The notes under the pieces: generated by a model | What the model was told of the DNA's origin: nothing | Database searches by the model: none | The model's input: the letters and a program-made list of their open reading frames with translations, nothing else | Shown: positions 1 to 64,000 of the stretch, in pieces | How the letters are laid out: each line of letters opens with the position of its first letter | Numbering within the stretch: position 1 is the stretch's first letter | Assembly: GCA_944393215.1 (NCBI GenBank) | Contig: CALXZL010000003.1 | Location: 87,238 to 151,237, forward strand | Reading direction: 5' to 3' | DNA from: an uncultured Alphaproteobacteria bacterium | GTDB taxonomy: Bacteria; Pseudomonadota; Alphaproteobacteria; RF32; CAG-239 | DNA length: 64,000 nucleotides | Program-made: the position numbers and the translations under genes

Positions 1-143
1 ACTGACATATCCATGGAGAAACGCAAGTACTTTTTAGAAAAATATTACTGTTTTTCAATGATTTAGGCTGTTTTTAAGGTAACAATTTATTTCTGAAAAA
101 AATACCAATATTTCTATTGGTATTTTAGGAAAATATGACAACT

Positions 144-1544
144 CTACCTTTCTCGCATACTTTCGTTAAGATATTTCATTACCGGAGAGAGGAGATATTC
201 TATCACGCGGCGTTTGCCGGTTTTAATTTCGGCTGTTACGCTCATGCCGGGCTTGAGTTGGATTATTTGCCCATCAGCTTTGATTTTATTATCCAAGAGT
301 GTTAGTCGGGCATTAAACACTAAGCCAAGTTTTTCATCTTGAATGGCATCACCAGATATATTACGGACTTTTCCTTTGATTGTGCCATATTTTGTAAACG
401 GAAAACTGTCTATTTTGATTTCCACATCTTGTTTGGCGCGTACAAAACCGATGTCTTTGTTCAAAATCTGAACTTCCGCCTCCAATTTATAATCTTCCGG
501 TACTATATTCATAATTGGCTTGGCGGTTTCTACTACACCGCCTTTGGTATGATAAACCAACTGCTGAACATAACCCGATAGCGGGGCTTTGACGATAGTT
601 CGCTTTAAGGCTTCTTGATATTTAATCAGTTCTTGCTGATAAGAAGCCAACTTTTCACGGCTTTCGGTCAGCTCTTGCATGATATTCTTATCAAACTCAG
701 CCAAATATTGGCGTTGTTCTTTTTTCAAAGATTCAATATTGGCTTCGGTTTCTGCCATTTTCTTGGCTTGAACATTACGTTGTTCTTGTAAATTGGTTAA
801 TTCTTCTTCCTGTTCCAAAAAAGTCAAACGAGCTAAGAGCTTCTTCTCGACCAAAATTCTCTTTTTATCAATACGTTCTTCAACGCTGGGCAATAATTTT
901 TCAATACGTTGCAAATCGGCTTGAATAGTCTCCTTTTCTTTTTCGGCTTTAATAATTTGCCCTTCTAAAACCTCAATCTTTGCGGCTTTTTCGGTCATTT
1001 GACTTTGAAGAAGTTTACTGTGCATTCTGATTAAATATTCATCAATGTCATGATTATATGTAAAATTAGCTTCGGGATTATCGGTTAAGAGAGCTTTCAA
1101 GCGAGCAATAGAAATTTCTAAGGCTTCCATTTCGTTTTCAACACGATTGATATTTGCCAAGACTTCGGTTTGATTAAACTTAATCAGGTTTTGTCCTTCT
1201 TTGACATATTGCCCTTCCTGAACGTAGATTTCTTCAATTTCACTATCGGTCAAGGTCTGAATAGTTTTAATATTGGATGCCGGCATCAGTTTTCCGCCTG
1301 CAGTTGCGATAATGTCGATTTTGCCTAAGATTGACCATAAAATCAGAGTGGCAAACATTAACATAATAACGTATGTAAGCACTCTGGCGGCGTGAGATGG
1401 TGGCATTTCGGTAACTTCCAATACAGCCGGCAGAAACTCTTTTTCATGCTCGTTCATGCCCTTTACCTTACTATCTTTGGCGGCTTTTTCCTGTAACAAG
1501 GCTAGTTTGGCTATTTCCCAATATCTTTTCAGTTCTTCCCACAT
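144..1544 (-). CDS. hlyD: Type I secretion periplasmic adaptor (membrane fusion protein), HlyD family
   Basis: 466 aa with an N-terminal TM anchor and a long coiled-coil region. The C-terminal beta-barrel motif (..LKPGMSVTAEIKTGKRRVIEYLLSPV) is typical of HlyD/RtxD adaptors. It sits directly downstream of the hlyB-like ABC gene on the same strand. Confidence 0.85.
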   Translation of the reverse strand: MWEELKRYWEIAKLALLQEKAAKDSKVKGMNEHEKEFLPAVLEVTEMPPSHAARVLTYVIMLMFATLILWSILGKIDIIATAGGKLMPASNIKTIQTLTDSEIEEIYVQEGQYVKEGQNLIKFNQTEVLANINRVENEMEALEISIARLKALLTDNPEANFTYNHDIDEYLIRMHSKLLQSQMTEKAAKIEVLEGQIIKAEKEKETIQADLQRIEKLLPSVEERIDKKRILVEKKLLARLTFLEQEEELTNLQEQRNVQAKKMAETEANIESLKKEQRQYLAEFDKNIMQELTESREKLASYQQELIKYQEALKRTIVKAPLSGYVQQLVYHTKGGVVETAKPIMNIVPEDYKLEAEVQILNKDIGFVRAKQDVEIKIDSFPFTKYGTIKGKVRNISGDAIQDEKLGLVFNARLTLLDNKIKADGQIIQLKPGMSVTAEIKTGKRRVIEYLLSPVMKYLNESMRER

Positions 1545-1549
1545 TCTTT

Positions 1550-3715
1550 TTACTCCGCGGCCATTTGGGTTGGTATAATTGGTGCTGTTTGGCTATTCCA
1601 CAAATAAGCATAGCGTCCGCCTCGTTGAATAAGCTCTTCGTGTGTTCCGGTTTCCGTAATTTCGCCTTTTTCAATGGTGATAATCTGGTCGCAATCCCGA
1701 ACGGTGGACAAGCGGTGAGCAATCATAAACACCGTACGACCTTTACAAATTGAGGCCATATTCTGCTGAATAATACGTTCGGATTCATAGTCTAAAGCCG
1801 AAGTTGCCTCGTCAAAAATCAAAATTCGTGGATTATTAACCAAAGCTCGGGCAATGGCTATTCTTTGTCTTTGTCCTCCGGAAAGTGACGCTCCTCGCTC
1901 TTCAATAATGGTATCATAGCCGTTGGGAAGTTCGGTAATAAAATCATGAGCTCCGGCTAATTTGGCGGCGGCGATAATCTTGTCCATAGAAATTGCCGGA
2001 TTGGTTAGGGCAATATTCTCTCGCACACTCTTATTAAATAAGTAGTTCTCCTGTAAGACCACACCGATTTGTCGTCTTAACCATGCTGTATCAACGGTAG
2101 AAATATCAATTCCGTCAATCAGCACTTTGCCGGTTTCTGGAATATAAAGGCGTTGAATGAGTTTGGTTACGGTCGATTTACCCGAACCGCTCGGACCGAC
2201 AAAACCAATCTTTTGTCCGGCTTTGACTTTGAAATTCATTTTTTTAAGAATTTCCGGACCATTCGGTACATAGCGGAATGTAATATCCTTAAACTCCACA
2301 TCACCTTTAATTTCGGGCATAGAGCCTTTGGACAGGGTTTCGGTATTTTCGGCCGGATTGTTAAGAATATCGGAAAGTTTTTCGATAGAGATTTTGGCTT
2401 GTTGAAAATTTTGCCACAACTGAGCCAAACGTAAAATCGGTTGAGTTACGCGGCTGGAAAGCATATTAAAGGCAATCAGTTGCCCCACTGAAAGCTCGCC
2501 TTTCATCACCAAACTGGCTCCAATCCACAAAGTCAGAGCCATGGTGATTTTCTGTACTAACTGGACAAGCTGTCCGGCAATATTATTAATATGTGAGGCT
2601 CTGAAAGATGAGCCGACATAAGCGGCGAGTTGTTGTTCCCAACGGCGTTGCATTTGCGGTTCAACGGCTAATGATTTTACGGTTTCAACACCTGAAACAG
2701 CTTCAACCAAAAAGCATTGATTTTCAGCACCGCGTTGAAAACGCTCATCTATACGTGAACGTAGAATCGGGGTGAAGAACAAGGACAATACCACATAAAA
2801 AGGGATTGAGAGCAAAACCAGCAGTGTCAGAGTTTTGGAATAAAAGAACATGACAGTAAAAAAGATAATCGTAAAGAAGAAGTCGATAATCAGGGTTAAG
2901 GTCGAGCCAGTCAAAAAGTTGCGGATATTTTCCAGCTCATGAACTCGAGCCACCGTGTCGCCAACCCGACGGACTCCAAAATAAGATAAAGGCAGCCGAA
3001 TGAGATGCTTGAATAAGCTAGCACCAAGCTCCACATCCACGCGAGTGGTGGTATGTGAAAAAGTATATGTTCTAAGTCCGCCGAGCAAAGTTTCAAAGAT
3101 ACCAATACAGATTAGCGCCACCATTAATACGTCAAGACTTGAAAGCCCGCGGTTGACTAAAACCTTGTCAATCACCACTTGGAATAAAAGTGGCGATACC
3201 AGCGCAAACAGTTGTAAAAAGAAAGAGGCCAGAATAACCTCACCAAACAGCTTGCGGTATTTAACCACCGCCGGAATAAACCATGAAATGTCAAACTTGC
3301 GGTTTTTGCCGTTGATAAACTCACGGCAGGTCATCATTAAGAGCCTGCCGTTCCATCTATCTAAAAATTCTTCTTTGTTCAAAACCTCGGGGTGGTTACC
3401 TTTGGCGGGGTCTTGAATCAAAACTTTATCTTCTGCAACTTTGCCGATAATAAAATAAGTATTGTCTTTGCTTTGTGCGATTGCCGGCAGAGCGGTCTTG
3501 TCCAAGCGTTCCCATTTGGTGTCAACGAATCTGGCTTTGAAAGAAAATTCCTTTGCCAGTTGCAATAGCTCATATTCTTCAAAATGGGAATTTTGCCGGT
3601 CATATTTATGTTTGATTTGGTCAATAGAAATCGGCTTTTCAAAATAATTCGCCATAATGGCAAAACAAGCCAAGCCGGTATCAAGAGTTTGAGAATAGGT
3701 ATTTGTGGCTTCCAT
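1550..3715 (-). CDS. hlyB: Type I secretion ABC transporter, fused permease/ATPase with an N-terminal C39-like domain (HlyB family)
   Basis: 721 aa. Walker A is GPSGSGKST and the ABC signature is LSGGQRQRIAIARAL. A six-TM exporter domain sits in the middle. The N-terminal ~130 aa resemble a C39 peptidase-like domain that keeps the Cys (GLACFAIM) but lacks the usual His (NTYFII), so it is CLD-like. Confidence 0.9.
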   Translation of the reverse strand: MEATNTYSQTLDTGLACFAIMANYFEKPISIDQIKHKYDRQNSHFEEYELLQLAKEFSFKARFVDTKWERLDKTALPAIAQSKDNTYFIIGKVAEDKVLIQDPAKGNHPEVLNKEEFLDRWNGRLLMMTCREFINGKNRKFDISWFIPAVVKYRKLFGEVILASFFLQLFALVSPLLFQVVIDKVLVNRGLSSLDVLMVALICIGIFETLLGGLRTYTFSHTTTRVDVELGASLFKHLIRLPLSYFGVRRVGDTVARVHELENIRNFLTGSTLTLIIDFFFTIIFFTVMFFYSKTLTLLVLLSIPFYVVLSLFFTPILRSRIDERFQRGAENQCFLVEAVSGVETVKSLAVEPQMQRRWEQQLAAYVGSSFRASHINNIAGQLVQLVQKITMALTLWIGASLVMKGELSVGQLIAFNMLSSRVTQPILRLAQLWQNFQQAKISIEKLSDILNNPAENTETLSKGSMPEIKGDVEFKDITFRYVPNGPEILKKMNFKVKAGQKIGFVGPSGSGKSTVTKLIQRLYIPETGKVLIDGIDISTVDTAWLRRQIGVVLQENYLFNKSVRENIALTNPAISMDKIIAAAKLAGAHDFITELPNGYDTIIEERGASLSGGQRQRIAIARALVNNPRILIFDEATSALDYESERIIQQNMASICKGRTVFMIAHRLSTVRDCDQIITIEKGEITETGTHEELIQRGGRYAYLWNSQTAPIIPTQMAAE

Positions 3716-4235
3716 ATATATTATCCGCTTTTATAGGTTGCAAAACTCTAACAGACAACATCATAGAGGGAGAAAATTTAAAAGAAAAGTAAAATTTTTC
3801 TCTTAAGGTGCGAAAAAATTAAAATAAAGTAAACAATGAACTTATACACAGGGTTGTATTCTTAGAAATTCCACAAGTTTTTGTTAAGTAAAACATAACA
3901 CGTTATATTTACTCAAAAAAAATAAAATTTGTGCTTGCAATTTAAAATTATTGCTAGAAAATGATAAACAAGTTCACGCAACTAAGGAGAGGTTTATGAG
4001 AGACCATTATTTGGTGCCGCCCCAAACCTATCTCAATTTTTTGAGATTCTTACCATCTTGCCTACTTTTAGATGTTTCCTTGTTCTCGCCTAAAATAAAT
4101 TTTCCTCTCTCTTTGTTCTTTTATCCAATTTTTACGTTTTGTTATCTGCTTTTAAGTTACGCATTTTTCTCAATGCGGGAAAATGTTTTTTCGTGGAGGA
4201 AAATGAAAATAATAAAATTTATTAATAATAACTTT

Positions 4236-4442
4236 AATGCGTTCTTTCATCTGGAGAAAAAGCCGCTTAGTTTATTAAAATTTAAGCAAAGTGAATTTTA
4301 ATAAGTTAAGAAGGCGATATTGAAAAGTAAAAAGTAAGAAATAAATATTTTAAGGTAAAATTTTTTAGGGAGTTAAAATGAGAAAAATTATTAGTTTTTT
4401 GTTTTTATTGATGGGATTTTTGCTTAATGTAGGGGTAAGTTA
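4236..4442 (+). repeat. Copy A of a ~200-bp repeated cassette (3' scar of the RTX-module ORF, AT-rich promoter/5'UTR, RBS and first ~20 codons of an ankyrin lipoprotein gene)
   Basis: Almost identical to 18838-19045 and partly to 6269-6371 (aatgcgttctttcatctggagaa[a/c]aagccgcttagtttattaaaatttaag...gggagttaaaatgagaaaaattattagttttttg...). Confidence 0.8.
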
Positions 4443-5292
4443 TGCTCAAAATACCTCTTCTCAGATTAGCGATGAACAAGCTCATGAGATTGTGTTGAAA
4501 GGGACTCCGGATGATGTCAAAAAACTTATTCAAAGTGGTTATGATGTGAATAAGGTTTATCAGTGCAATACACTTTTAAATGTTGCGGTTAAAAGTGCTG
4601 TATACAGTCGAAATGCTAATAAACATCCAACATATGCATTGGAAAAAATTAAACTGTTAACAAAAGCAGGGGCAAATATAAATAAAGTTTCTTGTATTGG
4701 AATATCAATGCCTGCATTGCATTGGGCTGTTGCTTTGCCATCTCTTATTCCAGATATGGAGCGAGATGTAAATATTGCAATTGATGAAAAAATAAAAAAT
4801 AAAATCGGAGAATGTAATTTTCCAGGAATTGTTTCTAAACCGTGCGGAGAAATTACTTCTGAAGAAAGAGAGGAAATCAGAATAGCTATAAAAGGAGCAA
4901 TGCAGCTAGCATATCGTAAATTTATTCCATATTTTATGGAAATTATAGATTTTCTTGTTAAAAGCGGTGCTGATATTAATTTGAAAGCAGGAACTTTCGA
5001 AACTTCTCCTTTGCATCTTGCGGCTGCAAATCCTCAGGAAATAACATTGGAACCTTTGAAATATCTGATTCAAAAAGGAGCTGATATCAATATTCAAGAT
5101 AGTGATGGAAATACAGCATTATTTTGGGCTTATAGTGTAGAAAATGATAGAATTGTAAATGAACTTATAAAAGCTGGAGCTGATGAAAATATTAAGAATG
5201 CTGAAGGGGCATTTTATTATGATGTAAAATCTGTAAAGCAAAGAATTCTTTTAGACCAACGAGGAGATATTGAAATAGAAACTTATGAATAA
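4378..5292 (+). CDS. Secreted ankyrin-repeat protein (Sec signal peptide, cleavage after VSYAQ)
   Basis: 304 aa. The N-terminal signal peptide is MRKIISFLFLLMGFLLNVGVSYAQ. Several ankyrin-like repeats are present (..GADINIQDSDGNTALFWA.., ..KAGADENIKNAEG..). The RBS is gggag, 7 nt upstream of the ATG. Confidence 0.8.
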   Translation: MRKIISFLFLLMGFLLNVGVSYAQNTSSQISDEQAHEIVLKGTPDDVKKLIQSGYDVNKVYQCNTLLNVAVKSAVYSRNANKHPTYALEKIKLLTKAGANINKVSCIGISMPALHWAVALPSLIPDMERDVNIAIDEKIKNKIGECNFPGIVSKPCGEITSEEREEIRIAIKGAMQLAYRKFIPYFMEIIDFLVKSGADINLKAGTFETSPLHLAAANPQEITLEPLKYLIQKGADINIQDSDGNTALFWAYSVENDRIVNELIKAGADENIKNAEGAFYYDVKSVKQRILLDQRGDIEIETYE

Positions 5293-5332
5293 AAATCATT
5301 AATTTTATTAACTTTTTATTAGGAGAAATTTT

Positions 5333-6283
5333 ATGAGCTATTTAAATGCCAATGAATTAAAAAATGCTTTAACTCCAATTTTGCAATCTTATGGGTTAAA
5401 TGATATTGTAATTAATCAGTTGCTTTCTGATGAATTTATTAATGGAGCCTTTGAATTAACTCAAAATGAACCAGAAAACGATGATTTTATGAGTTTTGTA
5501 AGAAATTTTTCGGAAGAACAAACTTTATATTCAATCATAGAAGCTCAAGATAAAATTGTAACAGAATTATGTCAAGAAGGATATTTTACAAGCATTTTAC
5601 AATATGTAATTGATGCTTGGAGAGATATTGATTTTTCTAATAGTACTATAATGCAAATAAGTAGTATTGAAGATAATGATAGTTCTTCTAAATTTGAGGC
5701 TATATTTGATACTGTTTTAGAAATTGCAGAATTTGTACCGGCATTGAAAGCACCGGCTAAAGAATTAAAAATATATAAACATATTGCTGTCGGAGTATAT
5801 GAACAAGATAAAAAATTTTATGATATTGCTGATCGTTTTAGTCAAGAATTGTGGGCAATAGCAACAGGCGCAAGAGGAGCTTTTACCACGGCACATAAAC
5901 AAGCTTCGCCATTGGCACTTGATTTGGATGGAGATGGGGTTGAAACAACAACAGTAGAGTCAGGTGTCTATTTTGATCATGATGATAATGGTTTTGCCGA
6001 AAAATCAGGTTGGGTCGGCAAAGATGACGGTTTGTTGGTTCGTGATATTAATAATAATGGACTGATTGATGATGGAACGGAGTTGTTTGGTAATAACTCC
6101 GTTCTTTCGTCCGGGGAAAAAGCCGCTAATGGGTTTGAGGCTTTAGCTGATTTGGATAGTAATAGTGACGGTGTTTTTAATAGCTCTGATACGGCATGGA
6201 ATCAGGTTAAAGTTTGGAAAGATGCCAATCAAAACGGCGAAGTTGATAGCGGTGAACTTTTGACTTTAGAACAAGCCGCTTAG
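5333..6283 (+). CDS. Orphan RTX-family N-terminal paralog: unique ~190-aa N-domain fused to the EF-hand-like Ca-binding module shared with the giant RTX protein, ending at a recombination scar
   Basis: C-terminal 127 aa (SPLALDLDGDGVETTTVESG...GELLTLEQAA*) are >85% identical to residues ~190-318 of the 7192-14355 protein. The stop codon lies inside the repeated cassette (copy B). The RBS is aggag. Confidence 0.65.
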   Translation: MSYLNANELKNALTPILQSYGLNDIVINQLLSDEFINGAFELTQNEPENDDFMSFVRNFSEEQTLYSIIEAQDKIVTELCQEGYFTSILQYVIDAWRDIDFSNSTIMQISSIEDNDSSSKFEAIFDTVLEIAEFVPALKAPAKELKIYKHIAVGVYEQDKKFYDIADRFSQELWAIATGARGAFTTAHKQASPLALDLDGDGVETTTVESGVYFDHDDNGFAEKSGWVGKDDGLLVRDINNNGLIDDGTELFGNNSVLSSGEKAANGFEALADLDSNSDGVFNSSDTAWNQVKVWKDANQNGEVDSGELLTLEQAA

Positions 6284-6371
6284 TTTATTAAAATTTAAGC
6301 AAAGTGGATTTTAATAAGTTAAGAAGGCGATATTGAAAAATAAAAAATGAGAAATAAATATTTTCAGGTAA
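6269..6371 (+). repeat. Copy B (partial, ~100 bp) of the repeated cassette
   Basis: gaacaagccgcttagtttattaaaatttaagcaaagtggattttaataagttaagaaggcgatattgaaaaataaaaaatgagaaataaatatttt matches copies A and C, then diverges. Confidence 0.8.
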
Positions 6372-6392
6372 TTGTATAAAAGAGGACGGAAA

Positions 6393-7199
6393 ATGTTTTT
6401 TAAGAACTACGATGTTTATGAAAACAAATTAAGTGAACAATTAAGCGATGATAATCCATATAAGAAAAAATTGATAGAGATGGAAACGCCATCTGAAAAG
6501 CATCCTATATACACAATACTGGTGTGGAGTTTACTTATTTATTGTTGGATGTTTTTTATTGCAATGTTTTATAAGCAAATTAATCAATCTTATTTATATA
6601 ATTTAAAATTAGTTATATCTTCTGCAAATATTATATTTGTGACTTTAGCTATATGTTTGTGTTACAAAAAAAATTATCTCATCGGAACAAATTCAATATA
6701 TCGCCGCAATTCATATATTATATTTGTACTATCCGTTATATTTTCCGTTTTAATAGAAACGGCAGATTCTGGAAATATCACCCGAACAGAACTTGTTGAG
6801 ACATTTTTTTTCTTTTATGTGATAAATTCTAAATCGTATATTGCTTTGGCTATTGTTGCTTTTATTGCGTTAGGAATAGCATCTAGTTATTATACGTGTC
6901 CATATGAACTTTATCGAGGATTTTATTCTGTAAATAAAATCTACAATGTATGTTCCTCTGAAAAAAAATTATTAGACAAATGGTTTTTAATATGCGCAAT
7001 AGGTTTTTTTATATACTTGCCATTAATTTATATGGCATTCACACCAGCAAAAGATGATTTTAATTCCAAAATAAAACTTTTATCTGTTGCAGGCCTGTTT
7101 GCCATAATTCCTTTTAATACAACAATTTATATAGGAAGAAAATATTATAAATGTTTTGCAAAGGCATACAAACAAGAAAGGAGATATACAGATGATTGA
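6393..7199 (+). CDS. Polytopic inner-membrane protein of unknown function, translationally coupled to the downstream RTX gene
   Basis: ~268 aa with at least 6 hydrophobic helices. The RBS is agaggacgg before the ATG at 6393. Its stop TGA overlaps the RTX start as ATGATTGA at 7192-7199. Confidence 0.55.
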   Translation: MFFKNYDVYENKLSEQLSDDNPYKKKLIEMETPSEKHPIYTILVWSLLIYCWMFFIAMFYKQINQSYLYNLKLVISSANIIFVTLAICLCYKKNYLIGTNSIYRRNSYIIFVLSVIFSVLIETADSGNITRTELVETFFFFYVINSKSYIALAIVAFIALGIASSYYTCPYELYRGFYSVNKIYNVCSSEKKLLDKWFLICAIGFFIYLPLIYMAFTPAKDDFNSKIKLLSVAGLFAIIPFNTTIYIGRKYYKCFAKAYKQERRYTDD

Positions 7200-10100
7200 A
7201 ATTTCACAAGAAGACAAAAATACAATAGATAATTTTTTTGAAACCTTAAAGAATATGGCTATAACAGGAGGTGAGGTTACATTAAGTAAAATCGGAGATT
7301 GCGTTTCTAAAATGCCTATAGGCGACTTAAAAAATATGGGAAGATTGGTAAAAACATATGGTTATTATGGAGCATTTTTTGCTATTCAACAATCTATAGA
7401 AGAACACAATTTAGGTCCCATTGGTAAATATGCTTTAGCAACAGGAATAGCAATATTATTGATACCTGCGGGGGCTACTATTACATCAGCTGCAATCGCA
7501 ACATTTGTTATTGGCAGTTTAGTTGGATTGTCATGGGATTATATTGAAAAACATAAAGATGATATTTTTAATGAATTAAAATCTATTTTAACTGCGGTAG
7601 GTGTAGAAATGGAAGAAAATACTATTTCTGTAAATTGTTGCACTTTATCTCAATATAATAGACAATATACAAAATATGAACCTATGTGCATGATTCAAGA
7701 ATCTCTTTTCACAGCGGAAACGACGCGTTCACCATTAGTCATAGATTTAGATGGAGATGGAGTTGAAACCACGACAGTGGAAAAAGGAACACATTTTGAT
7801 CACGATGGCAATGGTTTTGCGGAAAGAAGTGGTTGGGTAGGCAAAGATGATGGTTTGTTGGTAAGAGATATTAACGGAAATGGACAGATAGATAATGGAA
7901 CGGAGTTGTTTGGTAATAACTCCGTTCTTTCGTCTGGGCAAAAAGCCGCCAATGGGTTTGAAGCCTTAGCTGAGTTAGATAGTAACAGTGATGGTGTTTT
8001 TAATGGTTCTGATACGGCATGGAACCAAGTTAAAGTTTGGAAAGATACGAATCAAAACGGCAAAGTTGATGAAGGAGAGCTGTTAACTTTGGAACAAGCC
8101 GGAATTGAAAATATTAATTTAGATTATCAAAATTCAAACGCAACAGATATTAACGGTAATACTATCGGTCAGATAGGGTCTTTTGACAAAGAAAACGGAG
8201 CTCAAGGAAACATTAACGATATTTGGTTTAATGCCGATTTAATGGATACTGTAGATAAAACAGAGGTTGATATCCCCGCTGATATTGCCGCTTTGCCTAA
8301 TGTTCAAGGTTTTGGCAATGTGCATGATTTGCATACGGCAATGGCTTTGGATACGACAGGAGAACTCAAAGCCTTAGTGCAACAATATGCCGCAGAAACA
8401 AATTCTGAAGCTCGTCAACAAATTTTGTATAACATTATATATCATTGGACCGGTGTTCAAGATATGCCGATTGACGGTCGTGACCCAACACAAGTTTATG
8501 GTAAGGTTATTGATGATACACGCAAACTTGAAGCGTTAGAAGAATTTATGGGCAAAGAATATCTCGGTACATGGTGTTGGGGAGAACGAGACCCAAATCC
8601 GCACGGCAAGGCTGCTCCTTATATCTTGCGTGCTTTTGATATTTTGGCAGAATATGTTAATAGTGAACTATTATCTCAAACACACTATAAACCATTGTTG
8701 GAGAAAGTGCAATTAACATGGAATAATTCTACAGAAACATGGAATGTGGATGTTTCTGAAGCTGTGGCGCAAATTCAAGGCATTTATAATGAAAATGCAG
8801 AAAATGGAATCGTAGCATTTAGAGAATTTGAAGCATTAATAAAAAATTGCGGATATAATAACTTACAATCTATTTATGATGCTTTTAGAAACTATGGTTC
8901 TCTGACGGGTAATGATTTAGATGTTATGCTCGCAAAATTTGGTTATACTTATGGAACAGAAAGCAATGATAATTTGACCGGAACGTCTGGTGTGGATGAA
9001 ATTAATGGATTGGCCGGTAATGATACTATTTATGGCGATGCCGGTAATGATACCCTAGACGGTGGCGCCGGAAATGATAATATTTTTGGTGAAGATGGAA
9101 ATGATATCCTTATCGGAGGCGAAGGAAATGATTATCTCATTGGAGGAAATGGCGCCGATACTTATATTTTTAACCCCGGTTTTGGCAATGATGCCATTGA
9201 TAATTCTGATGATAATGCTTCTGCAAATGAGCCGGATATTATCCAATTTGGTGAAGGTATTTTAGCATCAAAAACAACTCTCGGTCGCCAAGGTTTTGAC
9301 TTGATTATTACTGTTTCATATGATCCGGATGAAGAGGGCAATACACGGCCGAACGATTCAATTCGTATTTATAGCTATTTTGACCAACAAGGTACATCAA
9401 GCGCAACGGTTAATTCTATTGTGTTTGCAGATGGCACAACTTGGGATTATGAATATGTTCTTGGCCACTGGAATAGCATCCCCGGTGTGAACGGCGGAGA
9501 AACTTTAGAAGGAAATAATGAAGATAATACTATAAACGGAACATCTTATAATGATATTTTAATTGGTAACGGTGGAAATGACGTTATTAATGCCGGAAAC
9601 GGAAATGATCGTTTGCTTGGCGGAACCGGAAATGACACATTAAACGGTGGTTTAGGTGATGATGCTTATCTATGGAATTGGGGCGATGGAATGGATACCA
9701 TCTATGATACCGGAAATCATGATAAAATTTCTTTCGGTGAAGGTATTTCATTCAATGATTTGAAATTCCGTCAAGAAGGCAGCCATTTGCGAATTACGGT
9801 TAAAAATAATGAATCTCAAGGAATATTAATTAATAACTTTTTCTCCGGTTTAGATTATAAAATTGAAGATTTGTATTTTCACGATGGTTCTATTACTCAT
9901 CTATCAGAAATTCCTCTGATTTTGCATCAGTTAGAAACTGGTGAAAACATAAATCTTACAAATAATGGAGATACTGTATTTGCTAATGGTGGAAATGACA
10001 CGATTAATGGTGGGCAAAATAGAGACATTATTTATGCTGGTGCCGGTTTTGATACAGTTAATGCTGGTGCAGGTAATGATCTTATTATTGGTGGTACAGG

Positions 10101-13100
10101 TAATGATCGTTTAGAAGGCGGAGCCGGAGATGATACTTATATCTATAATCTGGGTGATGGTCTTGATACCATTTATGACACAGATGGAACGGATAAAATT
10201 AAATTTGGGGAAGGAATTACTTTTGATGATTTAAGATTTTCTCGTAAAGGAGATAATCTGGTGATTACATTGTTTAATGACATTACTCAAGGTATTGTTA
10301 TTGAAAGTCAGTTTTACAATAGTAGTTACAGCATAGAACAGCTTGAGTTTGCCGATGGTACTGTAAAAAATCTGAGTGAAATGGGTTTTACCTTTCAACA
10401 AACAAACGGACATGATAATGTTTCCGGAACATCGTATGATGATATTATTTACGGTAATGGAGGCAATGATACTATAAACGGCGGAAATGGAAACGACACC
10501 ATAATTGGCGGCAAAGGTAATGACACCTTATATGGTAGTGATGGCGACGATACCTATGTATGGAATCTCGGGGATGGCTTTGATGTTGTCAGCGATAGTG
10601 ATGGAAACAATACAATCCAGTTTGGCGAAGGTATCAGCTTAGAGAATTTGACCTTTGAACGTCAAAATGGTGACGGTTCGGATTTGTATGTTTTTGTAAA
10701 CGGTGACCGTAATCAAGGCATTAATCTTTCTGGTTTCTTTGACTCTTCATCTCGGAGAAATTATACTTTCAAGTTTGCCGATGGTTCAACCTTTATACCC
10801 AAAGAAAATAGTTTTAACTTTATCTTACCGGAAAGTTCGAGCAATTTGGATGGATTTAGTTATGATGATGTTTTAACCGGAAATAATCAAAATAATGAAA
10901 TATCAGGCGGAAATGGTAATGATACCATAACTGGCGGCAAAGGTAATGACACCTTATATGGTAATGATGGCGACGATACCTATGTATGGAATCTCGGTGA
11001 TGGCTTTGATGTTGTCAGCGATAGTGATGGAAACAATACAATCCAGTTTGGCGAAGGTACCAGCTTAGAGAATTTGACCTTTGAACGTCAAAACGGCGAC
11101 GGTTCGGATTTGTATGTTTTTGTAAACGGTGACCGTAATCAAGGCATTAATCTTTCTGGTTTCTTTGACTCTTCATCTCGGAGAAATTATACTTTCAAGT
11201 TTGCCGATGGTTCAACCTTTGTACCCAAAGAAAGTGGCTTTAACTTTAGTTTGCCGGAAGGTCAGAGTAATTTGAACGGATTTAGTTATGATGATGTTTT
11301 AACCGGAAATAATCAAAATAATGAAATATCGGGCGGAAATGGTAATGATACCATAACTGGCGGCAAAGGTAATGACACCTTATATGGTAGTGATGGCGAC
11401 GATACCTATGTATGGAATCTTGGGGATGGCTTTGATGTTGTCAGCGATAGTGATGGAAACAATACAATCCAGTTTGGCGAAGGTATCAGCTTAGAGAATT
11501 TGACCTTTGAACGTCAAAATGGTGACGGTTCGGATTTGTATGTTTTTGTAAACGGTGACCGTAATCAAGGCATTAATCTTTCTGGTTTCTTTGGCTCTTC
11601 ATCTCGGAGAAATTATACTTTCAAGTTTGCCGATGGTTCAACCTTTGTACCAACGGAAGATATCTCATTGTCGCAATTACCGGAAGTTAATCAAACAATT
11701 AATGGTACGGCAGATGATGATATTTTAACCGGTGGTGATGGTCATGACATCATCAATGTCGGTGATGGTTATAACGATATCACTGGTGGCAAAGGTAATG
11801 ATACAATTACTGGCGGATATGACCGAGATACCTATTATTACAATCTTGGTGACGGATTTGATACAATTACTGATCCGAATGGTAAAGACCAGATTGTTTT
11901 TGGAGAAGGAATAGCCAAAGACGCTTTGACTTTCAGGAGAAGCGGTAATGATTTGTGGCTGATTATCAATGATGATACATCCCAAGGCATGAAGATTGTC
12001 AATTTCTTTGCTTCTGATGATAACAAAATTGAAACACTCAAATTTGCAGATAACAGTTCAATGAATATTGCCACATCTGGTCTCACATTAAAACAATGGG
12101 AGACAGATGATAATATAAGCGGAACTCCATATGATGATGTTATCTACGGCAATGATGGGCTGGATACATTATCCGGCGGCAGTGGCAAAGATACACTGAT
12201 TGGCGGACATGGTAATGATACGCTCAAAGGCGGTGCCGGTAATGATACTTATCGCTGGGATTCTGGTGATGGCTTTGACACTATTGAAGATAATTCAGGT
12301 CAAAACACCGTTGAATTTGGAGAAGGCATAGATTTTAATGATTTAACTTTTACAAAAATTGGTGAGAATCTTTATATAACAGTTAGTGATAATCCTGCTG
12401 AAGGTTTTAACTTGTCAAAATTTTTCAACAATGACAGTTATAAAAACTTTACCCTGAAATTTAAAGATGGAACCCAATATATCTTAAATGAAAATGGTCT
12501 TGTTTTCAGACAAGGAGATACTTTTGATACAATTAACGGAACCAACTTTAATGATATTATTTATGCCAATGACGGCAACGATACCGTTAATGCCTTAGCC
12601 GGTAATGACATTATTTACGGTGGCAAAGGCAACGATGTTATTGATGCCGGAAATGGTAATGATGTTATTTATGGCAGTGAAGGTAACGATACATTAACTG
12701 GTGGAGTTGGTGATGATACCTATATTTATAATCTCGGCGATGGATTTGATACAATCTCGGATGCTGACGGAATTGACAAAATTGTTCTTGGAAGTGGAAT
12801 TACGGCGGATATGCTATCCTTTAGCCGTGAGGGTAATGATTTGCGTATTATTATCAATAATGACAAATTGCAAGGCTTTTTGCTCAAAAATCAGTTTGCT
12901 TCGGGTACCTCAAAAATCGAAAGTATTGAGTTTGCTGATGAAAGTATATTAAGCCTGATTAACAAGGGATTTACATTTAATCAGAACAATATTGATGAGA
13001 CAATTACTGGTACAGCCTATGATGACGTTATCAATGCTCTGGGAGGCAATGATATTATCAATGCTGGAGAAGGTGATGATATTATTACCGGAGGATTGGG

Positions 13101-14355
13101 CAATGATAATCTGAACGGTGGTAATGGAGATGACACTTATATATATAATATGGGTGATGGCTTTGATACCATTATGGAAACATCTGGGGCGGATAAGATT
13201 GTTCTAGGTAATGGAATTTCTAAAGAGAATCTGAGGTTTATTCGTGAAGGTAATAATTTACGTATTTTGATAAATAATGATATAGCTCAAGGTTTTCTGC
13301 TGGTCGATCAATTCAAGAATGCTGATACACGCTTCGAGCAACTCCAGTTTGCCGATAATTCGGTATTAGATTTAGTTAATGATTCTCTGATTTTTGAACA
13401 ATATGATGGCGATGAAACTATAAACGGCACTGATAATGATGATACAATTTACGGAATGAAAGGTAATGATACAATTAATTCCGGAGATGGTGATGATGTG
13501 ATTATCGGTGGTGTTGGTAATGATATTCTTAATGGAGGCTACGGCAGAGATACATATATTTACAATCTGGGTGATGGTATTGATACCATTACGGAAACTC
13601 GAGGAAACGATAAAATCAAATTTGGCGAAGGAATTTCTCAGAGTGATTTAACATATATGCAAGATGGAAAAGATTTACGTATTGTTATTAAAAATGATAC
13701 TAATCAAAACATTTTGATTAAAGATTTTTATAATAATGTTAATAATCAAGTTGAAACACTACAATTCTCAGATGGTTCAACGTTTAATCTCTCTACACAG
13801 GGATTAACGTTGCAACAGACAAATGCTGATGATACAGTTAATGGAACCAACTATAATGATATCATCTACGGAAACGGTGGTCACGATACTATTAACGCCG
13901 GTGAAGGTAATGACACACTGATTGGAGGTATCGGTAATGATATACTAAACGGTGGTAATGGAGATGATATTTATCAATATAATCTAGGAGATGGTTTTGA
14001 TACAATATCGGATAGCAGTGGTAATGATAAAATTGTTTTTGGTGAAGGTATCAGTCAAAACGATTTGTCGTTTGAACAAATTGGTAACAATCTGAAAATC
14101 TCTATCAATGGTGATGAAATTAAAGGTCTTCAAATAAATAACCACTTTAGTTCGAGTACAAATCAGGTTGAAAGTATCGAATTTGCTGATGGTAGCACGC
14201 TTAATATTAGCAATGCCGACCAGCTGATACAGGCGATGAACAGTTTCAGTGTCAGCAATTCAGCTTCGACAGATACTTTATCTAATCCGACTGAAGATGT
14301 CAGCGATATGTATTCTCTGGCGGCCAATCAGGATTTAACCAGAAAAGCAATTTAA
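7192..14355 (+). CDS. Giant RTX-family protein (T1SS substrate) with a hydrophobic-hairpin N-domain, an EF-hand-like module, ~13 RTX/beta-roll repeat modules, and a C-terminal secretion signal
   Basis: ~2387 aa. Dozens of GGxGNDxLxG nonapeptide repeats are present. The C-terminus is acidic and Ser/Thr-rich (..SNPTEDVSDMYSLAANQDLTRKAI). An N-terminal 35-residue hydrophobic segment (YALATGIAILLIPAGATITSAAIATFVIGSLVGLSW) is present. An AAGGAG RBS sits 8 nt upstream of the ATG at 7192. The gene is adjacent to and divergent from hlyBD. Confidence 0.9.
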   Translation: MIEISQEDKNTIDNFFETLKNMAITGGEVTLSKIGDCVSKMPIGDLKNMGRLVKTYGYYGAFFAIQQSIEEHNLGPIGKYALATGIAILLIPAGATITSAAIATFVIGSLVGLSWDYIEKHKDDIFNELKSILTAVGVEMEENTISVNCCTLSQYNRQYTKYEPMCMIQESLFTAETTRSPLVIDLDGDGVETTTVEKGTHFDHDGNGFAERSGWVGKDDGLLVRDINGNGQIDNGTELFGNNSVLSSGQKAANGFEALAELDSNSDGVFNGSDTAWNQVKVWKDTNQNGKVDEGELLTLEQAGIENINLDYQNSNATDINGNTIGQIGSFDKENGAQGNINDIWFNADLMDTVDKTEVDIPADIAALPNVQGFGNVHDLHTAMALDTTGELKALVQQYAAETNSEARQQILYNIIYHWTGVQDMPIDGRDPTQVYGKVIDDTRKLEALEEFMGKEYLGTWCWGERDPNPHGKAAPYILRAFDILAEYVNSELLSQTHYKPLLEKVQLTWNNSTETWNVDVSEAVAQIQGIYNENAENGIVAFREFEALIKNCGYNNLQSIYDAFRNYGSLTGNDLDVMLAKFGYTYGTESNDNLTGTSGVDEINGLAGNDTIYGDAGNDTLDGGAGNDNIFGEDGNDILIGGEGNDYLIGGNGADTYIFNPGFGNDAIDNSDDNASANEPDIIQFGEGILASKTTLGRQGFDLIITVSYDPDEEGNTRPNDSIRIYSYFDQQGTSSATVNSIVFADGTTWDYEYVLGHWNSIPGVNGGETLEGNNEDNTINGTSYNDILIGNGGNDVINAGNGNDRLLGGTGNDTLNGGLGDDAYLWNWGDGMDTIYDTGNHDKISFGEGISFNDLKFRQEGSHLRITVKNNESQGILINNFFSGLDYKIEDLYFHDGSITHLSEIPLILHQLETGENINLTNNGDTVFANGGNDTINGGQNRDIIYAGAGFDTVNAGAGNDLIIGGTGNDRLEGGAGDDTYIYNLGDGLDTIYDTDGTDKIKFGEGITFDDLRFSRKGDNLVITLFNDITQGIVIESQFYNSSYSIEQLEFADGTVKNLSEMGFTFQQTNGHDNVSGTSYDDIIYGNGGNDTINGGNGNDTIIGGKGNDTLYGSDGDDTYVWNLGDGFDVVSDSDGNNTIQFGEGISLENLTFERQNGDGSDLYVFVNGDRNQGINLSGFFDSSSRRNYTFKFADGSTFIPKENSFNFILPESSSNLDGFSYDDVLTGNNQNNEISGGNGNDTITGGKGNDTLYGNDGDDTYVWNLGDGFDVVSDSDGNNTIQFGEGTSLENLTFERQNGDGSDLYVFVNGDRNQGINLSGFFDSSSRRNYTFKFADGSTFVPKESGFNFSLPEGQSNLNGFSYDDVLTGNNQNNEISGGNGNDTITGGKGNDTLYGSDGDDTYVWNLGDGFDVVSDSDGNNTIQFGEGISLENLTFERQNGDGSDLYVFVNGDRNQGINLSGFFGSSSRRNYTFKFADGSTFVPTEDISLSQLPEVNQTINGTADDDILTGGDGHDIINVGDGYNDITGGKGNDTITGGYDRDTYYYNLGDGFDTITDPNGKDQIVFGEGIAKDALTFRRSGNDLWLIINDDTSQGMKIVNFFASDDNKIETLKFADNSSMNIATSGLTLKQWETDDNISGTPYDDVIYGNDGLDTLSGGSGKDTLIGGHGNDTLKGGAGNDTYRWDSGDGFDTIEDNSGQNTVEFGEGIDFNDLTFTKIGENLYITVSDNPAEGFNLSKFFNNDSYKNFTLKFKDGTQYILNENGLVFRQGDTFDTINGTNFNDIIYANDGNDTVNALAGNDIIYGGKGNDVIDAGNGNDVIYGSEGNDTLTGGVGDDTYIYNLGDGFDTISDADGIDKIVLGSGITADMLSFSREGNDLRIIINNDKLQGFLLKNQFASGTSKIESIEFADESILSLINKGFTFNQNNIDETITGTAYDDVINALGGNDIINAGEGDDIITGGLGNDNLNGGNGDDTYIYNMGDGFDTIMETSGADKIVLGNGISKENLRFIREGNNLRILINNDIAQGFLLVDQFKNADTRFEQLQFADNSVLDLVNDSLIFEQYDGDETINGTDNDDTIYGMKGNDTINSGDGDDVIIGGVGNDILNGGYGRDTYIYNLGDGIDTITETRGNDKIKFGEGISQSDLTYMQDGKDLRIVIKNDTNQNILIKDFYNNVNNQVETLQFSDGSTFNLSTQGLTLQQTNADDTVNGTNYNDIIYGNGGHDTINAGEGNDTLIGGIGNDILNGGNGDDIYQYNLGDGFDTISDSSGNDKIVFGEGISQNDLSFEQIGNNLKISINGDEIKGLQINNHFSSSTNQVESIEFADGSTLNISNADQLIQAMNSFSVSNSASTDTLSNPTEDVSDMYSLAANQDLTRKAI
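10417..11700 (+). repeat. Three near-identical tandem 426-bp (142-aa) repeats inside the RTX gene
   Basis: The unit containing ggcggcaaaggtaatgacaccttatatggt recurs at 10507, 10933 and 11359, and the protein segments (GNGNDTI.GGKGNDTLYG.DGDDTYVWNLGDGFDVVSDSDGNNTIQFGEG.SLENLTFERQNGDGSDLYVFVNGDRNQGINLSGFF.SSSRRNYTFKFADGSTF) are almost identical. Confidence 0.85.
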
Positions 14356-14375
14356 AGGAGGTATTAAATGACAAA

Positions 14376-14411
14376 AATCCCCCTACTCTTTAGAGCAGGG
14401 GGATTTTTTGT
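14376..14411. terminator. Bidirectional intrinsic terminator between the convergent RTX and DUF1273 genes
   Basis: Hairpin aatccccctactctttagagcagggggatt followed by TTTTTTG on the plus strand. It overlaps the last codons of the minus-strand gene. Confidence 0.6.
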
Positions 14412-14853
14412 AATATTTAGATAAATTTATAATATTCTTCTTTAATCTTTTTGTATATTGAAAAGCATCATAAGCTCCGCCATATTCTCTATTAATATAA
14501 GCAATAACAAAATCAGTATTTTTAGCCATATAGCGATTTCGGGTAGAAATAGCGAATTTATAAGGGGCAGATTCAACTTCCGGCGGATAATCAAAGGAAT
14601 CAAAGGGAAATACTTTGTCATATTGATGTAATTGTCTGGGATATGCGATTATTAATATTATGGAAATATGAGGAAAATCTTTTTGTAGTTTATTAAGAAC
14701 TTTTGTCGCCAAAGAATCAAAATTTCCGTAACCGCCAATCCAAAATGTATCAACATTTTCTTCGGTTATTAATTTTCTGACTTGTTTTTCTATTGAGCTT
14801 TCAAGAGCTAAAGGAGCATCTCTATGCCCAAAGAACGCGCATATCTTACCCAT
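14383..14853 (-). CDS. DUF1273 / YpsA-like (SLOG-fold) protein
   Basis: 156 aa. The pattern FFGHRD...WIGGYGNFDSLA...ILIIAYP...VIAYINREYGGAY resembles the YpsA/DUF1273 family. This is an inference from motif memory. Confidence 0.5.
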   Translation of the reverse strand: MGKICAFFGHRDAPLALESSIEKQVRKLITEENVDTFWIGGYGNFDSLATKVLNKLQKDFPHISIILIIAYPRQLHQYDKVFPFDSFDYPPEVESAPYKFAISTRNRYMAKNTDFVIAYINREYGGAYDAFQYTKRLKKNIINLSKYYKKSPCSKE

Positions 14854-14859
14854 GCAATT

Positions 14860-15130
14860 CTCGAACTTAAAACGACCACCTTTTGCACAAAGGTGGTCGG
14901 GGTAGTTCGTAAATCATACAGCAAGTGATGACCTTTTGACCTTTAGGTATATTACCTTGAACATACGCCAAAAGCTCCCCGACCATAATCGGGGATATAT
15001 TTATTGCCACAATAAGACAATATTACGGTGTTATATCCAAAACGCCGCTTGCTGTATAAGAGCTTACGAATGCTCCGCACCTAAGTGCTAAACAGCATTA
15101 TTTATGCTGTCTGCCCTTGAATATAAAATA
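14860..15130. other. GC-rich, hairpin-dense ~270-bp noncoding element between the phage spanin genes and the DUF1273 gene; candidate structured RNA leader or prophage end/cos remnant
   Basis: ~45% GC against a ~35% background. Strong hairpins: gaccacctttgtgcaaaaggtggtc, ccccgaccataatcgggg and cagcattatttatgctg. On the minus strand the first hairpin is followed by GTTTTAAGTT immediately upstream of the DUF1273 start. Confidence 0.35.
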
Positions 15131-15155
15131 ACTTTATTAAATTTCAACTAAAAAA

Positions 15156-15407
15156 TTAAAGGCATAATTCATCATAAACCACATTGTTGCGGTCGATTTG
15201 GTTAATGGTTTCCGGTGTATCATTGAGATAATCTGGGTACACTGGTTCATAAATAAGGCAAAAATCACCGCTTATATTTGTTGTGCAAGCGGTTAATGCG
15301 CTCGCTATCAGACAAGCTATCGCGAGCTTTTTTAGCAATTTTATGGGCATTGTTTTCTCCTTCCAACTGTTCTTTTTCTGCGGTTTCTTTGGCTTGTCGA
15401 TAGCCAA
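15156..15407 (-). CDS. Phage o-spanin-like lipoprotein (Rz1-like), overlapping the i-spanin gene out of frame
   Basis: 83 aa with signal peptide and lipobox (..ASALTAC TTN). It lies inside or overlaps 15265-15474 in another frame, as lambda Rz/Rz1 do. Confidence 0.5.
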   Translation of the reverse strand: MAIDKPKKPQKKNSWKEKTMPIKLLKKLAIACLIASALTACTTNISGDFCLIYEPVYPDYLNDTPETINQIDRNNVVYDELCL

Positions 15408-15474
15408 ACATATATAAAAAAAGAGCGATGGTCGTGAAAACCACCGCTCTAAACTTCTTTAGAATCTCCATCAT
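15265..15474 (-). CDS. Phage i-spanin-like protein (Rz-like; N-terminal TM plus charged coiled coil)
   Basis: 69 aa: an N-terminal TM (VVFTTIALFLYMFGY), then a charged helical region. It overlaps the o-spanin-like ORF. Confidence 0.45.
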   Translation of the reverse strand: MMEILKKFRAVVFTTIALFLYMFGYRQAKETAEKEQLEGENNAHKIAKKARDSLSDSERINRLHNKYKR

Positions 15475-15667
15475 CTTTTTTTCTCCGATTAATTCCGATA
15501 TCTCTTATTCCGCTTATACCAAGCATTATTCCCAAACTGGTGAGCAACTGTTCCCAGTCCACCAAATCAACGTGAAAATACGGTGCAATAACACAGTTAT
15601 TGAAAAATCCGTAGCACAAAATCCAGCCGATTATAGGAATCCAACTTCGTTTATTTAGTCGAAACAT
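15449..15667 (-). CDS. Holin-like small membrane protein
   Basis: 72 aa with two hydrophobic helices and a charged C-terminus (RRKKDDGDSKEV). It sits immediately upstream of the spanin pair. Confidence 0.4.
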   Translation of the reverse strand: MFRLNKRSWIPIIGWILCYGFFNNCVIAPYFHVDLVDWEQLLTSLGIMLGISGIRDIGINRRKKDDGDSKEV

Positions 15668-16074
15668 AAATCTATTCCTTCTTGGATAACTTCATCAGAA
15701 TAGGGCTGAATGCCGTTTTCCATACGGATAACTGCTTTAATAAACACCGTTAAAACACCTCGTTCTTCAATGTCTATCTTAGTATCAGGATAAACTTCGA
15801 GTTGCTTGGCTACGGTCTGGATATAAGCAGCAGTTTGATTTTCATTTGGCGGTGCATAACGGCTGACTATTTGCCGAACGGTATTAAGACCATGGATTTT
15901 TTTATAATTTATTAAAACCTTTGCCAGCGCACGAATACCAAAAACCGGACTTTCAAATACGCAAAAGGCGGAATCAATATTCCGCCCATTTGGATTTAAC
16001 CCTTGCCAATTAGCCCCTTGACGTATGTTTCCGGGGTTGTTATTTCTTATTCCTCTTGATAACTGTTCCTTCAT
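15655..16074 (-). CDS. Phage-associated protein (possible cell-wall hydrolase or virion protein; NNNPGNIR motif)
   Basis: 139 aa. Assigned by position ahead of holin and spanins in a lysis-cassette-like order. The family is not securely recognised. Confidence 0.4.
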   Translation of the reverse strand: MKEQLSRGIRNNNPGNIRQGANWQGLNPNGRNIDSAFCVFESPVFGIRALAKVLINYKKIHGLNTVRQIVSRYAPPNENQTAAYIQTVAKQLEVYPDTKIDIEERGVLTVFIKAVIRMENGIQPYSDEVIQEGIDLCFD

Positions 16075-16651
16075 TGTGTATTTCCCATATTAGTTGTCGT
16101 AAATCATCAATTTTGGTTTCAAGGCGATTGATATGCACTTGTGTGGCATATTCTCTTGCAACCTGAACCTTAAAATCGTTTAGTTCTTTGCGGAGTTCGC
16201 CGACTTTGTACACCAACCAGACAAAAGCCGGCACGCAAACCATTTGTAAAAACTCAAGCCATTCCATAAGTTTGTCCTTCATGTACTCGGTTACCGGTGT
16301 TTTGCGGTTTAATTCACCACCGAGGGCTTGCATTTGTCCTTTGGTGAAGATTGTTTCACCGCGTTTAGCTATAATCGGAACTTCATCACCGACCAAACCA
16401 CCGCTGTGGAATTTTGGCGCACCAATGAAAACCGCCGGATTTACAGATTTACTTGCTAAATTAATTGAAGTAAAAAGCGGCTTTCCGCGGTTTTGCCCGA
16501 TATGCTCGGGGTGATGAATATGTAAAATGAGCTTTCGACCGAAAGAAGTGCGTGCAGGGATTTTTTGCCATTTATTGACACCTTTAATCGGTCGCCAACT
16601 TAACAACTCTTTTGCTGAAAGTGAGGCTCCTTTATAACTTGTATCATCCAT
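16040..16651 (-). CDS. Phage-associated hypothetical protein with a C-terminal TM helix and coiled coil
   Basis: 203 aa. A TM helix (VCVPAFVWLVYKV) is followed by a heptad-like charged region. Confidence 0.35.
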   Translation of the reverse strand: MDDTSYKGASLSAKELLSWRPIKGVNKWQKIPARTSFGRKLILHIHHPEHIGQNRGKPLFTSINLASKSVNPAVFIGAPKFHSGGLVGDEVPIIAKRGETIFTKGQMQALGGELNRKTPVTEYMKDKLMEWLEFLQMVCVPAFVWLVYKVGELRKELNDFKVQVAREYATQVHINRLETKIDDLRQLIWEIHNEGTVIKRNKK

Positions 16652-16721
16652 TATTTTAACCTTTTAAAACAAAAACAGCAGGATTTTTATTTCCTGCCGT
16701 TTGATATAAATTAAATGTTTG

Positions 16722-17612
16722 TTACATATTGATATTTAGAAAACTCTGATAATCTCTAGCGTTTTCAGGAAAACCCATTATATCATAATTTATGAAATGT
16801 GTTTTTTGACAATATTCATCTATTAAATTATATACTCTTTCAATCCAAGATGTGGTTGGAGAAATTTGCAGCATAAAATACGCGATAATATAAAATTGAG
16901 CGTATAATTTATCTGAGGAGGCACCAAAATCTATAATTAATTCACCATCTCTTTTTAAATTCATTGGTTTGATACTAAAAATTCTACTCCACAACAAAGA
17001 ATAATGAGCACAAATGTTTCTTGAGGCTGATAATGAAAGAAGCCAAGAAGACATGACTTTATTTTTTAGATTGAAAGTATCTGCTATATCCTGCCTTAGA
17101 TTTCCTTTTAGCTCATCATAAAATGCACTCAAACAACCAAATGTTAAATGCTTGATTATATCCCAACAACAAACTTGATTATCATTTATATTAATTTTTT
17201 TATCTGTTTGATACCAAACATTATCTTTGACTTTTTTAAAAATATCCTCATAACCACTATTGAAATTATTAGAATCATATATAAAATAAGCATCGTAGGT
17301 ATTAACAGAGACTGTATCTACAATACAATTTCGGATAGCAATTTCAATGCGTTCTAATGCTTCAATAAAAAGAGTTCGTAATTGCCTATCAAAAACATAT
17401 ATATTGAGCAGGTCATCAAAAGAAAAACTATTTTCAAATTGTCCTTGAGAATTGCAAAACATCTTGAAATATGTTTTGAATCTGGTATATCCGATTGTCC
17501 TGAGGTATTTTTTTGCTCTGTTATTGTCAAAAACGACAAGATTTTTTGATATTAAATGTTCTAATAAAGCATCGTATGTTAGTGGAGTATCTTGAGTAGG
17601 CATATTTTGCAC
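16722..17612 (-). CDS. Abi-like abortive-infection protein (Abi_2 / AbiD-AbiF family)
   Basis: 296 aa. The N-terminal pattern LTYDALLEHLISKNLVVFDNNRAKKYLRTIGYTRFKTYFKMF..DRQLRTLFIEALERIEIAIR matches the conserved Abi_2 N-terminus. The gene is embedded in the prophage remnant. Confidence 0.6.
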   Translation of the reverse strand: MQNMPTQDTPLTYDALLEHLISKNLVVFDNNRAKKYLRTIGYTRFKTYFKMFCNSQGQFENSFSFDDLLNIYVFDRQLRTLFIEALERIEIAIRNCIVDTVSVNTYDAYFIYDSNNFNSGYEDIFKKVKDNVWYQTDKKININDNQVCCWDIIKHLTFGCLSAFYDELKGNLRQDIADTFNLKNKVMSSWLLSLSASRNICAHYSLLWSRIFSIKPMNLKRDGELIIDFGASSDKLYAQFYIIAYFMLQISPTTSWIERVYNLIDEYCQKTHFINYDIMGFPENARDYQSFLNINM

Positions 17613-17751
17613 CTAGTATTTAAAAAAAATCTACCCAGAGGTTCACATTATCTTCACACAAAGTGCAAAGCAAGAGGTCTTTCTGGGTTTGTTCTGAGTT
17701 AAACATAACCTATAAAAATAAAAAAGTCAAGATATGTGTACACTTTTTTAA

Positions 17752-17979
17752 TCAAAAACTCACTCTAATGACTTTTCTTTTTTTAATTCCCTTTGCTTGG
17801 CTTATTTTTCCTTGCAAATATGAAATATATTCTTTTAGTTTTGCGGCATCGGCTTGAGCGTAAGATGTTGAGCCAACACCTTCAACATTAACGCTGACGG
17901 TTCTTGCTCCAATCATAAGCTCATGATAAGCCAGCTCCGCTTCCTCTAATTGTTTTTCTAAAATTTCAATCTTTGTCAT
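17752..17979 (-). CDS. Phage head-tail joining protein, lambda gpW-like
   Basis: 75 aa. AELAYHELMIGARTVSVNVEGVGSTSYAQADAAKLKEYISYLQ resembles lambda gpW (..[39 protein letters not shown]..). Confidence 0.5.
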   Translation of the reverse strand: MTKIEILEKQLEEAELAYHELMIGARTVSVNVEGVGSTSYAQADAAKLKEYISYLQGKISQAKGIKKRKVIRVSF

Positions 17980-18185
17980 TGTAAATCCTTATAAATAGGG
18001 GTCTTGTGCTTTGACTATCTTTGGCAAAATATCAAGTTTTGGTTTTTTCTTTGTTGCCGAATTAACCTTTTCTCATCTTATCTAAATCATAACGGAAAAT
18101 TTTTGAAAATGTCCATACAAAAAATCAGCGTATCAGAAAGAATAAGTTTTTTATAGTTCAATACAGCTCCATACAAGGGATAAAC

Positions 18186-18701
18186 TTATTCTATGTTAAA
18201 AGCATCATCATATTTCATTACCCCATTTAATGGAAATGGGTTATTCGTTAAACAAAGAGCCATAAAGTATTCATCATCAATGATAAAAGGGGCTTTTATT
18301 CCATATCTACTTGCTGGAATATATCCTGATTTTGAATAATACTCGGGATATCCTAAGACAACAGAAAAGTCATATCCCAATTCTTTTGCTATCTTATGCC
18401 CTGTTTGTATCAAAGAAAGTCCTATCCCTTTTCTTTGATATTGGGGTAAAACAGATAAGGGGGCAAGAGCAAGAACTTTATGGTTATTTACTTTGGCTTT
18501 TGTGAATAAAATGTGTCCAACTATTTTATCATTGTCCACTGCAACTAAAGATAATTCAGGTATGTAAGATGTGCTTTTTCTTAATGCCTTAACCAAATCT
18601 TGTTCATTACCATCGCTATGGACAGCTGTTTTGAAAGCCTCAGTTATAACATAATTTATTTCTGCATAGTCAGTTTGTTTTTCTGCTCTGATTGTAAACA
18701 T
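18186..18701 (-). CDS. GNAT-family N-acetyltransferase
   Basis: 171 aa. The acetyl-CoA binding motif is QRKGIGLSLIQ. Confidence 0.75.
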   Translation of the reverse strand: MFTIRAEKQTDYAEINYVITEAFKTAVHSDGNEQDLVKALRKSTSYIPELSLVAVDNDKIVGHILFTKAKVNNHKVLALAPLSVLPQYQRKGIGLSLIQTGHKIAKELGYDFSVVLGYPEYYSKSGYIPASRYGIKAPFIIDDEYFMALCLTNNPFPLNGVMKYDDAFNIE

Positions 18702-18837
18702 TTTTAATTTCCCTTTATTCTTTTGCTTAAGTGTAATTTAAGCCTTTATTTTTTTCAATGCTATTTGGTTATCTTTTCACTTAAAAAATCGAGGGCTTTG
18801 TTGAGCTTTTCATTACCGGAGCTTCGAGATATTCCCA

Positions 18838-19045
18838 AATGCGTTCTTTCATCTGGAGAACAAGCCGCTTAGTTTATTAAAATTTAAGAAAAGTGAATTT
18901 TAATAAGTTAAGAAGGCGATATTGAAAAATAAAAAATGAGAAATAAATATTTTAAGGTAAAATTTTTTAGGGAGTTAAAATGAGAAAAATTATTAGTTTT
19001 TTGTTTTTATTGATGGGATTTTTGCTTAATGTAGAAGTTAGCTAT
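18838..19045 (+). repeat. Copy C of the repeated promoter/5'UTR/signal-peptide cassette
   Basis: Near-identical to 4236-4442, including the RBS and the first ~20 codons (MRKIISFLFLLMGFLLNV). Confidence 0.8.
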
Positions 19046-19840
19046 GCCCAAAGCACGACCTCTCAAATCAGTGATGAGGAAATTAAGAATATTTTATTAA
19101 ATGGAACACCAGAAGATTTGAAAAATCTTTTGAATAAAAAAATTGATGTAAACATTGATTATAACTGTTCGACTTTGCTTAATTTAGCAATTCGTAGTCT
19201 TGTTGCAAATCAAAGTCCAACGGCAACCTCTGAAGATGCTTTAGAAAAAGTGAATATGCTTATCAAGGCTGGTGCTGATGTAAATTTAAATACTTGTGGA
19301 TTAACGCCTTTAGCGACATTAGTTGGGTTGCCGCATATGGCAAGACAGATGGTAAATGTATATGTAAACACAATCATGGCAAATATGGATTATTCTACAG
19401 ATATTTGTCATGTAAATGGCAGAGCAAAAGTATGTAAGGATACAACAACTGCAGAAAGAGCTCAGATGAAAGCTGAGATTATTCAAATATTTAAAGAAGA
19501 AATTCAAAAAAATGAACCCTATTATACTCAAATTGCCGATATATTGTTACAACATGGAGCTGATATTAATAAAAAATCTAATGGCATCGCACCTTTGCAT
19601 TTTGCAGCAAATGTTCCTCATGGTGAAAATCCAATATTTTTAAAATATCTTTTGGCAAAGGGTGCAGATGTAAATATTCGTGATTTTCAAGGAAGCACAC
19701 CGTTATTTGTTGCCAATTTTGCAGATAATAAAGAAGTAATAGATTTATTAATCCAAAATGGAGCAGATGTTAATATCCGTAATAATAAAGGAGTTTTATA
19801 TAAAGATTTTAAAACAGGAGAATATTATAACTTTGATTAG
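18980..19840 (+). CDS. Secreted ankyrin-repeat protein (second paralog, same signal peptide)
   Basis: 286 aa. The signal peptide is identical to that of the 4378 ORF. Ankyrin repeats are present (..GADVNIRDFQGSTPLFVA.., ..NGADVNIRNNKG..). Confidence 0.8.
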   Translation: MRKIISFLFLLMGFLLNVEVSYAQSTTSQISDEEIKNILLNGTPEDLKNLLNKKIDVNIDYNCSTLLNLAIRSLVANQSPTATSEDALEKVNMLIKAGADVNLNTCGLTPLATLVGLPHMARQMVNVYVNTIMANMDYSTDICHVNGRAKVCKDTTTAERAQMKAEIIQIFKEEIQKNEPYYTQIADILLQHGADINKKSNGIAPLHFAANVPHGENPIFLKYLLAKGADVNIRDFQGSTPLFVANFADNKEVIDLLIQNGADVNIRNNKGVLYKDFKTGEYYNFD

Positions 19841-19852
19841 AATCTTATCACA

Positions 19853-19886
19853 AAAAAAGCCTCCGCAATGGGAGGCCTTTTTTGTG
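19853..19886 (+). terminator. Intrinsic terminator
   Basis: aaagcctccgcaatgggaggcttttttg, a GC hairpin followed by a T-run. Confidence 0.7.
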
Positions 19887-19887
19887 A

Positions 19888-19934
19888 TGGTGCCGACACA
19901 CGGACTCGAACCGCGGACCCACTGATTACAAATC
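19888..19934 (-). other. 47-nt duplicate of the 3' part of tRNA-Thr (anticodon loop to CCA end); attR-like island boundary
   Basis: tggtgccgacacacggactcgaaccgcggacccactgattacaaatc is identical to 22469-22515. Confidence 0.8.
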
Positions 19935-20462
19935 GACTGCGCTTATAAAGTATTATCTTTATAAATCAATATGTTAATCTTAAAATTTTAGCGATTTTTT
20001 TGCCGAGCTACCACCGAGCTACCACACTAAAACAAGCTACCACCAGCTTGTTACAGGGAAATAGAATTGTTAAAGGAATCTTTTTTATCTTCAAAAATGT
20101 AATCATAAAAATATACCCACTAATTGTGCTTAATATTCCAAAACTAATGAAACATCAGAGGCCTAGTGGGTCTGTTATCTATATATGTAAGCTAAAATAT
20201 ATTAAAAGTCAATATATTTTAGCACAATGTTTAAAACTTTTTTGCAATAGCATATTGAAGAAAAAGAGACTTTTAATGTATTGATAGTGTATCTTAATAT
20301 ATTAAATTACACTAAGCTTTATAAATTATGTTTTAATACATTAGCTTTAACAGCTATTACATGGCCAAATTGTATTCTTATAATATTTAGTTGTTGAAAA
20401 AATATAAATAAAATTTATCATTGCGTATAATTTTAATCCATAAAACCTTTTAGGAGTTTTGT

Positions 20463-20759
20463 ATGTTTATAAAATCAATAACATTGTCAAATTTTCAGTG
20501 TTTTTCAGAAATCCCTGTGACAATAGAATTAGAAGAAGATATTACTTGTCTTATTGGAAATAATGGTGCAGGTAAAACTTCTGTTTTAAAAGCTCTTCAA
20601 AGATTATTTGGACGCACAGCAGAAGAAAGAAAAATTGTAAAGTCAGATTTTCATACCGTTTTATATGAAACAGATATAAAGAATAAACTCGCTTCAAACT
20701 GTTGTGTAAACCTTGCATCCTGTTCAATTAAGCCAATTCCGCCCAAAAGCGTAATATAA
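20463..20759 (+). pseudogene. N-terminal fragment of an OLD-family / AAA_15-type ATPase (defense-system-type ATPase), truncated
   Basis: IKSITLSNFQCFSEIPVTIELEEDITCLIGNNGAGKTSVLKALQRLFG is a typical Walker-A N-terminus of OLD/Gabija/PARIS-like ATPases. The reading frame degenerates after ~75 aa. Confidence 0.45.
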
Positions 20760-21182
20760 AACCATTCGCCGCCTTCTTGGGCATAATATTTGTACCATGC
20801 CTCAAATACGGCAAATTGCTCTAAATTAAATATCCATTTTACGGTTATTCGGCTCGGAGTTTGCGTATATCGCCGCCTTTGACGTGCCGGTCCGGCTTCC
20901 ATTTCGGTTCTAACGATTGCTTCTCCGGGTTTTATCGCATAACCTTGAACTGTTGGATATGGTAATGTTTTAGGGAATCGAAGCGACAGCGAAGATGACG
21001 CCGCAGGCGGTTCCGAAGGAACGAGGCGCGGTTGCGCCGAAGCCAAATTTATTGTCATATTTCCTCCATAAAAAAAGAGCCTTTCAAAGGCTCTTTAATT
21101 TGTCTGTGTAATAAATATTTTGATGTTGTGATATTATTGGTTATGTATTTTACTTTATTTTTAAGCTTTTAAAATACAAAAA

Positions 21183-21210
21183 GGTGTCAAAAAGACACCT
21201 TTTCATAAAA
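21183..21210 (-). terminator. Intrinsic terminator for the 21220-21930 gene
   Basis: On the minus strand, aaggtgtctttttgacacctt followed by a T-rich tract. Confidence 0.5.
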
Positions 21211-21219
21211 GAGATTGAT

Positions 21220-21930
21220 TTATATTACCATTTTAGGACCTTTGGCTGGTGTATTTAGGGCTTCCATAAACGCCACTAAATTATATTTTTCAAGGGCTTC
21301 ATTGGTATAAGGGGCGCAAAGAGCTTTAACTCCTTGTTCGGTAAGTTTGTATTCTCCATTTTGCTCTTCGTAAAAATTGTATCGAAACATAAAATCACGA
21401 TGTTCTTGCGGTACAATATTATTAAAAGCATCTGCGTGATTCTGCTTATCTTTTATCATTCTCAGGAAAACTTTAATTTCACTGATAAATTGGTCTTCCT
21501 TACGATTTAAGATATAAAAGAAGTCTTTTGGCAATTCGCTACGCAAACTAAGACTATCACACAATTTGACCATGATAGCACGGGTACGATAGTTATTTTT
21601 ATTAGCGTATTCCTGTTGGAATTTTTCGATTAGAGAAGGACTCTTAAGTGTATTAATACGAGCACTCATAGCCTTCCAAAAACGCAAGCGTAGCGGATAT
21701 TCAGGTTTGTTTGAATAAAAATCCAAATACTTTTCTATCAAGTCATTGACCTGACAGATTGCAAAAAAATACTGACGAATGCTATCTTCAACATTTTTTC
21801 CGCTTTCAAAGTTTGCCCATAGTAAATCAATGTCTTGACGGTCAAGCAATTCATTGCTTGGAGAAAATCTATCCTCGTTCATAATTGTAAATTTTTTAAT
21901 GGTTAATAATAATAAAAATTTTCGCTTCAT
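21220..21930 (-). CDS. Hypothetical protein (island cargo)
   Basis: 236-aa ORF with no recognisable motifs. It lies in the decayed tRNA-Thr island. Confidence 0.45.
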   Translation of the reverse strand: MKRKFLLLLTIKKFTIMNEDRFSPSNELLDRQDIDLLWANFESGKNVEDSIRQYFFAICQVNDLIEKYLDFYSNKPEYPLRLRFWKAMSARINTLKSPSLIEKFQQEYANKNNYRTRAIMVKLCDSLSLRSELPKDFFYILNRKEDQFISEIKVFLRMIKDKQNHADAFNNIVPQEHRDFMFRYNFYEEQNGEYKLTEQGVKALCAPYTNEALEKYNLVAFMEALNTPAKGPKMVI

Positions 21931-22049
21931 TCTACCACAAAATTAATTTAAGTCTAGTAATTTTTGATAAAATTATTACTTTTTTCATCTTGTTATATCT
22001 TCATTATCCATACTTCTCCTCAAATTTATTTAATAAATAAAAAGTCAAT

Positions 22050-22178
22050 CTATCTGTAACTCCCATAAGCTGGAATAACTTTTAAGGCAAAACCTTTTAC
22101 CATGTCGTCCCAAATATAATAAATCTTTTCTTTGATTTCAGCATTGTTAATAACTGTAGTGGTTAAAACTGTCATCAT
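22050..22178 (-). pseudogene. Integrase N-terminal arm-binding-domain fragment (P4-like / DUF4102-type), 42 codons
   Basis: MMTVLTTTVINNAEIKEKIYYIWDDMVKGFALKVIPAYGSYR* matches the conserved LTDxxIKN..K.KxYxxxDG.GLxLxVxPxG.K.W motif of tyrosine integrase N-termini. It lies ~290 bp from the tRNA-Thr 3' end. Confidence 0.5.
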
Positions 22179-22440
22179 TTTTCTCCATAAAATAAATTAA
22201 CCTTTCGTTAATATTCTAGCTTATGGGTGGGCTGAAGCAAGCTCTTTTTTAGTAAAATCAATAACTTACATCTAAAAACAGCTTAATCCATAAAAATATG
22301 TTGATAAAATTGACGTATAGTAACTTATTGAATTTTAATGATAATTTTGAGTTAGTGGTAGCTCGGTGGTAGCTTGAGCTATAAAAAGGGGATAAAAACG
22401 CTATTTTTGAGTTGAATTTAATAGGCTAAATAAAAGAAAA

Positions 22441-22466
22441 AGCCCTTGAAATTCAAGGGCTTGGAA
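22441..22466 (-). terminator. Intrinsic terminator downstream of tRNA-Thr
   Basis: On the minus strand, ccaagcccttgaatttcaagggctttttctttt. Confidence 0.6.
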
Positions 22467-22468
22467 AC

Positions 22469-22544
22469 TGGTGCCGACACACGGACTCGAACCGCGGACC
22501 CACTGATTACAAATCAGTAGCTCTACCAACTGAGCTATGTCGGC
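22469..22544 (-). tRNA. tRNA-Thr (anticodon UGU)
   Basis: The reverse complement GCCGACATAGCTCAGTTGGTAGAGCTACTGATTTGTAATCAGTGGGTCCGCGGTTCGAGTCCGTGTGTCGGCACCA folds as a cloverleaf. The acceptor stem is GCCGACA/TGTCGGC, the anticodon loop is TTTGTAA, and the 3' CCA is encoded. Confidence 0.85.
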
Positions 22545-22742
22545 ATAAAAAAACTAAAATTTTTCAAATCAACTTCATACAAATAAATACAATAATTCTT
22601 AAATCGAGCTACCACCGAGCTACCACGCTCATTACTGTTAGCACCATTTAATGACTCCAACATACAGCTCAAATTTAGTACATCATATTGTTTATAAAAG
22701 AAAATCGTTTAAAATCAACCTTTTATAAACATGACTTGCAAC

Positions 22743-22784
22743 GATTACAAATCAGTAGCTCTACCAACTGAGCTATGTCGGCAT
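22743..22784 (-). other. 42-nt duplicate of the 5' part of tRNA-Thr (5' end through the anticodon loop)
   Basis: gattacaaatcagtagctctaccaactgagctatgtcggcat is identical to 22505-22546. It overlaps the 3'-half duplicate by the 11-nt core gattacaaatc. Confidence 0.75.
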
Positions 22785-22921
22785 CAACGAAAGAGTTTAT
22801 AACTTATCATTTTTTCTTTGTCAATATGATTTTTTGAACATATTTCAATTCTTTCTTCTCAAAATGAAAAAATGGTGGTAAAACTGCCTTAATCCTACAA
22901 TCTTTTTACGGAGGCATTTTC

Positions 22922-24784
22922 ATGAAAAAGTTTTTGTTTTTGTTATTCAAAATTATTGCTCCTGTAATTGTGATTGTCGGAGGCTACATTCTTTATGACT
23001 TGTATTTTTCTTGTTTTCAAAATCAAGAAAAAATAGGAGCTCCGTTGCGTCGATTATCTCCTGATGAACAGCAGTTTATTTCTCAACAATCACAAAAAAT
23101 AGCGCAACTGCCGCGTCGACACTTTATTGAAATGTCTAATGGTAAAGAAGTGTTGGAAGATGAGTTTACAAAAGTGTTGGTTTTGGATGTTCTTGGTGAC
23201 GGGGTTTCTTTTTGTGGTTTGTCTTCGGTTCAGAAGTGCTTTCGCAGACAATTTTTTGATTTTGATCAGGATGATATTGCCGAGCAAATGCCGATTTTGG
23301 GCAAAGATGATTTGATTTTGGCTTGGAACGAAACATCCGATACTTTAAAAAACGGAGCGCCTGTTATCGGAACTTATTTTGCCGAATTACCCTTGAAGGA
23401 GCAACAGAGTTCTTTTGATATTTTGCGGAATCTGTCGAGCAAAAAAAATTCATTATTAAAATTGTCTTTTTGGAATTTTAGCAGACATGACGGCATAAAA
23501 AAAGAAAATTTGAAGAATATTAAAAAAATTGATATAACCGTTCATCCTCATCAAAAAAAAGATATTTCAGATAATATTATCGGAGATTATGTCGAAGCGG
23601 AATTTATCAACGGGAAAAAATCGCGTATTTATGAAGTATGGCTGAAAAATAATCCGATGGTTTTGCGAAAATCAACCGGAAATTATAGTCCTGCCGTTAG
23701 GGATATTCCCGATGTAGCAGGGGTAGGGAAACTTCCTCCTCTTCGTGATGCCGTTGATCAAGACAAATCCGGAAATTTGGCTTTCTTAGTGCGTTCTTAT
23801 CTGCATGAGAAAAATGCCGTAAAACGTTTGAATTTGCTTAATCAGATTATATATGCTTGGGCAAATGTTGCAGATGTGCCGTTGCAGAGCAGAACTTCCG
23901 AGCAAGGTTGGAATTATATCGGAGATGCTCGTAAGCTTGCCGCTTTGGAGGTGATGTTAAATCAACCTTACCAAGGAACAATCAGCGGGGATGAAATTTC
24001 TCCTAATCCGACCAGAAAAGCTTCTCCTTATATTTGGAAAGCTTATGATGATTTTTATTTCCATTTACAAAATGTTTTGGATGAAGATAGTTTTTTGCGT
24101 CCGCTCTATGAAAATCTTAGTATTAGTTCTAATTCCAAAACAAAAAAATGGGAGGCTGATTTTGAAAACATTGGTATTTTTAAGAAAATGGTTGAAGTTT
24201 ACTATCTGCAAAACGGTGCTTTCGAAACAAAAATGATGCTTTGGAGTTTTTACAGAAATTGGGCTATGCCTCAAAATCCTTTTGTTAAGTTTTATCCCGT
24301 TGATAGAATAAAATCTATCGGGCATATCATTGATGATATAGATTTGAAAAATATTGAAACTATGGTTTATGAGGGAACGGCTCACAATGATACGTTGCAT
24401 GGAAAAAACTCCGAAGATAATATCTTCCTCCCTCTGACCGGAGATGATGTTCTTTATGGCGGTAACGGTGATGATGTTTACTTATATCGTCCTTATGACG
24501 GCTTTGATACGATTTTTGATAAAGGCGGAAAGAATTATCTTATTCATATGGGGCCGCTTAATAAAGTTACCGCAGAGTTAGGGGGTAAAGATTTATTGCT
24601 TTTCTTTAATTATGTTGTGCCGCAAAACGGAATTGATGTTGACAAGAATAGGCACGGCATGCGTATCAAAAATTATACTTCGGGAAAAAAGTTCTTTTTG
24701 CAAACGTCTTCACTGCCTTTGTCCTTACCTGACGGTAGAATTGCTTATGTTATTGACGCTTTGTTAAGACTCTTAACGTTATAA
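22922..24784 (+). CDS. RTX-family paralog with N-terminal TM anchor, a central domain homologous to the giant RTX protein (residues ~390-520), and a short C-terminal RTX-repeat block
   Basis: 620 aa. The N-terminal hydrophobic helix is KKFLFLLFKIIAPVIVIVGGYILY. The central LNQIIYAWANVADVPLQ...NPTRKASPYIWKAYDDF matches LYNIIYHWTGVQDMPID...NPHGKAAPYILRAFDIL of the giant RTX protein. The C-terminal TGDDVLYGGNGDDVYLYRPYDGFDTIFDKGG is a beta-roll repeat. Confidence 0.7.
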   Translation: MKKFLFLLFKIIAPVIVIVGGYILYDLYFSCFQNQEKIGAPLRRLSPDEQQFISQQSQKIAQLPRRHFIEMSNGKEVLEDEFTKVLVLDVLGDGVSFCGLSSVQKCFRRQFFDFDQDDIAEQMPILGKDDLILAWNETSDTLKNGAPVIGTYFAELPLKEQQSSFDILRNLSSKKNSLLKLSFWNFSRHDGIKKENLKNIKKIDITVHPHQKKDISDNIIGDYVEAEFINGKKSRIYEVWLKNNPMVLRKSTGNYSPAVRDIPDVAGVGKLPPLRDAVDQDKSGNLAFLVRSYLHEKNAVKRLNLLNQIIYAWANVADVPLQSRTSEQGWNYIGDARKLAALEVMLNQPYQGTISGDEISPNPTRKASPYIWKAYDDFYFHLQNVLDEDSFLRPLYENLSISSNSKTKKWEADFENIGIFKKMVEVYYLQNGAFETKMMLWSFYRNWAMPQNPFVKFYPVDRIKSIGHIIDDIDLKNIETMVYEGTAHNDTLHGKNSEDNIFLPLTGDDVLYGGNGDDVYLYRPYDGFDTIFDKGGKNYLIHMGPLNKVTAELGGKDLLLFFNYVVPQNGIDVDKNRHGMRIKNYTSGKKFFLQTSSLPLSLPDGRIAYVIDALLRLLTL

Positions 24785-24805
24785 ATTCAATTAAGGAGAA
24801 AAAAA

Positions 24806-25159
24806 TTGAATTTGCATAATCATAATCAAAATGCCGAAAAGATGATTGAAAAAATGCCCGAAAATAAAGATTTTGAAAAAGTTTCGGCTCTTTTCCAACT
24901 CATCAGCGATCCGACACGCCTTAAAATTATGTGGCTTTTGTGCCATTGCGAAGAATGTGTCAATGATATTGCCTGTGCCGTCAACATGAGTGCGCCGGCA
25001 GTTTCTCACCACCTGCGTTTGCTCAAACAAGCTGGACTCTTATCCAGCCGCCGCGAGGGCAAGGAAATGTATTACAAACTCTCCGAAGAGGCGCAAGCGC
25101 AACTCTTACACCGCTCCATTGATGATATTTTTGATATTCAGTGTCCGATAAATAATTAA
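24806..25159 (+). CDS. cadC: ArsR/SmtB-family metal-responsive repressor (CadC-like)
   Basis: 117 aa with a TTG start and an AAGGAG RBS. The HTH and metal-site cysteines lie in CHCEECVNDIACAVNMSAPAVSHHLRLLKQAGLL. It sits upstream of the HMA and P-type ATPase genes. Confidence 0.75.
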   Translation: MNLHNHNQNAEKMIEKMPENKDFEKVSALFQLISDPTRLKIMWLLCHCEECVNDIACAVNMSAPAVSHHLRLLKQAGLLSSRREGKEMYYKLSEEAQAQLLHRSIDDIFDIQCPINN

Positions 25160-25227
25160 ATGATTGTTTAATTGTTCTTGACAAGATTGTTTTTTATGGT
25201 ACAATTAAACATATATTTAATTGTTTA

Positions 25228-25458
25228 ATGGAGAGAGCCATGTTAAAGACTTATAAATTGGAGAATTTGGATTGCGCGCATTGTGCCGCCAAACTCGAAT
25301 CCGCTTTTAATGAAATTGAGGGTGTGATTAAAGCATCCGTTAACTTTATGGCACAAAAATTGGTGCTTGAAATGGAAGATGAAAAAGTTGATGCCGTGCT
25401 GAAGGAAGTGGAAAAAGTCAAAAACAAAATTGAACCCGACTGTGAAATCATTTTCTGA
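25228..25458 (+). CDS. Heavy-metal-associated (HMA) domain protein
   Basis: 76 aa with a metal-binding motif LDCAHCAAKLE and a ferredoxin-like fold pattern. Confidence 0.7.
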   Translation: MERAMLKTYKLENLDCAHCAAKLESAFNEIEGVIKASVNFMAQKLVLEMEDEKVDAVLKEVEKVKNKIEPDCEIIF

Positions 25459-25472
25459 TAGGAGAAGGACTT

Positions 25473-27332
25473 ATGACTAAAAAACTCAAGAGAAATCTTA
25501 AACTTATTTTGGTTGCACTCATCTTTTTTATGGTTGGGATGTTGGCTCCTCTGCCCGATATTTATGAAAAAGGTGTTTTTGTCATAAGCTTTTTAATCGT
25601 GGGCTTGCCGGTTTTGAAAAAAGCAGGAGAAAACATTTGGCGTGGGCAGGTTTTTGATGAAAATTTCTTGATGTCTTTGGCAACAATCGGGGCCTTTGCT
25701 TTGCAAGATTTTGCCGAAGCGGCAGCAGTGATGTTGTTTTACCAAGTGGGAGAATTTTTTCAGAGTTATGCGGTTAATCAATCGCGAAAATCGATTGCCG
25801 CGTTGATGGATATTCGTCCCGATTATGCCAATTTGCAAAAAGGCGAGGAGATTGTCAAAGTTTCACCGGAGGAAGTGAAGGTCGGTGATTTGATTGTTAT
25901 TCGTCCCGGAGAGCGCGTTCCGCTGGACGGTGAAATCTTGCAAGGTTTTTCTTCTTTAGACACGGCGGCTTTGACCGGTGAATCTTTACCCAAAGATGTG
26001 GAAAAAGGCGATGAAGTGGTGAGTGGTTGCATTAACCAGACCGGCGTTTTGACCGTGAAAGTCAGTAAAGAATTTGCCAATTCTACTGTTGCCAAAATTT
26101 TGGATTTGGTGGAAAACGCATCCTCAAAAAAAGCCAATTTGGAAAACTTTATTACCCGTTTTGCGAGGTATTATACACCGACCGTGGTGATTATTGCCGT
26201 TTTGCTGGCTTTACTTCCACCAATCTTATTTACTTCCGAAACTTTTTCTGATTGGCTTTATCGCGCGATTACGTTCTTGGTTATTTCTTGCCCGTGTGCG
26301 TTGGTGATTTCCGTACCGCTCAGCTTTTTCGGCGGCTTGGGTGCAGCCTCAAAAGCAGGTATTCTAATCAAGGGCAGTAACTATCTCGAGGCTTTGGCAC
26401 ATGCCGAAACGATAGTTTTTGACAAGACCGGAACGCTGACCAAAGGTAACTTTAAGGTCATGGATATTCACTCTAATAACGGACATCCTGAAAAAGTTTT
26501 GGAAACCGCCGCTTATGCCGAGGCTTTTTCAACGCATCCGATTGCGATTTCTATCAAAGAAGCTTACGGTAAAAAGATTGATGATACCAAAGTTGCCGAT
26601 TTGCAAGAAATTCATGGACAGGGCATGACCTTGAAACTGAAAAACAAAGATATTGCCGTCGGTAATGTCAAGTTGATGCAAAATCTCAAAATCAAATGTC
26701 CGAAAGTTAAAGCTGTCGGTACGGTGATTTTTGTGGCAGTGCAAGGCGAATATATCGGGCATTTGGAGATTGCCGATGAAATTAAAGAAGATGCGGCTTT
26801 GGCTTTGCAAAGCCTGAAGGAAAACGGGGTGGTGCGTACCGTGATGCTGACCGGCGACCGCAAAGAAATTGCCCTCAAAATTGCCGAAGAGTTACGAATT
26901 GATAAGGTTTATGCCGAATTGTTGCCGATTGATAAAGTCAATCAGCTGGAAAAAATTTTAGCGAACAAAGAAAGAGACGGACAGCTCCTTTATGTGGGCG
27001 ACGGGATTAACGATGCGCCGGTGCTGGCTCGTTCGGATGTCGGCATTGCCATGGGCGGCATTGGTTCTGACGCGGCGATTGAAGCCGCCGATGTGGTGAT
27101 TATGACCGATGAACCGTCAAAAATTGCAACGGCTATGAAAATTGCCTCAGGCACGGTGGCAATCGCTCGCCAAAATGTGGTCTTTGCCATAGGGGTTAAA
27201 CTTATCATTTTGGGCTTGGGTGCTTGTGGCTATGCCTCAATTTGGGCAGCGGTGTTTGCCGATGTGGGCGTTGCCGTGATTGCGATCCTTAATGCCATGC
27301 GCGCGTTGTTCTTAGCTCCAAAAAATAATTAA
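25473..27332 (+). CDS. cadA: Cd2+/Zn2+/Pb2+-type P1B heavy-metal-translocating P-type ATPase
   Basis: 619 aa. The CPC motif is SCPCALV, the phosphorylation site is DKTGTLT, the hinge is GDGINDAP, and TGES is present. Confidence 0.9.
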   Translation: MTKKLKRNLKLILVALIFFMVGMLAPLPDIYEKGVFVISFLIVGLPVLKKAGENIWRGQVFDENFLMSLATIGAFALQDFAEAAAVMLFYQVGEFFQSYAVNQSRKSIAALMDIRPDYANLQKGEEIVKVSPEEVKVGDLIVIRPGERVPLDGEILQGFSSLDTAALTGESLPKDVEKGDEVVSGCINQTGVLTVKVSKEFANSTVAKILDLVENASSKKANLENFITRFARYYTPTVVIIAVLLALLPPILFTSETFSDWLYRAITFLVISCPCALVISVPLSFFGGLGAASKAGILIKGSNYLEALAHAETIVFDKTGTLTKGNFKVMDIHSNNGHPEKVLETAAYAEAFSTHPIAISIKEAYGKKIDDTKVADLQEIHGQGMTLKLKNKDIAVGNVKLMQNLKIKCPKVKAVGTVIFVAVQGEYIGHLEIADEIKEDAALALQSLKENGVVRTVMLTGDRKEIALKIAEELRIDKVYAELLPIDKVNQLEKILANKERDGQLLYVGDGINDAPVLARSDVGIAMGGIGSDAAIEAADVVIMTDEPSKIATAMKIASGTVAIARQNVVFAIGVKLIILGLGACGYASIWAAVFADVGVAVIAILNAMRALFLAPKNN

Positions 27333-27379
27333 GAATAAATTTATCATGTTGTGTTTTAATCTCGATAAAGGAGATTAAA

Positions 27380-28372
27380 ATGCGCAAAGTTAATAAAGAA
27401 TTGGCTGATTTGCAAGCAAATTTTTTGCAGTATTATCGGCAAAATTTGGGTGATAAGTTTGAAATATTAGAACCCGTGCGTCGTGATTGCTTGTTCTTTC
27501 TTTTTAAATGGAGCATTATTTTTTTCTTTTTGACCGCTTTTATTGTTTTTTTGTTTGTTGTCGGTTTTCTGCCTTCGGAAATTTTAGACACGGAGTTGTT
27601 TGCTTTTTTAACCTGCGTTTATTTTATTGTGATTTGGATGACGCTTTCTCACCCTTTTTCCGAATATAAGAAAAAAACAAAACGTTTGGTTATGGATAAG
27701 ATTTTAGCTTTTTTCGGCGATTTTTCTTATTCTTCCGTGCGTGCAACTAAGGAGGCGGTTTTGAAGCAATCGGGTTTAATCGGAAAATATGATAATCAAT
27801 ATGCCGATGACTTTTTTATGGGAACTTATCACGGTGTGAAAATGCAGGTTTCCGATGAAAGACTTACGGTAATTATCCGTACTAATAAAGGTTCTTATGA
27901 AAAAACGGTGTTTGACGGCATTATTATTGTTTTGAATATGAATAAGGCTTTTTCGGGGCAAACGGTGGTGCGTTCCGATTGGGGAATGTTTAATTTCTTG
28001 ATGCGTTGTCCTCAATGTAAAATTAAAAATAAACAAGAAAAATTGGAAGGAGTGGTTTTAGAAGATTGTCGTTTTGAAAAGTATTTTGAAACTTTCAGCA
28101 ATAATCAGGTGGAGGCTCGATATGTTTTGACGACGGCTTTTATGGAACGCATTTTGAAAGTGAAAAAACTTTTTCACGGCACCAAAATTGAATTTAGCTT
28201 TTTTGACAATCAGCTTCTTATTCTTGTTCCGACTTCCAAAGATATGTTTGAAACAACGGCTTTGTTTACGCCTTCTGTCAGTTATGGAAAAATGCGCGAG
28301 GTTGTCAGCCAATTTTACAGTATTTTTTCAATTATTGATTTGTTGAAACTAAACCAAAAAATCGGAATGTGA
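27380..28372 (+). CDS. Hypothetical membrane protein
   Basis: 330 aa with two N-terminal TM helices and then a soluble domain. No confident family assignment. Confidence 0.5.
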   Translation: MRKVNKELADLQANFLQYYRQNLGDKFEILEPVRRDCLFFLFKWSIIFFFLTAFIVFLFVVGFLPSEILDTELFAFLTCVYFIVIWMTLSHPFSEYKKKTKRLVMDKILAFFGDFSYSSVRATKEAVLKQSGLIGKYDNQYADDFFMGTYHGVKMQVSDERLTVIIRTNKGSYEKTVFDGIIIVLNMNKAFSGQTVVRSDWGMFNFLMRCPQCKIKNKQEKLEGVVLEDCRFEKYFETFSNNQVEARYVLTTAFMERILKVKKLFHGTKIEFSFFDNQLLILVPTSKDMFETTALFTPSVSYGKMREVVSQFYSIFSIIDLLKLNQKIGM

Positions 28373-28482
28373 TTTTTACTTGTCGATTTCTGTGGACAAA
28401 CTTTCTTTAATGCTGTTGTTGATTTTATAAGTTGTGTTATTTATATTTTAATTGTTGCAATAATTGTTGAGAAGTTTGAAAA

Positions 28483-29451
28483 ATGTCAGGAAAAACCAAA
28501 AGATTTTTGAAAAAATTTATTTCTTGGCTTGGCTTGTTTTTCTTTGCCTTTGCCGCTTATATGCTCTATAATCAGCTTTCAAAATATTCGCTTGCCGATA
28601 TTAAAAACGCTCTTTTAAGTATTCCTGCCGAAAACTTAACTTATGCTTGTATTGCTTCATTTTTCGGTTATGTGGCTTTGTCTTCCTATGATTATTTGGC
28701 ACTCAAATATATCGGCAGAAAGCTTGCCGCTTGGAAATGGATTTTTGTCGGTTTTATCGGTTTTTCAGTCAGCAACAATGCCGGACATGCCATTGTATCG
28801 GGTGGAACGGTCAGATATCGTTTCTACACACGTTGGCGTTTTCGGGCTACAGAAATTTTGCGTATGGTTACTTTTTCCGGCTTTACCTATCTGTTTGGTT
28901 GCTTTTTACTGATTATTATCGGCTATTTCCTGACACCGGACCATGCTTTTGGTGAAGGTTCGGCTTCCAAAATGACCACGCTTATCACCACAATCGTGGC
29001 TATTATCGGTTTGGCTGTTTATTTTTGGGCAACTTTGTTTTATAGAAAGCCGCTTATTATTAAAGAGGTTGAGTTTGATATGCCGAGCTTCAAATTGGCT
29101 CTGGAGCAAACTATTCTCGGGGCGGTAGATATTTTGTTGGCTTCTTTGGTTTTGTATTCCGTACTCATTTCTTTTGTGGATATTCCGTTTGATTTGTTTA
29201 TCGGCGTGTTTATTATTGCGCAAGTTTTAGGTGTGTTTAGCCAAGTTCCTGGCGGTTTGGGCGTGTTTGAAGGTTTGTTCTTGTTTATTATCCCCGGCGG
29301 CGAAGACCAAATGGCAAACTTGTTCGGCGCGCTCTTGGCATACCGAATCATCTATTATGTTTTGCCGCTGATTTTATCAAGCATTGTCTTGCTGATTTAT
29401 GAGTGGTATCTCGGTTATCAGCACCACAAAAAACTGGCAAGAAAGATTTAG
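28483..29451 (+). CDS. Integral membrane protein, YbhN/UPF0104 (flippase-like) family candidate
   Basis: 322 aa with ~8 TM helices. The family call is tentative. Confidence 0.45.
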   Translation: MSGKTKRFLKKFISWLGLFFFAFAAYMLYNQLSKYSLADIKNALLSIPAENLTYACIASFFGYVALSSYDYLALKYIGRKLAAWKWIFVGFIGFSVSNNAGHAIVSGGTVRYRFYTRWRFRATEILRMVTFSGFTYLFGCFLLIIIGYFLTPDHAFGEGSASKMTTLITTIVAIIGLAVYFWATLFYRKPLIIKEVEFDMPSFKLALEQTILGAVDILLASLVLYSVLISFVDIPFDLFIGVFIIAQVLGVFSQVPGGLGVFEGLFLFIIPGGEDQMANLFGALLAYRIIYYVLPLILSSIVLLIYEWYLGYQHHKKLARKI

Positions 29452-29864
29452 AAAATGCGCGAGTTTGTTCGAGTTATTGTTGTTAAAGACGACAAATATC
29501 TTTGCGAGAACTTAAGGAAGAGATAAATTTGGATGTTGATAAAGATAAGTTAAATCTTCAAAATCATAACTTGTAGGAAAAAATTAATTTTTTTGTCTAA
29601 AACCTCTTGCAAAAAGATAAATTTTGTGGTATATGTTTTTTTGCTATTTTAAGAATTGTTTTAATTATTAATCTAAATAAACCGTAAATTGTTAGAGTTA
29701 GATAATTTTAAAATTTTGTTTTGAAAGAAAGAGTTTTAATCCAAAACCGCCCACAGCTAAGGCTGAGAACTACGTGTTCAAGGGATCAGAAGTAATTTCA
29801 AAAAAAATTGGCGATTATGTAATGTATGATTAATTGAAAGTTTATTTTCTTAAATTTTTTCTAT

Positions 29865-31292
29865 ATGGAAATAATGGGTTATGTTTGGATTGGAGTTTCT
29901 GTAGTTGCTTTTTTGATAGTGTTCTTTACACTCAAATGGATTTTTTCTTTGCGTCGTGTTGTACCAACAAATGAGGTACATATCGTAAGGCAGGGAAGTA
30001 AAACTATGGTCTATGGAACGCCGGAAAGAGGAAACGCAGAACAGAACACTCTGTTTAGTGGGAACAGTTATTATGAGTTTCCTTCGTCCATTCCGGTATT
30101 GGGCGTGAGTGTTACCAAAATGCCACTCTCAATCTTTGGTATTGATATTAATGATTTTGATGCCTTTGATAAGGATAGGGTGCCTTTTGTTGTGGATATT
30201 CAAAGCTTTTTCAGAATTTCTGATTATGAAGTGGCTGCTTCACGAATCAGCGATATTGAAGAACTGAAGGGACAATTGCTAAGTATTGTGCAAGGAGCTG
30301 TCCGTTCAATTTTGGCAAAAGACCTTTTGAACTCAATAATGGAGGAACGTTCAAAGTATGGGCAAGAATTTACCGATGAGGTGAAGGAAGAACTCAAATC
30401 TTGGGGCGTCGAAACCGTTAAAAATATTGAGTTGATGGATATGCGAGATGCAGCTCGCGAAGAGGTTATCAGCAATATTATGAAGATGAAGAAGTCTGAA
30501 ATTGAAAAAACTTCTCGCGTGACTGTTGCCAAGAATAATCAAGAGGCTCGAGAAGCTGAAATTGCCGCTCAAAAAGAAATTGATCTGAAAGATCAAGATG
30601 CTCAAAAGGAGGTAGGTCTCCGCAAAGCTGAAGTTTCTAAAGAGGTTGGTATTGCTAATGAAAAATCTTCTCAGGAAGTGAAAGAGCAAGCCAAATTGAC
30701 TAAAGAAAAAGAAATGGAGGTTGTGAAAATCGGAACTCTTAAGCAGGCCGAAATTGATAAAGAGGCAACAATCATTAGTGCTGAGGCACATCAACGTGAA
30801 ACTGAAATCAATGCGGCAGCAAGCAAAACTCAAATTGAGTTGCAAGCTGAAGCTGATTTGATTCAGACAACAAAAAAAGCTGAAGGTTCTTTGGTTACTG
30901 CAACCAAGTCCGCAGAAGGTATCAAGCTTGAAGGCGATGCTAAGGCAGAAGCTGAAAAGAAAATGCAAATGGCCTCTGTTGAGGCTCAGTTGAAACTGGC
31001 AACTGAAATTGGTGAAAACCAAGGTTATCAGCAATACTTGATTGAAATCAGAAAAGTTGAAGCTAATGAGAAAGTTGGTTTAGCTCAGGCTGAAAACATC
31101 AAGGGTGCTGATATCAAGATTATTGCCGGTGCCGGTGATGTGACTGGTGGTATTTCAAATGCTATGGGAGCACTTTCTCCTAAAGGCGGTTTTAATATTG
31201 CCGGTGCAATGGAGGCTCTTGCTGCAACAGATGCAGGAAAAGAACTCTTAAGCAAATTGGGCATAAATCTTGATAAAACACAAGATGCTTAA
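29865..31292 (+). CDS. Flotillin-like SPFH/band-7 domain protein (YqiK-like)
   Basis: 475 aa with an N-terminal TM, an SPFH domain, and a long EA/KE-rich coiled-coil flotillin domain. Confidence 0.8.
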   Translation: MEIMGYVWIGVSVVAFLIVFFTLKWIFSLRRVVPTNEVHIVRQGSKTMVYGTPERGNAEQNTLFSGNSYYEFPSSIPVLGVSVTKMPLSIFGIDINDFDAFDKDRVPFVVDIQSFFRISDYEVAASRISDIEELKGQLLSIVQGAVRSILAKDLLNSIMEERSKYGQEFTDEVKEELKSWGVETVKNIELMDMRDAAREEVISNIMKMKKSEIEKTSRVTVAKNNQEAREAEIAAQKEIDLKDQDAQKEVGLRKAEVSKEVGIANEKSSQEVKEQAKLTKEKEMEVVKIGTLKQAEIDKEATIISAEAHQRETEINAAASKTQIELQAEADLIQTTKKAEGSLVTATKSAEGIKLEGDAKAEAEKKMQMASVEAQLKLATEIGENQGYQQYLIEIRKVEANEKVGLAQAENIKGADIKIIAGAGDVTGGISNAMGALSPKGGFNIAGAMEALAATDAGKELLSKLGINLDKTQDA

Positions 31293-31312
31293 CTTCTAAC
31301 TCTGAGAAAAAA

Positions 31313-31345
31313 AGGGGATTTCGTAATGAAATCCTCTTTTTTTTG
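31313..31345 (+). terminator. Intrinsic terminator after the flotillin gene
   Basis: aggggatttcgtaatgaaatcctct followed by TTTTTTTT. Confidence 0.7.
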
Positions 31346-31360
31346 ACTGATTTTTAAGTT

Positions 31361-31876
31361 TTGGAATTTATACTCTTTTACAAAAGGAGAATAACCATGC
31401 TCAAAGCGATTTTGATTTTGCCTTTTAACGTGCTTGTTACCATTCCGGCGGTGATTTTATATTTTTGCCGATTTGAAATTATCTCTCCGGCTTTTTCTTT
31501 AGAATTTATCTTGATGTTGTTTTTATTGGCTTTGGGCTTTTTTCTTCTCGTTTGGACAATCCGCTTATTTTATGCAACCGGAAAAGGCTCTTTGGCACCG
31601 TGGAATCCGATTGAGAAATTAATCATTACCGGACCTTATGCTTATGTGCGAAACCCCATGCTCTCAGGCGTGTTTTGCCTTTTGTTTGCCGAAGCATTGC
31701 TTTTTCAATCTAAAGCTTTATTGATTTATGCGCTTATCTTTACTGCAATTAATGCTATCTATTTCCCGCTTTCCGAAGAAAAGGGATTGCTCAAGCGTTA
31801 TGGTGCAGATTATGCCGAATATAAACGCAATGTGCCGAGATTTTTGCCGCGCTTAACGCCATACCGTAAAAAGTAG
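31361..31876 (+). CDS. Isoprenylcysteine carboxyl methyltransferase (ICMT)-family / phospholipid methyltransferase-like membrane protein
   Basis: 171 aa. The motif NPMLSGVFCLLFAEALLF and multiple TM helices are present. The start is more likely at the internal Met (MLKAILIL). Confidence 0.55.
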   Translation: MEFILFYKRRITMLKAILILPFNVLVTIPAVILYFCRFEIISPAFSLEFILMLFLLALGFFLLVWTIRLFYATGKGSLAPWNPIEKLIITGPYAYVRNPMLSGVFCLLFAEALLFQSKALLIYALIFTAINAIYFPLSEEKGLLKRYGADYAEYKRNVPRFLPRLTPYRKK

Positions 31877-31881
31877 GTCGG

Positions 31882-32343
31882 TTATTCTTCGCCTAAATAA
31901 CTATTCACATCAGTGATAAAGGTTTCTTGAAAACTGACCGGATCGTCTGATTGAAATTGCAGATTGTATAGTTTTTTATATCCTACATTTTCACCGTATT
32001 GATTTTTGACCAGCACAATTTCCAAAGGTTGGCTTAAGTTATAAGTTTGCTGATAATTATACTCGGTATCGGTTTGATAATTGATTTGTTGCAACTGATA
32101 GAGATTTTGATAATTCTGATTATAAATTTGGGTTATCAAATTGATGGTCTGCTCATAGCCATAGCAAGGATTACCGTTGGTAAAAATGAAAATTTGCGAT
32201 TGCTCGGGTTTGGGGTTTTCCAGTTGTTCATATTGCTCAAAGGTGAGGTTAGGATTATATCCGCCTTCATAAACCGGTTCTTGCGCCAAAACGGGAGTTG
32301 CGGCAAAGCCCAAAACAATCGCCGAAGCTATCACTTTTTTCAT
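31882..32343 (-). CDS. Secreted Q/N/Y-rich protein (signal peptide)
   Basis: The signal peptide is MKKVIASAIVLGFAATPVLAQEP. Low-complexity QIYNQNYQNLYQLQQINYQTDTEYNYQQTYN follows. The start is taken at the internal Met. Confidence 0.45.
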   Translation of the reverse strand: MKKVIASAIVLGFAATPVLAQEPVYEGGYNPNLTFEQYEQLENPKPEQSQIFIFTNGNPCYGYEQTINLITQIYNQNYQNLYQLQQINYQTDTEYNYQQTYNLSQPLEIVLVKNQYGENVGYKKLYNLQFQSDDPVSFQETFITDVNSYLGEE

Positions 32344-32360
32344 CTTTGTTCTCCTTGTTA

Positions 32361-34049
32361 TCAGAGCGGGGCGCAGGCATCCTCCAGCCACTCTTTATGT
32401 TTATTGTCTAAATATGGGCTGATGTTTCCCCAAACTTTATGGTGATATTCATTAACCCAATTTATCTCATCTTCATTTAAGAGATATTTATTAATCAGGC
32501 GTTTATCAAGGGGAACTAAAGTCAAAACTTCAAATTTTAACAAACCGGAATTTTCACATTCTTTGGTGTAATAAAGATTTTCAATACGGATACCAAAGTC
32601 ATTTTCTTTATAATATCCGGGTTCGATTGAAGTGACCATATTGGCGGCAAAATGCGAATTTTTGGCTTGCGGGGAAATACGCGGGGCTTCGTGTACATTC
32701 AAAACAAAGCCGACGCCGTGTCCGGTGCCGTGTTTGAAGTCCATATTTTCTTGCCATAATTCTTTGCGGCAGATGGCATCAAGCGCCAAGCCGGTCGTGC
32801 CTTTGGGAAAAATTGTGCTCGCCAAAGCGATGTGAGATTTCAGAACAATGGTGTTGGCATCAATTATCTTTTGTTTGGGTATGCCTAAAGCTATGGTTCT
32901 TGTTATATCTGTGGTACCGTTTTGATAATGTCCGCCGCTGTCTAACAATAAAACAGAGTTTCCTTCCAACACTTTATTGGTGTTTTCGCTCGGATGATAG
33001 TGAACAATGGCACCGTTGCTTCCGGTTGCGGCAATGGTATCAAAGCTTTTACAAATAAACATATCATCTTCAGCGCGGCAAGTATCAATTTTGGCGACAA
33101 TATCGAGTTCGGTTTTGCCTTTGTAATTATTATCGAGCCAATAGAGAAACTTTATCATGGCAACGGCATCTTGCTTATGCGCCTCAATATAGCCTTGCAG
33201 CTCTATCTCGTTTTTGATGATTTGTTTGCTTCTGATAATGTCGCGGATGTCTTTTAAGTTTTTCTCACCGAAAATCTCGCAAATCATTTGCGGCAAGTTC
33301 TTTTTATCGACACCTAATTTGCCTTTTTTGACAGCTTTCAAGCTTTTTTCCAGTTTGTTCATCGGTAAAATATCGGCTTTATCGGTATTATCGGCAAACA
33401 AAGTGACAGAGCCGTCTTTTTTTATCAAAGCAAAGGCTCTTAATATCGGCGAATCGGGCAGGGCATCGGAGCGTAAGTTCGTGAGCCAAGAAACCTCGTT
33501 AGCGGAAGTGAGCAGGTAAGCATCACAGCCGTTTTGTTTTATAGTCGGGATAATTTCGCTGATTTTTTCTTCGGCACTGATACCGGTGTATTCTTCCGGC
33601 AAAGTAAAAACGTGCGCTTTTTTTGAACTTAACTTGTTTCCGAATAAGTTTTTTTCATCACAAATAAGTTTGGCTTTGGGGAACATATCGGTAAATTTGG
33701 CAACAATTCCGGCAGAGACCAACCACGGATTATACATTAAAGAAAACTTGCTGTCTTCAAAATGGTTTTGTAGCCACAAAAAAGGAAAATCGGCGGAAGA
33801 GCAAATGATTTCAACTTCTTTAGGATCTGTTTCCATTTGGGATTGGAGTTCATATCTGCCGTCGGTGAAAAGATAGGTCTTGTCTTGGCAAATGACTAAC
33901 GAGGCGGCAGAGCCGGAAAAGCCAGTCAAAGAAAAAATTTCATTTTCTTCTTCTAAAATATCTTCTTCCAAAAACATATTGTTGCGAGGCAAGAAATAAG
34001 CATCAATTTTGTGCTTTTTTAAATAAGTTCGGATTTCAGGCAAAGTCAT
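32361..34049 (-). CDS. pepP: Xaa-Pro aminopeptidase (M24B family)
   Basis: M24 metal-ligand motifs are present (HGTGHGVGFVLNVHEAP, ..SIEPGYY..). The N-terminal creatinase-like domain is present. The start is set at MTLPEIRTYLKK. Confidence 0.8.
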   Translation of the reverse strand: MTLPEIRTYLKKHKIDAYFLPRNNMFLEEDILEEENEIFSLTGFSGSAASLVICQDKTYLFTDGRYELQSQMETDPKEVEIICSSADFPFLWLQNHFEDSKFSLMYNPWLVSAGIVAKFTDMFPKAKLICDEKNLFGNKLSSKKAHVFTLPEEYTGISAEEKISEIIPTIKQNGCDAYLLTSANEVSWLTNLRSDALPDSPILRAFALIKKDGSVTLFADNTDKADILPMNKLEKSLKAVKKGKLGVDKKNLPQMICEIFGEKNLKDIRDIIRSKQIIKNEIELQGYIEAHKQDAVAMIKFLYWLDNNYKGKTELDIVAKIDTCRAEDDMFICKSFDTIAATGSNGAIVHYHPSENTNKVLEGNSVLLLDSGGHYQNGTTDITRTIALGIPKQKIIDANTIVLKSHIALASTIFPKGTTGLALDAICRKELWQENMDFKHGTGHGVGFVLNVHEAPRISPQAKNSHFAANMVTSIEPGYYKENDFGIRIENLYYTKECENSGLLKFEVLTLVPLDKRLINKYLLNEDEINWVNEYHHKVWGNISPYLDNKHKEWLEDACAPL

Positions 34050-34050
34050 A

Positions 34051-34968
34051 TTATTTCTCCATAACGGCGGCGCGCCAATTTTCAAATTCAAACATTTTAA
34101 CAAGTTTCAAGCCTTGTTTTTCGTGCGCTCCGATAACCCAATCGACTTGCTCGTCAACAAAGCCGGACAAGACGCAATAGCCGCCTTGTTTCAAACTTTG
34201 ATATAAATCGGGCGCCATTTCAATCAAAGGGCGGGCTAAGATGTTTGAGAAAATGAGATCATATGGGGCATGGTTTTTAATCAGTTCGGAATGATAGCCG
34301 TCGCTGACTTCAACTTCCAACTGATTTTGCAAATTGTTATCCAAAGCATTTTGTCTGGTTACCCAAACCGCTTCTTCATCAATGTCCACGGCAATGATTT
34401 CAGCATCTTGCCACAATTTGGCTGCGGCTAAAGACAAGATGCCCGAACCGGTGCCGATATCCAAAATCTTTTTATGTTCGGCATTTTGTTTATTGAGCCA
34501 ACTGATTGCTCTTAAACAGCTTTGCGTGGTCGGGTGGCTGGAGCCAAAAGCGGTGGCGGCATAAATTTTTAAAGCTATCTTATCGGTCTTGGGGGCTTGT
34601 TTTTCGTGAATGCCATAGATTAAAAAGTCTTCCACCTCAACCGGGGCAAACTCTATTACATAATCTTTAAGCCAGTTTTGGCTTTCCAAATATTCTTTTT
34701 GATAAGGCGGCAAAATGATGTTTCTTTGTTTGGCTGTGTTTAGAAAATCTGCTTCATCAAAATGATTGTTTTGATAAGCCACATATTGCTCGGTGCCGTC
34801 ATCATTATAGTTGCAACTAACAACGCCAAAATATTCTTCCAGAAATTCGGTAAAAATTTCATCATATTCTTCTTTTTTGGCAAAGGTGATTTGCCAGCAG
34901 GCGCCAGATTTCTTGCTTTGCCAGTTATCTTTTATATTATTCATCATTTTCCCCAAATTCGTAATCAA
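34051..34968 (-). CDS. prmA: Ribosomal protein L11 methyltransferase
   Basis: SAM-binding DIGTGSGILSLAA and a PrmA-like N-terminal domain (WQITFAKKE..) are present. The exact start is uncertain. Confidence 0.8.
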   Translation of the reverse strand: MITNLGKMMNNIKDNWQSKKSGACWQITFAKKEEYDEIFTEFLEEYFGVVSCNYNDDGTEQYVAYQNNHFDEADFLNTAKQRNIILPPYQKEYLESQNWLKDYVIEFAPVEVEDFLIYGIHEKQAPKTDKIALKIYAATAFGSSHPTTQSCLRAISWLNKQNAEHKKILDIGTGSGILSLAAAKLWQDAEIIAVDIDEEAVWVTRQNALDNNLQNQLEVEVSDGYHSELIKNHAPYDLIFSNILARPLIEMAPDLYQSLKQGGYCVLSGFVDEQVDWVIGAHEKQGLKLVKMFEFENWRAAVMEK

Positions 34969-35035
34969 TTATTTACTTAATCTAATTTATAATATATTAA
35001 TTAGAAAAACATTAAAATTTTTTTAGAGAAAACGG

Positions 35036-35800
35036 ATGAAGAAAGCTTTTATTTTATGCGCTCTGTTGTGCTTAAATGCTTGTGTCTATGCTGGAGAAGT
35101 TAATGTCTTACCCGGAAGAGGAACATGGTTTGACCAATTTAATTCTTATCGTATTGTTCATAAAGACAATGTTGCAAAATTGGTAAAAACCGAAAATATT
35201 AATGAAAAGAGTTTTAAAGTAAATGAATTGCGCACTGCCTTTAAAGGGTATTCCGTCTTGAGTGATAAGACATTTTCTCGTCGTACGTATGTTACAGAAA
35301 AAGTCAGGGCTGTCGGAAATGTGCGCTTAAATAATGTCTCCGCCCCCTATGAATTTAAAAATAATCAAACATTTGTTCCGTCTATGTTTGTGACCATTGA
35401 CGGTACGGAATATGGTTTGTTGCCAACACATTTGGAAGATTTTGTTGTCCTTTATGATGTTAAAAACGGCAAGCTTTATCCTAATACGGGGATGATTAAA
35501 AACGGTCGTTTGGTTTTGTTGAGACATACCTTTGCCGTTGATAATCCGGATTTTTATTTTGAACCGGTTTTTATTACCAAAACCGAACAGTCCAAACCGG
35601 TTAAGGGATTTGATATTAAGTATGACGGTGTTCGTTTGCAAAGATTGTGGCTGATTTATTATGATTATGCCGACGGTCATACCGGAGCTTTTCAGGAATT
35701 TAGTTTCCCTGCAAAATCATCAATTATTGAAATTAATGATATCAAGTTGCGCATATTGTCTGCAGATGACCAGCGGCTCGATTATATGATCCTTGATTGA
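35036..35800 (+). CDS. Hypothetical secreted protein / putative lipoprotein
   Basis: 254 aa. The signal peptide is MKKAFILCALLCLNAC. Confidence 0.5.
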   Translation: MKKAFILCALLCLNACVYAGEVNVLPGRGTWFDQFNSYRIVHKDNVAKLVKTENINEKSFKVNELRTAFKGYSVLSDKTFSRRTYVTEKVRAVGNVRLNNVSAPYEFKNNQTFVPSMFVTIDGTEYGLLPTHLEDFVVLYDVKNGKLYPNTGMIKNGRLVLLRHTFAVDNPDFYFEPVFITKTEQSKPVKGFDIKYDGVRLQRLWLIYYDYADGHTGAFQEFSFPAKSSIIEINDIKLRILSADDQRLDYMILD

Positions 35801-35941
35801 ATTATCGGCGGTGTCTTATTTTGATACCGCCTTTTTATTTTATCGTGAAAAAATTGTTGCGAAATCATATCGATTGTTGTATAAAAACTCCGAGTTTGAT
35901 TTATTTTAGGGGTAATCCCTTGCTTTTTAGGAGTTTTAATA

Positions 35942-36697
35942 ATGTCTGGACACTCCCAGTTTAAGAATATTATGTACCGTAAAGGTGCTCAAGATGCCAA
36001 AAAAGCAAAAGTTTTTGCTAAATTGGCAAGAGATATTACCATTGCCGCTAAAAGCGGTTTGCCCGAGCCGGATAAAAATCCGCGCTTGCGTTTGGCAATC
36101 CAAGCTGCTCGTGCCGAAAGTATGCCTAAAGACAATATTGAACGTGCCATTGCCAAAGCCAGCCAAACTGCCGGTGGTGCCGACTATGTCAGTGCGCGTT
36201 ATGAAGGTTTTGGTCCCGGAAAAGTTGCCGTTATTGTTGAAGCTTTGACCGATAATAAAAACAGAACAGCCGGAAATGTACGCACAATTTTTGGTAAACG
36301 CGGCGGCGCTATGGGTGAAAGCGGTTCGGTGACTTTTAATTTTGAACGTATCGGCTTTATTCAATATCCTCTTTCCGTTGCCGAAGCCGACAAAATGTTT
36401 GAAGCAGCTTTGGAAGCCGGTGCCAATGATGTGGTTAGCGATGATGAGCATCATGATATTGAAACCTTACCCGATGATTTGTCTGCCGTAACCGAAACTT
36501 TGGAAGCTCAATTCGGTACACCCTCCGCTTCTCGTTTGGATTGGAAGGCTAATGTTAAAACCGATATTACCGATTTGGAAACGGCTCAAAAGTTTTTGGA
36601 CTTTGTTGATGCCTTGGAAGATGATGACGATGTTCAAAAGGTTTATCACAATGCCGAGTTTTCCGAAGATGTTATGAAGGCTTTGGAAGCTGAATAA
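35942..36697 (+). CDS. yebC: YebC/PmpR-family transcriptional regulatory protein
   Basis: 251 aa. The conserved N-terminus is MSGHSQFKNIMYRKGAQDAKKAKVFAKL. Confidence 0.9.
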   Translation: MSGHSQFKNIMYRKGAQDAKKAKVFAKLARDITIAAKSGLPEPDKNPRLRLAIQAARAESMPKDNIERAIAKASQTAGGADYVSARYEGFGPGKVAVIVEALTDNKNRTAGNVRTIFGKRGGAMGESGSVTFNFERIGFIQYPLSVAEADKMFEAALEAGANDVVSDDEHHDIETLPDDLSAVTETLEAQFGTPSASRLDWKANVKTDITDLETAQKFLDFVDALEDDDDVQKVYHNAEFSEDVMKALEAE

Positions 36698-36761
36698 GTT
36701 TTAATGTTTTGAATAAGGCGGGGCTTAAAGGTTCCGCTTTATTTTTCAGAAAAGGGTTAAA

Positions 36762-37250
36762 ATGCGAATCTTAGGTTTGGATCCAAGTTTATCTTCAACC
36801 GGTTGGGGGGTGATAGAGGTGGAGAATAATCACCTTGCTTATGTGGCAGACGGTTTTATCAAAACAGATCCGAAAGCTCCTTTGCCGGAACGTTTGACCG
36901 TTATTCATAATACCTTAAAGCAGGTGATTGAAACTTATCATCCGCAAGAGGCGGCAATCGAGCAAGTGTTCTTAAATGATAACCCAACCTCTACCATTAA
37001 ACTCGGCATGGCGCGCGGGGTGGTGATTATGGCGCCCGCACTTTATAATATTCCGGTTTGCGAATATGAGCCGAACAAGGTGAAAAAAGCTCTTGTCGGT
37101 GTCGGTCGTGCCGAAAAAAGCCAAGTTGAAACCATGGTTAAGGTTTTGCTCCCAGGGTGTAAGCCCAAAAATAATGATTCATCAGATGCTTTGGCTATGG
37201 CAATCACGCATTATAATTATCGAAATGCGCGTGCTTGGGGGATGAAATAA
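36762..37250 (+). CDS. ruvC: Holliday junction resolvase RuvC
   Basis: 162 aa. The catalytic D residue lies in ILGLDPSLSSTGWGV. Confidence 0.9.
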   Translation: MRILGLDPSLSSTGWGVIEVENNHLAYVADGFIKTDPKAPLPERLTVIHNTLKQVIETYHPQEAAIEQVFLNDNPTSTIKLGMARGVVIMAPALYNIPVCEYEPNKVKKALVGVGRAEKSQVETMVKVLLPGCKPKNNDSSDALAMAITHYNYRNARAWGMK

Positions 37251-37955
37251 ATGATTTTAGAAGGTGTTTTATCGGATGTACGTCAGCTCCTTAACGGAGA
37301 TAAGAGCGGACATGGTGCCGACCATGTGGAGCGGGTTTATCGGTTATCTATGCAGTTGGCGGAAAATGAAAATGTAAATAAAGACATTGTTGCCTTGGCA
37401 GCACTTCTCCACGATGCTGATGATTATAAGCTCTTTGGTGGTGAAAATGCCAAAAATTTGACCAATGCCAAGAGAATTATGCAACAAAACGGTGTGGATG
37501 AACAAACGTCTGCTCAAGTTTGCGACATTATTTCCAATATGGGATACAGCAAATGTTTACAAGGTGTACGCCCTAAAACCAAAGAAGGAATGCTCGTTTC
37601 CGATGCCGATATGTTGGAAGCCATGGGGGCTGTCGGAACCGTGCGTTGCTTGGCTTATGCTCTTGATAAATGTCATTCCGGAACCGATCAAATTTTTGAT
37701 AAAAACATTTGGCCGGAAATTAATCTCTCTGCTGCTGAATATAAAAAGCCTAATCGAAAATCGGACAACTTTATTAATCATTTTTTTGAAAAAATGCTCA
37801 AACTCAAAGATTTGATGATGACGTCTGCCGGAAAACAAGAGGCTCAAATCCGGCATCAATTTATGCTTGATTTTCTTTATGAATTTTTCAGAGAAAATGA
37901 TTGTCCCGAGTGGATTGCTTATTTGCAAAATTATGAAATGAAAAAAATAGCATAA
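37251..37955 (+). CDS. HD-domain phosphohydrolase
   Basis: 234 aa. HD motifs are present (HGADHVERV..., LLHDADDYK). It is inserted between ruvC and ruvA. Confidence 0.65.
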   Translation: MILEGVLSDVRQLLNGDKSGHGADHVERVYRLSMQLAENENVNKDIVALAALLHDADDYKLFGGENAKNLTNAKRIMQQNGVDEQTSAQVCDIISNMGYSKCLQGVRPKTKEGMLVSDADMLEAMGAVGTVRCLAYALDKCHSGTDQIFDKNIWPEINLSAAEYKKPNRKSDNFINHFFEKMLKLKDLMMTSAGKQEAQIRHQFMLDFLYEFFRENDCPEWIAYLQNYEMKKIA

Positions 37956-38028
37956 ATTTCTTGCGATTTTTTTTCCTTTTGATATAAAAAAGAATAAACG
38001 TGAATTATTAATCCTTATTTTTTTTATT

Positions 38029-39195
38029 ATGGAAAATGTAAATCTGTATCAGGTGTTTAATCATCTCATGCAACAACAGCATGAATTGAATCGGATTCTG
38101 AGATGTCATGATCGTTCTTATGCACAAATTTTGACTAATTTTGATGATTTGAATATTCAGCAAAAATTGGCGGTTGAGCCTTATTTGAAGTCAGCAGATG
38201 AGCTTTTAGACGGTGCGGAATATAAAAAATTGCGTACATGTCCTCAACTGCGGTGTGTTTGGAAGGTTTTTGATAATCTGATGTTTAATGCAAGGTATAA
38301 TATGCCGAACGATTTTGCAGATGATAGTTTTTATTTACTGCCTTCCGATTATGCACAATATAATTCAGGTGCAAAAGATGTTTCTCTTAAATTTGTTTTG
38401 TTATTTTATCAAGAAACGTTTAATGTCTATGAACTTGTGCTTTCGGGAGTTTTTCTTAAAAAGCATAAGCAGTCTTTCTCTCAAAGCAGGGATGACGGTG
38501 TTCCTATTGAGACAGAATTTATTGCCGGTTGTGTTAATAATAGTTATTTTATCGTAAAAATTGTTAGGGATATTTCGGATGATGAAGATTTGTGCCAGAC
38601 GTTGAAGCATAGGTACAATTATAGTTTGTACTTTGCTGATTTGCAGTCTTCACATATTAAACAAATAAAACATGAAATGTTTTTGTTGCGCAAAAGACTG
38701 ATGTTGTGTCTTGAGTGTGAAAAAAACATGCTCTTTTCTGAAGATTTGGGAAAAGTCAGTTTGTTTGATATGTTGGAGCGGTTTTCGGATCTGTCTATGG
38801 GGTGGTGGCGCAATATGTTGCATTTTACGCTTGTTAATCCTCATGTCTTTTCTCGAAAAAATTGGCGACGTTTGATTGTGGCAGATATGTTTGAAGGCGT
38901 TTTTAACGGTGTTAAAATGATGCTGCAAAAATTTCACGGAAGTTCTAATGTTTATGAAGATGAATCATATTTCTATTTTTTAGATAATATGAAGGAAACC
39001 GTTGTTAAATTTTTTTGGCGAGAAGGGTGGATGGCAGAAGTTTTTGTGCAAAATCACATGCCTTTGGAATTTCCCGTTATTACCGGCGATTTGGTATATT
39101 TTGTAAAATGTGTACCGGATTTGCAGAAAGAGCCTTTGCTTGGTAATATGTATGAAAACGGTGAAATCCCCTATATTTGGAACTGGATTGATTGA
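38029..39195 (+). CDS. Hypothetical protein
   Basis: 388-aa ORF with no recognisable motifs. Confidence 0.45.
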   Translation: MENVNLYQVFNHLMQQQHELNRILRCHDRSYAQILTNFDDLNIQQKLAVEPYLKSADELLDGAEYKKLRTCPQLRCVWKVFDNLMFNARYNMPNDFADDSFYLLPSDYAQYNSGAKDVSLKFVLLFYQETFNVYELVLSGVFLKKHKQSFSQSRDDGVPIETEFIAGCVNNSYFIVKIVRDISDDEDLCQTLKHRYNYSLYFADLQSSHIKQIKHEMFLLRKRLMLCLECEKNMLFSEDLGKVSLFDMLERFSDLSMGWWRNMLHFTLVNPHVFSRKNWRRLIVADMFEGVFNGVKMMLQKFHGSSNVYEDESYFYFLDNMKETVVKFFWREGWMAEVFVQNHMPLEFPVITGDLVYFVKCVPDLQKEPLLGNMYENGEIPYIWNWID

Positions 39196-39200
39196 AAAAA

Positions 39201-39229
39201 ACTCCGCAAGTCTAAGCGGAGTTTTTTGT
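39201..39229 (+). terminator. Intrinsic terminator
   Basis: actccgcaagtctaagcggagt followed by TTTTTTG. Confidence 0.7.
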
Positions 39230-39311
39230 TTAGAGGTGCTAAAAATTGCTTGTAAGTCGGTGCAAATTTGTTTACCATAAGAACAATTTAGAAACAAAAG
39301 GTTGATAAAAT

Positions 39312-39980
39312 ATGATTGCAAAATTGCGCGGGATGGTGGATACCATCGGAGAAGATTATTTTATTATTGATGTGAACGGCGTGGGCTATTTGGTTTATGC
39401 TTCGGCTAAAACTTTGGCGCGTTTGCATGTGGGCGAGAGTGCTTCAATTTTAACGGAAACAGTTGTCAGAGAAGACAGCATCACTTTGTTCGGCTTTGCT
39501 TCGGCTTTGGAAAAAGAGTGGTTTATCACCTTGACCAAAGTGCAGGGTGTGGGGGCAAAAGTTTGTTTGAGTATTCTTTCCGCTTTAACACCTTTGCAGC
39601 TTGCACAGGCTATTTCCGCACAAGATAAAGCATCGTTTACGCGGGCTAACGGCGTTGGACCGAAATTGGCGGCACGTATCGTAACCGAACTTAAAGACAA
39701 AATCGTTACTATTCCGGTGGCGGCAACAACTTCAACCGCCGATATTGAAAAGGAGCTGAATATGGACGCAGATCAAGAAGTTAATGCTTATGAAGATAGT
39801 TTAGTGGCTATGGAAAGCAATTCGGCAGACAGCGAAGATGCCATTTCCGCTTTGGTTAATTTGGGCTATCAACGTATGGAAGCTTATCGCGCCGTTAACA
39901 AAGTGCAGAGTGAAAATCCAAATGCTGATGTTTCCGAGCTTATCCGTTTGTCCTTAAAAGAATTTGCCAAGAAAGATTGA
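39312..39980 (+). CDS. ruvA: Holliday junction branch-migration complex subunit RuvA
   Basis: 222 aa. The conserved N-terminus is MIAKLRGMV...DVNGVGYLV. HhH motifs are present. Confidence 0.85.
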   Translation: MIAKLRGMVDTIGEDYFIIDVNGVGYLVYASAKTLARLHVGESASILTETVVREDSITLFGFASALEKEWFITLTKVQGVGAKVCLSILSALTPLQLAQAISAQDKASFTRANGVGPKLAARIVTELKDKIVTIPVAATTSTADIEKELNMDADQEVNAYEDSLVAMESNSADSEDAISALVNLGYQRMEAYRAVNKVQSENPNADVSELIRLSLKEFAKKD

Positions 39981-39986
39981 TAATCC

Positions 39987-41060
39987 ATGATGAATGCTGA
40001 AAGATTAGTTTCGCCGCACGAGACCGAAGATGAAAAAGAAAACGCCATGCCGGTGAGCTTGCGTCCGCAGAGTTTGGATGATTTTGTCGGACAGCGTCAG
40101 GTTTGCGAAAATTTGAAGGTTTTTATTGAAGCTGCCAAGCAACGTGGCGATGCGCTCGACCATGTGTTGCTTTTTGGTCCTCCGGGGCTCGGTAAAACCA
40201 CTTTGGCATCAATCGTTGCCAAAGAATTGGGGGTTAATTTCCGTGCCACTTCCGCACCGATGATTTCAAAATCCGGTGATTTGGCGGCAATTTTGACTAA
40301 TCTCGAAAAAAACGACGTTTTGTTTATTGATGAAATCCACCGTCTTAATCCGGCGATTGAAGAAGTGCTTTATTCGGCAATGGAAGATTTTCAGCTTGAT
40401 TTAATTATCGGTGAAGGACCGTCGGCGCGTTCGGTGCGCATTGATTTACAGCCTTTCACCTTGGTCGGAGCCACCACACGTTCCGGTTTGTTATCGACAC
40501 CATTACGCGAACGTTTCGGTATTCCTCTTCGTCTTGATTTCTATACGCCGGAAGAGCTTAAACAAATTGTGGTTCGTGGGGCTAATCTCTTAGGGATGCC
40601 GATTTCCGAATCGGGCGCAATCGAAATTGCCAAACGTTCGCGCGGTACGCCTCGTGTTGCCGGTCGCTTACTTCGTCGTGTGCGTGATTTCGGGGCAGTT
40701 TGCAATGCGCAAAGCGTCGATAATAAAATTGCCGATAATGCGTTGCGCCGCTTAGATGTGGACAATTATGGTTTGGATGCTTTTGATAGACGATACTTAA
40801 GCTGTATTTTGCAAAATTATGGCGGCGGTCCAGTCGGGGTGGATACTTTGGCGGCGGCACTTTCCGAAGAACGCGACACCATAGAAGAAGTGATTGAGCC
40901 GTTTTTGCTTAAGCTCGGCTTTTTGCAAAGAACACCGCGCGGGCGTGTGATTTCTGATTTGGGTTGTGAATATTTAGGTATGCCGCGGATGAAAAAATAT
41001 CGTCCGCAAGCCGAGCAATTTGATTTGTTGCAAGCCATAGAAGCCGATAATAATGATTAA
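39987..41060 (+). CDS. ruvB: Holliday junction branch-migration ATPase RuvB
   Basis: Walker A is GPPGLGKTT. The sequence aligns throughout with RuvB. Confidence 0.9.
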
Positions 41061-41072
41061 GGAGAAGGAATA

Positions 41073-41516
41073 ATGGGTTATGAAGTTTTGGCACCGCAAG
41101 GACAATTTCACGGTAAAGTTTTTGCCTTTCCGGCGCGGGTTTATTATGAAGATACCGATGCCGGCGGTGTGGTCTATTATGCCAACTATCTCAAATATGC
41201 CGAAAGAGCCAGAACCGAATTTATCCGTGCACTCGGAGTTAATCAACACGAGGCTTTGCAAGCCGAAGAAATGTGCGGCTTTATGGTCAGAGGTTTGAAT
41301 ATCGAATATAAAGCTCCGGCAATTTTGGACGATTTATTATCGGTTACTTGCGAAGTGCTTAGCCTCAACGGAGCGCGCTTGGAAATGAAACAAGAAATTT
41401 TTTGCCAGGACAAATTGCTTGTTTCAATGACGGTGCAGTTAGCTTATGTCAGCCTTAACAAAAAGCGTCCAATACGTATTCCCGAAGCAATCGTTAATAA
41501 AATTGAGAGTTTGTAA
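41073..41516 (+). CDS. ybgC: YbgC/4HBT-family acyl-CoA thioesterase
   Basis: 147 aa. The hotdog-fold motif is YYEDTDAGGVVYYANY. It sits upstream of tolQRA. Confidence 0.75.
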   Translation: MGYEVLAPQGQFHGKVFAFPARVYYEDTDAGGVVYYANYLKYAERARTEFIRALGVNQHEALQAEEMCGFMVRGLNIEYKAPAILDDLLSVTCEVLSLNGARLEMKQEIFCQDKLLVSMTVQLAYVSLNKKRPIRIPEAIVNKIESL

Positions 41517-42010
41517 TGAGCGAATTAGAACTTGTTGATGTGATTACCGTTAATCGGGAAAAAACAGGTGAAGTTTTGCCCAGAAAAGAATTTGTGCCGC
41601 AGAAAAAGCATTTTTTGAGTGTGCATGTTTGGGTGAAAAACAGCAAAGGGCAGTTTTTGATGCAAAGGCGCCCGGCACATCGTCATGTCGCACCTAATAT
41701 GTGGTCAGTTCACGGCGGGGTGGCTGATGCCGGTGAAACTTCTTTGGAGGCAGCCAAACGTGAGACTTTGGAAGAAATCGGCTTAAAAATTGAAAATCCG
41801 GTTTTGGTGTATCAAAATCCAGAACCAGACCCGTGGGGCGGAATGGTTGATGTGTGGCTCGCTCATTCTGAAGTCAAAATTGAAGATTTAACTTTACAGC
41901 CGTCAGAAGTTGCCGATGCGCGCTGGTTTACGCCTCAAGAATTGGAAGATTATATAAAACAGGGGAAGGTTTCTTCGCTTGTCCTTTTTGCTTTGCCTTA
42001 TGTGAAATAG
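41516..42010 (+). CDS. NUDIX hydrolase
   Basis: The Nudix box is GGVADAGETSLEAAKRETLEEIGL. Confidence 0.75.
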   Translation: MSELELVDVITVNREKTGEVLPRKEFVPQKKHFLSVHVWVKNSKGQFLMQRRPAHRHVAPNMWSVHGGVADAGETSLEAAKRETLEEIGLKIENPVLVYQNPEPDPWGGMVDVWLAHSEVKIEDLTLQPSEVADARWFTPQELEDYIKQGKVSSLVLFALPYVK

Positions 42011-42122
42011 ATTGAATTTTTCCATTGAAAAAAGTGAAATAATTAATTGAATCTTTAATATTTTATGCTAATTCTCTAGTCAAGAATTTGCAGATTTAAT
42101 TTTTTTAGCTAAAAAAAGGTAT

Positions 42123-42875
42123 ATGAATATGGAAACAGAAGCTTTGAACGAAGTGGCAACAAAAGCCGCTGAAATGTCTATGTGGGATTTGGTCTGGGCA
42201 TCGGATTTAGTCACTAAAGCCGTGATGATCGGTTTGATCTTTGCTTCCGTCTGGTGCTGGGCAATTATCATTGAAAAAATCGGGACCATTCGTCAGGTTA
42301 AACAACGTTCCCGCAGTTTTGAAGAAAAATTTTGGTCCGGCGGTTCTCTCGACAGATTGTATGATTCTATCGGTAATCGTCCGCAAGATCCGATGTCGGC
42401 GATGTTTGTTTCCGCCATGCGTGAGTGGAAACGCACCAATATTTTGAAATCTAAAACCGATAGAGGTTTGCGTGGCGTTTCTTTGCAACAACGCATTGAA
42501 AAAGCCATGATGGTTTCTATGGATAAAGAATTGGACGCTTTGGATACGCGTTTGGGCTTTTTGGCTTCTACCGGTTCGGTGGCACCGCTCGTTGGTTTGT
42601 TTGGTACGGTTTGGGGAATCATCAATAGCTTTAATGCTATTGCCGCAACACAAAGCAACTCTTTGTCGGCTATGGCTCCCGGTATTGCCGAAGCTTTGTT
42701 TACCACCGCTTTCGGTTTGATTGCCGCTATTCCTGCCGTGGTTGCTTATAACAAAATTTCTTCCGATTTGGATAGATATTCCAAACGTTTGGAAAACTTT
42801 ATGGATGAGTTTTCCAGCATTTTGTCTCGTGAAATTGATGATACGGCAATTAAAGCCGAAATGGCAGGAGAATGA
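42123..42875 (+). CDS. tolQ: MotA/TolQ/ExbB-family proton channel
   Basis: 250 aa with three TM helices and a conserved C-terminal region. It follows ybgC. Confidence 0.7.
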   Translation: MNMETEALNEVATKAAEMSMWDLVWASDLVTKAVMIGLIFASVWCWAIIIEKIGTIRQVKQRSRSFEEKFWSGGSLDRLYDSIGNRPQDPMSAMFVSAMREWKRTNILKSKTDRGLRGVSLQQRIEKAMMVSMDKELDALDTRLGFLASTGSVAPLVGLFGTVWGIINSFNAIAATQSNSLSAMAPGIAEALFTTAFGLIAAIPAVVAYNKISSDLDRYSKRLENFMDEFSSILSREIDDTAIKAEMAGE

Positions 42876-43313
42876 TTGATGCCTTTTTTGCAAAAGTCTC
42901 GTCGCTCACATCGCGAATATCGCCGTAACTCTGAAATCAATATTACCAACTTGATGGATGTGATGATGGTGTTGTTGGTGGTCTTTATGGTCGCCGCGCC
43001 CCTAATGACCTCGGGTATTGCGCTCGATTTACCCAAAGTCGGCGGAAAAGCCATGGAAGGTAAAGATACTTCCGTTAATATCAGCGTGGATAAAGAAGGA
43101 TATTATTATATCGGCAAAACCGAAGTGCCGGCTGACAAAATTGTTGATAAACTTAAAGCCATTCGCAACGAAAACAGCGAGTTGACCGTTACAATTTCCG
43201 GTGATACTGGTGCGGAATATGGACGCGTTATCGGCTTGATGGCGATTTTGAAGGAAGCCGGATTTGAAAAAGTGGGATTGAAAACGGAACCGAAGCCACA
43301 TGCAAATCGTTAA
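42876..43313 (+). CDS. tolR: ExbD/TolR-family protein
   Basis: 145 aa with a single TM helix (MDVMMVLLVVFMVAAPLM). Confidence 0.7.
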   Translation: MMPFLQKSRRSHREYRRNSEINITNLMDVMMVLLVVFMVAAPLMTSGIALDLPKVGGKAMEGKDTSVNISVDKEGYYYIGKTEVPADKIVDKLKAIRNENSELTVTISGDTGAEYGRVIGLMAILKEAGFEKVGLKTEPKPHANR

Positions 43314-44256
43314 AGATGAAAATATGGACAAGGCCGTTAAAAAGTCTTTGTTGTTGCATCTCATCGTCTTTCTTATGATGATTGTCGATTTGCCGTTGTT
43401 TTGGTCTAATCGTGCCACACTCAATCAAGTTCCGATTATTGTTGACTTGAAAGATGTGAAAATTTCGGAAATGACCAACTTGCCGCCTAAAGCCAAGTTC
43501 GGCAAAGAAGATCAAGCCGCGTCTCAAGTCAAACGTAAGGTTGAAGAAAAATACACCAAAGATGAAGCGCCGCAAGAAGAGGTAAAGTCTAAGGCAAAAG
43601 CTCAAGAAGAAACTACCGAGACCAAAGAAACTCCAAAGCCGCCAAAACAAGATTTTCTCGTCGCACCGCAGCCTAAGAAACCGAAAGTTCCGGTTAAAAA
43701 AGTTGCGCCTAAACCGGCTCCGAAACCGCAACCAAAAAAGCCGCAGCCTAAAAAAGAAGCTCCGAAACCTAAAGATGATCCAAAATTGGCTAATCCGTTG
43801 AAGAGCTTGCTCGCGTCTGTTGATGCTTTGGAAAAAGAAACCGGCAACAAGAGCGCAACCGCAACCATTAAAGAAGGTACGGATGTTGCCAATATGGGTA
43901 TTGAGGGTGGAACCGGCGGTTCTTATTTCAGCGAGCTTTCCATCTCCGAAATTGATGCTATTGCCGGCAGATTGCGTGCTTGTTGGAATCTTGATTCGGG
44001 GGCTATGGGCATTAAAGATATGATTATTGAGGTTCGTGTATTCCTCAACAAAGACGGAACGGTGCGTGATGCCAAAATTTTGGATACATCTCGTTACAAC
44101 TCTGATAAAGCCTTCCGTTCGGTAGCTGAAAGTGCAAGACGCGCGGTCTATGTCTGCCAACCATATTCTATTTTTGCTAATCGCTATGCCGATAAGTATG
44201 ATATGTGGAAGACAATGCTCCTGCGCTTTAATCCTTTGGATGCTTCCATTAAATAG
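43300..44256 (+). CDS. tolA: TolA-like / TonB-like periplasm-spanning protein (Pro/Lys-rich)
   Basis: 318 aa with an N-terminal TM, a KP-rich spacer and a C-terminal globular domain. TolA versus TonB is not resolved. The tolQRA order favours TolA. Confidence 0.5.
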   Translation: MQIVKDENMDKAVKKSLLLHLIVFLMMIVDLPLFWSNRATLNQVPIIVDLKDVKISEMTNLPPKAKFGKEDQAASQVKRKVEEKYTKDEAPQEEVKSKAKAQEETTETKETPKPPKQDFLVAPQPKKPKVPVKKVAPKPAPKPQPKKPQPKKEAPKPKDDPKLANPLKSLLASVDALEKETGNKSATATIKEGTDVANMGIEGGTGGSYFSELSISEIDAIAGRLRACWNLDSGAMGIKDMIIEVRVFLNKDGTVRDAKILDTSRYNSDKAFRSVAESARRAVYVCQPYSIFANRYADKYDMWKTMLLRFNPLDASIK

Positions 44257-44265
44257 CAAAAAAAT

Positions 44266-44302
44266 CCCCTCTGATTGGCAAATCATTGGGGATTTTTTGT
44301 GG
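44266..44302 (+). terminator. Intrinsic terminator after tolA
   Basis: aatcccctctgattggcaaatcattggggatttttt. Confidence 0.7.
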
Positions 44303-44339
44303 CTTGCTTAAGCCTTAAAAATATGCTTTAATAGAGCTT

Positions 44340-44623
44340 ATCTTTGGGAAAGGAACTCTTATGACAGTCTTGAAGCTTATCGGTAAATATCTCGGCAAAG
44401 TGAAGTTTATATTCAAAAGTCGTTAGCCAAACTGATGAAAGGTAAAACCGTGATTGCCATTGCACACCGCTTGTCCACGCTCAAAAATATGGATGAAATC
44501 GTCGTTTTGCAAAAAGGCAAAATCGTAGAGCAGGGCAGCCAAGCCGCACTTCTCAAGAAAAAAGGCGTGTTTCATCATCTTTACCAGTTGCAATCGGAAG
44601 GCTTTTTGCAGTTTGAGGAATAA
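44340..44623 (+). pseudogene. Remnant of an ABC exporter ATPase (N-terminal ~20 codons joined to the C-terminal ~70 aa)
   Basis: The C-terminal ..TVIAIAHRLSTLKNMDEIVVLQKGKIVEQGSQAALLKKKGVF.. is the H-loop/C-terminus of an MsbA-like ABC exporter. There are no Walker A, TM or signature regions upstream. Confidence 0.5.
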
Positions 44624-44676
44624 GCAATCTTGTAATCAGAAAATCAGGATTTATATTATTGTTATGAGGTGATGCC

Positions 44677-45177
44677 ATGACGATGATATATGTTAATGAC
44701 AAAATGCAGCAAGGTTATTCCTATGAACTCACAGAGCCGATGGGAATGAATTTTGCGCCTGATTTTAAGCCCGAACTCACGCCGCAACAAATGTTGGAAA
44801 TGGGCGTGTTTGAAGGGCATTATCTGAACGATTGCCAAAATGAATTTCTTTCATCTTGGTTTGTAAATGCTCGGTTGTCTTTAAATAAACCTGATGAAAA
44901 GGTCAACTACTTTCACATCAAATCTCGTCAGCCTTTGCAAGAGTGGCAACGCAAAGGGTGGATAATAGGTCCTGATGTGCGCGGGTGGTTTCAGTGGTAT
45001 TGCCGCTATTATATGGGAAGACGTTTACCGGAGGTTGACGTTTTGCAGATCAAACGTTGGAAGGCATTTAAACGTCATAAAGCTCAAGTGGAGCAAAATT
45101 GTCTTATCGGGGATTTATTTTGTCGTCCCCGCCAACGCCAGGCATTGTTGCAATGGGCTTATAATCCAATTTTTTAG
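44677..45177 (+). CDS. Hypothetical protein
   Basis: 166-aa ORF with no recognisable motifs. Confidence 0.45.
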   Translation: MTMIYVNDKMQQGYSYELTEPMGMNFAPDFKPELTPQQMLEMGVFEGHYLNDCQNEFLSSWFVNARLSLNKPDEKVNYFHIKSRQPLQEWQRKGWIIGPDVRGWFQWYCRYYMGRRLPEVDVLQIKRWKAFKRHKAQVEQNCLIGDLFCRPRQRQALLQWAYNPIF

Positions 45178-45432
45178 GAGAAAAAAAGTGAATTTGGAAA
45201 ACAGACATAAAATTATTTTTTGGGTTGTTGTGGTTGCGGTTGTTTTAGCGTTAGTTTTATTTAATTAGGAGAAAAAATATGAAAATTTGGCATTGGATCG
45301 TGATATTAGTGCTTATTTTTGCCTTAGGGATTACTTTTTTGTATTAAATTTCTAAAAAAATGTGAAATTTGTGCTTGACAGCACGGTTAAAAAAGAGTAA
45401 ACAGGGGTTGTTCTTGCAGAACAGTAACTCAT

Positions 45433-45511
<79 letters not shown>

Positions 45512-45623
45512 AAGACACCTAACATATTGAAGTTGGGTGTTATTTTTTTTTATTCTAAAAACGCTATTTTGGCATTGCCGGCAAGTGTATCACAGCCCTG
45601 TATCACAAGAGAGAGGCGATAAG

Positions 45624-47390
45624 ATGAATGGGCATACACGACTCGTTAGGCGAAACACCACTTACTACATTAGAGCCAGAATACCGTCAGCATTGGTGTA
45701 TTTAGCGAAATCTGTTCAGTTCAATTATTCATTAAGGACGCATAACTATTATGAAGCTCTTGAAAAAGTGCGAAAAGAAAGTTATAAAATTGATAAGAAA
45801 ATCAATTTGTTAAGGGCTATTGACATGAAAATCAAAAATGGTGAGTTATTTCTTGACGATACAGATATTGACAAGCTTGTGATTCATAAATTGGAAGAGG
45901 TCGAAAAACTTTTTGAAAATAACTATGAAGATATTGCTGATGGTTCCTTTAAGCTTGATGATGTTAAAGTATTTTCACCAGAAAAATTGGATAAGGCAAA
46001 ACAACAAACCATACAATCGCCAATTACACCAGAGTTGAAGTGTGTAGAATTATATATTCGTGAATATTTTAACGATTTAAAGCGAGATAAACGTTCGCCA
46101 ATACAAACGGTAAAAATGATTGGGCGGTTGGATAGCGAGGATATTAAAATTATTTCTCATCCCGAAAAAATAAGCCAATGGGTTGTTGATACTAAAAAAG
46201 TTTTGAAGGGGGTTGATGCCTATATTGATAAGAATACCATCGCTATTCAGAACGGAGAAAATGTAGTTGGAATTAACCAGAGAGTTAAAAGGTGTATTGC
46301 TGCTATTGAGTTAGAGAAAAATGCAAAGGCAATAAAATCAAGCAACACCCAAACGCCATGGAAGAGAATATTTAAGGATTTTGCGGAAAAGAAACGCAAT
46401 AATAAAATTAGCGAAAATTCTATAAAAGAAAATGAGTTGTGTCTTTATACTGCTTTTTCAATATTGGATAAGCAATACATTGAAAATGTTACTTATCAAG
46501 ATTGTCAAAAATTATCTTTGTTGATGTATAAACTTCCCAAGCGATGGAATGAGAAATATAAGCCAGAAGAATTAAGAGAGTTGTTAAAAACAGAAACAAC
46601 AAATAGAATATCAATTACATCGGTCAATAAGTATTTGCGGACATTTAAGGAGTTCCTTTTATATTGTAAAAAGAGAAGATTTATTCCCGAAAGTTTTAGT
46701 GATGATATTGAGGTGCCAAAGAGGAGAGACCCGATAAAAATTGATGCGTTTAATCGTGAAGAATTACAAAATATTTTTAATCCGTCATTTTATCCGCCAA
46801 AAAATAGTATATATTATGCTTGGCGGTATTGGATTCCCCTAATTGGAATATATACAGGTATGCGATTAAATGAGATTTGTCAGTTATATGTTGATGATGT
46901 TAAATATTTGAATCGTATTTGGTATTTTAGATTAACAAATGAGCGGTCAGACCAAAGTTTGAAAAATAAACAATCAAAAAGATTAGTTCCTATACATCCC
47001 AAATTGATAGAATTAGGTTTTATTGACTTTGTTAAAAGTATAAGAGAAGCCAAAAAAGATAGATTATTTTATCAATTCGAGTATAGCCCTAAAAATCATT
47101 ATACACATGCTATGAGTATGTGGTTTGCTCGCTATCTAAAAGGGTTAGGAATTGAAGGAAGAAATAAGGTGTTCCACTCGTTCCGTCATACGGTAAAACC
47201 ATATTTAAGAGATGCTGGTATTTCACAAGAATATCAAAATGCTATTTGCGGTTGGTCTGCTAGTGATATAGGTGAGCGTGTGTATGGTGGTGAAATTCCA
47301 ATTAAGGTGCTTTATCAAGAAATATCTAAATTACAATATCCATTTTTAGATAAGAATTTAGAAGAAATAAAGAAATTAAATGAAAAATAA
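45624..47390 (+). CDS. int: Tyrosine-type site-specific integrase
   Basis: The C-terminal catalytic motifs are ..GMRLNEICQL.., VFHSFRHT and ..ERVYGG (catalytic Tyr). The RBS gagg precedes the ATG at 45624. Confidence 0.85.
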   Translation: MNGHTRLVRRNTTYYIRARIPSALVYLAKSVQFNYSLRTHNYYEALEKVRKESYKIDKKINLLRAIDMKIKNGELFLDDTDIDKLVIHKLEEVEKLFENNYEDIADGSFKLDDVKVFSPEKLDKAKQQTIQSPITPELKCVELYIREYFNDLKRDKRSPIQTVKMIGRLDSEDIKIISHPEKISQWVVDTKKVLKGVDAYIDKNTIAIQNGENVVGINQRVKRCIAAIELEKNAKAIKSSNTQTPWKRIFKDFAEKKRNNKISENSIKENELCLYTAFSILDKQYIENVTYQDCQKLSLLMYKLPKRWNEKYKPEELRELLKTETTNRISITSVNKYLRTFKEFLLYCKKRRFIPESFSDDIEVPKRRDPIKIDAFNREELQNIFNPSFYPPKNSIYYAWRYWIPLIGIYTGMRLNEICQLYVDDVKYLNRIWYFRLTNERSDQSLKNKQSKRLVPIHPKLIELGFIDFVKSIREAKKDRLFYQFEYSPKNHYTHAMSMWFARYLKGLGIEGRNKVFHSFRHTVKPYLRDAGISQEYQNAICGWSASDIGERVYGGEIPIKVLYQEISKLQYPFLDKNLEEIKKLNEK

Positions 47391-47419
47391 GGGGGAATTT
47401 GTCCCCCTTTATAAAAATA
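47391..47419. terminator. Bidirectional terminator between the convergent genes
   Basis: aagggggaatttgtccccctt. Confidence 0.6.
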
Positions 47420-47968
47420 TTATTCAGCTGATTTTATTTCTGATTCAGTCATTTTAGATTTTGTCTTTGATTTTTTATTTGTTAAATTATTCTTTTTATT
47501 TTCAGCTCTTGTTTTTTTTGCTTTTTTCATAGATTCATTTTTTGCCGTTTCGTATTTTTTATAATTTTCATCAAACCATTTTTCATTATTAAGCAATTCA
47601 AGACAATTAGTTAAAATGGCTTTTTTTGCGATAAAATTATCTTTTGCATTAGATGATAATTCATTTCCTAATGAAGTAATAATAGCATCATCAATAATCC
47701 CTTTATAAAATATTTTTGAGCCATATCTTAATACTAATGTTGTTTTATTATTTTTTGTTAATGAAAAAAATTGTTTCATTTTGGGAAGTGTATATTCTGG
47801 TATTTCCTTATTAGCATTTTCCAATGCTAACTTAATATTATTTTCAATTTGGGTTTTAACATTTTGTTTTTGTTGAACTTTTGACACTCTTTCTGCTTCT
47901 GATTTAGAATAATCTTTTATTATCCATTTATTTGTAGTGTCATGTGATTTATTACTGTTCTCTACCAT
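47420..47968 (-). CDS. Hypothetical Lys-rich protein (island cargo)
   Basis: 182-aa ORF with no recognisable motifs. Confidence 0.45.
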   Translation of the reverse strand: MVENSNKSHDTTNKWIIKDYSKSEAERVSKVQQKQNVKTQIENNIKLALENANKEIPEYTLPKMKQFFSLTKNNKTTLVLRYGSKIFYKGIIDDAIITSLGNELSSNAKDNFIAKKAILTNCLELLNNEKWFDENYKKYETAKNESMKKAKKTRAENKKNNLTNKKSKTKSKMTESEIKSAE

Positions 47969-48309
47969 TTTAGTATCTCCATCTCATATAAATTGTAATC
48001 AATTAGTATATTATTACTATAAAAATACTATTGCTTATAATATTAAATAGTATCTTTTATAAAGATATTCTATAACGATTATTTTACAAATAGAATAAAA
48101 TCAAGTTATACACAGAATAGTTTAAATTTTTTTAATATTTAATTTATTATGTCATTTTTTTTTACTCAAATAATAGTAATATTAAAGCATACTTCAATGT
48201 TACCTTAAAAACATATCAAAAAAAGTAATATTAAGGTAATATTTGTATTGACTTTTAAAAAGTAAATGGTAAATTAAGACTATAATATTACTTTTAAGAG
48301 GTTAAGAAA

Positions 48310-48882
48310 ATGAAATTTTTATATGCAAGAGTTTCTTCAAATGATGGCTCTCAAAAAATCGATAGACAAACAACTGAAATTGAAAAATATGATGAAGTAT
48401 TTGAAGATTATGCTTCCGGTGGTTCAACTAATCGTCCAAGATTACAAGAAATGTTAAAATGGATTAGAAAAGGTGATATTGTTGAAGTTCATTCTATTGA
48501 CCGCTTGGCTCGTAATATTAACGATTTATTGCAAATAGTAAAAACTATTACAGAAGAACGCCATGCCGAAATTTATTTTATTAAAGAAAATTTACGTTTT
48601 ACTGATGATACAAATAATCCATTTAATAAATTGACCTTACAAATTATCGGTTCTATTGCAGAATTTGAAAGAAATATGATAAAGATGCGTCAAAAAGAGG
48701 GAATTGCTATCGCAAAAAATAAAGGTGTATATTCAAAAGAGCGTTGCAAAAAATTATCATTATCAAAAATTGAAGAATTGAAAAAAGATATTGCTGATAA
48801 AGTAAAGGTTAGTGATATTTGTAAAAAATATGGAATAACAAAACCGACATTTTATAGATATAAAGAGCAATATAAGATATAA
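48310..48882 (+). CDS. Serine recombinase (resolvase/invertase family)
   Basis: The N-terminal catalytic motif is YARVSSNDGSQKIDRQ. ..SIDRLARN.. is present, and a C-terminal HTH is present. Confidence 0.8.
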   Translation: MKFLYARVSSNDGSQKIDRQTTEIEKYDEVFEDYASGGSTNRPRLQEMLKWIRKGDIVEVHSIDRLARNINDLLQIVKTITEERHAEIYFIKENLRFTDDTNNPFNKLTLQIIGSIAEFERNMIKMRQKEGIAIAKNKGVYSKERCKKLSLSKIEELKKDIADKVKVSDICKKYGITKPTFYRYKEQYKI

Positions 48883-48893
48883 GTAAGGCGGAT

Positions 48894-49490
48894 TTATACC
48901 GCCTTTTGTTTTAAGAATTTATAAAATGTTGAATAATCCACATTTAGCATTTTAGCAATTTTAGTTTTCTTGATGTTTTGTGATAGCAATTTCTCAATTA
49001 AATCTTCTTTTCCTGATAATTTAGTTATTTTATTTTTTCTCCCTATTGGTCTTCCAATATGTTTTCCATCCGCTTTTAAACGTGCTAAACATTGTTTAGT
49101 CCTTTGCGAAATTAAATCTCTTTCAATTTCAGCAGATAACCCAAAAGCAAATGCCAATACCTTTGACTGTATATCTGTCCCTAATCTATAATTATCTTTT
49201 ATTGTCCATATCTGACAACCAACATTCATACAGTGATGAAGTATATACATAATTTGCAATAAATTTCTGCCTAATCTTGAAATTTCGGAAGTTATTAAAA
49301 TATCATCTTGTTTTAATTTTCTTAATATTTTTCCTAATTTTCGTTCTTCTAATGGCTTTTTTGATGATATTGTCTCAGTAATCCATTTATCTATATTGAT
49401 ATTATTTGTTTTAGCAAAATTTTCTATTTCAAATTTTTGATTTTCTTGATGTTGTAAATCGGTTGATATTCTAATATATGCGTAAATCAT
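48894..49490 (-). CDS. Serine recombinase (resolvase/invertase family), convergent with the preceding recombinase
   Basis: MIYAYIRISTDLQHQENQ.. is present, ..ISRLGRN.. is present, and a C-terminal HTH is present. The RBS is aagga. Confidence 0.8.
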   Translation of the reverse strand: MIYAYIRISTDLQHQENQKFEIENFAKTNNINIDKWITETISSKKPLEERKLGKILRKLKQDDILITSEISRLGRNLLQIMYILHHCMNVGCQIWTIKDNYRLGTDIQSKVLAFAFGLSAEIERDLISQRTKQCLARLKADGKHIGRPIGRKNKITKLSGKEDLIEKLLSQNIKKTKIAKMLNVDYSTFYKFLKQKAV

Positions 49491-49724
49491 AACTAATCCT
49501 TTTAATTTATTTATTAAAAAGATTAGGTTAAAAAGCATTTTAAGAGATTGAAAATAAGGGAACAATTCTTTTCCATACTATATCTATCTTTTTAAAAGTC
49601 AATTAAATTTTATTTTTTTGCCTTTAATCCCTTGTGGGGCTTGGATTTTCTTAAATTTCCCTGTGAATTTATTTTACCCGTATATTTTTGTGGAAGAAAA
49701 CCGTTCAGTTTTTCGCAGGTTTTT

Positions 49725-50075
49725 ATGAATATAGGGTTTGAAAATATAACTTATGGCAATCTAGTAATGCTATGTATAAGCATTATTATTTCTGTAACTT
49801 TATCAGTAATTGCGGCTCATATTGCTTTATATAGAGAATTATCACTTATTAGAGAGCGAAAATTAAGGGATAGATATTGGAATTATCTAAAATCTTTAAT
49901 TTCTAAAAAAGATTTAGAAATACAAACATATAATATTTGTTTATTTGCTAAAAATCCACAAATCGGAATTATGGCAAAAGATTTTTTGAAACATAAAAAT
50001 CTTAATAATGCAGATATTGAAAAAATGATTTCATTAATGAGAAAAGATTTAGGTTTAACCACTTATAAGGATTGA
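49725..50075 (+). CDS. Small membrane protein (island cargo)
   Basis: An N-terminal TM (LVMLCISIIISVTLSVIAAHIALY) is present. The start is chosen at the internal Met. Confidence 0.35.
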   Translation: MNIGFENITYGNLVMLCISIIISVTLSVIAAHIALYRELSLIRERKLRDRYWNYLKSLISKKDLEIQTYNICLFAKNPQIGIMAKDFLKHKNLNNADIEKMISLMRKDLGLTTYKD

Positions 50076-50079
50076 AATA

Positions 50080-50523
50080 ATGGATACAAAGGAACTTGAA
50101 AAACTTTTTGAACTAAAAGAAAAGGGTATTATTACAGAAGAACAGTTTAATGAAAAAAAGAAGCAAATTTTGGGTTTTGAATCAGACATTGAATCTGATA
50201 TTGTAGATATACCTCAACTTCCTAAACAAGGAGAGAGATTGTTTAATGCCGACTATGATAAAATATTTAATTCTGCTCAAAATGTAATAAAAGAATTGAA
50301 TTATACAATTTCTAATTCAAATAAAAATAAAGGTATCATTATGTTTGATACCCCTCAAACATGGCTATCTTATGGTCAAACAATGCTAATTCAGATATTA
50401 AAATCAAAACAATCTATATCTGTTTCTATATTTGGTAAATGTATTGCTTTTCAAGTTTTTGATTTGGGAGAAAAGAAAAAAATTACAAATAAGATATTTG
50501 ATTATATTGAAAAGAATTTGTAG
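50080..50523 (+). CDS. SHOCT-domain protein
   Basis: N-terminal ELEKLFELKEKGIITEEQFNEKKKQIL matches the SHOCT motif. Confidence 0.5.
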   Translation: MDTKELEKLFELKEKGIITEEQFNEKKKQILGFESDIESDIVDIPQLPKQGERLFNADYDKIFNSAQNVIKELNYTISNSNKNKGIIMFDTPQTWLSYGQTMLIQILKSKQSISVSIFGKCIAFQVFDLGEKKKITNKIFDYIEKNL

Positions 50524-50538
50524 TTTGAGGTGTAAAAA

Positions 50539-51315
50539 ATGATTACAGCAGAAGAATTAGAAAAACTTAACGAACTAAAAGAAAAAGGAGTTATTACAGA
50601 AGAAGAATTTAATCAAAAACGAGAAGAATATTTAAATGATATAGATTCTCAGATAGCAAAATATTCTGATGAAAACATTGACATTGTTTTCACTGTTAAA
50701 AACAATATTCTTTTCAACATTAAGATTGAAAATAAATCTAATACTGACATAGAAATTGATTGGAATAAAACATCATTTATTGAAAATAAAATAATGAATG
50801 GTAATTTTATGTATAATGGTATAGCCCCAATTAATCGTAATAATAAAAGACCTCCTGAAATTATTCCAACAGAATGTTCTATCAATAAAAACATTGTTCC
50901 GACTATAAATCTAATTGATTGGGAAAATATTAAAGTTTTATCAGAGGGAGAAATAGGAATTTATTTAATATATAAAATAAATGAAATAGAAAAAAGGATT
51001 AAGTTATTAATAAATCATAAAAATAAAATTGAAGAATCTTCTGATGAGTTTAGTGTTTCAGAATGGGTAATGATTGTTCTTTCAATTTTAGCAGTAATTC
51101 TTATTGTTCGTGGACTTATAGTTGTTCCTGGATACTTATTTGGTTGTTTTGTTCCAGCATCTCTCTTTGCGTTTGTCGCAAAGTTATTATTATCAATATG
51201 TAAAGATAAAGAAGTTGGAATTATAGAGTTGCTATTTGGAATTTGCTTTGGTGGGTTCTTTGCTTTACTAACCTTATTAGGGCTTTTAGGTGTCAATCTT
51301 TGGTTTTTCATATAA
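50539..51315 (+). CDS. SHOCT-domain protein with C-terminal TM helices
   Basis: N-terminal ELEKLNELKEKGVITEEEFNQKREEYL is present. The C-terminal ~70 aa are strongly hydrophobic. Confidence 0.5.
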   Translation: MITAEELEKLNELKEKGVITEEEFNQKREEYLNDIDSQIAKYSDENIDIVFTVKNNILFNIKIENKSNTDIEIDWNKTSFIENKIMNGNFMYNGIAPINRNNKRPPEIIPTECSINKNIVPTINLIDWENIKVLSEGEIGIYLIYKINEIEKRIKLLINHKNKIEESSDEFSVSEWVMIVLSILAVILIVRGLIVVPGYLFGCFVPASLFAFVAKLLLSICKDKEVGIIELLFGICFGGFFALLTLLGLLGVNLWFFI

Positions 51316-51686
51316 TGCTATCTACTACAAGAAAATCAGGTTATTCTAATAATATCCTTAAATATATATTGCCGATTATAGGGAGTGTTATTGTTCTATT
51401 ATGTTTTTCACAAAATAATAGTTCTGCACACCTTTTAATAGATAATGTTGTTGATTATGAACTTTCAAAATTATCAAATATGCCATATTATGATTGTTTA
51501 AAAAAAGATGTAAAATCACATATTCGGCAAAACTTAAATCTTACTCAAAGAGAAATAGATGCTTTAAATTTTAATGGAAGAGCAAATGCTGAATTGATTG
51601 CAATTAGATTGGATATTATATCACGTGTTAATAGTATTTTGACAGAAAGATTTGCAAATTCACATTGCATTCCAAATTGGAAATAA
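51315..51686 (+). CDS. Hypothetical secreted/membrane-anchored protein
   Basis: An N-terminal hydrophobic segment (ILPIIGSVIVLLCF) is present. The start is at the internal ATG 51315. Confidence 0.35.
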   Translation: MLSTTRKSGYSNNILKYILPIIGSVIVLLCFSQNNSSAHLLIDNVVDYELSKLSNMPYYDCLKKDVKSHIRQNLNLTQREIDALNFNGRANAELIAIRLDIISRVNSILTERFANSHCIPNWK

Positions 51687-51941
51687 TTAAACTTCAATTA
51701 CAGTATATTTCCCGTTATCATATTTTACAATAGCATAATTTCTTTTATCTAGGGCTTGGAATACTACAATCCAAGCCCAATTTTGATTAAATACAATTTT
51801 ACCATCGCTTTGGATATATGAATATTTTTTATTATGTGTCATTAACTGCTGATATGCTCTGATTATTTCCATTTTTAATCCTTAATTTTTTTTATAAAAA
51901 TCAAAATTTATCAATTAACGAAACTTAAAAGTAGGGTTATT

Positions 51942-52415
51942 TTATAGATATTTAAGCAATTTTTTTGTGATTATTTGATTACCTCGGTTAATGAGAATAT
52001 CTAAATAATTGCTGATGGTGTATTTGTCTTCATAAATTGGCTGAATTTGAATCAGATTTTGAACTAATCTATGTAAAATGTTAATCGGTGGTTGTCTTCT
52101 TTCGCAAATCAACATACCTAAATAATCTTGGCTTTTATTTAAAAATTGCTGGCTGAATTGCCTTTGGCTTTTAACAATACCTAATTTTTGTAAATATTGG
52201 CAACATTCTTTAATAAATTCGGCATCTTCTTCTTGTTCAATATTATAGCGTTTAGTTCTGGCTTGTCTTAATTCGTCATTGTTTTTAGCTTTTTTATCTT
52301 TTAACGCCTTTTTTAAGCTCTCTGGTGAGGTATATTTTAATTTGTCGTTGATTGACTTGTTATCTTTCATTATTGCTTTTATGCGGTCATTTATGGCGTT
52401 TTTCTCTAAATTCAT
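51942..52415 (-). CDS. Hypothetical protein (island cargo)
   Basis: 157-aa ORF with no recognisable motifs. Confidence 0.4.
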   Translation of the reverse strand: MNLEKNAINDRIKAIMKDNKSINDKLKYTSPESLKKALKDKKAKNNDELRQARTKRYNIEQEEDAEFIKECCQYLQKLGIVKSQRQFSQQFLNKSQDYLGMLICERRQPPINILHRLVQNLIQIQPIYEDKYTISNYLDILINRGNQIITKKLLKYL

Positions 52416-52438
52416 TTATTCTCCTTTTAATATATTTA

Positions 52439-52849
52439 TCAATTAAAATCTGTAATTGGCAAATATAGGTCTGAATTTGTTGCGATGGATTGCCCTTCTT
52501 TAAGGCAATAAAAATAAACATTTTGTTCGTCATATCTTCCAGATTTGATAATTTGGCAATCTGTGGTTAATGATGGATAAATGTTTTTAAGGTCGTTACT
52601 TAAAAAGTGGTGTAGTTCTTTAACCTTGTTTAGTGGTAAATCAATGATGATATGTAAATGTGGTTGTTTGAAGTCCTTTGAGCCTACTTCTTGAAATACA
52701 CCTATTTGATATTGTCTATCTTTGTGTTTGAAATAACGAGACTCTAGTGTTTTTCTGTAATATTTTTGAAGTGATTTTCTAAAATTTATCATTAAATTTC
52801 TTTGTGATAAATTTTCTATATGTGGGTTAAATGTCATAAATATTTTCAT
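52439..52849 (-). CDS. Small protein with an HUH-like motif (PHLHIIIDLP); possible replication-initiation/relaxase-like protein
   Basis: 136 aa. The HxH (HUH) motif is embedded in hydrophobic residues. This is weak evidence. Confidence 0.3.
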   Translation of the reverse strand: MKIFMTFNPHIENLSQRNLMINFRKSLQKYYRKTLESRYFKHKDRQYQIGVFQEVGSKDFKQPHLHIIIDLPLNKVKELHHFLSNDLKNIYPSLTTDCQIIKSGRYDEQNVYFYCLKEGQSIATNSDLYLPITDFN

Positions 52850-53252
52850 AATAATTTCCTTTGGATAATAGTTAATAATAGCGATGGTTTATCGCTTGTT
52901 TGTAGTTTTATTTGAAGATTTATTTAGATGGGCGAATAAACAACACCATCGCTATAAATCTTTTATTGTGGGAATATCTGCTGATGATTGATATTCCCTA
53001 AAATCATCAGCACAGAGATATTTTACTTCATATTCTGGCCAAAATACAAAAATAAAATACTCAATTTTATTTATTCATTAGCAATTAAATTTTGTAATTG
53101 AATGATTTTTATATTGAAAAATGCTCTTGACGCTTTGAAAATGAAGGTATATAAGGTGCCAAACTATGTATCACATCAACCAAAAAATATGGGGCTATTT
53201 TTAGAATATATTTAATATTTTTCAATATGTTAGTGTGTATTGTGGTTGAGTG

Positions 53253-53270
53253 TCCTGCCCCCGCAACCAA
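53253..53270 (+). repeat. attR-like 18-bp direct repeat of the tRNA-fMet 3' end
   Basis: tcctgcccccgcaaccaa is identical to 45493-45510. Confidence 0.8.
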
Positions 53271-53276
53271 AGAAAA

Positions 53277-53312
53277 ACAAGGCTTTTGAAAAATCAAAAG
53301 CCTTTTTCTTTT
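53277..53312 (+). terminator. Intrinsic terminator (probably the displaced original tRNA terminator)
   Basis: caaggcttttgaaaaatcaaaagcctt followed by TTTCTTTT. Confidence 0.6.
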
Positions 53313-53421
53313 GCCGTTGTGGGACAATTTGTCCCACTATAGTCCCACTTTTTTAGAGTATTTTAGGTATCTTTATGATATGTTTTATGGTGATTTTAGC
53401 TTATTTGGTATAGATAATTAC

Positions 53422-53688
53422 TCAAGATAACCAATTTTTTATCAGCTTTTCTTTTATGTTTTGACTGCCTACTGCATTAATAGAGCTGTATAACACATCT
53501 TTTTCAAACAAAAAACCGATAAACTCATCACTTAAATGTAACTTAGCTCTGACTTCTTTATGCTCTGCTTCTTCCGCATTCCAAGCATAAAGTGTCTTAC
53601 CATCAGTTAAAATACGAACCAGTCTATGATGTTCACATAGCCTCTTAAATTGTTCCTTGTTAAGTATTGGTAGAATATTATTATTCAT
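53422..53688 (-). CDS. Small hypothetical protein downstream of the WYL regulator
   Basis: 88 aa. It overlaps the WYL gene end by 8 nt, so it is likely co-transcribed. Confidence 0.45.
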   Translation of the reverse strand: MNNNILPILNKEQFKRLCEHHRLVRILTDGKTLYAWNAEEAEHKEVRAKLHLSDEFIGFLFEKDVLYSSINAVGSQNIKEKLIKNWLS

Positions 53689-54631
53689 ACCAATTCTCCG
53701 GTTTAATTACTTTTACATGACTTCCCCATGTGTAGAGATGCCAATCCATTTCTAATCTGCCACCGGCTCTGAATTTAACGGTTAATGTTCCGTCCGGATT
53801 TTTTATCATGGCTTGTGTGGGATGAAAAATATAGTGAGAGGCTTCTTCTGATACTTCTTTATCAAACAACCATTCAACTTCGAAAGGCTCTTCGTGATAA
53901 GCACCAAATGATTCTTCAGCGTATTTCTGCAAGTTAAAATCAGGCGAGTTTTCAATTACACTGTTTAATATTTCTACTTCTCGAATATTGCTCAAAATAA
54001 AGTTATGAACTTCATTTCCAAAATATCCATCAGCATGATGGGCAACCAAGTAGTGATTGCGCTCACCATAAAGAAAGCCATAAGGGTTAAGGGTATTGGT
54101 ACTAATTTTTACGCTATTCTTATTATAATATTTAATTTTAATCTGCCGATATTCCAAAATGGCTTGGCGAACCGTAGCGATAATCTTTTCATCTATCACA
54201 AGTCTTGGTCCGGGGCGACAAATAAAGCCTTCTGCTTCAAGCAAGGCTTCGGTATCGGGTTCAATTTTGCGGATTATATCTGGTTTAATGGAGGCTTTTA
54301 TTTTTGCTATAACTTTATCAAGAACAAGGCTCCTTTCAACCATTTGCTTATTTCCAAACAACTCTTTAGCTGTTTCTAGAATCGATAATTCTTCGGCAGA
54401 AAAGTTTATTAAATCCTTTAATGTTCCTTGCGGAATATACCAGCGTTTTTGATTGTTTTCGCAAATAATTTCTTCGGCTTGCGGAAATCGAGTGATAATC
54501 ATGTCTCGCATACGTTCCGCCGTGCGGCGCGAAACTTGATATTTTTCAGCAATATCATTTAAGCTGACACCTTCACGGGTGGATTGCATCCAGACGGCTA
54601 AATCAAGCAAATCATATGTCTTTTCGTATGC
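53681..54631 (-). CDS. HTH plus WYL-domain transcriptional regulator (BrxR/CapW-like architecture)
   Basis: The N-terminal HTH is LNDIAEKYQVSRRTAERMRDMI. The central and C-terminal region (..YGFLYGERNHYLVAHHADGYFGNEVHNFILSNIREVEIL..) has a WYL-like pattern. The start is set at MAYEKTYDLL. Confidence 0.6.
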   Translation of the reverse strand, partial: AYEKTYDLLDLAVWMQSTREGVSLNDIAEKYQVSRRTAERMRDMIITRFPQAEEIICENNQKRWYIPQGTLKDLINFSAEELSILETAKELFGNKQMVERSLVLDKVIAKIKASIKPDIIRKIEPDTEALLEAEGFICRPGPRLVIDEKIIATVRQAILEYRQIKIKYYNKNSVKISTNTLNPYGFLYGERNHYLVAHHADGYFGNEVHNFILSNIREVEILNSVIENSPDFNLQKYAEESFGAYHEEPFEVEWLFDKEVSEEASHYIFHPTQAMIKNPDGTLTVKFRAGGRLEMDWHLYTWGSHVKVIKPENWYE

Positions 54632-54742
54632 CATGATTACTTCTCCTACTATTAAGGTAAAGTAATTGTATGACAATTTCTGACATATGAAAATTATTTC
54701 TTTTTCAAATCAAATGAATCTAAAGTTTGGAAGATAACAATA

Positions 54743-55777
54743 TTAAAAATATTTAATTCCCATAGCTTTCTTAACGCTATCTAAGGTTTTAGCCGCTATA
54801 TTTTGTGCTTTTTCACTTCCGGATTTTAATATTGAAAAGACATAATCTAAGTTTTTGCTATATTCCATTCTTTTTTCTCTTATGGGAGTCAGCTCTTGTT
54901 GTAAGATTTCATTTAGGAATTTTTTAACAACGCTATCGCCCAATCCACCTTTTTGATAGTGCTGCTTTAATTCATCCAAATTATTATACTGAGGCAGAAA
55001 AGAAGCAAAATGTTTATCTTCGCAAAAGGCATCTAGATATGTAAAAACCGTATTATTCTCTAAATGTCCGGGGTCAGAAACTCTAATATGAGTAGGATCG
55101 GTGTACATACTTTTAATTTTTTTGCTTATTTCTTCAGGGGTGTCTGATAAATAAATGCAATTTCCCAGAGATTTGCTCATCTTTGCGTTGCCATCTATAC
55201 CTGGAAGTCTGGAACATGCCTCGTTTTTAGGGAGCAAAGCAGTTGGTTCAACAAGAATGTTGTCATACAAGGTGTTGAAGCTACGGACAATCTCTCTGGC
55301 TTGTTCAATCATGGGCAACTGGTCATTTCCTACCGGCACAATCTCTGCCTTAAATGCTGTAATATCAGCAGCTTGACTGATTGGATATGTGAAAAATCCA
55401 ACAGGAACACTTTGCTTAAAACCTCTCAATTTAATTTCAGTTTTCACGGTTGGGTTTCTTTGGAGTCTGGATACCGTGACTAAATTCATATAGTAAAAAG
55501 ACAACTCGCAAAGTTCAGGTATCAACGATTGAATATATATAGTCGACACATCGGGGGCTAACCCGCAAGATAAATAATCTAATGCAACTTCTTTGATATT
55601 ATTTCTTACTTTATTTATATCGTTAAAATTATCTGTTAAAGCCTGAGAATCGGCAATCATGATAAACATTTCATTGTTGCGGTCTGATTGCAATTCTACT
55701 CTTCTTCTTAAGGATCCAACATAATGTCCTAAGTGAAGTTTTCCGGTTGGTCTATCGCCTGATAAGATGATACTCAT
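54743..55777 (-). CDS. trpS: Tryptophan--tRNA ligase
   Basis: The class I HIGH-like motif is GKLHLGHY and KMSKS is present as AKMSKSLGN. At 344 aa it is typical of TrpRS. Confidence 0.9.
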   Translation of the reverse strand: MSIILSGDRPTGKLHLGHYVGSLRRRVELQSDRNNEMFIMIADSQALTDNFNDINKVRNNIKEVALDYLSCGLAPDVSTIYIQSLIPELCELSFYYMNLVTVSRLQRNPTVKTEIKLRGFKQSVPVGFFTYPISQAADITAFKAEIVPVGNDQLPMIEQAREIVRSFNTLYDNILVEPTALLPKNEACSRLPGIDGNAKMSKSLGNCIYLSDTPEEISKKIKSMYTDPTHIRVSDPGHLENNTVFTYLDAFCEDKHFASFLPQYNNLDELKQHYQKGGLGDSVVKKFLNEILQQELTPIREKRMEYSKNLDYVFSILKSGSEKAQNIAAKTLDSVKKAMGIKYF

Positions 55778-55851
55778 TATTTCTCCTTTACTTTTATCAT
55801 AGAAATAATATAGCTTAAGTATGGAGTCAACATTAAATTGGAATAATATTC

Positions 55852-56349
55852 ATGAGAAAAAAAACTAAAATAATAATATTGCTTTCTGGAATGGCTGCCT
55901 CTGGAAAATCAACTATTGCAAAAGAGTTTTTATTTGCAACAAAAGAATTAAATATAAAAATTGGTTATATACCTGGAGATGTAGTTGCCCATCTTGTATT
56001 TGATTGCAAATATAGTAAAAATGAATTAGATATTAAATATATAAATATGCAAAATATCATAAACATTTTATCGTATTATTGTGACGTAATATTTATTGAA
56101 GACCTTTTTAAAAGACAACAAGATTGGAACGTTATCACAAAAAAATGTTCTTCAATTGCAAAATTGTATACTTATTCTCTTCTTTGTGATTATCATACAC
56201 TAATAAAAAGAAATAATAACAGAGACGTAGAGCAAAAACTTTCCTATAAAAAAATGATTAATTATTACAATATATATTCTAAATACAATAAGTTAGGCGA
56301 TATAATAATAGATTCAAAAAAATTTATGAGATTAATGATGAAATTCTAA
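55852..56349 (+). CDS. Small P-loop NTPase/kinase-like protein (AAA_33-like)
   Basis: Walker A is LSGMAASGKST. The protein is 165 aa and very AT-rich. Confidence 0.55.
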   Translation: MRKKTKIIILLSGMAASGKSTIAKEFLFATKELNIKIGYIPGDVVAHLVFDCKYSKNELDIKYINMQNIINILSYYCDVIFIEDLFKRQQDWNVITKKCSSIAKLYTYSLLCDYHTLIKRNNNRDVEQKLSYKKMINYYNIYSKYNKLGDIIIDSKKFMRLMMKF

Positions 56350-56474
56350 AAGATATTTTTGGAAGCCACAAAAATAATAATGAAAGATGCCTTGGTTGGA
56401 CATACTTTAAGGTTAAACTGTTAAATGATTTTTACAGCACCGGAATCCAAGATATTTATACGGTTGTTGAAGAT

Positions 56475-56951
56475 ATGATTAAAATCAAAAATCTTGATGA
56501 AAATATTAAGAATGGTGATTTTAAAGCCGTAAACGAAATCAGAGATATTTTTAAGAATAACAAAGAAAACAAAAACAGCCATGATATTTATTCTTTTGCT
56601 ACTAAATTCTGCCATTTTTCAAATCCGGACAAGTTTTCTATTTATGATCGTTATGTCGCTTATTTATTAAAGGACTATATTATAAAATGGAAAGATAAAT
56701 TTACTTCCGCCTTTATTAAATATAATGAAACATCTAAAGAAAATAAGATTAAGATTGATAAACCGACAGCAAGCTCTCTTTTAACCGCTATGAGAGATTA
56801 TACATTCTTTATGAATGTGATTGAATTATTTATGAGTAATTGTAAAATTTCCAAACGCAATTCAAGAGCTAAAGTAGACAATTACCTATGGTTAGCAGGC
56901 ATGATGAAATACAGAAAAGGAAGTAACGTTGCTCAAGATTATAAAAATTAA
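56475..56951 (+). CDS. Hypothetical protein
   Basis: 158-aa ORF. An in-frame stop-free extension runs upstream, so the true start is uncertain. Confidence 0.4.
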   Translation: MIKIKNLDENIKNGDFKAVNEIRDIFKNNKENKNSHDIYSFATKFCHFSNPDKFSIYDRYVAYLLKDYIIKWKDKFTSAFIKYNETSKENKIKIDKPTASSLLTAMRDYTFFMNVIELFMSNCKISKRNSRAKVDNYLWLAGMMKYRKGSNVAQDYKN

Positions 56952-57474
56952 ATCATAGAGAGTTGTATAGAGGTTTAAATTAAGACACTCTATATAAAAC
57001 CCTAATATTTCCAATGCTTTTAGAGGGATAGAGGTTTAATAAAGGATTATATATACCGAGGTATCAATGACAAATATTATTAATTCTAAATAAAAAAAAT
57101 ATATTAAGATTATAGATAGAATATTAAAATATATATTATATATACTTTGGGTTGTTTTTTATTTAGACATTTTATTTGTTATATTATATATTGTAACCAG
57201 TTTTAACTCTCTATCTTTCTAAAACATACAGTTTTCTTGATTTTTTTATAGAGAGACTGAAATTTTAACTCTCTAACCCTGTTAAAAACACTCTATATTA
57301 GAATATCCTTTGTTTTCTATGCATATAAAAGAACTTTGCTTATTCCTACATCATTTATCAAAAACATTCAAAATCTCGTTATATGCAAAGAAAATGCAAG
57401 CTATTTTAGACTATTAATAAAATATTTTATTTTTAATGGTATTGTTTTAGCATAAAGGGGCAAAGGAGCATCCT

Positions 57475-58389
57475 ATGGAAAAGCAAATAATTGAAATTTC
57501 GAATGATGGATTTTCTTTATTTTTACATAGAGGTTTTATAAGTATTGAAAATAAAGATATTTCATTAAAAACAGAAATTCCATTGGATAATATTTTATCA
57601 TTAGTGATTAGTGCTAATGATTTGATGCTTTCTAAAAATGTAATAAATGCCATAACAGAACAGGGTGCAAATATTATTTGTTGTGGTAAAAATTATGTTC
57701 CTTCTTCAATTATAATTCCTTGCGAGGGGCATTGGCTAGTCGCATCAAGAGTTCAAAATCAAATAGAATGCTCCAAACCTTTACAAAAAAATTTATGGAA
57801 GAGTATTATTCAAAATAAAATTTATAATCAATCCAAAATTTTAGAGCTCTTTTTTCCTAATCATAGTAATATTGCGCGACTGAAACAATTAGCTAAGGAT
57901 ACACTTAGCAATGATGCGCGAAATAATGAAGGGGTGGCGGCTTCAATTTATTTCAAATCATTATTTGGTAAGAACTTTGTGCGAGATAGATTGAGCGGCG
58001 ACGTTAATATTTTATTGAATTATGCTTACATAGTTCTTAGAGCTATGGTTATAAGAGCAATTTATGGTAATGGATTGTTGCCTTTTTTAGGATTAAAGCA
58101 TTGTGCTAAAACAAATACTTTTCCCCTAGCAGATGATTTGATGGAGCCTTTTAGACCGTGGGCTGACAAATTGGTATTCGAGGAAATAAATAGGCTAGTT
58201 AATATTCAAGATATTGAATTGACGCCGGAAATAAAACGAAGATTAACAGGACTGATTTCTATTCCTGTCAAGACAGGTAAAGGTTGTGTTTCGTTAAATG
58301 ATGCCGTGTTTGATTTTGTGGGAAGTTTGGTCGTCAGTTTTGAAGATAAAAAAGTTAAATTAAAATATCCAGAGTTTGAAGATAGTTGA
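57475..58389 (+). CDS. cas1: CRISPR-associated endonuclease Cas1 (type II)
   Basis: 304 aa, alignable along its length with type II-C Cas1 (..NYAYIVLRAMVIRAIYGNGLLPFLGLKHCAKTNTFPLADDLMEPFRP..). The stop codon lies inside the degenerate terminal CRISPR repeat. Confidence 0.9.
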   Translation: MEKQIIEISNDGFSLFLHRGFISIENKDISLKTEIPLDNILSLVISANDLMLSKNVINAITEQGANIICCGKNYVPSSIIIPCEGHWLVASRVQNQIECSKPLQKNLWKSIIQNKIYNQSKILELFFPNHSNIARLKQLAKDTLSNDARNNEGVAASIYFKSLFGKNFVRDRLSGDVNILLNYAYIVLRAMVIRAIYGNGLLPFLGLKHCAKTNTFPLADDLMEPFRPWADKLVFEEINRLVNIQDIELTPEIKRRLTGLISIPVKTGKGCVSLNDAVFDFVGSLVVSFEDKKVKLKYPEFEDS

Positions 58390-59601
58390 CTGTCTAATTA
58401 ATCTCTGATACGTTTGAAGCTAATTCTATTAAACTTTCTTTAGGTTATAGTTGACCGTCTAATTAATCTCTGATATGCTCTTTCCAGCGCGGCACGCTTT
58501 TCATCCGGTGGTTATAGTTGACCGTCTAATTAATCTCTGATATGCTTAAGTATTCCGGTAAGTTTCTTCTTTGAGGGTTATAGTTGACCGTCTAATTAAT
58601 CTCTGATATGCTGAAAAACCGAGATAATCACCTAGACTCCCGGTTATAGTTGACCGTCTAATTAATCTCTGATATGCTGTAATTGAACATGAAACGTTAT
58701 CGTCGTTAGTTATAGTTGACCGTCTAATTAATCTCTGATATGCTATGAAATTATTTTTTCGCCTATTTGAATTTGTTATAGTTGACCGTCTAATTAATCT
58801 CTGATATGCTCTATTTCAACACATTGATAGCTCGTTTCAGTTATAGTTGACCGTCTAATTAATCTCTGATATGCTCTATTTCAACACATTGATAGCTCGT
58901 TTCATGTTATAGTTGACCGTCTAATTAATCTCTGATATGCTTATGTTATAAATATATCATAAACAAACAAGGTTATAGTTGACCGTCTAATTAATCTCTG
59001 ATATGCTTGCTTTTCTCATCAATTTGACTTTGTAACTGTTATAGTTGACCGTCTAATTAATCTCTGATATGCTAACACCCACGGCCTGCCAGACGATGAC
59101 CACGTTATAGTTGACCGTCTAATTAATCTCTGATATGCTAAAAACCGAAAAAATAGGTTAAATTGGTTAGTTATAGTTGACCGTCTAATTAATCTCTGAT
59201 ATGCTGGCGTTCCGTGGCATCAATATCAATTAAAAGTTATAGTTGACCGTCTAATTAATCTCTGATATGCTATAACAGTATTCGGGCCAGTGCGCAATTT
59301 TGTTATAGTTGACCGTCTAATTAATCTCTGATATGCTCTCGGAGATGATGGGGCTTACAGCACCTGAGTTATAGTTGACCGTCTAATTAATCTCTGATAT
59401 GCTACCGGAACTCGATGTATAAACGTTTTCTTGGTTATAGTTGACCGTCTAATTAATCTCTGATATGCTCACGCAGACCTGGTTTAGCGATTTTAATCTG
59501 TTATAGTTGACCGTCTAATTAATCTCTGATATGCTCAATTATATCCTGAAACGGTTAATAAAGCTGTTATAGTTGACCGTCTAATTAATCTCTGATATGC
59601 T
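58379..59601 (+). CRISPR. CRISPR array: 18 identical 36-bp repeats (GTTATAGTTGACCGTCTAATTAATCTCTGATATGCT) plus one degenerate terminal repeat at 58379-58414; 18 spacers of 29-31 bp
   Basis: Repeat starts are at 58444, 58511, 58577, 58643, 58709, 58775, 58840, 58906, 58972, 59038, 59104, 59170, 59236, 59302, 59368, 59434, 59500 and 59566. The degenerate copy gaagatagttgactgtctaattaatctctgatacgtt has 6 mismatches. Spacers 6 and 7 (58811-58839 and 58876-58905) are identical except for 1 nt. Confidence 0.95.
58471..59601 (+). promoter_or_regulatory. Repeat-embedded extended -10-like promoter elements (TGATATGCT at repeat positions 28-36), predicted to drive plus-strand crRNA transcription
   Basis: TGnTATgcT resembles an extended -10 (TGnTATAAT). 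This parallels the repeat-internal promoters of Neisseria/Campylobacter type II-C arrays. The orientation agrees with tracrRNA anti-repeat complementarity. Confidence 0.5.
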
Positions 59602-59611
59602 ATCTGATAGC

Positions 59612-59655
59612 ACAAGGCCTTGAAATAACTAGATTTCAAGGTCTTGTTTTAATAA
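59612..59655 (+). terminator. Intrinsic terminator downstream of the array (plus strand)
   Basis: A 13-bp stem (aaggccttgaaat / atttcaaggtctt, one G-U) with loop aactag, followed by gttttaataaaaaaa. Confidence 0.5.
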
Positions 59656-59676
59656 AAAAATGTTGTTTGTTTGCCC

Positions 59677-60039
59677 CTAAAAGAGCAATAACTGTCCATT
59701 TTTTTCGCGAATCTCTTCTTCATTATCTTCAAAATTCTTGCCTAAATAGTTCTCGGTCATTAGATATTGTTTATCCGTGATATAAATAAATGATACCGAA
59801 GAATTATCCGGTATGAATTTGGATAACTTTTTAGTTAAGGTTTGTCCTACCGACAAACTCTTAACCGGTTTGATGTAAACGGAAAACTGCTTCATCATAA
59901 AACCTTCATCAAGTAGGAGATTGCGAAAGCGGGTGGCTTTGCGCATCTCGGTTCGAGTTCTGACCGGTATGTCAAACATACAGATTATCCACATCATTGA
60001 CCAGCCGGTTAAGGTTTCACGCCGCTTTTGTCGAGCCAT
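59677..60039 (-). CDS. cas2: CRISPR-associated endoribonuclease Cas2 (II-A-like MFDMP-type)
   Basis: MMWIICMFDIPVRTRTEMRKATRFRNLLLDEGFMMKQFSVYIKPV resembles Streptococcus-type Cas2 ([42 protein letters not shown]). The likely true start is the MM at 59997. The longer ORF overlaps the cas9 end. Confidence 0.85.
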   Translation of the reverse strand: MARQKRRETLTGWSMMWIICMFDIPVRTRTEMRKATRFRNLLLDEGFMMKQFSVYIKPVKSLSVGQTLTKKLSKFIPDNSSVSFIYITDKQYLMTENYLGKNFEDNEEEIREKNGQLLLF

Positions 60040-63000
60040 TGCTCAATACCTTGTGTTTCTTTTTTATTTTCCCAAATGGGGTTAATTCTATTTTTCTTAC
60101 TCTATATTTGCATAACCATTGTAAGCTCTTATCTTCTAATAAAACTGGTAGCATATACTTTGGTTTGCTATTAGCATTTTCTCCATTTCTTGCATCATTT
60201 GATAGTTTTATTCCTAATTGGTTTCTTCCAAATCTAAACTTAACAATTTCAGCAATGCAACGTTGTTTATCTGTATATTCTTTCCATTCTTCTGGGGTAT
60301 TCAATTCAAGCAAATCACCTTGCTGCACAGACCATATGATTTTTCCTCCATCTTGTTGCCATTGTGGAACAAAATCTTTTTGGTTTATGTCAAAAAGCCT
60401 AATTACTTCGCCATTGATTTTTTCATTTTGCTCATAAACTTCTAAACAATAATTATTCCGCCCTTCATACGCAACGCCATGCTTGGGGATATAAACCAAT
60501 GAAGAATTGTTTTCATAACTCCTAAATTTATCGCCTTTCCATAACTTTTTCTCTTGAATGAGATAAAAAGCCCTAGTTAAAATACGACTTTCGGTGATGG
60601 AAATTTCTTTTTTGCCTTCAGATGCAGCTTTTTCGTTTTCAGCAATCAGAATTTGCTCGGCTGTATTTGCATAAAGTTCAAAGGCTTTGACTAATTGAGC
60701 TTGCTTTGCTTTGTCTTCGGCAATGTGCTTATTCCACTCATCTTTAATGGAATCGGGAATGAGTAATTTGTTTAAGTCTTTCATTGATTTAACAACTTGT
60801 AATATCTTGCGTGAATAAACCGTGATTAAGGATTTGCTGTCATCCGGGTTTATGCATAAAACCGTTCTACCGGTTTCTTTATGGAGTTTTCCTGCTTTGC
60901 TGTGTTCGGGCTTGTGCGAAACATTAACCTTTTTTAAAACATCAATAACTTGACGGCGAAACTCTCCGACTGACTCAATACTTGTTAACGGAAGAGGTAC
61001 ATGCTGATGCGGTAAATCGATTTCATTAGCCATATGCTGGATCAGAGAACGATTCATACAAGCAACAGTTATGGCGTCCATGGCGTGATGACGATGGTCA
61101 ATTCTGGGCTTTGATACCCATTCTTTGTTCTTAGTTTTATCAAAAAATCTCCATTTGCCATCAATATTAGGTTGTTTTACTCCTTCAATAACTTCTCCAG
61201 TATCTTGCTCAACCCAATAAGGAGAACAATTTATATATCTTGGAATATCCAATCCCATGAGATCATATTCCAAACCTTGTAAGTTCCAACAGCGGCGCAT
61301 TTGAGCAGTTTGAGCTCCTTTAACAGGAAGAATCCGATTATGAATCACTTCTTCACTATCTGGGCTATCAACAATTGCTCTTAAATATCTTGCTGCCATT
61401 TTGGAGACATAACGCGTATCTGTTAAATAGCGTGTAGTTTCATCTGCATCCCCTTCTTCTTCGAATTTTTCACGAGCGTCGGCCTCAAAACGCCATGCTT
61501 TGGCAGGTGTTCTCTCTCGGGCATTTTGTAATATGGTCCTTATCATTTCGGGAGATTTTGCTTTTAGAAAATACTCATAAGCAAAGTCATTCCCTTTGGC
61601 TAAATTGTCCGGACGATTGACCAAACAGAGATTGTAATAAGTATCGGTTCCGCCTTTGGCTTGCGGAATGATATGTTCTATTTCAAAACCGACAAAATTT
61701 CTTGTGATATCATCCGTCGGATTATAAGCGTCTTTCCAACCTTGTTCTTTGGCTAGTTTATATTTCAAAATGTTCTTGCCGTTAATAAACAGCTTGTGGT
61801 CTTTTAAGTATTGTTTGGCCTCTTCATTAAGTTTTTCATTATTTTTTTGCTTTTGCTCTTCTTGCTTTTTCTTTTTGGTTGACATGCCAACATCTCGACC
61901 AAGCTCAATATTGATGTCATAAGGTTTGCCGTAAATGCGGATTATATCATTAATCACCAAGCGGAGTTGATTTAAAATCATATGAACTGCCGGATTGGCT
62001 ATTTTGCCCCATTTGATTTCATCAGGATTAAGATTTTTGTTGTTTTTGACCATTAATGGTGGAAGCGGTTGTGTATCAGCCTGCAAAATCTCGCCATAAT
62101 AAGGAAGTTCATGACATTTGCCTTGGTTTTGGCGGGCGACTTCTTCCGATGCCATAAATCTGTTATCATTTTTAGCTAAATCATCGGTTATTTCACGGTG
62201 GGTTATTACTTGTTCTTTTAATTTTTCCAAAATAATTTTTGAGGCACTTTCACCTAACATTCCGCGACCTTTGGGAAGTTTGGTAAGTAGCTTGCCAATT
62301 TCTTTGTCATCATCAATTTTTAGAATCGGTTTTAAGTGCGTTATTAGCTCATCCTCACTATATAAGCGACCATTTTTATCATTGGGGTTGACCGGATTAG
62401 CTAAAAAGTCAACAAATTTTGCCAATTCTTCATCTGAGAGCTTTTGTATATATTCTATCTCTGAGAATTCGGGACGTGAGTATAAATAAGCCTTGATGTT
62501 TTTATCATCAAGTAAAGAAATTTTTTGTTGAGCTGAAAGACCTAATAATTTTTTGATAGCTGATTTTCCGGCATTTTTGCCTTGCAATAAAAGCTCATTG
62601 ATAATTTTATCTCTTTCTTCTAAAGTTAGCTTGCGTTTATTGGTGTCGCTTAATACACGGATATTATTTACTTCTTCATAAATACGTCTTAATTCTGATA
62701 ATGGATGTGCTTTCAGCAGTCTGTCTTCATCTTTGAAATAAATACATTTTCCAGTAGCATAAGGAGCTGGTGGATGCTCATAAAACAAAATATCATAAAT
62801 TTCTTTTTTCAGACCTTCCTTTTGCATTTGCGTAAAGTATTGAGCCTGTGTATCCCAAATTCGGTTAAACTCATCTTTTACCAGATAGCGGGGAATTGCA
62901 TAATCTACAATGTGTTGTTTTAAGGCGTGTTCTTTTTGGCGGATAATTCTTTTTTCAGGATTTATTTTTTCGCCTTTTTCATCCTTTGCATATCCTTCAC

Positions 63001-63529
63001 AAATTCTTTTATAAAAAAACTCACCGATCGTTTTAGAATTTGTTTGCTTTAAATGCTCTGCCATCATGTCATAGGCTGATTTTTTTGCCTTTGATTTTTC
63101 TCCTTCTTCCAAAATTTCTTCTTGTAACTCTTCAGAGGCAGATACAAATCCAGCTCCGCGATGTTTAGCCATATGCAGAATAGCTCGTCCGATATAATTG
63201 GGATTGGCAAGCGTTCCGTTTACGGCATCAAAGCGAATTTTATAAGGAGATTTTGCTCTTAATTTATCCGTTCCTTCCGGCGTATTGTTTACCCATAGCT
63301 GGTTTTCAAAAAGTTTTTGGGCTAACAATTCCAGCCTTTGGCGGGTGCGAATCTGATTTTTTCGCATTGTTCGTTTGGTTCGTCTGTCTTCGGCTCCTTC
63401 CGATACATTAAAGATACGAACTCCGGCATCAATAATCTTTTGAGGATTGTTACACTCATCTAACTCAATAATTGCGCTACCAATGGAGCCAACTCCTAAA
63501 TCCAAACCCAAACGATACTTCATAAACAT
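60017..63529 (-). CDS. cas9: CRISPR-associated endonuclease Cas9 (1170 aa)
   Basis: RuvC-I is YRLGLDLGVGSIGSA. The Arg-rich bridge helix follows. HNH is FEIEHIIPQAKGGTDTYYNLCLVNRPDNLAKGN. RuvC-III is HHAMDAITVAC. cas2 is adjacent. Confidence 0.95.
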   Translation of the reverse strand: MFMKYRLGLDLGVGSIGSAIIELDECNNPQKIIDAGVRIFNVSEGAEDRRTKRTMRKNQIRTRQRLELLAQKLFENQLWVNNTPEGTDKLRAKSPYKIRFDAVNGTLANPNYIGRAILHMAKHRGAGFVSASEELQEEILEEGEKSKAKKSAYDMMAEHLKQTNSKTIGEFFYKRICEGYAKDEKGEKINPEKRIIRQKEHALKQHIVDYAIPRYLVKDEFNRIWDTQAQYFTQMQKEGLKKEIYDILFYEHPPAPYATGKCIYFKDEDRLLKAHPLSELRRIYEEVNNIRVLSDTNKRKLTLEERDKIINELLLQGKNAGKSAIKKLLGLSAQQKISLLDDKNIKAYLYSRPEFSEIEYIQKLSDEELAKFVDFLANPVNPNDKNGRLYSEDELITHLKPILKIDDDKEIGKLLTKLPKGRGMLGESASKIILEKLKEQVITHREITDDLAKNDNRFMASEEVARQNQGKCHELPYYGEILQADTQPLPPLMVKNNKNLNPDEIKWGKIANPAVHMILNQLRLVINDIIRIYGKPYDINIELGRDVGMSTKKKKQEEQKQKNNEKLNEEAKQYLKDHKLFINGKNILKYKLAKEQGWKDAYNPTDDITRNFVGFEIEHIIPQAKGGTDTYYNLCLVNRPDNLAKGNDFAYEYFLKAKSPEMIRTILQNARERTPAKAWRFEADAREKFEEEGDADETTRYLTDTRYVSKMAARYLRAIVDSPDSEEVIHNRILPVKGAQTAQMRRCWNLQGLEYDLMGLDIPRYINCSPYWVEQDTGEVIEGVKQPNIDGKWRFFDKTKNKEWVSKPRIDHRHHAMDAITVACMNRSLIQHMANEIDLPHQHVPLPLTSIESVGEFRRQVIDVLKKVNVSHKPEHSKAGKLHKETGRTVLCINPDDSKSLITVYSRKILQVVKSMKDLNKLLIPDSIKDEWNKHIAEDKAKQAQLVKAFELYANTAEQILIAENEKAASEGKKEISITESRILTRAFYLIQEKKLWKGDKFRSYENNSSLVYIPKHGVAYEGRNNYCLEVYEQNEKINGEVIRLFDINQKDFVPQWQQDGGKIIWSVQQGDLLELNTPEEWKEYTDKQRCIAEIVKFRFGRNQLGIKLSNDARNGENANSKPKYMLPVLLEDKSLQWLCKYRVRKIELTPFGKIKKKHKVLSNGSTKAA

Positions 63530-63617
63530 CTCCTTGTCTTATTGTTGTGCAACTCTGCATAAAACAACTTATAATATTATCCTTGACTTTTCAATCAAAA
63601 TATTCTTATATTACAAG

Positions 63618-63726
63618 TGATATATGTTTTGATTTTTTCAGAGATTAATTAGACGGTCAATACATATATAATAAGGTTATATACCGTAAGATGAGGGGGT
63701 GAGTAATTGCCCCCATTATTTTTCAG
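63618..63726 (+). ncRNA. tracrRNA candidate, divergent from cas9
   Basis: The anti-repeat cagagattaattagacggtcaa (63639-63660) is a perfect complement of repeat positions 8-29. An AAGG-containing nexus-like segment follows. A terminator hairpin GGGGGTGAGTAATTGCCCCC plus TTATTTTT lies at 63695-63724. Candidate promoter elements are TTGACT (63583-63588) and TTATAT (63606-63611). Confidence 0.65.
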
Positions 63727-64000
63727 ATTTTATCTAAGATTATCGGATATTTGCGAAGCAGTTTTTGAAAAAGTTTTACGGCTTCTTTTTTATCTAATAT
63801 TTTCGGTAGTTTGAGAGTTACGCTATCGGTATTAACCTGTTTACCGGATGTATCAATAATGCAATATTTATTATTTACCGCGACAAAAGCCTGACCATTG
63901 CAAAACTCACCGACCTTATCAAAAATTATCGGAATGATGATTTTTCCGGTGTTGTCCATATATCCCCAGTGATTATGGCAAGTAATCGGTTTAAGCTCTT
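63723..64000 (-). CDS. WG-repeat (WG_beta_rep-like) protein, partial; continues beyond the window end
   Basis: GKIIIPIIFDKVGEFCNGQAFVAVNNKYCIIDTSGKQV matches the WG-containing repeat pattern. The reading frame is open to the window edge. Confidence 0.45.
   Translation of the reverse strand, partial: ELKPITCHNHWGYMDNTGKIIIPIIFDKVGEFCNGQAFVAVNNKYCIIDTSGKQVNTDSVTLKLPKILDKKEAVKLFQKLLRKYPIILDKI

Follow-up and report, generated by a model that had tools for sequence, protein, structure and literature searches.

The frpDC and frpA loci of Neisseria meningitidis share their layout with the locus analysed here: upstream, a gene whose product is a secreted partner, then a variable domain at the N-terminus, a self-processing module (SPM), a linker and RTX repeats, with export by a type I secretion system (T1SS) of the HlyBD type. 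FrpD binds the N-domain of FrpC with a Kd of ~0.2 nM (PMC5233953, PMC3034196, PMC5472700). FrpA and FrpC have a common body and unrelated N-termini, a difference for which a review holds foreign DNA at the 5' end responsible (PMC3034196). The papers cited here read the frp system as one of adhesion, not of toxin and immunity.

Polymorphic toxin systems (CdiA-CT/CdiI, Rhs-CT, MafB-CT) resemble the locus in combining a conserved delivery scaffold with a hypervariable toxin end and a linked, co-varying immunity gene, and also in their displaced orphan modules with a conserved junction for recombination and their immunity-rich islands; ankyrin-repeat immunity proteins (Imm-Ank) are known among them (Zhang et al. 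2012; PMC3482391). T1SS and RTX proteins are absent from the trafficking modes in that survey (PMC3482391), and a 2025 paper mentions toxin domains N-terminal to RTX repeats only in a passing remark (PMC12419801). The MARTX toxins of Vibrio are likewise large, T1SS-exported RTX proteins with reshuffled effectors and release by internal autoprocessing (PMC3034196). They differ in that their effectors lie inside the protein, are set free by a cysteine protease domain that InsP6 activates and act on eukaryotic cells, and in having no known immunity genes or orphan arrays. Rhizobium RzcA (an RTX bacteriocin) and Caulobacter CdzC/D are T1SS-exported and act against bacteria (PMC3034196, PMC5380434). 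The Cdz proteins are membrane-active, of the glycine-zipper type, and have an immunity protein in the membrane (PMC5380434), a pairing that resembles head B and its 6-TM partner, below. SPM, head polymorphism and orphan cassettes are not described for either.

The window (the whole analysed stretch of 64,000 nucleotides from an uncultured Alphaproteobacteria bacterium) holds what is probably a type-I-secreted polymorphic RTX effector array with SPM-based exchange of N-terminal heads, the heads acting as antibacterial toxins and the partner proteins conferring immunity. The features of the locus are collected in Table 1.

Table 1. Features of the RTX locus, with positions counted from the first nucleotide of the window
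Feature	Position	Strand	Basis
HlyD-family membrane-fusion protein, T1SS	144..1544	-	Pfam HlyD_3 E=1e-18
HlyB-type ABC exporter	1550..3715	-	Pfam ABC_membrane, ABC_tran, Peptidase_C39
SPM-coding remnant (…VLSSGEKAA-stop), 5' edge of first cassette	4236..4270	+	tblastn, ORF aa 256-265 at 4238-4267
Repeat copy 1 (junction and ank1 leader)	4244..4358	+	family D6, 90% to reference copy
Ank1, ankyrin-repeat protein with signal peptide; head-A partner, probable immunity protein	4378..5292	+	Pfam Ank families
Head A, orphan N-terminal domain	5333..5908	+	192 aa, all-alpha, without known family
Truncated SPM, residues 1-124 of ~179	5909..6283	+	ends Ala-Ala-stop; PDB 6SJW E=3e-36
Repeat copy 2	6257..6371	+	115 nt; starts within GAACAAGCCG/CTTAG
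6-TM membrane protein; head-B partner, probable immunity protein	6393..7199	+	six hydrophobic segments
Head B, N-terminal domain of giant protein	7192..7731	+	sequence, alignment of relatives
Complete Ser-type SPM of giant protein	7732..8270	+	PDB 6SJW E=2e-47 (match to residues 1-173 of a 179-residue chain)
FrpC-like linker, RTX blocks, C-terminal end …LTRKAI (putative exported body)	8271..14355	+	Pfam HemolysinCabind
Repeat copy 3 and SPM remnant (…VLSSGEQAA-stop), then Ank2	18838..19840	+	repeat families, alignment, Pfam Ank
Distant, degenerate paralog with a TM anchor, an SPM-like region, an FrpC-like linker and a single RTX block	22922..24784	+	27% identity over 536 aa

The exporter and membrane-fusion genes adjoin the RTX locus. 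The hlyD gene is syntenic in ~30 related loci (75-92% nucleotide identity), and the HlyB-type exporter has an N-terminal C39-like domain without the catalytic Cys (DTGLACF). The giant RTX protein has 2,387 residues, numbered here from the ATG at 7192, with 49 GxGxD motifs and internal repeats D2 and D3. KA[IVAS] is the C-terminus of 39 of 55 complete relatives, and a conserved C-terminal …(R/K)KA[I/V/A] is the sole C-terminal signal feature seen in the RTX proteins. Residues 1-669 of the giant have no Pfam match to the MARTX cysteine protease domain (CPD) or N-terminal A/B repeats. Its N-terminal domain, head B, contains a conserved hydrophobic Gly/Ala-rich stretch at residues ~78-115, in agreement with the hydrophobic hairpin of a preliminary description of this DNA. 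Other loci carry head B as an orphan, and 11 short proteins contain it as well (an AF2 model of it was left out of the analysis for its low confidence, pLDDT 48).

ORF 5333-6283 (+ strand) encodes 316 residues from an ATG with AGGAG 8 nt upstream and consists of a unique 192-residue N-domain, head A, different from head B, and 124 residues resembling the giant protein. Its residues 186-316 align without gaps with residues 174-304 of the giant at 84% identity (E=6e-70); the match reported earlier thus stands, with the proviso that the giant's residues ~190-318 had been counted from an upstream TTG at 7156. At the DNA level, 5888-6280 and 7711-8103 are 81% identical and share a 40-nt exact run. 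The ORF ends in LEQAA-stop at the point at which the giant reads LEQAGIENI. Since it has no GGxGxD nonapeptide repeats, the orphan ORF is by itself no RTX protein. Heads A and B have no match among toxin families in Pfam and further family searches, and a structure model of head A matches only generic helical bundles.

The module common to both ORFs is the FrpC SPM (Pfam PF26745; PDB 6SJW/6SJX); that it had already been described was missed in the preliminary description. The giant's copy is a near-complete match to the whole ~177-residue module and that of ORF 5333-6283 is incomplete; identity to FrpC is ~55-60% over the aligned stretch. All five EF-hand-like loops singled out earlier are present: DLDGDG, DHDGNG, DINGNGQID, DSNSDG and DTNQNG align with FrpC and are predicted from sequence to bind Ca2+. 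The fold-stabilising W451/W519 pair of FrpC is also kept. On the other hand, both copies in the window have Ser-Pro at the position of the scissile Asp414-Pro415 of FrpC, at the module's N-terminal edge, and in the giant's copy the equivalent of D478 is Asn, so that there, of the fifth, transient Ca2+ site (D414, D478, D579) only D579 is kept.

The clade-wide replacement of the scissile Asp-Pro by Ser-Pro was unexpected. All 125 unique S-type pre-sites have Ser at the scissile position; among all motif matches in the loci, Ser stands there 124 times, Asp 9 times, and Cys and Thr twice each. The residue at -1 co-varies with the D478 position: an Asp is paired with another Asp in 7 of 8 cases, and in 31 of 35 the partner of Ser is neither Asp nor Glu but Asn, Ser, Thr or Gly. 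The FrpC-type SPM is defined by Ca2+-dependent autocleavage with Asp-Lys cross-linking. The D414A mutation abolishes cleavage of FrpC (PMC7846742). Because Ser replaces the scissile Asp, head release by the known FrpC chemistry is not expected here, and any self-processing or other function of the Ser-type SPM after export is presumptive.

The stop of ORF 5333-6283 lies, as had been noticed, inside a repeat; copy 2 of this repeat provides its second Ala codon and its stop codon. The repeat does recur upstream of both ankyrin genes, copy 1 preceding 4378-5292 and copy 3 (18846-18960, 93% identical; families D5 and D6) preceding 18980-19840, and the ank1-head A unit is bracketed by 115-nt direct repeats. 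Promoter-like matches in the repeat are in no excess over chance. In the related locus L038 an intact SPM running to GQKAA-stop is joined to the same repeat as the remnant at 4236-4270; the L038 site homologous to 18838-19840 holds a different orphan/partner array.

Ends of orphans in Ala-Ala-stop occur far above chance, which was not expected. Orphans without a downstream cassette have arbitrary tails. Short head-plus-SPM proteins end at at least 90 different positions, 44 to >250 residues past the Pro and mostly inside the SPM fold, and there are 91 distinct truncation junctions. Junctions carry relics of illegitimate recombination; one chimeric relic (P0061) is an ank gene with post-SPM sequence fused in.

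Comparison of ~150 related loci, mostly from human-gut Alphaproteobacteria, defines the cassette as partner gene, N-terminal head and SPM; it may be joined to an RTX body, or it may lie upstream of such a body as an orphan that is cut short. Among the 19 loci with two or more SPM ORFs, most have the orphan or orphans first and the full-length gene after them on the same strand. The SPM-RTX scaffold carries 26-27 head families, and the same heads are found both on full-length RTX genes and in orphans, with 16 and 7 members for A, 5 and 4 for B, and 33 and 13 for C. The active head adjacent to hlyBD is C in 12 loci, A in 6 and B in 5, and the orphan-to-active orders observed at this site are C to B, C to A, B to C and A to B. 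In L028, whose hlyBD is 92% identical, the full-length gene bears head A. Alternative N-domains do exist at this locus in related bacteria, and the idea of the preliminary description that one RTX scaffold receives different, shuffled N-domains is supported for heads A and B, each being full-length in some places and orphaned in others. At E<=1e-10 the SPM is found in 17,172 cluster representatives, and is to that extent the widespread, generic module that had been named beforehand as evidence against shuffling. The idea nevertheless survives, because the SPM in practice serves as the conserved junction and probable recombination segment.

The third paralog, 22922-24784, had been counted among the shuffled genes. 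The paralogy holds, remote as it is, but the gene lies outside the cassette shuffling system: its SPM-like module is degenerate (LVLDVLGDG) and lacks Ca2+ motifs, a search of PDB sequences gives no SPM match, and the closest related locus, L038, has no counterpart of it.

The ankyrin and 6-TM genes are head-specific partners within cassettes, a point missed earlier. In 14 of 15 loci the gene upstream of head A belongs to an ankyrin family with signal peptide, and for head B all 7 loci have 6-TM family U03 in that place (the 6-TM protein of the window has no match in Pfam or NCBIfam). Head C is partnered by multi-TM proteins. Ank2 is a lone, headless partner gene, 44% identical to Ank1 and with a near-identical signal peptide. 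Other heads include Phage_lysozyme and Lipase_3 (with LysM) domains. The gene directly upstream of one Phage_lysozyme head (30 bits against a cut-off of 22.3) encodes a protein with an LprI lysozyme-inhibitor domain (31.1 bits, cut-off 22). The co-variation of partners with heads (ankyrin with A, 6-TM with B, LprI with lysozyme) supports a reading as toxin and immunity.

The locus thus has alternative ends on a common scaffold, a co-varying neighbour gene and orphans with a conserved junction, as polymorphic toxins do; as to toxin activity of the variable ends the signs are mixed, some heads having lysozyme and lipase domains and heads A and B matching nothing. The locus has the opposite polarity, with its variation at the N-terminus instead of the C-terminus, because T1SS signals are C-terminal. 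The partner gene lies upstream rather than downstream, orphans are upstream of the main gene, and the junction is the SPM in place of VENN/PxxxxDPxGL-type motifs. Relative to Neisseria frp, the locus differs in its arrays of truncated orphan head cassettes, in partners that are often polytopic membrane proteins and in heads that include lysozyme and lipase domains.

The 5' part of the locus consists of tandem cassettes adjoining divergent hlyBD, each made up of a junction/leader, a head-specific partner (periplasmic or membrane), a variable N-terminal head and SPM. Since only the last cassette (6-TM partner and head B) runs in frame into RTX repeats and the putative C-terminal secretion signal, only that cassette would be exported; the first (Ank1, head A and 124 residues of SPM) would be a displaced orphan. 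SPM-coding DNA and the junction repeat would offer homology for exchange, insertion and deletion of partner-plus-head units, and such exchange would explain why a head that is active in one genome is an orphan in another. In this window exchange between the two SPM copies would be old or rare, since the copies have diverged, with synonymous differences at 34 codons. Most likely, the heads are envelope-targeting antibacterial toxins and the genes upstream encode their immunity proteins.

An unlikely alternative is host-directed, clip-and-link adhesion of the FrpD-FrpC kind, in which the exported RTX protein would fix its N-terminal head onto host or bacterial surfaces, the partner would serve as anchor or receptor, and polymorphism would come from host immune or receptor variation. 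The operon logic of Neisseria is alike (a secreted lipoprotein, FrpD, upstream, and unrelated N-termini on FrpA and FrpC), FrpC with FrpD and ApxIVA are treated in the literature as host-adhesion factors and not as antibacterial toxins (PMC7078468, PMC5472700), the organism inhabits the human gut, and signal peptides or lipoboxes are seen on several partners. However, many partners cross the inner membrane repeatedly (4-8 TM) and so could not act as surface anchors, and the Asp required for the link chemistry is missing. The lysozyme head with its LprI inhibitor partner, the lipase heads, and islands of partners and orphans, typical of immunity stockpiling (partner-rich with degraded heads in L038 and L152), also argue against adhesion.

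It is improbable that ORF 5333-6283 is a functionless relic left by some old duplication or rearrangement, with the ankyrin gene the sole selected part. The ORF is cut inside the SPM and lacks RTX repeats and a secretion signal, heads are frameshifted or internally deleted in some relatives (L011, L038), and the recombination relics at junctions would fit such decay. Yet the ORF is intact with a good ribosome-binding site, the Ala-Ala-stop tails are non-random, and most of ~60 orphan copies of head A keep a full-length head ORF. Against L001, dN/dS is 0.11 for ank1, 0.13 for head A and 0.08 for the SPM stub, on small counts (9 synonymous and 5 non-synonymous for the head, 10 and 3 for the stub); these values indicate purifying selection on the orphan cassette. 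Nor is the ORF a simple, recent case of the tandem-duplication pseudogene that had been considered beforehand, because of the 34 synonymous differences from the giant's SPM and the dN/dS of ~0.1 to the closest relative. It is very improbable that short head-plus-SPM proteins form a separate functional class (such as Ca2+-switch proteins that stay inside the cell or are exported independently, with Ala-Ala as a recognition signal rather than a side effect of displacement): their number (about half of single-SPM cluster representatives), the purifying selection and the similar K-A-[I/V/A] ends of full-length relatives would agree with this, but their many end points, most of them through the SPM fold, argue against a defined domain architecture, tails are arbitrary where no cassette follows, and no two-residue secretion signal is known to us.

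On the preferred reading, of toxin heads with immunity partners, the orphan cassette would keep immunity against the head-A toxins of neighbours and would store a spare head. Comparison of related loci supports the view, advanced in the preliminary description, of an N-terminal counterpart to C-terminal toxin-cassette polymorphism; N-terminal head swapping would then be a new variant of polymorphic toxin systems.

The array beside the hlyBD genes is two units of one composite cassette, in which an SPM remnant or junction is followed by a partner gene, a head (the N-terminal domain) and a FrpC-type self-processing module (SPM). The exportable body continues only from the last unit, that of the 6-TM protein and head B. 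The orphan, ORF 5333-6283, encodes 316 aa from an ATG with AGGAG 8 nt upstream. Its residues 186-316 align ungapped with residues 174-304 of the 2,387-aa giant RTX protein (84% identity, E=6e-70), and its first 185 residues have no match in the giant. The corresponding SPM-coding DNA is 81% identical across 393 nt, with a single 40-nt exact run (6072-6111). The orphan ends LEQAA* at the point where the giant reads LEQAGIENI; homology breaks off within GAACAAGCCG, and there a 115-nt sequence starts, further copies of which at 4244-4358 (90%) and 18846-18960 (93%) precede the two ankyrin genes (Ank2 being 18980-19840). The N-domain ORF, the shared module, the LEQAA* stop and the repeat before both ankyrin genes are thus all present as in the preliminary description, whose observation is confirmed. 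Ank2 is 44% identical to Ank1, and their signal peptides are near-identical.

Features of the array, and Ala-Ala-stop sites in the window and in related loci (L numbers)
Feature	Position	Strand	Remarks
HlyD-type membrane-fusion protein	144-1544	-	Opposite strand to array
HlyB-type ABC exporter	1550-3715	-	C39-like domain without catalytic Cys
SPM remnant	4236-4270	+	35 nt; reads …VLSSGEKAA-stop
Repeat copy 1	4244-4358	+	Before Ank1
Ank1	4378-5292	+	With signal peptide
Head A and truncated SPM	5333-6283	+	Then repeat copy 2 (6257-6371)
6-TM protein	6393-7199	+	Between repeat copy 2 and head B
Head B, complete SPM, linker, RTX blocks	from ATG 7192	+	C-terminus …LTRKAI
Third junction copy with lone Ank2	18838-19840
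Ala-Ala-stop, window	6277-6283
Ala-Ala-stop, L004	8437-8445
Ala-Ala-stop, L007	8097-8105
Ala-Ala-stop, L006	4052-4060
Ala-Ala-stop, L024	7760-7768, 8711-8719

Promoter matches in the 115-nt repeat are no commoner than shuffled expectation, and a terminator search of it found none. It is not an element common to several species: it is present only in L038, a locus 95-98% identical to parts of the window, and in other species the DNA after their own Ala-Ala-stop is unrelated to it. In 3700-4400, 14300-15700, 17600-19000 and 19800-22950, tblastn detected no hidden remnant of a head or partner. Near the array (3700-4400) there is no Fur site that matches at 14/19 positions or more, and over the whole window none exceeds 15/19. 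The interval from the RTX gene to the Ank2 site holds an Abi_2 (abortive-infection-like) gene (16722-17612, minus strand) and, within 15655-17612, small ORFs without a Pfam match. A tRNA-like fragment (19850-19934) is directly 3' of Ank2, and an intact tRNA-Thr (22469-22544) follows 2.5 kb further. The same tRNA-Thr neighbourhood in L038 (L038:6453-6802) has a different partner-gene array and a degraded head B; this neighbourhood seems to be another cassette site, one that varies between strains. Further along the window, a tRNA-Met is followed by an integrase of phage type (45537-47390) and by DNA of 25-29% G+C with SHOCT-domain repeats, so that 45433-52500 looks like an integrated island. 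A type II CRISPR-Cas locus (57475-63529) comprises Cas1 (57475-58389), Cas9 (60017-63529, minus strand) and, between them, an array (58444-59601) of ~17 repeats of 36 nt (GTTATAGTTGACCGTCTAATTAATCTCTGATATGCT) with a period of 66.

The module query retrieved 74 genome and 76 metagenome loci, the nearest from uncultured Alphaproteobacteria of human and animal gut. The locus type is common in human-gut Alphaproteobacteria, with relatives in Pseudomonas, Limnobacter, Janthinobacterium and other genera. Almost all of the orphan's best 120 protein homologues are short, a variable N-domain followed by an SPM that stops at many different points. Clustering of all N-domains and upstream genes yields families that exist in both states: head A on 16 full-length RTX genes and 7 orphans, head B on 5 and 4, head C on 33 and 13. 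Where the neighbouring hlyBD genes share 75-92% identity with those of the window, head C is the active one in 12 loci, head A in 6 and head B in 5. In L028, where hlyBD is 92% identical, head A sits on the full-length gene. Orphan-to-active orders include C to B, C to A, B to C and A to B, and one locus has C, N05 (another head family) and A ahead of an active A. The alternation of C, A and B beside hlyBD, together with the occurrence of both gene states, is direct evidence of head polymorphism at one locus, and the full-length and orphan members of each family are direct evidence of 'active' and 'stored' states. The proposal that N-domains are shuffled as modules on a common RTX scaffold is borne out, and confidence in the cassette architecture and in head exchange is high.

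Breakpoints also lie in the conserved pre-site linker that directly precedes the SPM, since in three homologues of the head A family (P0008, P0012 and P0017) ~170 aa are identical and the last ~15 residues before Ser-Pro differ. In another homologue, P0061, post-SPM sequence (…DTIAALPNI) is joined directly, at residues ~370-429, to the C-terminal part of an ankyrin partner (QDSDGNTALFWA…); this chimera is a relic of illegitimate recombination between cassettes. The ORF 22922-24784, proposed as a third paralog sharing the next segment, is the weaker part of that description, being only remotely related (27% identity over 536 aa): its module has lost the Ca2+ motifs, a PDB sequence search does not recognise the same domain in it, and it is absent from the closest locus, L038.

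The partner directly upstream co-varies with the head. A protein with ankyrin repeats and a signal peptide stands upstream of head A in 14 of 15 loci, and a 6-TM family upstream of head B in 7 of 7; head C is preceded by polytopic membrane proteins of several families. Recognisable head activities in other loci are Phage_lysozyme and Lipase_3, the latter with or without LysM. The protein upstream of the lysozyme head has a lysozyme-inhibitor LprI domain (31.1 bits, curated cut-off 22). No other observation argues as strongly as this pairing for partners that are immunity proteins and for heads that are antibacterial toxins directed at the envelope. L038 and L152 contain islands in which partner genes accompany degraded heads; the island of L038 adjoins the tRNA-Thr region corresponding to window 19850-29455. 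Ankyrin-repeat immunity proteins are known from polymorphic toxin systems (PMC3482391). Heads A and B match no known family, and the AF2 model of head B has a pLDDT of 48; their context makes them putative toxins. Confidence in a toxin-immunity function is moderate.

The shared module is itself known, being that of FrpC. The giant matches the FrpC SPM (PDB 6SJW) over residues 1-173 of 179 (E=2e-47); the orphan matches 6SJW/6SJX over chain residues 1-124 only (E=3e-36) and thus ends ~55 residues short of the known domain's end. Homologues are annotated with the precomputed Pfam family PF26745 ('SPM'). In FrpC, Ca2+ folds the SPM once type I secretion is done, and the Asp414-Pro415 bond at its N-terminal edge breaks via an aspartic anhydride that is able to cross-link to lysine (PMC7078468). 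The domain is very widespread (17,172 cluster representatives at E<=1e-10, of 1.84 billion searched). Proteins P0121-P0257 (e.g. P0123, P0139, P0158), which are 3,000-7,700 aa long, have 2-4 SPM-like modules in tandem close to the C-terminus; the residue ahead of the Pro is Pro, Ala, Ser or Thr, so that the SPM fold exists also as an apparently non-processing repeat domain.

Both SPM copies of the window have Ser-Pro (5906-5911 and 7729-7734) where FrpC has Asp414-Pro415. Over all loci the residue before Pro is Ser in 124 cases, Asp in 9, Cys in 2 (Limnobacter olei, L024) and Thr in 2 (L033 and L046); unique S-type sites have Ser in 125/125. A pre-site motif, F-x-T-A-E-x-x-x-S|P, is common to S-type sites despite unrelated heads. 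Ser also dominates among diverse cluster representatives with a single N-proximal module (65/87 over all single-module proteins). The choice between Asp and Ser co-varies with the position of FrpC D478: Asp goes with Asp in 7/8, and in 31/35 Ser goes with something other than an acidic residue (Asn, Ser, Thr or Gly; Asn in the giant's SPM). Three ligands are proposed for a fifth, transient Ca2+ by which the scissile amide is twisted, and D414 and D478 are two of them (PMC7078468); cleavage is abolished in FrpC D414A (PMC7846742). With Ser in place of D414, the D478 position changed and D414A dead, the family's defining chemical feature is absent. Judged by its sequence, the window's module is SPM-like as a probable Ca2+-folded junction domain; it is not a 'clip-and-link' module of the canonical Asp-Pro kind.

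Autoprocessing by an N-O or N-S acyl shift classically uses Ser, Cys or Thr as the nucleophile. By analogy with this established chemistry, the Ser-type module might cleave the bond before Ser; that Ser/Cys/Thr-Pro SPMs share a distinct autoprocessing chemistry, e.g. an N-to-O or N-to-S acyl shift, is put forward with low confidence. If true, an acyl shift would take the place of FrpC's Asp anhydride in most of a very large family. SPM is in use as a protein-engineering tool (NeissLock), and the copies closest to the window's have mostly Ser, not the reactive Asp.

Orphans end in Ala-Ala well above the chance level. This C-terminus is found in 31/120 closest proteins versus 6/175 control ORFs. 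When every truncated S-type ORF is aligned to the giant, 91 distinct junctions are left, and 13 of these end Ala-Ala against a null of 0.7% from random in-frame joins to the same DNA (binomial p~1e-13); with 15 more in which Ala follows another residue, 28/91 end in Ala (null 4.7%). In a more distant, independent set, Ala-Ala ends make up 4/29. The non-homologous tails are mostly of 0-4 residues (none, A, AA, IAA, LAA, MAA, YAA, KAA, IIAA). Codons and downstream DNA vary by species: GCC GCT TAG in the window, and elsewhere GCC GCA TAA, GCG GCA TAA, GCA GCA TAA, GCA GCG TAA and GCG GCC TGA. In L004 and L007 the HlyB genes, too, end …AA.

Ala-Ala-stop occurs in 8/16 orphans with a following cassette versus 1/12 without (Fisher p=0.04), the single one without being a natural …KAA RTX end; occurring mainly where a cassette follows, it behaves as part of the downstream cassette's 5' edge. 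When random pentapeptides at the C-terminus of a toxin were screened in E. coli, Ala-Ala ended 91% of the 100 tags that detoxified best, and these depended on ClpXP (PMC10862746), which makes a portable 'stop-and-degrade' edge plausible. Our tentative proposal, held with low confidence, is that the incoming cassette's 5' edge ends the displaced head and adds an ssrA-like ClpXP degron. Silencing of the orphan toxins, which cannot be exported, would in that case act on the protein, and co-transcribed immunity genes would stay on; Ala-Ala tails on stored toxin fragments are a testable natural case. The Ala-Ala-stop may instead be of purely mechanistic origin, through microhomology at Ala codons. 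Internal deletion into the RTX gene's last codons (…KAA/KAI) is rejected for now: 39 of 55 complete full-length relatives do end …K-A-[I/V/A/S] (with I, V or A in 37), but orphan 3' flanks do not match full-length 3' flanks, and the non-homologous tails are I/L/M/Y-AA, not K-AA, except in Limnobacter. The giant's own C-terminal codons (14338-14355) exemplify the …K-A-[I/V/A/S] end. That the portable degron edge and the Ser/Cys/Thr-Pro chemistry should both hold, as two linked novelties, we regard as rather unlikely.

The orphan is compared for selection with the 97.6% identical copy in L001, likewise an orphan. On small counts, dN/dS is 0.11 for ank1, 0.13 for head A (9 synonymous, 5 non-synonymous changes) and 0.08 for the SPM stub (10 and 3). 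The window's two SPM copies differ at 34 synonymous codons, which rules out a simple recent tandem duplication. Together with the low dN/dS, these differences indicate that the orphan has not just been duplicated and is not decaying freely as a pseudogene. Some relatives do carry frameshifted or deleted heads.

The giant would be exported by HlyBD, C-terminus first, and its RTX blocks and SPM would be folded by Ca2+ outside the cell. Head B has a conserved hydrophobic hairpin and may act on the envelope of competitors; the 6-TM protein would protect the producer, and Ank1 might guard against neighbours' head-A toxins. SPM-coding DNA (the 40-nt exact run) and the 115-nt junction repeats could serve as homologies for inserting, swapping and losing partner-plus-head units. 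By a simple route, a fragment running from SPM remnant through junction, partner and head to SPM would recombine with both arms within the resident SPM, bringing the new unit in and orphaning the old head.

Bacterial competition has polymorphic toxin systems (CDI, Rhs, Maf, T6SS, T7SS) as one of its central themes; to our knowledge all of these vary a C-terminal tip. The locus is an inverted-polarity form of this known type of system, on a known domain, and head alternation, partner co-variation and the orphan and active states uphold the earlier suggestion of an N-terminal counterpart to C-terminal toxin-cassette polymorphism. CDI, Rhs and Maf with their orphan cassettes follow the same logic, and the locus differs from them in inverted polarity and T1SS export; T1SS/RTX is absent from the trafficking modes in a survey of such systems (PMC3482391). 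In a 2025 paper, toxin domains on the N-terminal side of RTX repeats receive no more than a passing mention (PMC12419801). A literature search of incomplete coverage turned up no account of N-terminally polymorphic T1SS/RTX toxins that have orphan head cassettes, none of an SPM scaffold with immunity genes upstream, and none of an SPM of Ser type.

The closest relative is meningococcal frpDC/frpA, with the same order of parts. FrpD is an upstream lipoprotein that binds the FrpC N-domain very tightly, and FrpA and FrpC share a body and have unrelated N-termini, so that N-terminal polymorphism on this scaffold is already on record, read there as adhesion or immune variation (PMC3034196, PMC5233953, PMC5472700). 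The window's locus presents polymorphic-toxin logic inverted on a T1SS scaffold, with heads that vary, partners cognate to them, stores of orphans and putative islands of immunity genes, and it suggests that the long-puzzling FrpD/FrpC/FrpA could be read anew, as a possible immunity-toxin pair.

What the first reader, a model, noticed from the sequence alone, without database searches (positions are those of the whole stretch)
57475..63726. Type II CRISPR-Cas9 locus with rearranged architecture: cas1 on the opposite strand and on the far side of the array from cas9-cas2
The layout seen is cas1(+) > array < cas2(-) < cas9(-), with a divergent tracrRNA upstream of cas9. Canonical II-C and II-A loci keep cas9-cas1-cas2 collinear with the array after cas2. 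Here cas9 and cas2 are directly adjacent with no cas1 between them. cas1 lies beyond the old, degenerate end of the array and is inverted, so its stop codon is inside the degenerate repeat. Gene content in the window is II-C-like, with no csn2 or cas4. Yet Cas2 carries the II-A-type MFDIP N-terminus, so the locus may be a II-A/II-C intermediate or one that lost csn2. Separating cas1 from cas2 raises the question of whether adaptation still works and how cas1 is expressed. Its upstream 520 bp is an AT-rich repeat-bearing region.
Basis: partly seen in the sequence, partly recalled or inferred. Interest (0 to 1): 0.75.

Follow-up and report, generated by a model that had tools for sequence, protein, structure and literature searches.

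The report
CRISPR-Cas9 locus with displaced cas1
This is an intact type II-C-like CRISPR-Cas9 immune locus whose odd layout (cas9 and cas2 together, cas1 alone and inverted beyond the spacer array) is the standard, conserved layout of a whole lineage of gut Alphaproteobacteria, not a recent rearrangement or a II-A/II-C hybrid.

Summary
The layout is cas1 (57475-58389, +), a 19-repeat array (58379-59601), cas2 (59677-60039, -), cas9 (60017-63523, -) and a divergent tracrRNA (~63619-63724, +). The cas1 stop codon lies inside a degenerate first repeat.

In 60 related loci from gut alphaproteobacterial MAGs (Cas9 40-94% identical), cas9 and cas2 are always adjacent and overlapping. Of the 44 loci with a detectable cas1, 38 have it inverted downstream of cas9-cas2 and 6 have it upstream of tracrRNA-cas9. 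Distant outgroups (25-31%) keep cas9-cas1-cas2.

No csn2 or cas4 occurs in any locus or beyond the window end. The Cas2 "MFDIP" motif also occurs in canonical three-gene outgroups.

The locus behaves like type II-C. Every repeat carries a sigma70-like promoter, crRNAs run towards cas2, the cas2-proximal repeat is always perfect, and the cas1-proximal repeat is decayed.

cas1 sits on the crRNA strand and reads straight into the array. It is under strong purifying selection (dN/dS 0.05-0.09). It has a different history from cas9-cas2 in at least one pair of loci (Cas9 97%, Cas2 100%, Cas1 73%).

Verdict: a new architectural variant of a known kind, of moderate interest.

The parts
57164..57192 (+). 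Candidate cas1 promoter (TAGACA-17-TATATT), in a 23.5% GC intergenic region. An AAGGAG Shine-Dalgarno lies at 57463-57468.
   Evidence: Consensus scan, 10/12 matches; sequence; GC. Not verified experimentally.
57475..58389 (+). cas1 (304 aa). It is its own transcription unit, on the same strand as the crRNAs and tracrRNA, and its stop codon lies inside the first repeat.
   Evidence: TIGR03639 239 bits, PF01867. E152/H209/D221/E224 are at least 97% conserved across 58 Cas1 sequences. dN/dS 0.05-0.09.
58379..58414 (+). First (oldest) repeat, degenerate, with 6 mismatches. Positions 1-3 are lost. The -35/-10 promoter part and the tracr-pairing core are kept.
58379..59601 (+). CRISPR array: 19 repeats of 36 nt and 18 spacers of 29-31 nt. 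It is transcribed on the + strand towards cas2. Each repeat holds TTGACC-17-TGaTATGCT.
59602..59676 (+). Conserved 75-nt junction between the array and cas2 (the putative leader). It comprises the motif ATCTGATAGCA next to the last repeat, then a 14-bp hairpin (59613-59646), then a T/A-rich tract. It is the probable integration-side leader and a terminator for array transcripts.
   Evidence: Length is 72-75 nt in 41 of 52 loci. In the hairpin, 8/14 pairs show compensatory changes, 86% of cells are paired, and 0/500 shuffles reach the score.
59677..60039 (-). cas2 (120 aa). It overlaps the cas9 3' end by 23 nt, implying translational coupling.
   Evidence: TIGR01573 62 bits. The overlap is conserved in most related loci. 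The N-terminal extension is conserved.
60017..63523 (-). cas9 (1168 aa from the probable start; the ORF extends to 63529).
   Evidence: TIGR01865 459 bits; RuvC_III and HNH domains. D10, H619, N642 and HHAxDA are invariant across 13 homologues.
63583..63612 (+). tracrRNA promoter (TTGACT-18-TATATT).
   Evidence: 10/12 matches.
63619..63724 (+). tracrRNA (~105 nt): anti-repeat 63638-63660, an AAGG...CCGU nexus-like element, and a terminator hairpin 63695-63714 followed by a T run.
   Evidence: conserved upstream of cas9 in 34 related loci; z = -4.1; 24-bp duplex, -39.1 kcal/mol.

Best explanation
This is a functional CRISPR-Cas9 system of type II-C gene content (cas9, cas1, cas2, tracrRNA, array; no csn2 or cas4). 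Its architecture is the one typical of a large clade found in gut-associated Alphaproteobacteria.

Shown by sequence and comparison:
1. cas9 and cas2 form one overlapping unit on the minus strand.
2. The tracrRNA is divergent upstream of cas9.
3. The array lies downstream of cas2 but is oriented against it.
4. Every repeat contains a complete sigma70-like promoter.
5. The cas2-proximal repeat is always perfect. The distal first repeat is decayed, mainly in its 5' seven bases.
6. cas1 is a separate, selectively maintained gene on the RNA strand. Its ORF ends in, or just before, that first repeat.

Inferred:
- crRNAs start inside each spacer from the repeat promoters, pair with tracrRNA over 24 bp and are trimmed, as in Neisseria and Campylobacter II-C systems.
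- New spacers enter at the cas2-proximal repeat, next to a conserved 75-nt leader with a hairpin.
- Cas1, made from its own promoter, assembles with Cas2 in trans. Its transcript necessarily runs into the array because there is no terminator before 59613.
- The loss of the first repeat's 5' bases would break the lower stem of the guide-RNA duplex. That would prevent a useless 'extraneous' crRNA from being made out of the cas1 3' end.

In evolutionary terms, cas1 is loosely linked to the module. It occupies either end of the module in different lineages, is missing within 10 kb in three loci, and has a history discordant with cas9-cas2.
For: - Gene identities.
- Architecture across relatives: 38 of 44 related loci with cas1 have it inverted downstream of cas9-cas2, 6 have cas1 upstream of tracrRNA-cas9, and the outgroups are canonical.
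- tracrRNA position is conserved in 34 loci.
- Repeat promoters: TTGACC-17-TGnTATGCT in all 18 perfect repeats. Across 52 loci the -35 is TTGAC[C/T/A] in 50, TGn is present in 52, and the -10 is TAnnnT in 47, with a perfect TATAAT in 10. This hexamer lies outside the tracr duplex.
- Polarity: first-repeat mismatches are 0.34 per position at positions 1-7 against 0.06 at positions 8-36. The last repeat is perfect in 49/49 arrays.
- Published II-C rules (repeat promoters, array opposite to cas2, acquisition at the last repeat, mutated first repeat): PMC12080349, PMC7665894, PMC12477760.
- The leader hairpin shows covariation.
- The repeat-like first unit begins at or before the cas1 stop codon in 15/38 loci and ends within 100 nt of it in 29/38. 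The stop codon is supplied by different repeat frames in different lineages.
- Cas1 catalytic residues are kept and all three genes are under purifying selection.
- Spacer turnover occurs between strains with identical Cas2.
- Discordant histories: L023 against L024 has Cas9 97%, Cas2 100% and Cas1 73%. L023 against L051 has dS of 0.055 for cas1 and 1.02 for cas9. DNA homology between L023 and L024 stops exactly at the tracrRNA 3' end.
Against: - There are no expression data. The promoters, transcript ends, crRNA processing and the cas1 read-through are all sequence inferences.
- The direction of spacer acquisition is inferred from repeat decay and published II-C behaviour, not from observed insertions. 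Strain comparisons showed either complete sharing with an internal deletion or no shared spacers.
- No protospacer was found for five spacers in IMG/VR or for 817 spacers in the fetched loci. Targets and the PAM are therefore unknown.
- Mosaicism also exists inside the cas9-cas2 unit (cas2 dS 0.21 against cas9 dS 1.02 in L023/L051). The separate history of cas1 may therefore reflect general recombination rather than a special property of cas1.
- The canonical cas9-cas1-cas2 operon that Chylinski et al. 2013 used to characterise II-C is not met.
Confidence: 0.82

Rival explanations
1. One reading: a recent, strain-specific rearrangement moved and inverted cas1, perhaps compromising adaptation.
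For: The order differs from canonical II-A and II-C loci and from the outgroup loci L061-L079.
Against: The same order occurs in 38 of 44 related loci with cas1, down to about 46-55% Cas9 identity, from human, mouse, ruminant and chicken gut MAGs. cas1 dN/dS is 0.05-0.09. All four independent contigs that carry the identical Cas1 and extend past the array show the same order.
Confidence: 0.02
2. A II-A/II-C intermediate, or a II-A system that lost csn2.
For: The best solved-structure matches for Cas2 and Cas1 are II-A proteins from Streptococcus and Enterococcus (entry identities from my own knowledge): Cas2 49 bits, Cas1 110 bits. The tracrRNA sits upstream of cas9.
Against: No csn2 occurs in 60 loci or beyond the window end. 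The MFD[IL]P motif is also present in canonical three-gene outgroups. The PDB ranking is probably biased, because the solved type II Cas1/Cas2 structures I know of are II-A. The Cas9 best matches are II-C enzymes: the Nme1Cas9 entries 6JDQ and 6KC8 at E = 3.5e-33, ahead of SaCas9 5AXW at 6.6e-25 (entry identities from my own knowledge). Repeat-embedded promoters, the antisense array and first-repeat decay are II-C traits.
Confidence: 0.05
3. The cas9-cas2-array block is an invertible segment. It would flip by recombination between the tracrRNA anti-repeat and the CRISPR repeats (a 23-bp perfect inverted homology) or through the nearby small tyrosine recombinase. The two layouts would then be two states of one switch.
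For: The two layouts differ formally by one inversion of the tracr-cas9-cas2-array block relative to cas1. The anti-repeat is a perfect 23-bp inverted copy of every repeat. A 194-aa tyrosine recombinase gene lies 2 kb beyond cas9 in 7 loci.
Against: Cas1 proteins of the two layouts are distinct lineages (about 73% identity against 82-99% within the upstream-cas1 layout, excluding the deep-branching L050 at about 55%), and their flanks are unrelated. Recombination at the anti-repeat would detach the tracrRNA tail from its promoter, and no such product is seen in about 50 loci. All contigs of the window's strain show one orientation. The recombinase is present only in close relatives.
Confidence: 0.03
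4. A decaying locus in which interference persists but adaptation is dead, with cas1 a stranded remnant.
For: cas1 is separated from cas2. Three related loci lack cas1 within 10 kb. Some strains carry shorter arrays with an internal deletion.
Against: The cas1 ORF is intact, its catalytic residues are conserved and selection is strongly purifying. Repeats are perfect, and spacer sets are wholly different in strains with identical Cas2. Arrays reach 128 repeats.
Confidence: 0.05

Closest known systems
Type II-C CRISPR-Cas9 (Neisseria meningitidis, Campylobacter jejuni)
   Same: Minimal gene set of cas9, cas1 and cas2 plus tracrRNA. 36-nt repeats, each carrying a promoter. Array oriented opposite to cas9/cas2. 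The first (oldest) repeat is mutated and the leader-side repeat next to cas2 is intact. Cas9 of about 1100-1170 aa, with best solved-structure matches to II-C enzymes (PMC12080349, PMC7665894, PMC12477760).
   Different: cas1 is not between cas9 and cas2. It is a separate unit on the other strand, beyond the distal end of the array (or, in a minority of relatives, upstream of tracrRNA). cas9 and cas2 overlap. The cas1 ORF ends inside the first repeat, so the cas1 transcript is continuous with the array. cas1 has a discordant evolutionary history.
Type II-A CRISPR-Cas9 (Streptococcus pyogenes / S. thermophilus)
   Same: Cas1 and Cas2 are recognisably similar. The tracrRNA is divergent upstream of cas9. 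The dual-RNA anatomy is the same: lower stem, bulge, upper stem, nexus-like AAGG...CCGU element and terminator.
   Different: There is no csn2. The array is antisense to the cas genes. Transcription comes from repeat-internal promoters rather than a single leader promoter. The decayed repeat is at the transcription-upstream end.
Canonical three-gene relatives of this clade (Treponema, Arenicellales and other MAG loci L061-L079)
   Same: Homologous Cas9 (25-31%), Cas1 (30-42%) and Cas2 (35-43%). They share the Cas2 N-terminal motif (wMW..MFDLP) and have no fourth gene.
   Different: They keep cas9-cas1-cas2-array collinear.

Membership tests
Type II CRISPR-Cas | Cas9 effector with a split RuvC domain and an inserted HNH nuclease domain | tested here: met
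   TIGR01865 459 bits over residues 5-1153. Pfam RuvC_III, HNH_4, HNH and Cas9_a. Catalytic D10, H619, N642 and HHAxDA are invariant in 13 homologues.
Type II CRISPR-Cas | tracrRNA with an anti-repeat complementary to the CRISPR repeat | tested here: met
   A 23/23 anti-repeat at 63638-63660, with its own promoter and terminator. 24-bp duplex at -39.1 kcal/mol. Conserved position in 34 related loci. Expression is not testable here.
Type II-C | Adaptation genes limited to cas1 and cas2, with no csn2 and no cas4 | tested here: met
   Only the cas9, cas2 and cas1 families are conserved in 60 loci. Neighbours on both sides, including five genes beyond the window end, have no Csn2 or Cas4 hits in Pfam or PADLOC.
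Type II-C | Conserved collinear cas9-cas1-cas2 operon (the Chylinski et al. 2013 characterisation) | tested here: not met
   cas9 and cas2 are adjacent and overlapping. cas1 is on the opposite strand beyond the array. Definition quoted from PMC3737331.
Type II-C | Repeat-embedded crRNA promoters and an array transcribed opposite to the cas genes (typical of many II-C systems, not strictly defining) | tested here: met
   TTGACC-17-TGaTATGCT in every repeat on the strand opposite to cas9/cas2, conserved across 52 loci. The strand is fixed by tracrRNA complementarity and the terminator. Sequence-level only, with no transcript data.
Type II-C | Cas9 falls in the II-C part of the Cas9 phylogeny | tested here: inconclusive
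   The best solved-structure hits are II-C Cas9s (Nme1Cas9 entries, E about 1e-33 to 1e-38), ahead of SaCas9 at 7e-25 (entry identities from my own knowledge). The nearest outgroup loci are three-gene systems. No reference phylogeny was built.
Type II-A | csn2 (or a variant fourth gene) downstream of cas2 | tested here: not met
   The array starts 75 nt after the cas2 stop. No conserved fourth gene was found.
Type II-B | cas4 in the operon and a type I-like Cas1 | tested here: not met
   No Cas4 hit. Cas1 matches the type II/NMENI model at 239 bits, against no more than 57 bits for any type I model.

The most novel reading that the evidence does not exclude
In this lineage Cas2 has become functionally and genetically tied to Cas9 (overlapping genes that are always adjacent). 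cas1 is a free-standing, exchangeable gene whose mRNA is physically continuous with the pre-crRNA. tracrRNA pairing at the still-pairable first repeat (-36.9 kcal/mol), followed by RNase III cleavage, would then define the cas1 mRNA 3' end. That would couple Cas1 dosage, and so spacer acquisition, to tracrRNA/Cas9 occupancy. It would be a hard-wired version of the link between crRNA abundance and adaptation recently described for Neisseria Cas9.
Probability: 0.12. Interest if true: 0.7.

Novelty: new variant of a known kind. Interest (0 to 1): 0.42.

Why it matters
cas1 and cas2 are usually treated as one inseparable adaptation module. Type II-C is described as a collinear cas9-cas1-cas2 operon.

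Here a large, widespread gut clade stably keeps cas2 fused to cas9 and places cas1 at the far end of the array or elsewhere. cas1 has its own evolutionary history and its transcript runs into the array.

This has four consequences:
- Operon order is not needed for type II adaptation.
- Automated locus callers that expect contiguous cas operons may truncate or misorient these systems.
- The clade is a natural system for asking how Cas1:Cas2:Cas9 stoichiometry, and read-through into the first repeat, are handled.
- The clade is also a set of more than 1000 uncharacterised Cas9 orthologues of about 1165 aa, with clearly predictable guide RNAs.

Tried and rejected
1. Acquisition polarity from shared spacers. 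Contigs with identical Cas1 share both ends of the array and differ only by an internal deletion (spacers 6-16). Contigs with identical Cas2 but another strain background share no spacers. Species-level relatives share none. This was uninformative, so polarity rests on repeat decay and published II-C behaviour.

2. Protospacers and PAM. I compared 817 spacers from all loci against 1.5 Mb of fetched sequence, and ran five window spacers against IMG/VR. There were no hits.

3. Rfam scan of 56000-64000 at E <= 1. There were no hits, so neither the tracrRNA nor the leader hairpin belongs to a curated family.

4. RNAalifold on the cas2-array junction returned no structure. Explicit pair counting on the same alignment supported the hairpin.

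5. Inversion through anti-repeat/repeat recombination as the source of the two layouts. Rejected, because the tracrRNA is intact upstream of cas9 in both layouts and the two cas1 lineages differ.

6. A regulatory role for the repeated motif upstream of cas1. The motif is found only in the closest relatives, so it is not part of the conserved system.

7. Subtype-specific HMMs. PADLOC and NCBIfam models name only 'type II', not the subtype.

8. Literature. Six full-text searches and six papers read gave no description of this gene order. Three key reviews and classification papers are not held in the library, so prior description cannot be excluded.


Full report
**1. What is there**

- cas1 lies at 57475-58389 on the + strand (304 aa; TIGR03639 type II Cas1, 239 bits).
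- The array runs from 58379 to 59601. It has 18 exact 36-nt repeats, GTTATAGTTGACCGTCTAATTAATCTCTGATATGCT, against 0 expected in shuffles.
- One degenerate copy lies at 58379-58414. Its TGA is the cas1 stop codon.
- cas2 lies at 59677-60039 on the - strand (120 aa).
- cas9 lies at 60017-63529 on the - strand (TIGR01865, 459 bits, with RuvC_III and HNH domains).
- The real cas9 start is probably the third codon (63523), six nt after an AAGGAG. Gene callers on related contigs also give 1168 aa.
- cas2 overlaps the end of cas9 by 23 nt.
- The conserved Cas2 N-terminal extension shows that the annotated cas2 start is real.

**2. Guide RNAs and strand**

The tracrRNA is on the + strand, divergent from cas9. 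It has the following parts:
- a promoter, TTGACT-18-TATATT, at 63583-63612;
- an anti-repeat at 63638-63660, perfectly complementary to repeat positions 8-30;
- an AAGG...CCGU nexus-like element;
- a GC hairpin at 63695-63714 followed by a T run.

The RNA folds much better than shuffles (z = -4.1). It forms a 24-bp duplex with the repeat (-39.1 kcal/mol). This fixes the crRNA sense as the + strand, the same strand as cas1 and opposite to cas9-cas2.

The promoter scan found TTGACC-17-TGaTATGCT in every one of the 18 perfect repeats. Across 52 related loci:
- the -35 is TTGAC[C/T/A] in 50;
- the TG is present in 52;
- the -10 hexamer keeps TA at positions 1-2 in all 52, and T at position 6 in 47;
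- ten loci have a perfect TATAAT.

This hexamer lies outside the tracrRNA duplex, so pairing does not explain its conservation.

Repeat-embedded promoters and an array oriented against cas2 are the published hallmarks of Neisseria and Campylobacter type II-C systems (PMC7665894; PMC12477760; PMC12080349).

**3. Is the layout a recent rearrangement?**

No. A scan of one genome per species with a Cas9 alignment returned 80 loci. I annotated them with tblastn and a repeat finder.

Sixty belong to a clade of gut "Alphaproteobacteria" MAGs from human, mouse, ruminant and chicken, with Cas9 40-94% identical to the window.
- In every locus long enough to see it, cas2 directly follows and overlaps cas9, and the array follows cas2.
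- cas1 is detectable in 44 loci.
- In 38 of these it is inverted downstream of cas9-cas2. In 37 it lies beyond the array, exactly as in the window. In L052 it lies between cas2 and the array.
- In the other 6 (L011, L023, L025, L048, L050, L051) it lies upstream of the tracrRNA, co-oriented with cas9 and convergent with the tracrRNA.
- Three loci with full 10-kb flanks (L033, L044, L056) have no cas1 nearby, even by HMM search. L056 has 128 repeats.
- Outgroups at 25-31% identity (Treponema, Arenicellales and others) are canonical cas9-cas1-cas2-array.

The tracrRNA sits upstream of cas9 in both layouts.

**4. Subtype**

- All-against-all clustering of every ORF in the 60 loci found only three conserved families: Cas9 (53 loci), Cas2 (52) and Cas1 (44). 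The next real family is present in no more than 8 loci.
- A contig 99.98% identical to the window over 16.5 kb (L081) shows what lies beyond position 64000: a WG-repeat protein, a 194-aa tyrosine recombinase, two unknown proteins and a DUF3768 protein. None hits Csn2 or Cas4 models.
- The "II-A-type" MFDIP motif is also present in the canonical three-gene outgroups.
- Cas1 and Cas2 match II-A structures best. To my knowledge those are the only solved type II adaptation proteins, so the ranking is uninformative.
- The best solved matches for Cas9 are II-C enzymes.

The system is therefore II-C by content and by array logic, but it fails the "collinear cas9-cas1-cas2 operon" description of II-C (PMC3737331). 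I did not build a reference phylogeny.

**5. Polarity and the cas1-array junction**

In 49 arrays the cas2-proximal repeat is identical to the consensus in every case. The distal first unit carries 0.34 mismatches per position at positions 1-7, against 0.06 at positions 8-36. This fits the published II-C rule that spacers enter at the last repeat and the first repeat decays (PMC12080349).

The 72-75-nt stretch between cas2 and the array is conserved in length. It has a conserved motif next to the repeat and a 14-bp hairpin. In that hairpin 8 pairs show compensatory changes, and 0/500 shuffles reach the observed score. I read this stretch as the integration-side leader plus a terminator that stops array transcripts from entering cas2. 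That reading is an inference.

At the other end:
- The repeat-like first unit begins at or before the cas1 stop codon in 15 of 38 loci, and it ends within 100 nt of the stop in 29.
- The stop codon is supplied by different repeat positions and frames in different lineages: TGA from GTTGAC, TAA from CTAATTAA, TGA from GTCTGA.
- No + strand terminator lies between cas1 and the end of the array, so cas1 transcripts must continue into the array.
- What the first unit retains is the promoter part. What it loses is the 5' GTTATAG.
- I paired those bases by hand with UAUAAU in the tracrRNA to form the lower stem next to the guide.
- Loss of these bases matches the "mutated extra repeat" strategy against extraneous crRNAs (PMC12080349).

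**6. Is cas1 functional, and does adaptation work?**

- E152, H209, D221 and E224 are at least 97% conserved in 58 Cas1 sequences. From general knowledge of Cas1, these are the metal-binding positions.
- dN/dS is 0.05-0.09 for cas1, 0.00-0.03 for cas2 and 0.07-0.16 for cas9.
- cas1 has its own Shine-Dalgarno sequence and AT-rich upstream region in all loci.
- Contigs carrying the identical Cas2 in other strains have entirely different spacers. Species-level relatives with identical repeats share none.

This is indirect but consistent evidence of active acquisition.

**7. Discordant history of cas1**

- L023 (cas1 upstream) and L024 (cas1 beyond the array) have Cas9 97% and Cas2 100% identical, but Cas1 only 73% identical.
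- Excluding the deep-branching L050 (about 55%), the upstream-type Cas1 proteins are 82-99% identical to one another, although their Cas9 partners are 73-91% identical.
- DNA homology between L023 and L024 (94%) runs from exactly the tracrRNA 3' end through the array and stops there. The flanks are unrelated.
- For L023 against L051, dS is 0.055 for cas1 and 1.02 for cas9.

The tracrRNA-cas9-cas2-array block and cas1 therefore recombine independently. As a caveat, cas2 and cas9 also differ in dS within that pair, so mosaicism is general.

**8. Rivals**

- An assembly artefact or a recent event is excluded by the breadth of conservation.
- An invertible switch is unlikely.
- A decaying locus is contradicted by the selection evidence and by spacer turnover.

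**9. Novelty and score**

Six full-text searches and six papers gave no description of a cas9-cas2 / array / inverted-cas1 architecture.

All components, and most probably the mechanism, are those of type II-C. What is new is a stable alternative architecture that uncouples cas1 from cas2 and places cas1 in the transcription-upstream position of the array. I rate it a new variant of a known kind. It is of moderate interest to CRISPR specialists and low interest beyond them.

Noticed in passing
window 58811-58839 and 58876-58905: Two adjacent spacers are the same sequence apart from one extra 3' base (29 and 30 nt). This suggests two independent captures of one protospacer rather than a duplication. 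Adjacent near-duplicates also occur in L035, L050 and L056.
   Followed up: partly
window 63632-63660, minus strand: The DNA complement of the tracrRNA anti-repeat carries the same -35 as the repeats (TTGACC), a 17-nt spacer and TGaAAAAAT, all pointing towards cas9. A cas9 promoter could therefore overlap the tracrRNA gene. A second candidate, TTGATT-16-TATTAT, lies at 63598-63571.
   Followed up: no
window 53681-54676 (-): A WYL-domain protein matches the CRISPR-associated WYL models of PADLOC (79 bits). It lies 2.8 kb from cas1, beyond trpS and two small genes. It is present in only 5 of 60 related loci, so it is probably not a dedicated regulator.
   Followed up: partly
window 56952-57474: The 523-bp intergenic region upstream of cas1 has 23.5% GC. 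It holds four copies of a 12-nt motif (TTTAACTCTCTA and its complement): two at 56956 and 56968 on one strand and two at 57202 and 57264 on the other. The motif is found only in the closest relatives (L001, L004, L009).
   Followed up: partly
window 56475-56951 (+): The 158-aa gene directly upstream of cas1 carries the HI_0787_N domain (PF27257, from precomputed hits). It is kept next to cas1 in strains of this species, as a 260-aa version in L087. Its function is unknown.
   Followed up: no
L081 16249-19920 (beyond window end); window 47-52 kb: The locus sits in a mobile or defence-island-like context. A 194-aa tyrosine recombinase and a DUF3768 protein lie beyond the tracrRNA. Two resolvases, two SHOCT-domain proteins and a DUF6626 protein lie on the cas1 side.
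   Followed up: no
L082 and L083 (contigs with identical Cas1): These arrays contain spacers 1-5, 17 and 18 of the window's array, counted from cas1. That is an internal deletion of 11 spacer-repeat units, or an assembly collapse.
   Followed up: partly
L033, L044, L056: These are cas9-cas2-array loci with no cas1 within 10 kb on either side, even by HMM search. L056, from a complete-chromosome MAG, nevertheless has 128 repeats.
   Followed up: partly
L052 6330-8883: A third layout at 49% Cas9 identity: cas9, cas2, an inverted cas1 immediately after cas2, then the array beyond cas1, with a divergent repeat.
   Followed up: no

What the first reader, a model, noticed from the sequence alone, without database searches (positions are those of the whole stretch)
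58444..59601. Each CRISPR repeat ends in an extended -10-like element (TGATATGCT): predicted repeat-internal promoters and RNase III-independent crRNA 5' ends
The last 9 nt of every repeat read TGATATGCT, which fits TGnTATAAT at 6 of 8 defined positions. This sits exactly where Neisseria meningitidis and C. jejuni II-C repeats carry their embedded promoters. The orientation is plus-strand, toward cas2 and cas9. The same orientation is required by the tracrRNA anti-repeat, which pairs with repeat positions 8-29. The same terminal is also the degenerate end. The degenerate terminal repeat has TGATACGTT instead.
Basis: partly seen in the sequence, partly recalled or inferred. Interest (0 to 1): 0.6.

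Follow-up and report, generated by a model that had tools for sequence, protein, structure and literature searches.

The report
Promoter inside every CRISPR repeat

Summary
All 18 perfect 36-nt repeats (58444-59601) end in TGATATGCT, and the degenerate repeat (58379-58414) ends in TGATACGTT. Together these give a full promoter, TTGACC-N17(TG)-TATGCT. Its chance frequency is about 2e-5 per position, against about 1.3e-3 for the extended -10 alone.

Plus-strand transcription is firmly supported. A conserved plus-strand tracrRNA (~63619-63724) has covarying hairpins. A conserved plus-strand hairpin followed by a T run lies directly after the last repeat.

In 27 related loci from uncultured gut Alphaproteobacteria, repeat positions 33-35 are hypervariable (5, 4 and 7 changes). 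T31/A32 never change, and T36 changes twice. This is the TAnnnT pattern of a -10 element.

The array's polarity matches type II-C: the oldest, degenerate repeat comes first and new spacers are added at the cas2 end.

There is one caveat. cas1 lies upstream on the same strand, and its stop codon falls inside the first repeat. A read-through precursor RNA is therefore also likely. Promoter activity was not tested.

Verdict: a new member of a known kind. Interest is low to moderate.

The parts
58379..58414 (+). First repeat in the crRNA direction. It is the oldest, 'extra' and degenerate copy: AAGATAGTTGACTGTCTAATTAATCTCTGATACGTT. It differs from the consensus at positions 1-3, 13, 33 and 35. The cas1 stop codon TGA (58387-58389) lies inside its TTGACT hexamer.
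58444..59601 (+). 18 identical 36-nt repeats separated by 17 spacers of 29-31 nt. Each repeat holds -35-like TTGACC (repeat nt 8-13), a 17-nt spacer ending in TG (nt 28-29), and -10-like TATGCT (nt 31-36). The predicted TSS is about 7 nt into the following spacer, leaving a guide of about 24 nt.
58451..58479 (+). Example of one repeat-internal promoter: TTGACC at 58451-58456, TG at 58471-58472, TATGCT at 58474-58479. The same element recurs in each of the 18 repeats.
   Evidence: one search lists all 18 sites with 17-nt spacing and TG
59602..59613 (+). Conserved sequence directly after the last (newest) repeat (ATCTGATAGCAC; family consensus ATCTAATAGCAY). This is the leader-side junction where new spacers are presumably inserted.
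   Evidence: inference
59614..59650 (+). 12-bp hairpin (59614-59625 pairs with 59634-59645) followed by GTTTT. It looks like a terminator for plus-strand transcripts leaving the array, before they run antisense into cas2 and cas9.
   Evidence: covariation; G:U pairs valid only on the plus strand; -20.4 kcal/mol, z -5.8 on plus; -15.7 on minus
57475..58389 (+). cas1 (304 aa). It lies on the same strand as the crRNAs, directly upstream of the array, and ends inside the first repeat.
59677..60039 (-). cas2 (120 aa). It overlaps the 3' end of cas9.
60017..63529 (-). cas9 (1170 aa).
63583..63724 (+). tracrRNA gene. Its parts are: promoter TTGACT-N18-TATATT (63583-63612); TSS about 63619; anti-repeat 63639-63660; bulge TACATA; TATAAT 63667-63672, which pairs with repeat nt 1-6; nexus hairpin about 63675-63685; terminator 63695-63714 followed by a T run.

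Best explanation
This is a type II-C CRISPR-Cas9 locus in which each repeat contains a sigma-70-type promoter, TTGACC-N17-TGaTATGCT, whose -10 hexamer is the last six bases of the repeat.

Inferred mechanism. RNA polymerase starts about 5-9 nt into the downstream spacer. The primary 5' end then already defines a guide of about 22-25 nt. The transcript runs into the next repeat, which pairs with the plus-strand tracrRNA over repeat nt 1-6 and 8-30. RNase III and Cas9 set the 3' end. Transcripts that pass the last repeat stop at a conserved hairpin and T run before they reach cas2.

New spacers enter at the cas2-side (last) repeat. The oldest, first repeat is degenerate. Per-repeat promoters therefore keep the newest, transcription-distal spacers expressed.

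Shown here: the sequence elements, the strand, the array polarity and the conservation profile. Inferred, not shown: promoter activity, TSS position and independence from RNase III.

In this locus cas1 transcription very probably also reads into the array. That would give a second, processed precursor route.
For: - Every repeat carries -35, a 17-nt spacer, TG and -10 on the plus strand. The chance frequency is about 2e-5 per position.
- The organism's clade is uncultured gut Alphaproteobacteria. The tracrRNA promoter conserved in the same loci is a canonical TTGACw-N17/18-TATAnT, so the sigma-70 consensus applies.
- The strand is fixed by the tracrRNA. Its nexus and terminator hairpins carry compensatory changes, and repeat-to-anti-repeat pairing was confirmed.
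- A plus-strand-specific conserved hairpin lies right after the array.
- On a Cas9 tree of 27 loci, repeat positions 33, 34 and 35 changed 5, 4 and 7 times. Position 36 changed 2 times. Positions 28-32 changed 0 times. T31 and A32 are not explained by tracrRNA pairing, so the pattern is TAnnnT. Five species have a perfect TATAAT.
- Mutated first repeats keep the TG..TA...T part while their 5' part decays.
- Older repeat variants and shared spacers lie at the cas1 end. This is the type II-C polarity described in PMC12080349.
- The same position and geometry were validated by dRNA-seq in C. jejuni and reported for N. meningitidis.
Against: - No transcript data exist for this organism.
- The -35 hexamer lies within the tracrRNA-pairing segment, and TG pairs with the tracrRNA too. 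Their invariance therefore has another sufficient explanation.
- TATGCT matches the consensus at only 4 of 6 positions.
- The commonest variant in metagenomes is TACTTT (3 of 6). Four of 21 repeat types lack T at -7.
- cas1, or another gene in L010, L017 and L031, always reads toward the array. An external source of pre-crRNA can therefore never be excluded.
- The metagenome sample was selected with a pattern containing TGATA, so only the 27 loci found by Cas9 homology inform positions 28-32.
Confidence: 0.75

Rival explanations
1. The array is expressed only as the 3' extension of the cas1 mRNA, as one long precursor. It is then matured by tracrRNA, RNase III and 5' trimming, as in type II-A. 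On this view the promoter-like hexamers are inactive by-products of a repeat sequence shaped by tracrRNA and Cas9 binding.
For: - cas1 is on the crRNA strand and its stop codon lies inside the first repeat, so no terminator can intervene.
- This cas1-to-array layout is conserved in most relatives.
- Where cas1 is elsewhere, another gene still reads toward the array.
- The scan found no plus-strand terminator between 57000 and 59600.
- Some relatives lack T at -7.
Against: - It does not explain why T31 and A32 never change while 33-35 are saturated with changes, since these positions lie outside the tracrRNA duplex.
- It does not explain the exact coincidence with the validated -10 position in C. 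jejuni and N. meningitidis.
- Arrays reach 36 repeats with the newest spacers at the far end. A single upstream promoter would express these least.
Confidence: 0.15
2. The conserved TA at positions 31-32 and T at 36 serve spacer integration, not transcription. They would be recognised by Cas1-Cas2 at the leader-proximal end of the last repeat.
For: The 3' end of the repeat abuts the conserved leader-side sequence where new spacers enter. Integrases of other type II systems read sequence near the leader-repeat junction (general knowledge, not tested here).
Against: The three bases nearest but one to the junction (33-35) are the most variable in the whole repeat. That is unexpected for a junction-recognition motif. 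This reading also does not account for the -35 hexamer at optimal spacing or for the TG.
Confidence: 0.07
3. The match is a chance resemblance in an AT-rich repeat, or the array is transcribed from the minus strand.
For: The window is 35.5% G+C, and sigma-70-like matches are common there: 28.7 expected per 7 kb at the lax threshold.
Against: The full element has a frequency of about 2e-5 per position. Minus-strand crRNA is incompatible with the plus-strand tracrRNA and its terminator, and with the plus-strand hairpin after the array. No recurring minus-strand promoter-like site occurs in the repeats.
Confidence: 0.03

Closest known systems
Neisseria meningitidis type II-C CRISPR-Cas9 (repeat-embedded crRNA promoters; Zhang et al. 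2013, as summarised in PMC5965381 and PMC12477760)
   Same: - 36-nt repeat and 30-nt spacers.
- A promoter element occupies the last bases of each repeat.
- crRNAs are transcribed opposite to cas9 and toward the cas genes.
- The TSS is a few nt into the spacer (6th nt in Nme).
- tracrRNA is on the crRNA strand.
- The only cas genes are cas9, cas1 and cas2.
- The best Cas1 model is cas1_NMENI.
   Different: - Here a -35 hexamer (TTGACC, 17-nt spacing) accompanies the extended -10.
- The -10 core is weaker (TATGCT) and varies between species.
- cas1 is not between cas9 and cas2. It lies beyond the array, convergent with cas9, and reads into the array.
- tracrRNA lies upstream of cas9.
- Cas9 shares only distant similarity with solved ~1082-aa Cas9s (that these are Nme- or Geo-type is from memory).
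Campylobacter jejuni type II-C CRISPR (Dugar et al. 2013, PMC3656092)
   Same: Each repeat ends in an extended -10-like box (GGTAAAAT). Primary transcripts start at spacer nt 5. RNase III and tracrRNA make the 3' end. An upstream terminator or a mutated extra repeat limits the extraneous crRNA (PMC12080349).
   Different: No -35 is described in C. jejuni. C. jejuni has a terminator upstream of its array, whereas here cas1 abuts the first repeat and leaves no room for one.
Type II-A arrays (S. pyogenes type) with a leader promoter
   Same: A tracrRNA:repeat duplex is used. If cas1 read-through occurs, a long precursor would need RNase III processing.
   Different: The polarity is opposite. Here new spacers enter at the transcription-distal repeat and the degenerate repeat is first. 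There is no csn2.

Membership tests
Type II-C CRISPR-Cas | Effector Cas9 with RuvC and HNH domains | tested here: met
   TIGR01865 at 458.9 bits; Pfam RuvC_III and HNH.
Type II-C CRISPR-Cas | Only cas9, cas1 and cas2; no csn2 (II-A) or cas4 (II-B) | tested here: met
   The neighbouring ORFs are an AAA_18 kinase-like protein, an unassigned 158-aa ORF found only in close relatives, a TrpRS/TyrRS-class synthetase and a WG-repeat protein.
Type II-C CRISPR-Cas | tracrRNA with an anti-repeat, nexus and terminator | tested here: met
   Anti-repeat at 63639-63660; hairpins with compensatory changes in 18 sequences. No Rfam family matched it.
Type II-C CRISPR-Cas | Array transcribed opposite to cas9; new spacers at the last repeat; first repeat is the oldest and is often mutated | tested here: met
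   The strand follows from the tracrRNA. The degenerate repeat is first in about 15 loci. Shared spacers and older repeat variants lie at the first-repeat end. This matches PMC12080349.
Repeat-embedded crRNA promoters (Nme/Cje kind) | [quoted passage not shown] | tested here: met
   TGATATGCT in 18 of 18 repeats, plus TTGACC at 17 nt. Conservation follows TAnnnT.
Repeat-embedded crRNA promoters (Nme/Cje kind) | Primary 5'-triphosphate crRNA ends inside each spacer | not testable with these tools
   No transcriptome is available. This needs dRNA-seq or 5' RACE.
Repeat-embedded crRNA promoters (Nme/Cje kind) | crRNA production and interference persist without RNase III | not testable with these tools
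   This needs genetics in the host or a heterologous rnc mutant.
Repeat-embedded crRNA promoters (Nme/Cje kind) | No external promoter or transcription feeding the array | tested here: not met
   cas1 is co-oriented with the array and ends inside the first repeat, so external read-through is likely. This lowers 'sole route', not 'works like Nme'.

The most novel reading that the evidence does not exclude
In this clade the CRISPR array is effectively the 3' untranslated region of cas1, because the cas1 stop codon lies inside the first repeat's TTGAC hexamer. tracrRNA/RNase III cleavage at the first repeats would then define the 3' end of the cas1 mRNA. That would couple expression of the adaptation gene to tracrRNA-Cas9 availability. 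Meanwhile complete, species-tunable promoters in every repeat (from TATAAT down to TACGTA) would supply the guides independently.
Probability: 0.15. Interest if true: 0.55.

Novelty: new member of a known kind. Interest (0 to 1): 0.3.

Why it matters
It extends the repeat-embedded promoter design of type II-C systems to an uncultured, low-G+C clade of gut Alphaproteobacteria. It also provides comparative evidence for that design: a TAnnnT conservation profile against a hypervariable -10 core.

For anyone wishing to use this Cas9, the analysis fixes the crRNA strand, the tracrRNA boundaries and the expected guide length (about 24 nt).

The unusual cas9-cas2-array-cas1 layout leaves no insulator between cas1 and the array. 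That makes it a natural test case for recent ideas about extraneous crRNAs and about how type II-C arrays handle upstream transcription.

None of this changes the current understanding of CRISPR biology.

Tried and rejected
- Protospacer and PAM search, intended as an independent check of crRNA orientation. The whole array against GenBank phages (blastn, E up to 1) gave no match. Three spacer 3' segments against IMG/VR gave no match. All 929 family spacers against every fetched locus and the window gave only self-hits inside arrays.
- Spacer sharing among the 27 species-level genome loci found none. Shared spacers appeared only after metagenome arrays were added.
- Rfam gave no tracrRNA or CRISPR family hit, only two tRNAs.
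- The key primary paper (Zhang et al. 2013) and the Mir et al. 2018 review are not held. Their content is cited only through PMC5965381, PMC12477760 and PMC12080349, or is marked as memory.
- A literature search for the repeat sequence found nothing.
- The 158-aa ORF upstream of cas1 was considered as a possible accessory gene. It was rejected because it is conserved only in the closest relatives and has no family match.
- Loci with cas1 upstream of cas9 (L010, L017, L031) were examined as a natural test for arrays without upstream transcription. The test failed because another gene reads toward the array in each.
- The minus-strand promoter-like site inside the anti-repeat (63660-63632, TTGACC-17-AAAAAT, pointing at cas9) is not conserved as a -10 in relatives. 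It is treated as a relic.

Full report
**What is there**

The region holds a CRISPR array of 19 repeats. Eighteen are identical 36-nt copies of GTTATAGTTGACCGTCTAATTAATCTCTGATATGCT. The first starts at 58444 and the last ends at 59601. Their spacers are 29-31 nt long. One further, degenerate copy lies at 58379-58414.

The flanking genes are:
- cas1, 57475-58389, plus strand.
- cas2, 59677-60039, minus strand.
- cas9, 60017-63529, minus strand, 1170 aa.

No csn2 or cas4 is present, so by gene content this is a type II-C locus. Cas1 best matches the type II model cas1_NMENI. The closest solved Cas9 structures are ~1082-1095-aa proteins. That these are Neisseria- or Geobacillus-type II-C enzymes is from my memory of the entry codes.

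The consensus scan found more than an extended -10. In each of the 18 repeats it reports TTGACC (5 of 6 to TTGACA), then a 17-nt spacer ending in TG, then TATGCT. This is a complete sigma-70-type promoter whose -10 hexamer is the last six bases of the repeat.

The repeats are copies of one sequence, so this is a single observation. In this window and in composition-matched random sequence, an extended -10 of this quality occurs at 1.2-1.4e-3 per position. The full -35/17/TG/-10 combination occurs at about 2e-5 per position. Only three other sites in 64 kb reach that level.

**Strand**

The anti-repeat at 63639-63660 is the perfect complement of repeat nt 8-29. Read on the plus strand, it is preceded by TTGACT-N18-TATATT (63583-63612). 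It is followed by a 6-nt bulge (TACATA) and then TATAAT, which pairs with repeat nt 1-6 (G:U at nt 1). After that come an AAGG-type nexus hairpin and a GGGGG...CCCCC hairpin with a T run at 63695-63724.

In an alignment of 18 relatives, both hairpins keep pairing through compensatory changes: GC to AU and CG to UA in the nexus, and GC to AU in four sequences in the terminator. tracrRNA is therefore a plus-strand gene, and crRNAs must be plus-strand too. They run toward cas2 and cas9.

A 12-bp hairpin (59614-59645) followed by GTTTT lies 12 nt after the last repeat.
- It is conserved in relatives and covaries. One stem position shows five pair types (AU, CG, GC, UA and GU).
- In six sequences one pair is G:U, which is valid only in plus-strand RNA.
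- It folds at -20.4 kcal/mol (z -5.8) on the plus strand, against -15.7 on the minus strand.

So plus-strand transcripts do arrive at the end of the array and are stopped before they become antisense to cas2 and cas9.

**Who owns it**

Cas9 relatives with 53-94% identity come from 31 species-level genomes labelled uncultured gut Alphaproteobacteria. The labels include 'Azospirillum sp.' MAGs, Candidatus Scatocola and one Micavibrio. Three further labels (two Bacteroidaceae, one Gastranaerophilales) are probably binning errors.

These organisms are Proteobacteria, and the tracrRNA promoter conserved across the loci is canonical. A sigma-70 reading is therefore appropriate. It would not have been for Bacteroidota.

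**Comparative test**

Twenty-seven loci found through Cas9 homology, independently of repeat sequence, carry arrays with nearly the same repeat. I counted changes by parsimony on a Cas9 neighbour-joining tree:

| Repeat position | Changes |
|---|---|
| 33 | 5 |
| 34 | 4 |
| 35 | 7 |
| 36 | 2 |
| 7 (the unpaired bulge base) | 4 |
| 28-32 | 0 each |
| every other position | 0-1 |

T28/G29, and probably A30, pair with tracrRNA. T31 and A32 do not. If they evolved like positions 33-35, about five changes each would be expected.

The profile is constrained TA, free NNN, and a mostly kept T. That is the information profile of a -10 hexamer (established knowledge of sigma-70 promoters). Five species have reached a perfect TATAAT and one has TAAAAT.

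Adding 54 metagenome arrays gives 74 arrays and 21 repeat types. Entropy is 1.55-1.72 bits at positions 33-35 and 0.86 bits at position 36. That sample was selected with a pattern containing TGATA, so it informs only positions 33-36.

Against strict conservation, TACGTA, TATACC and TAAAAC lack the T at -7. The commonest metagenome variant, TACTTT, is a weak hexamer.

**Polarity**

In about 15 loci the mutated repeat is the first one in the crRNA direction. Its changes concentrate in nt 1-7 and 13, while TG..TA...T is retained.

Older repeat variants sit at that same end in L009 and L012. Spacers shared between same-species arrays are spacers 1, 2, 3 and so on. L038 and L085 share spacers 1-9.

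New spacers therefore enter at the cas2-side, transcription-distal repeat. This is the type II-C configuration described by Feussner et al. 2025, who also note that the extra repeat must keep its promoter to express the first spacer (PMC12080349).

**Comparison with known systems**

[quoted passage not shown] In N. meningitidis, repeat-embedded promoters start crRNAs at the 6th spacer nt, and RNase III is dispensable (PMC5965381; PMC12477760).

The field now treats this as a general type II-C trait and routinely invokes it for new loci (PMC10281378). Some type II-C arrays lack it (PMC5006608).

The present case is thus a new member of a known kind. It has three local peculiarities:
- A full -35/-10 promoter rather than an extended -10 alone.
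- A hypervariable -10 core.
- An unusual gene order.

**The gene order and the main caveat**

In the window and most relatives the order is cas9, cas2, array, then cas1 convergent on the far side. Three loci have cas1 upstream of cas9 instead.

cas1 is on the crRNA strand, and its stop codon lies inside the first repeat. In the window it is the TGA of T-TGA-CT. In at least six relatives the stop also falls within the first repeat. No terminator can intervene there, and none was found.

cas1 transcription therefore almost certainly continues into the array. A long precursor processed by tracrRNA and RNase III probably coexists with repeat-initiated transcripts.

Even where cas1 is elsewhere, another gene reads toward the array. 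Genomic context therefore cannot separate the two routes. Only transcript mapping can.

**Verdict**

Interest is 0.3.

Noticed in passing
window 57475-58414; L002-L004, L007, L008, L013, L022, L026, L027, L029, L030: cas1 is separated from cas2. It sits on the far side of the array, convergent with cas9-cas2. Its stop codon lies inside the first (degenerate) repeat, so the last cas1 codons are repeat-derived and no leader or terminator separates gene and array. The order cas9-cas2-array-cas1 is conserved in most of the 27 relatives. Three loci (L010, L017, L031) have cas1-cas9-cas2-array.
   Followed up: partly
window 58811-58839 and 58876-58905: Spacers 6 and 7 are the same sequence (CTATTTCAACACATTGATAGCTCGTTTCA, with one extra T in the second copy). 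This is a duplicated repeat-spacer unit.
   Followed up: no
window 58366-58396: The cas1 3' end and the extra repeat can fold together. The local hairpin is AGAUAG-UUGA-CUGUCU, and the C13T change adds a pair (MFE -15.5 kcal/mol, z -2.2). C13T recurs in the first repeat of L003, L006, L020 and L024. This might hinder formation of an extraneous crRNA from cas1 read-through. The stem is not conserved in L004 or L026.
   Followed up: partly
window 59602-59613 and relatives: The 12 nt after the newest repeat are conserved across the family (ATCTAATAGCAY). This is a candidate leader-anchoring sequence for spacer integration at the transcription-distal end.
   Followed up: no
window 63571-63612: The tracrRNA and cas9 promoters appear to be divergent and interleaved. 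TTGACT (plus strand, 63583-63588) and TTGATT (minus strand, 63598-63593) are involved. A conserved block CTTATAATATTAT probably supplies the cas9 -10.
   Followed up: no
window 63660-63632 (minus strand): The anti-repeat retains the repeat's TTGACC-N17-TG followed by AAAAAT, pointing toward cas9. It looks like a relic of a repeat promoter. The -10-like part is not conserved in relatives.
   Followed up: partly
L016 array and its tracrRNA (L016:9782-9902): The current L016 repeats (…CTAATCAAT…) mismatch the anti-repeat at two positions. The oldest repeat (…CTGATTAAT…) matches it. The repeat therefore seems to have drifted away from its tracrRNA.
   Followed up: no
window 56952-57474: This is a 524-nt AT-rich non-coding stretch upstream of cas1. 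It has nested imperfect inverted repeats (57018-57055 with 57187-57224; 56966-56999 with 57242-57275) built on TAGAGAG/CTCTCTA motifs. It could be a MITE-like insertion or a set of regulator sites.
   Followed up: no
window 53681-54676 (minus strand): A WYL/WCX-domain protein lies about 3 kb from cas1. It is also present near the CRISPR locus in L001, L003 and L004. WYL proteins are known regulators of some CRISPR and defence loci. No link was tested here.
   Followed up: no
L019, L028, L005 record titles: Contigs carrying this alphaproteobacterial CRISPR locus are labelled Bacteroidaceae or Gastranaerophilales in three MAGs. This is probably a binning or labelling error.
   Followed up: no
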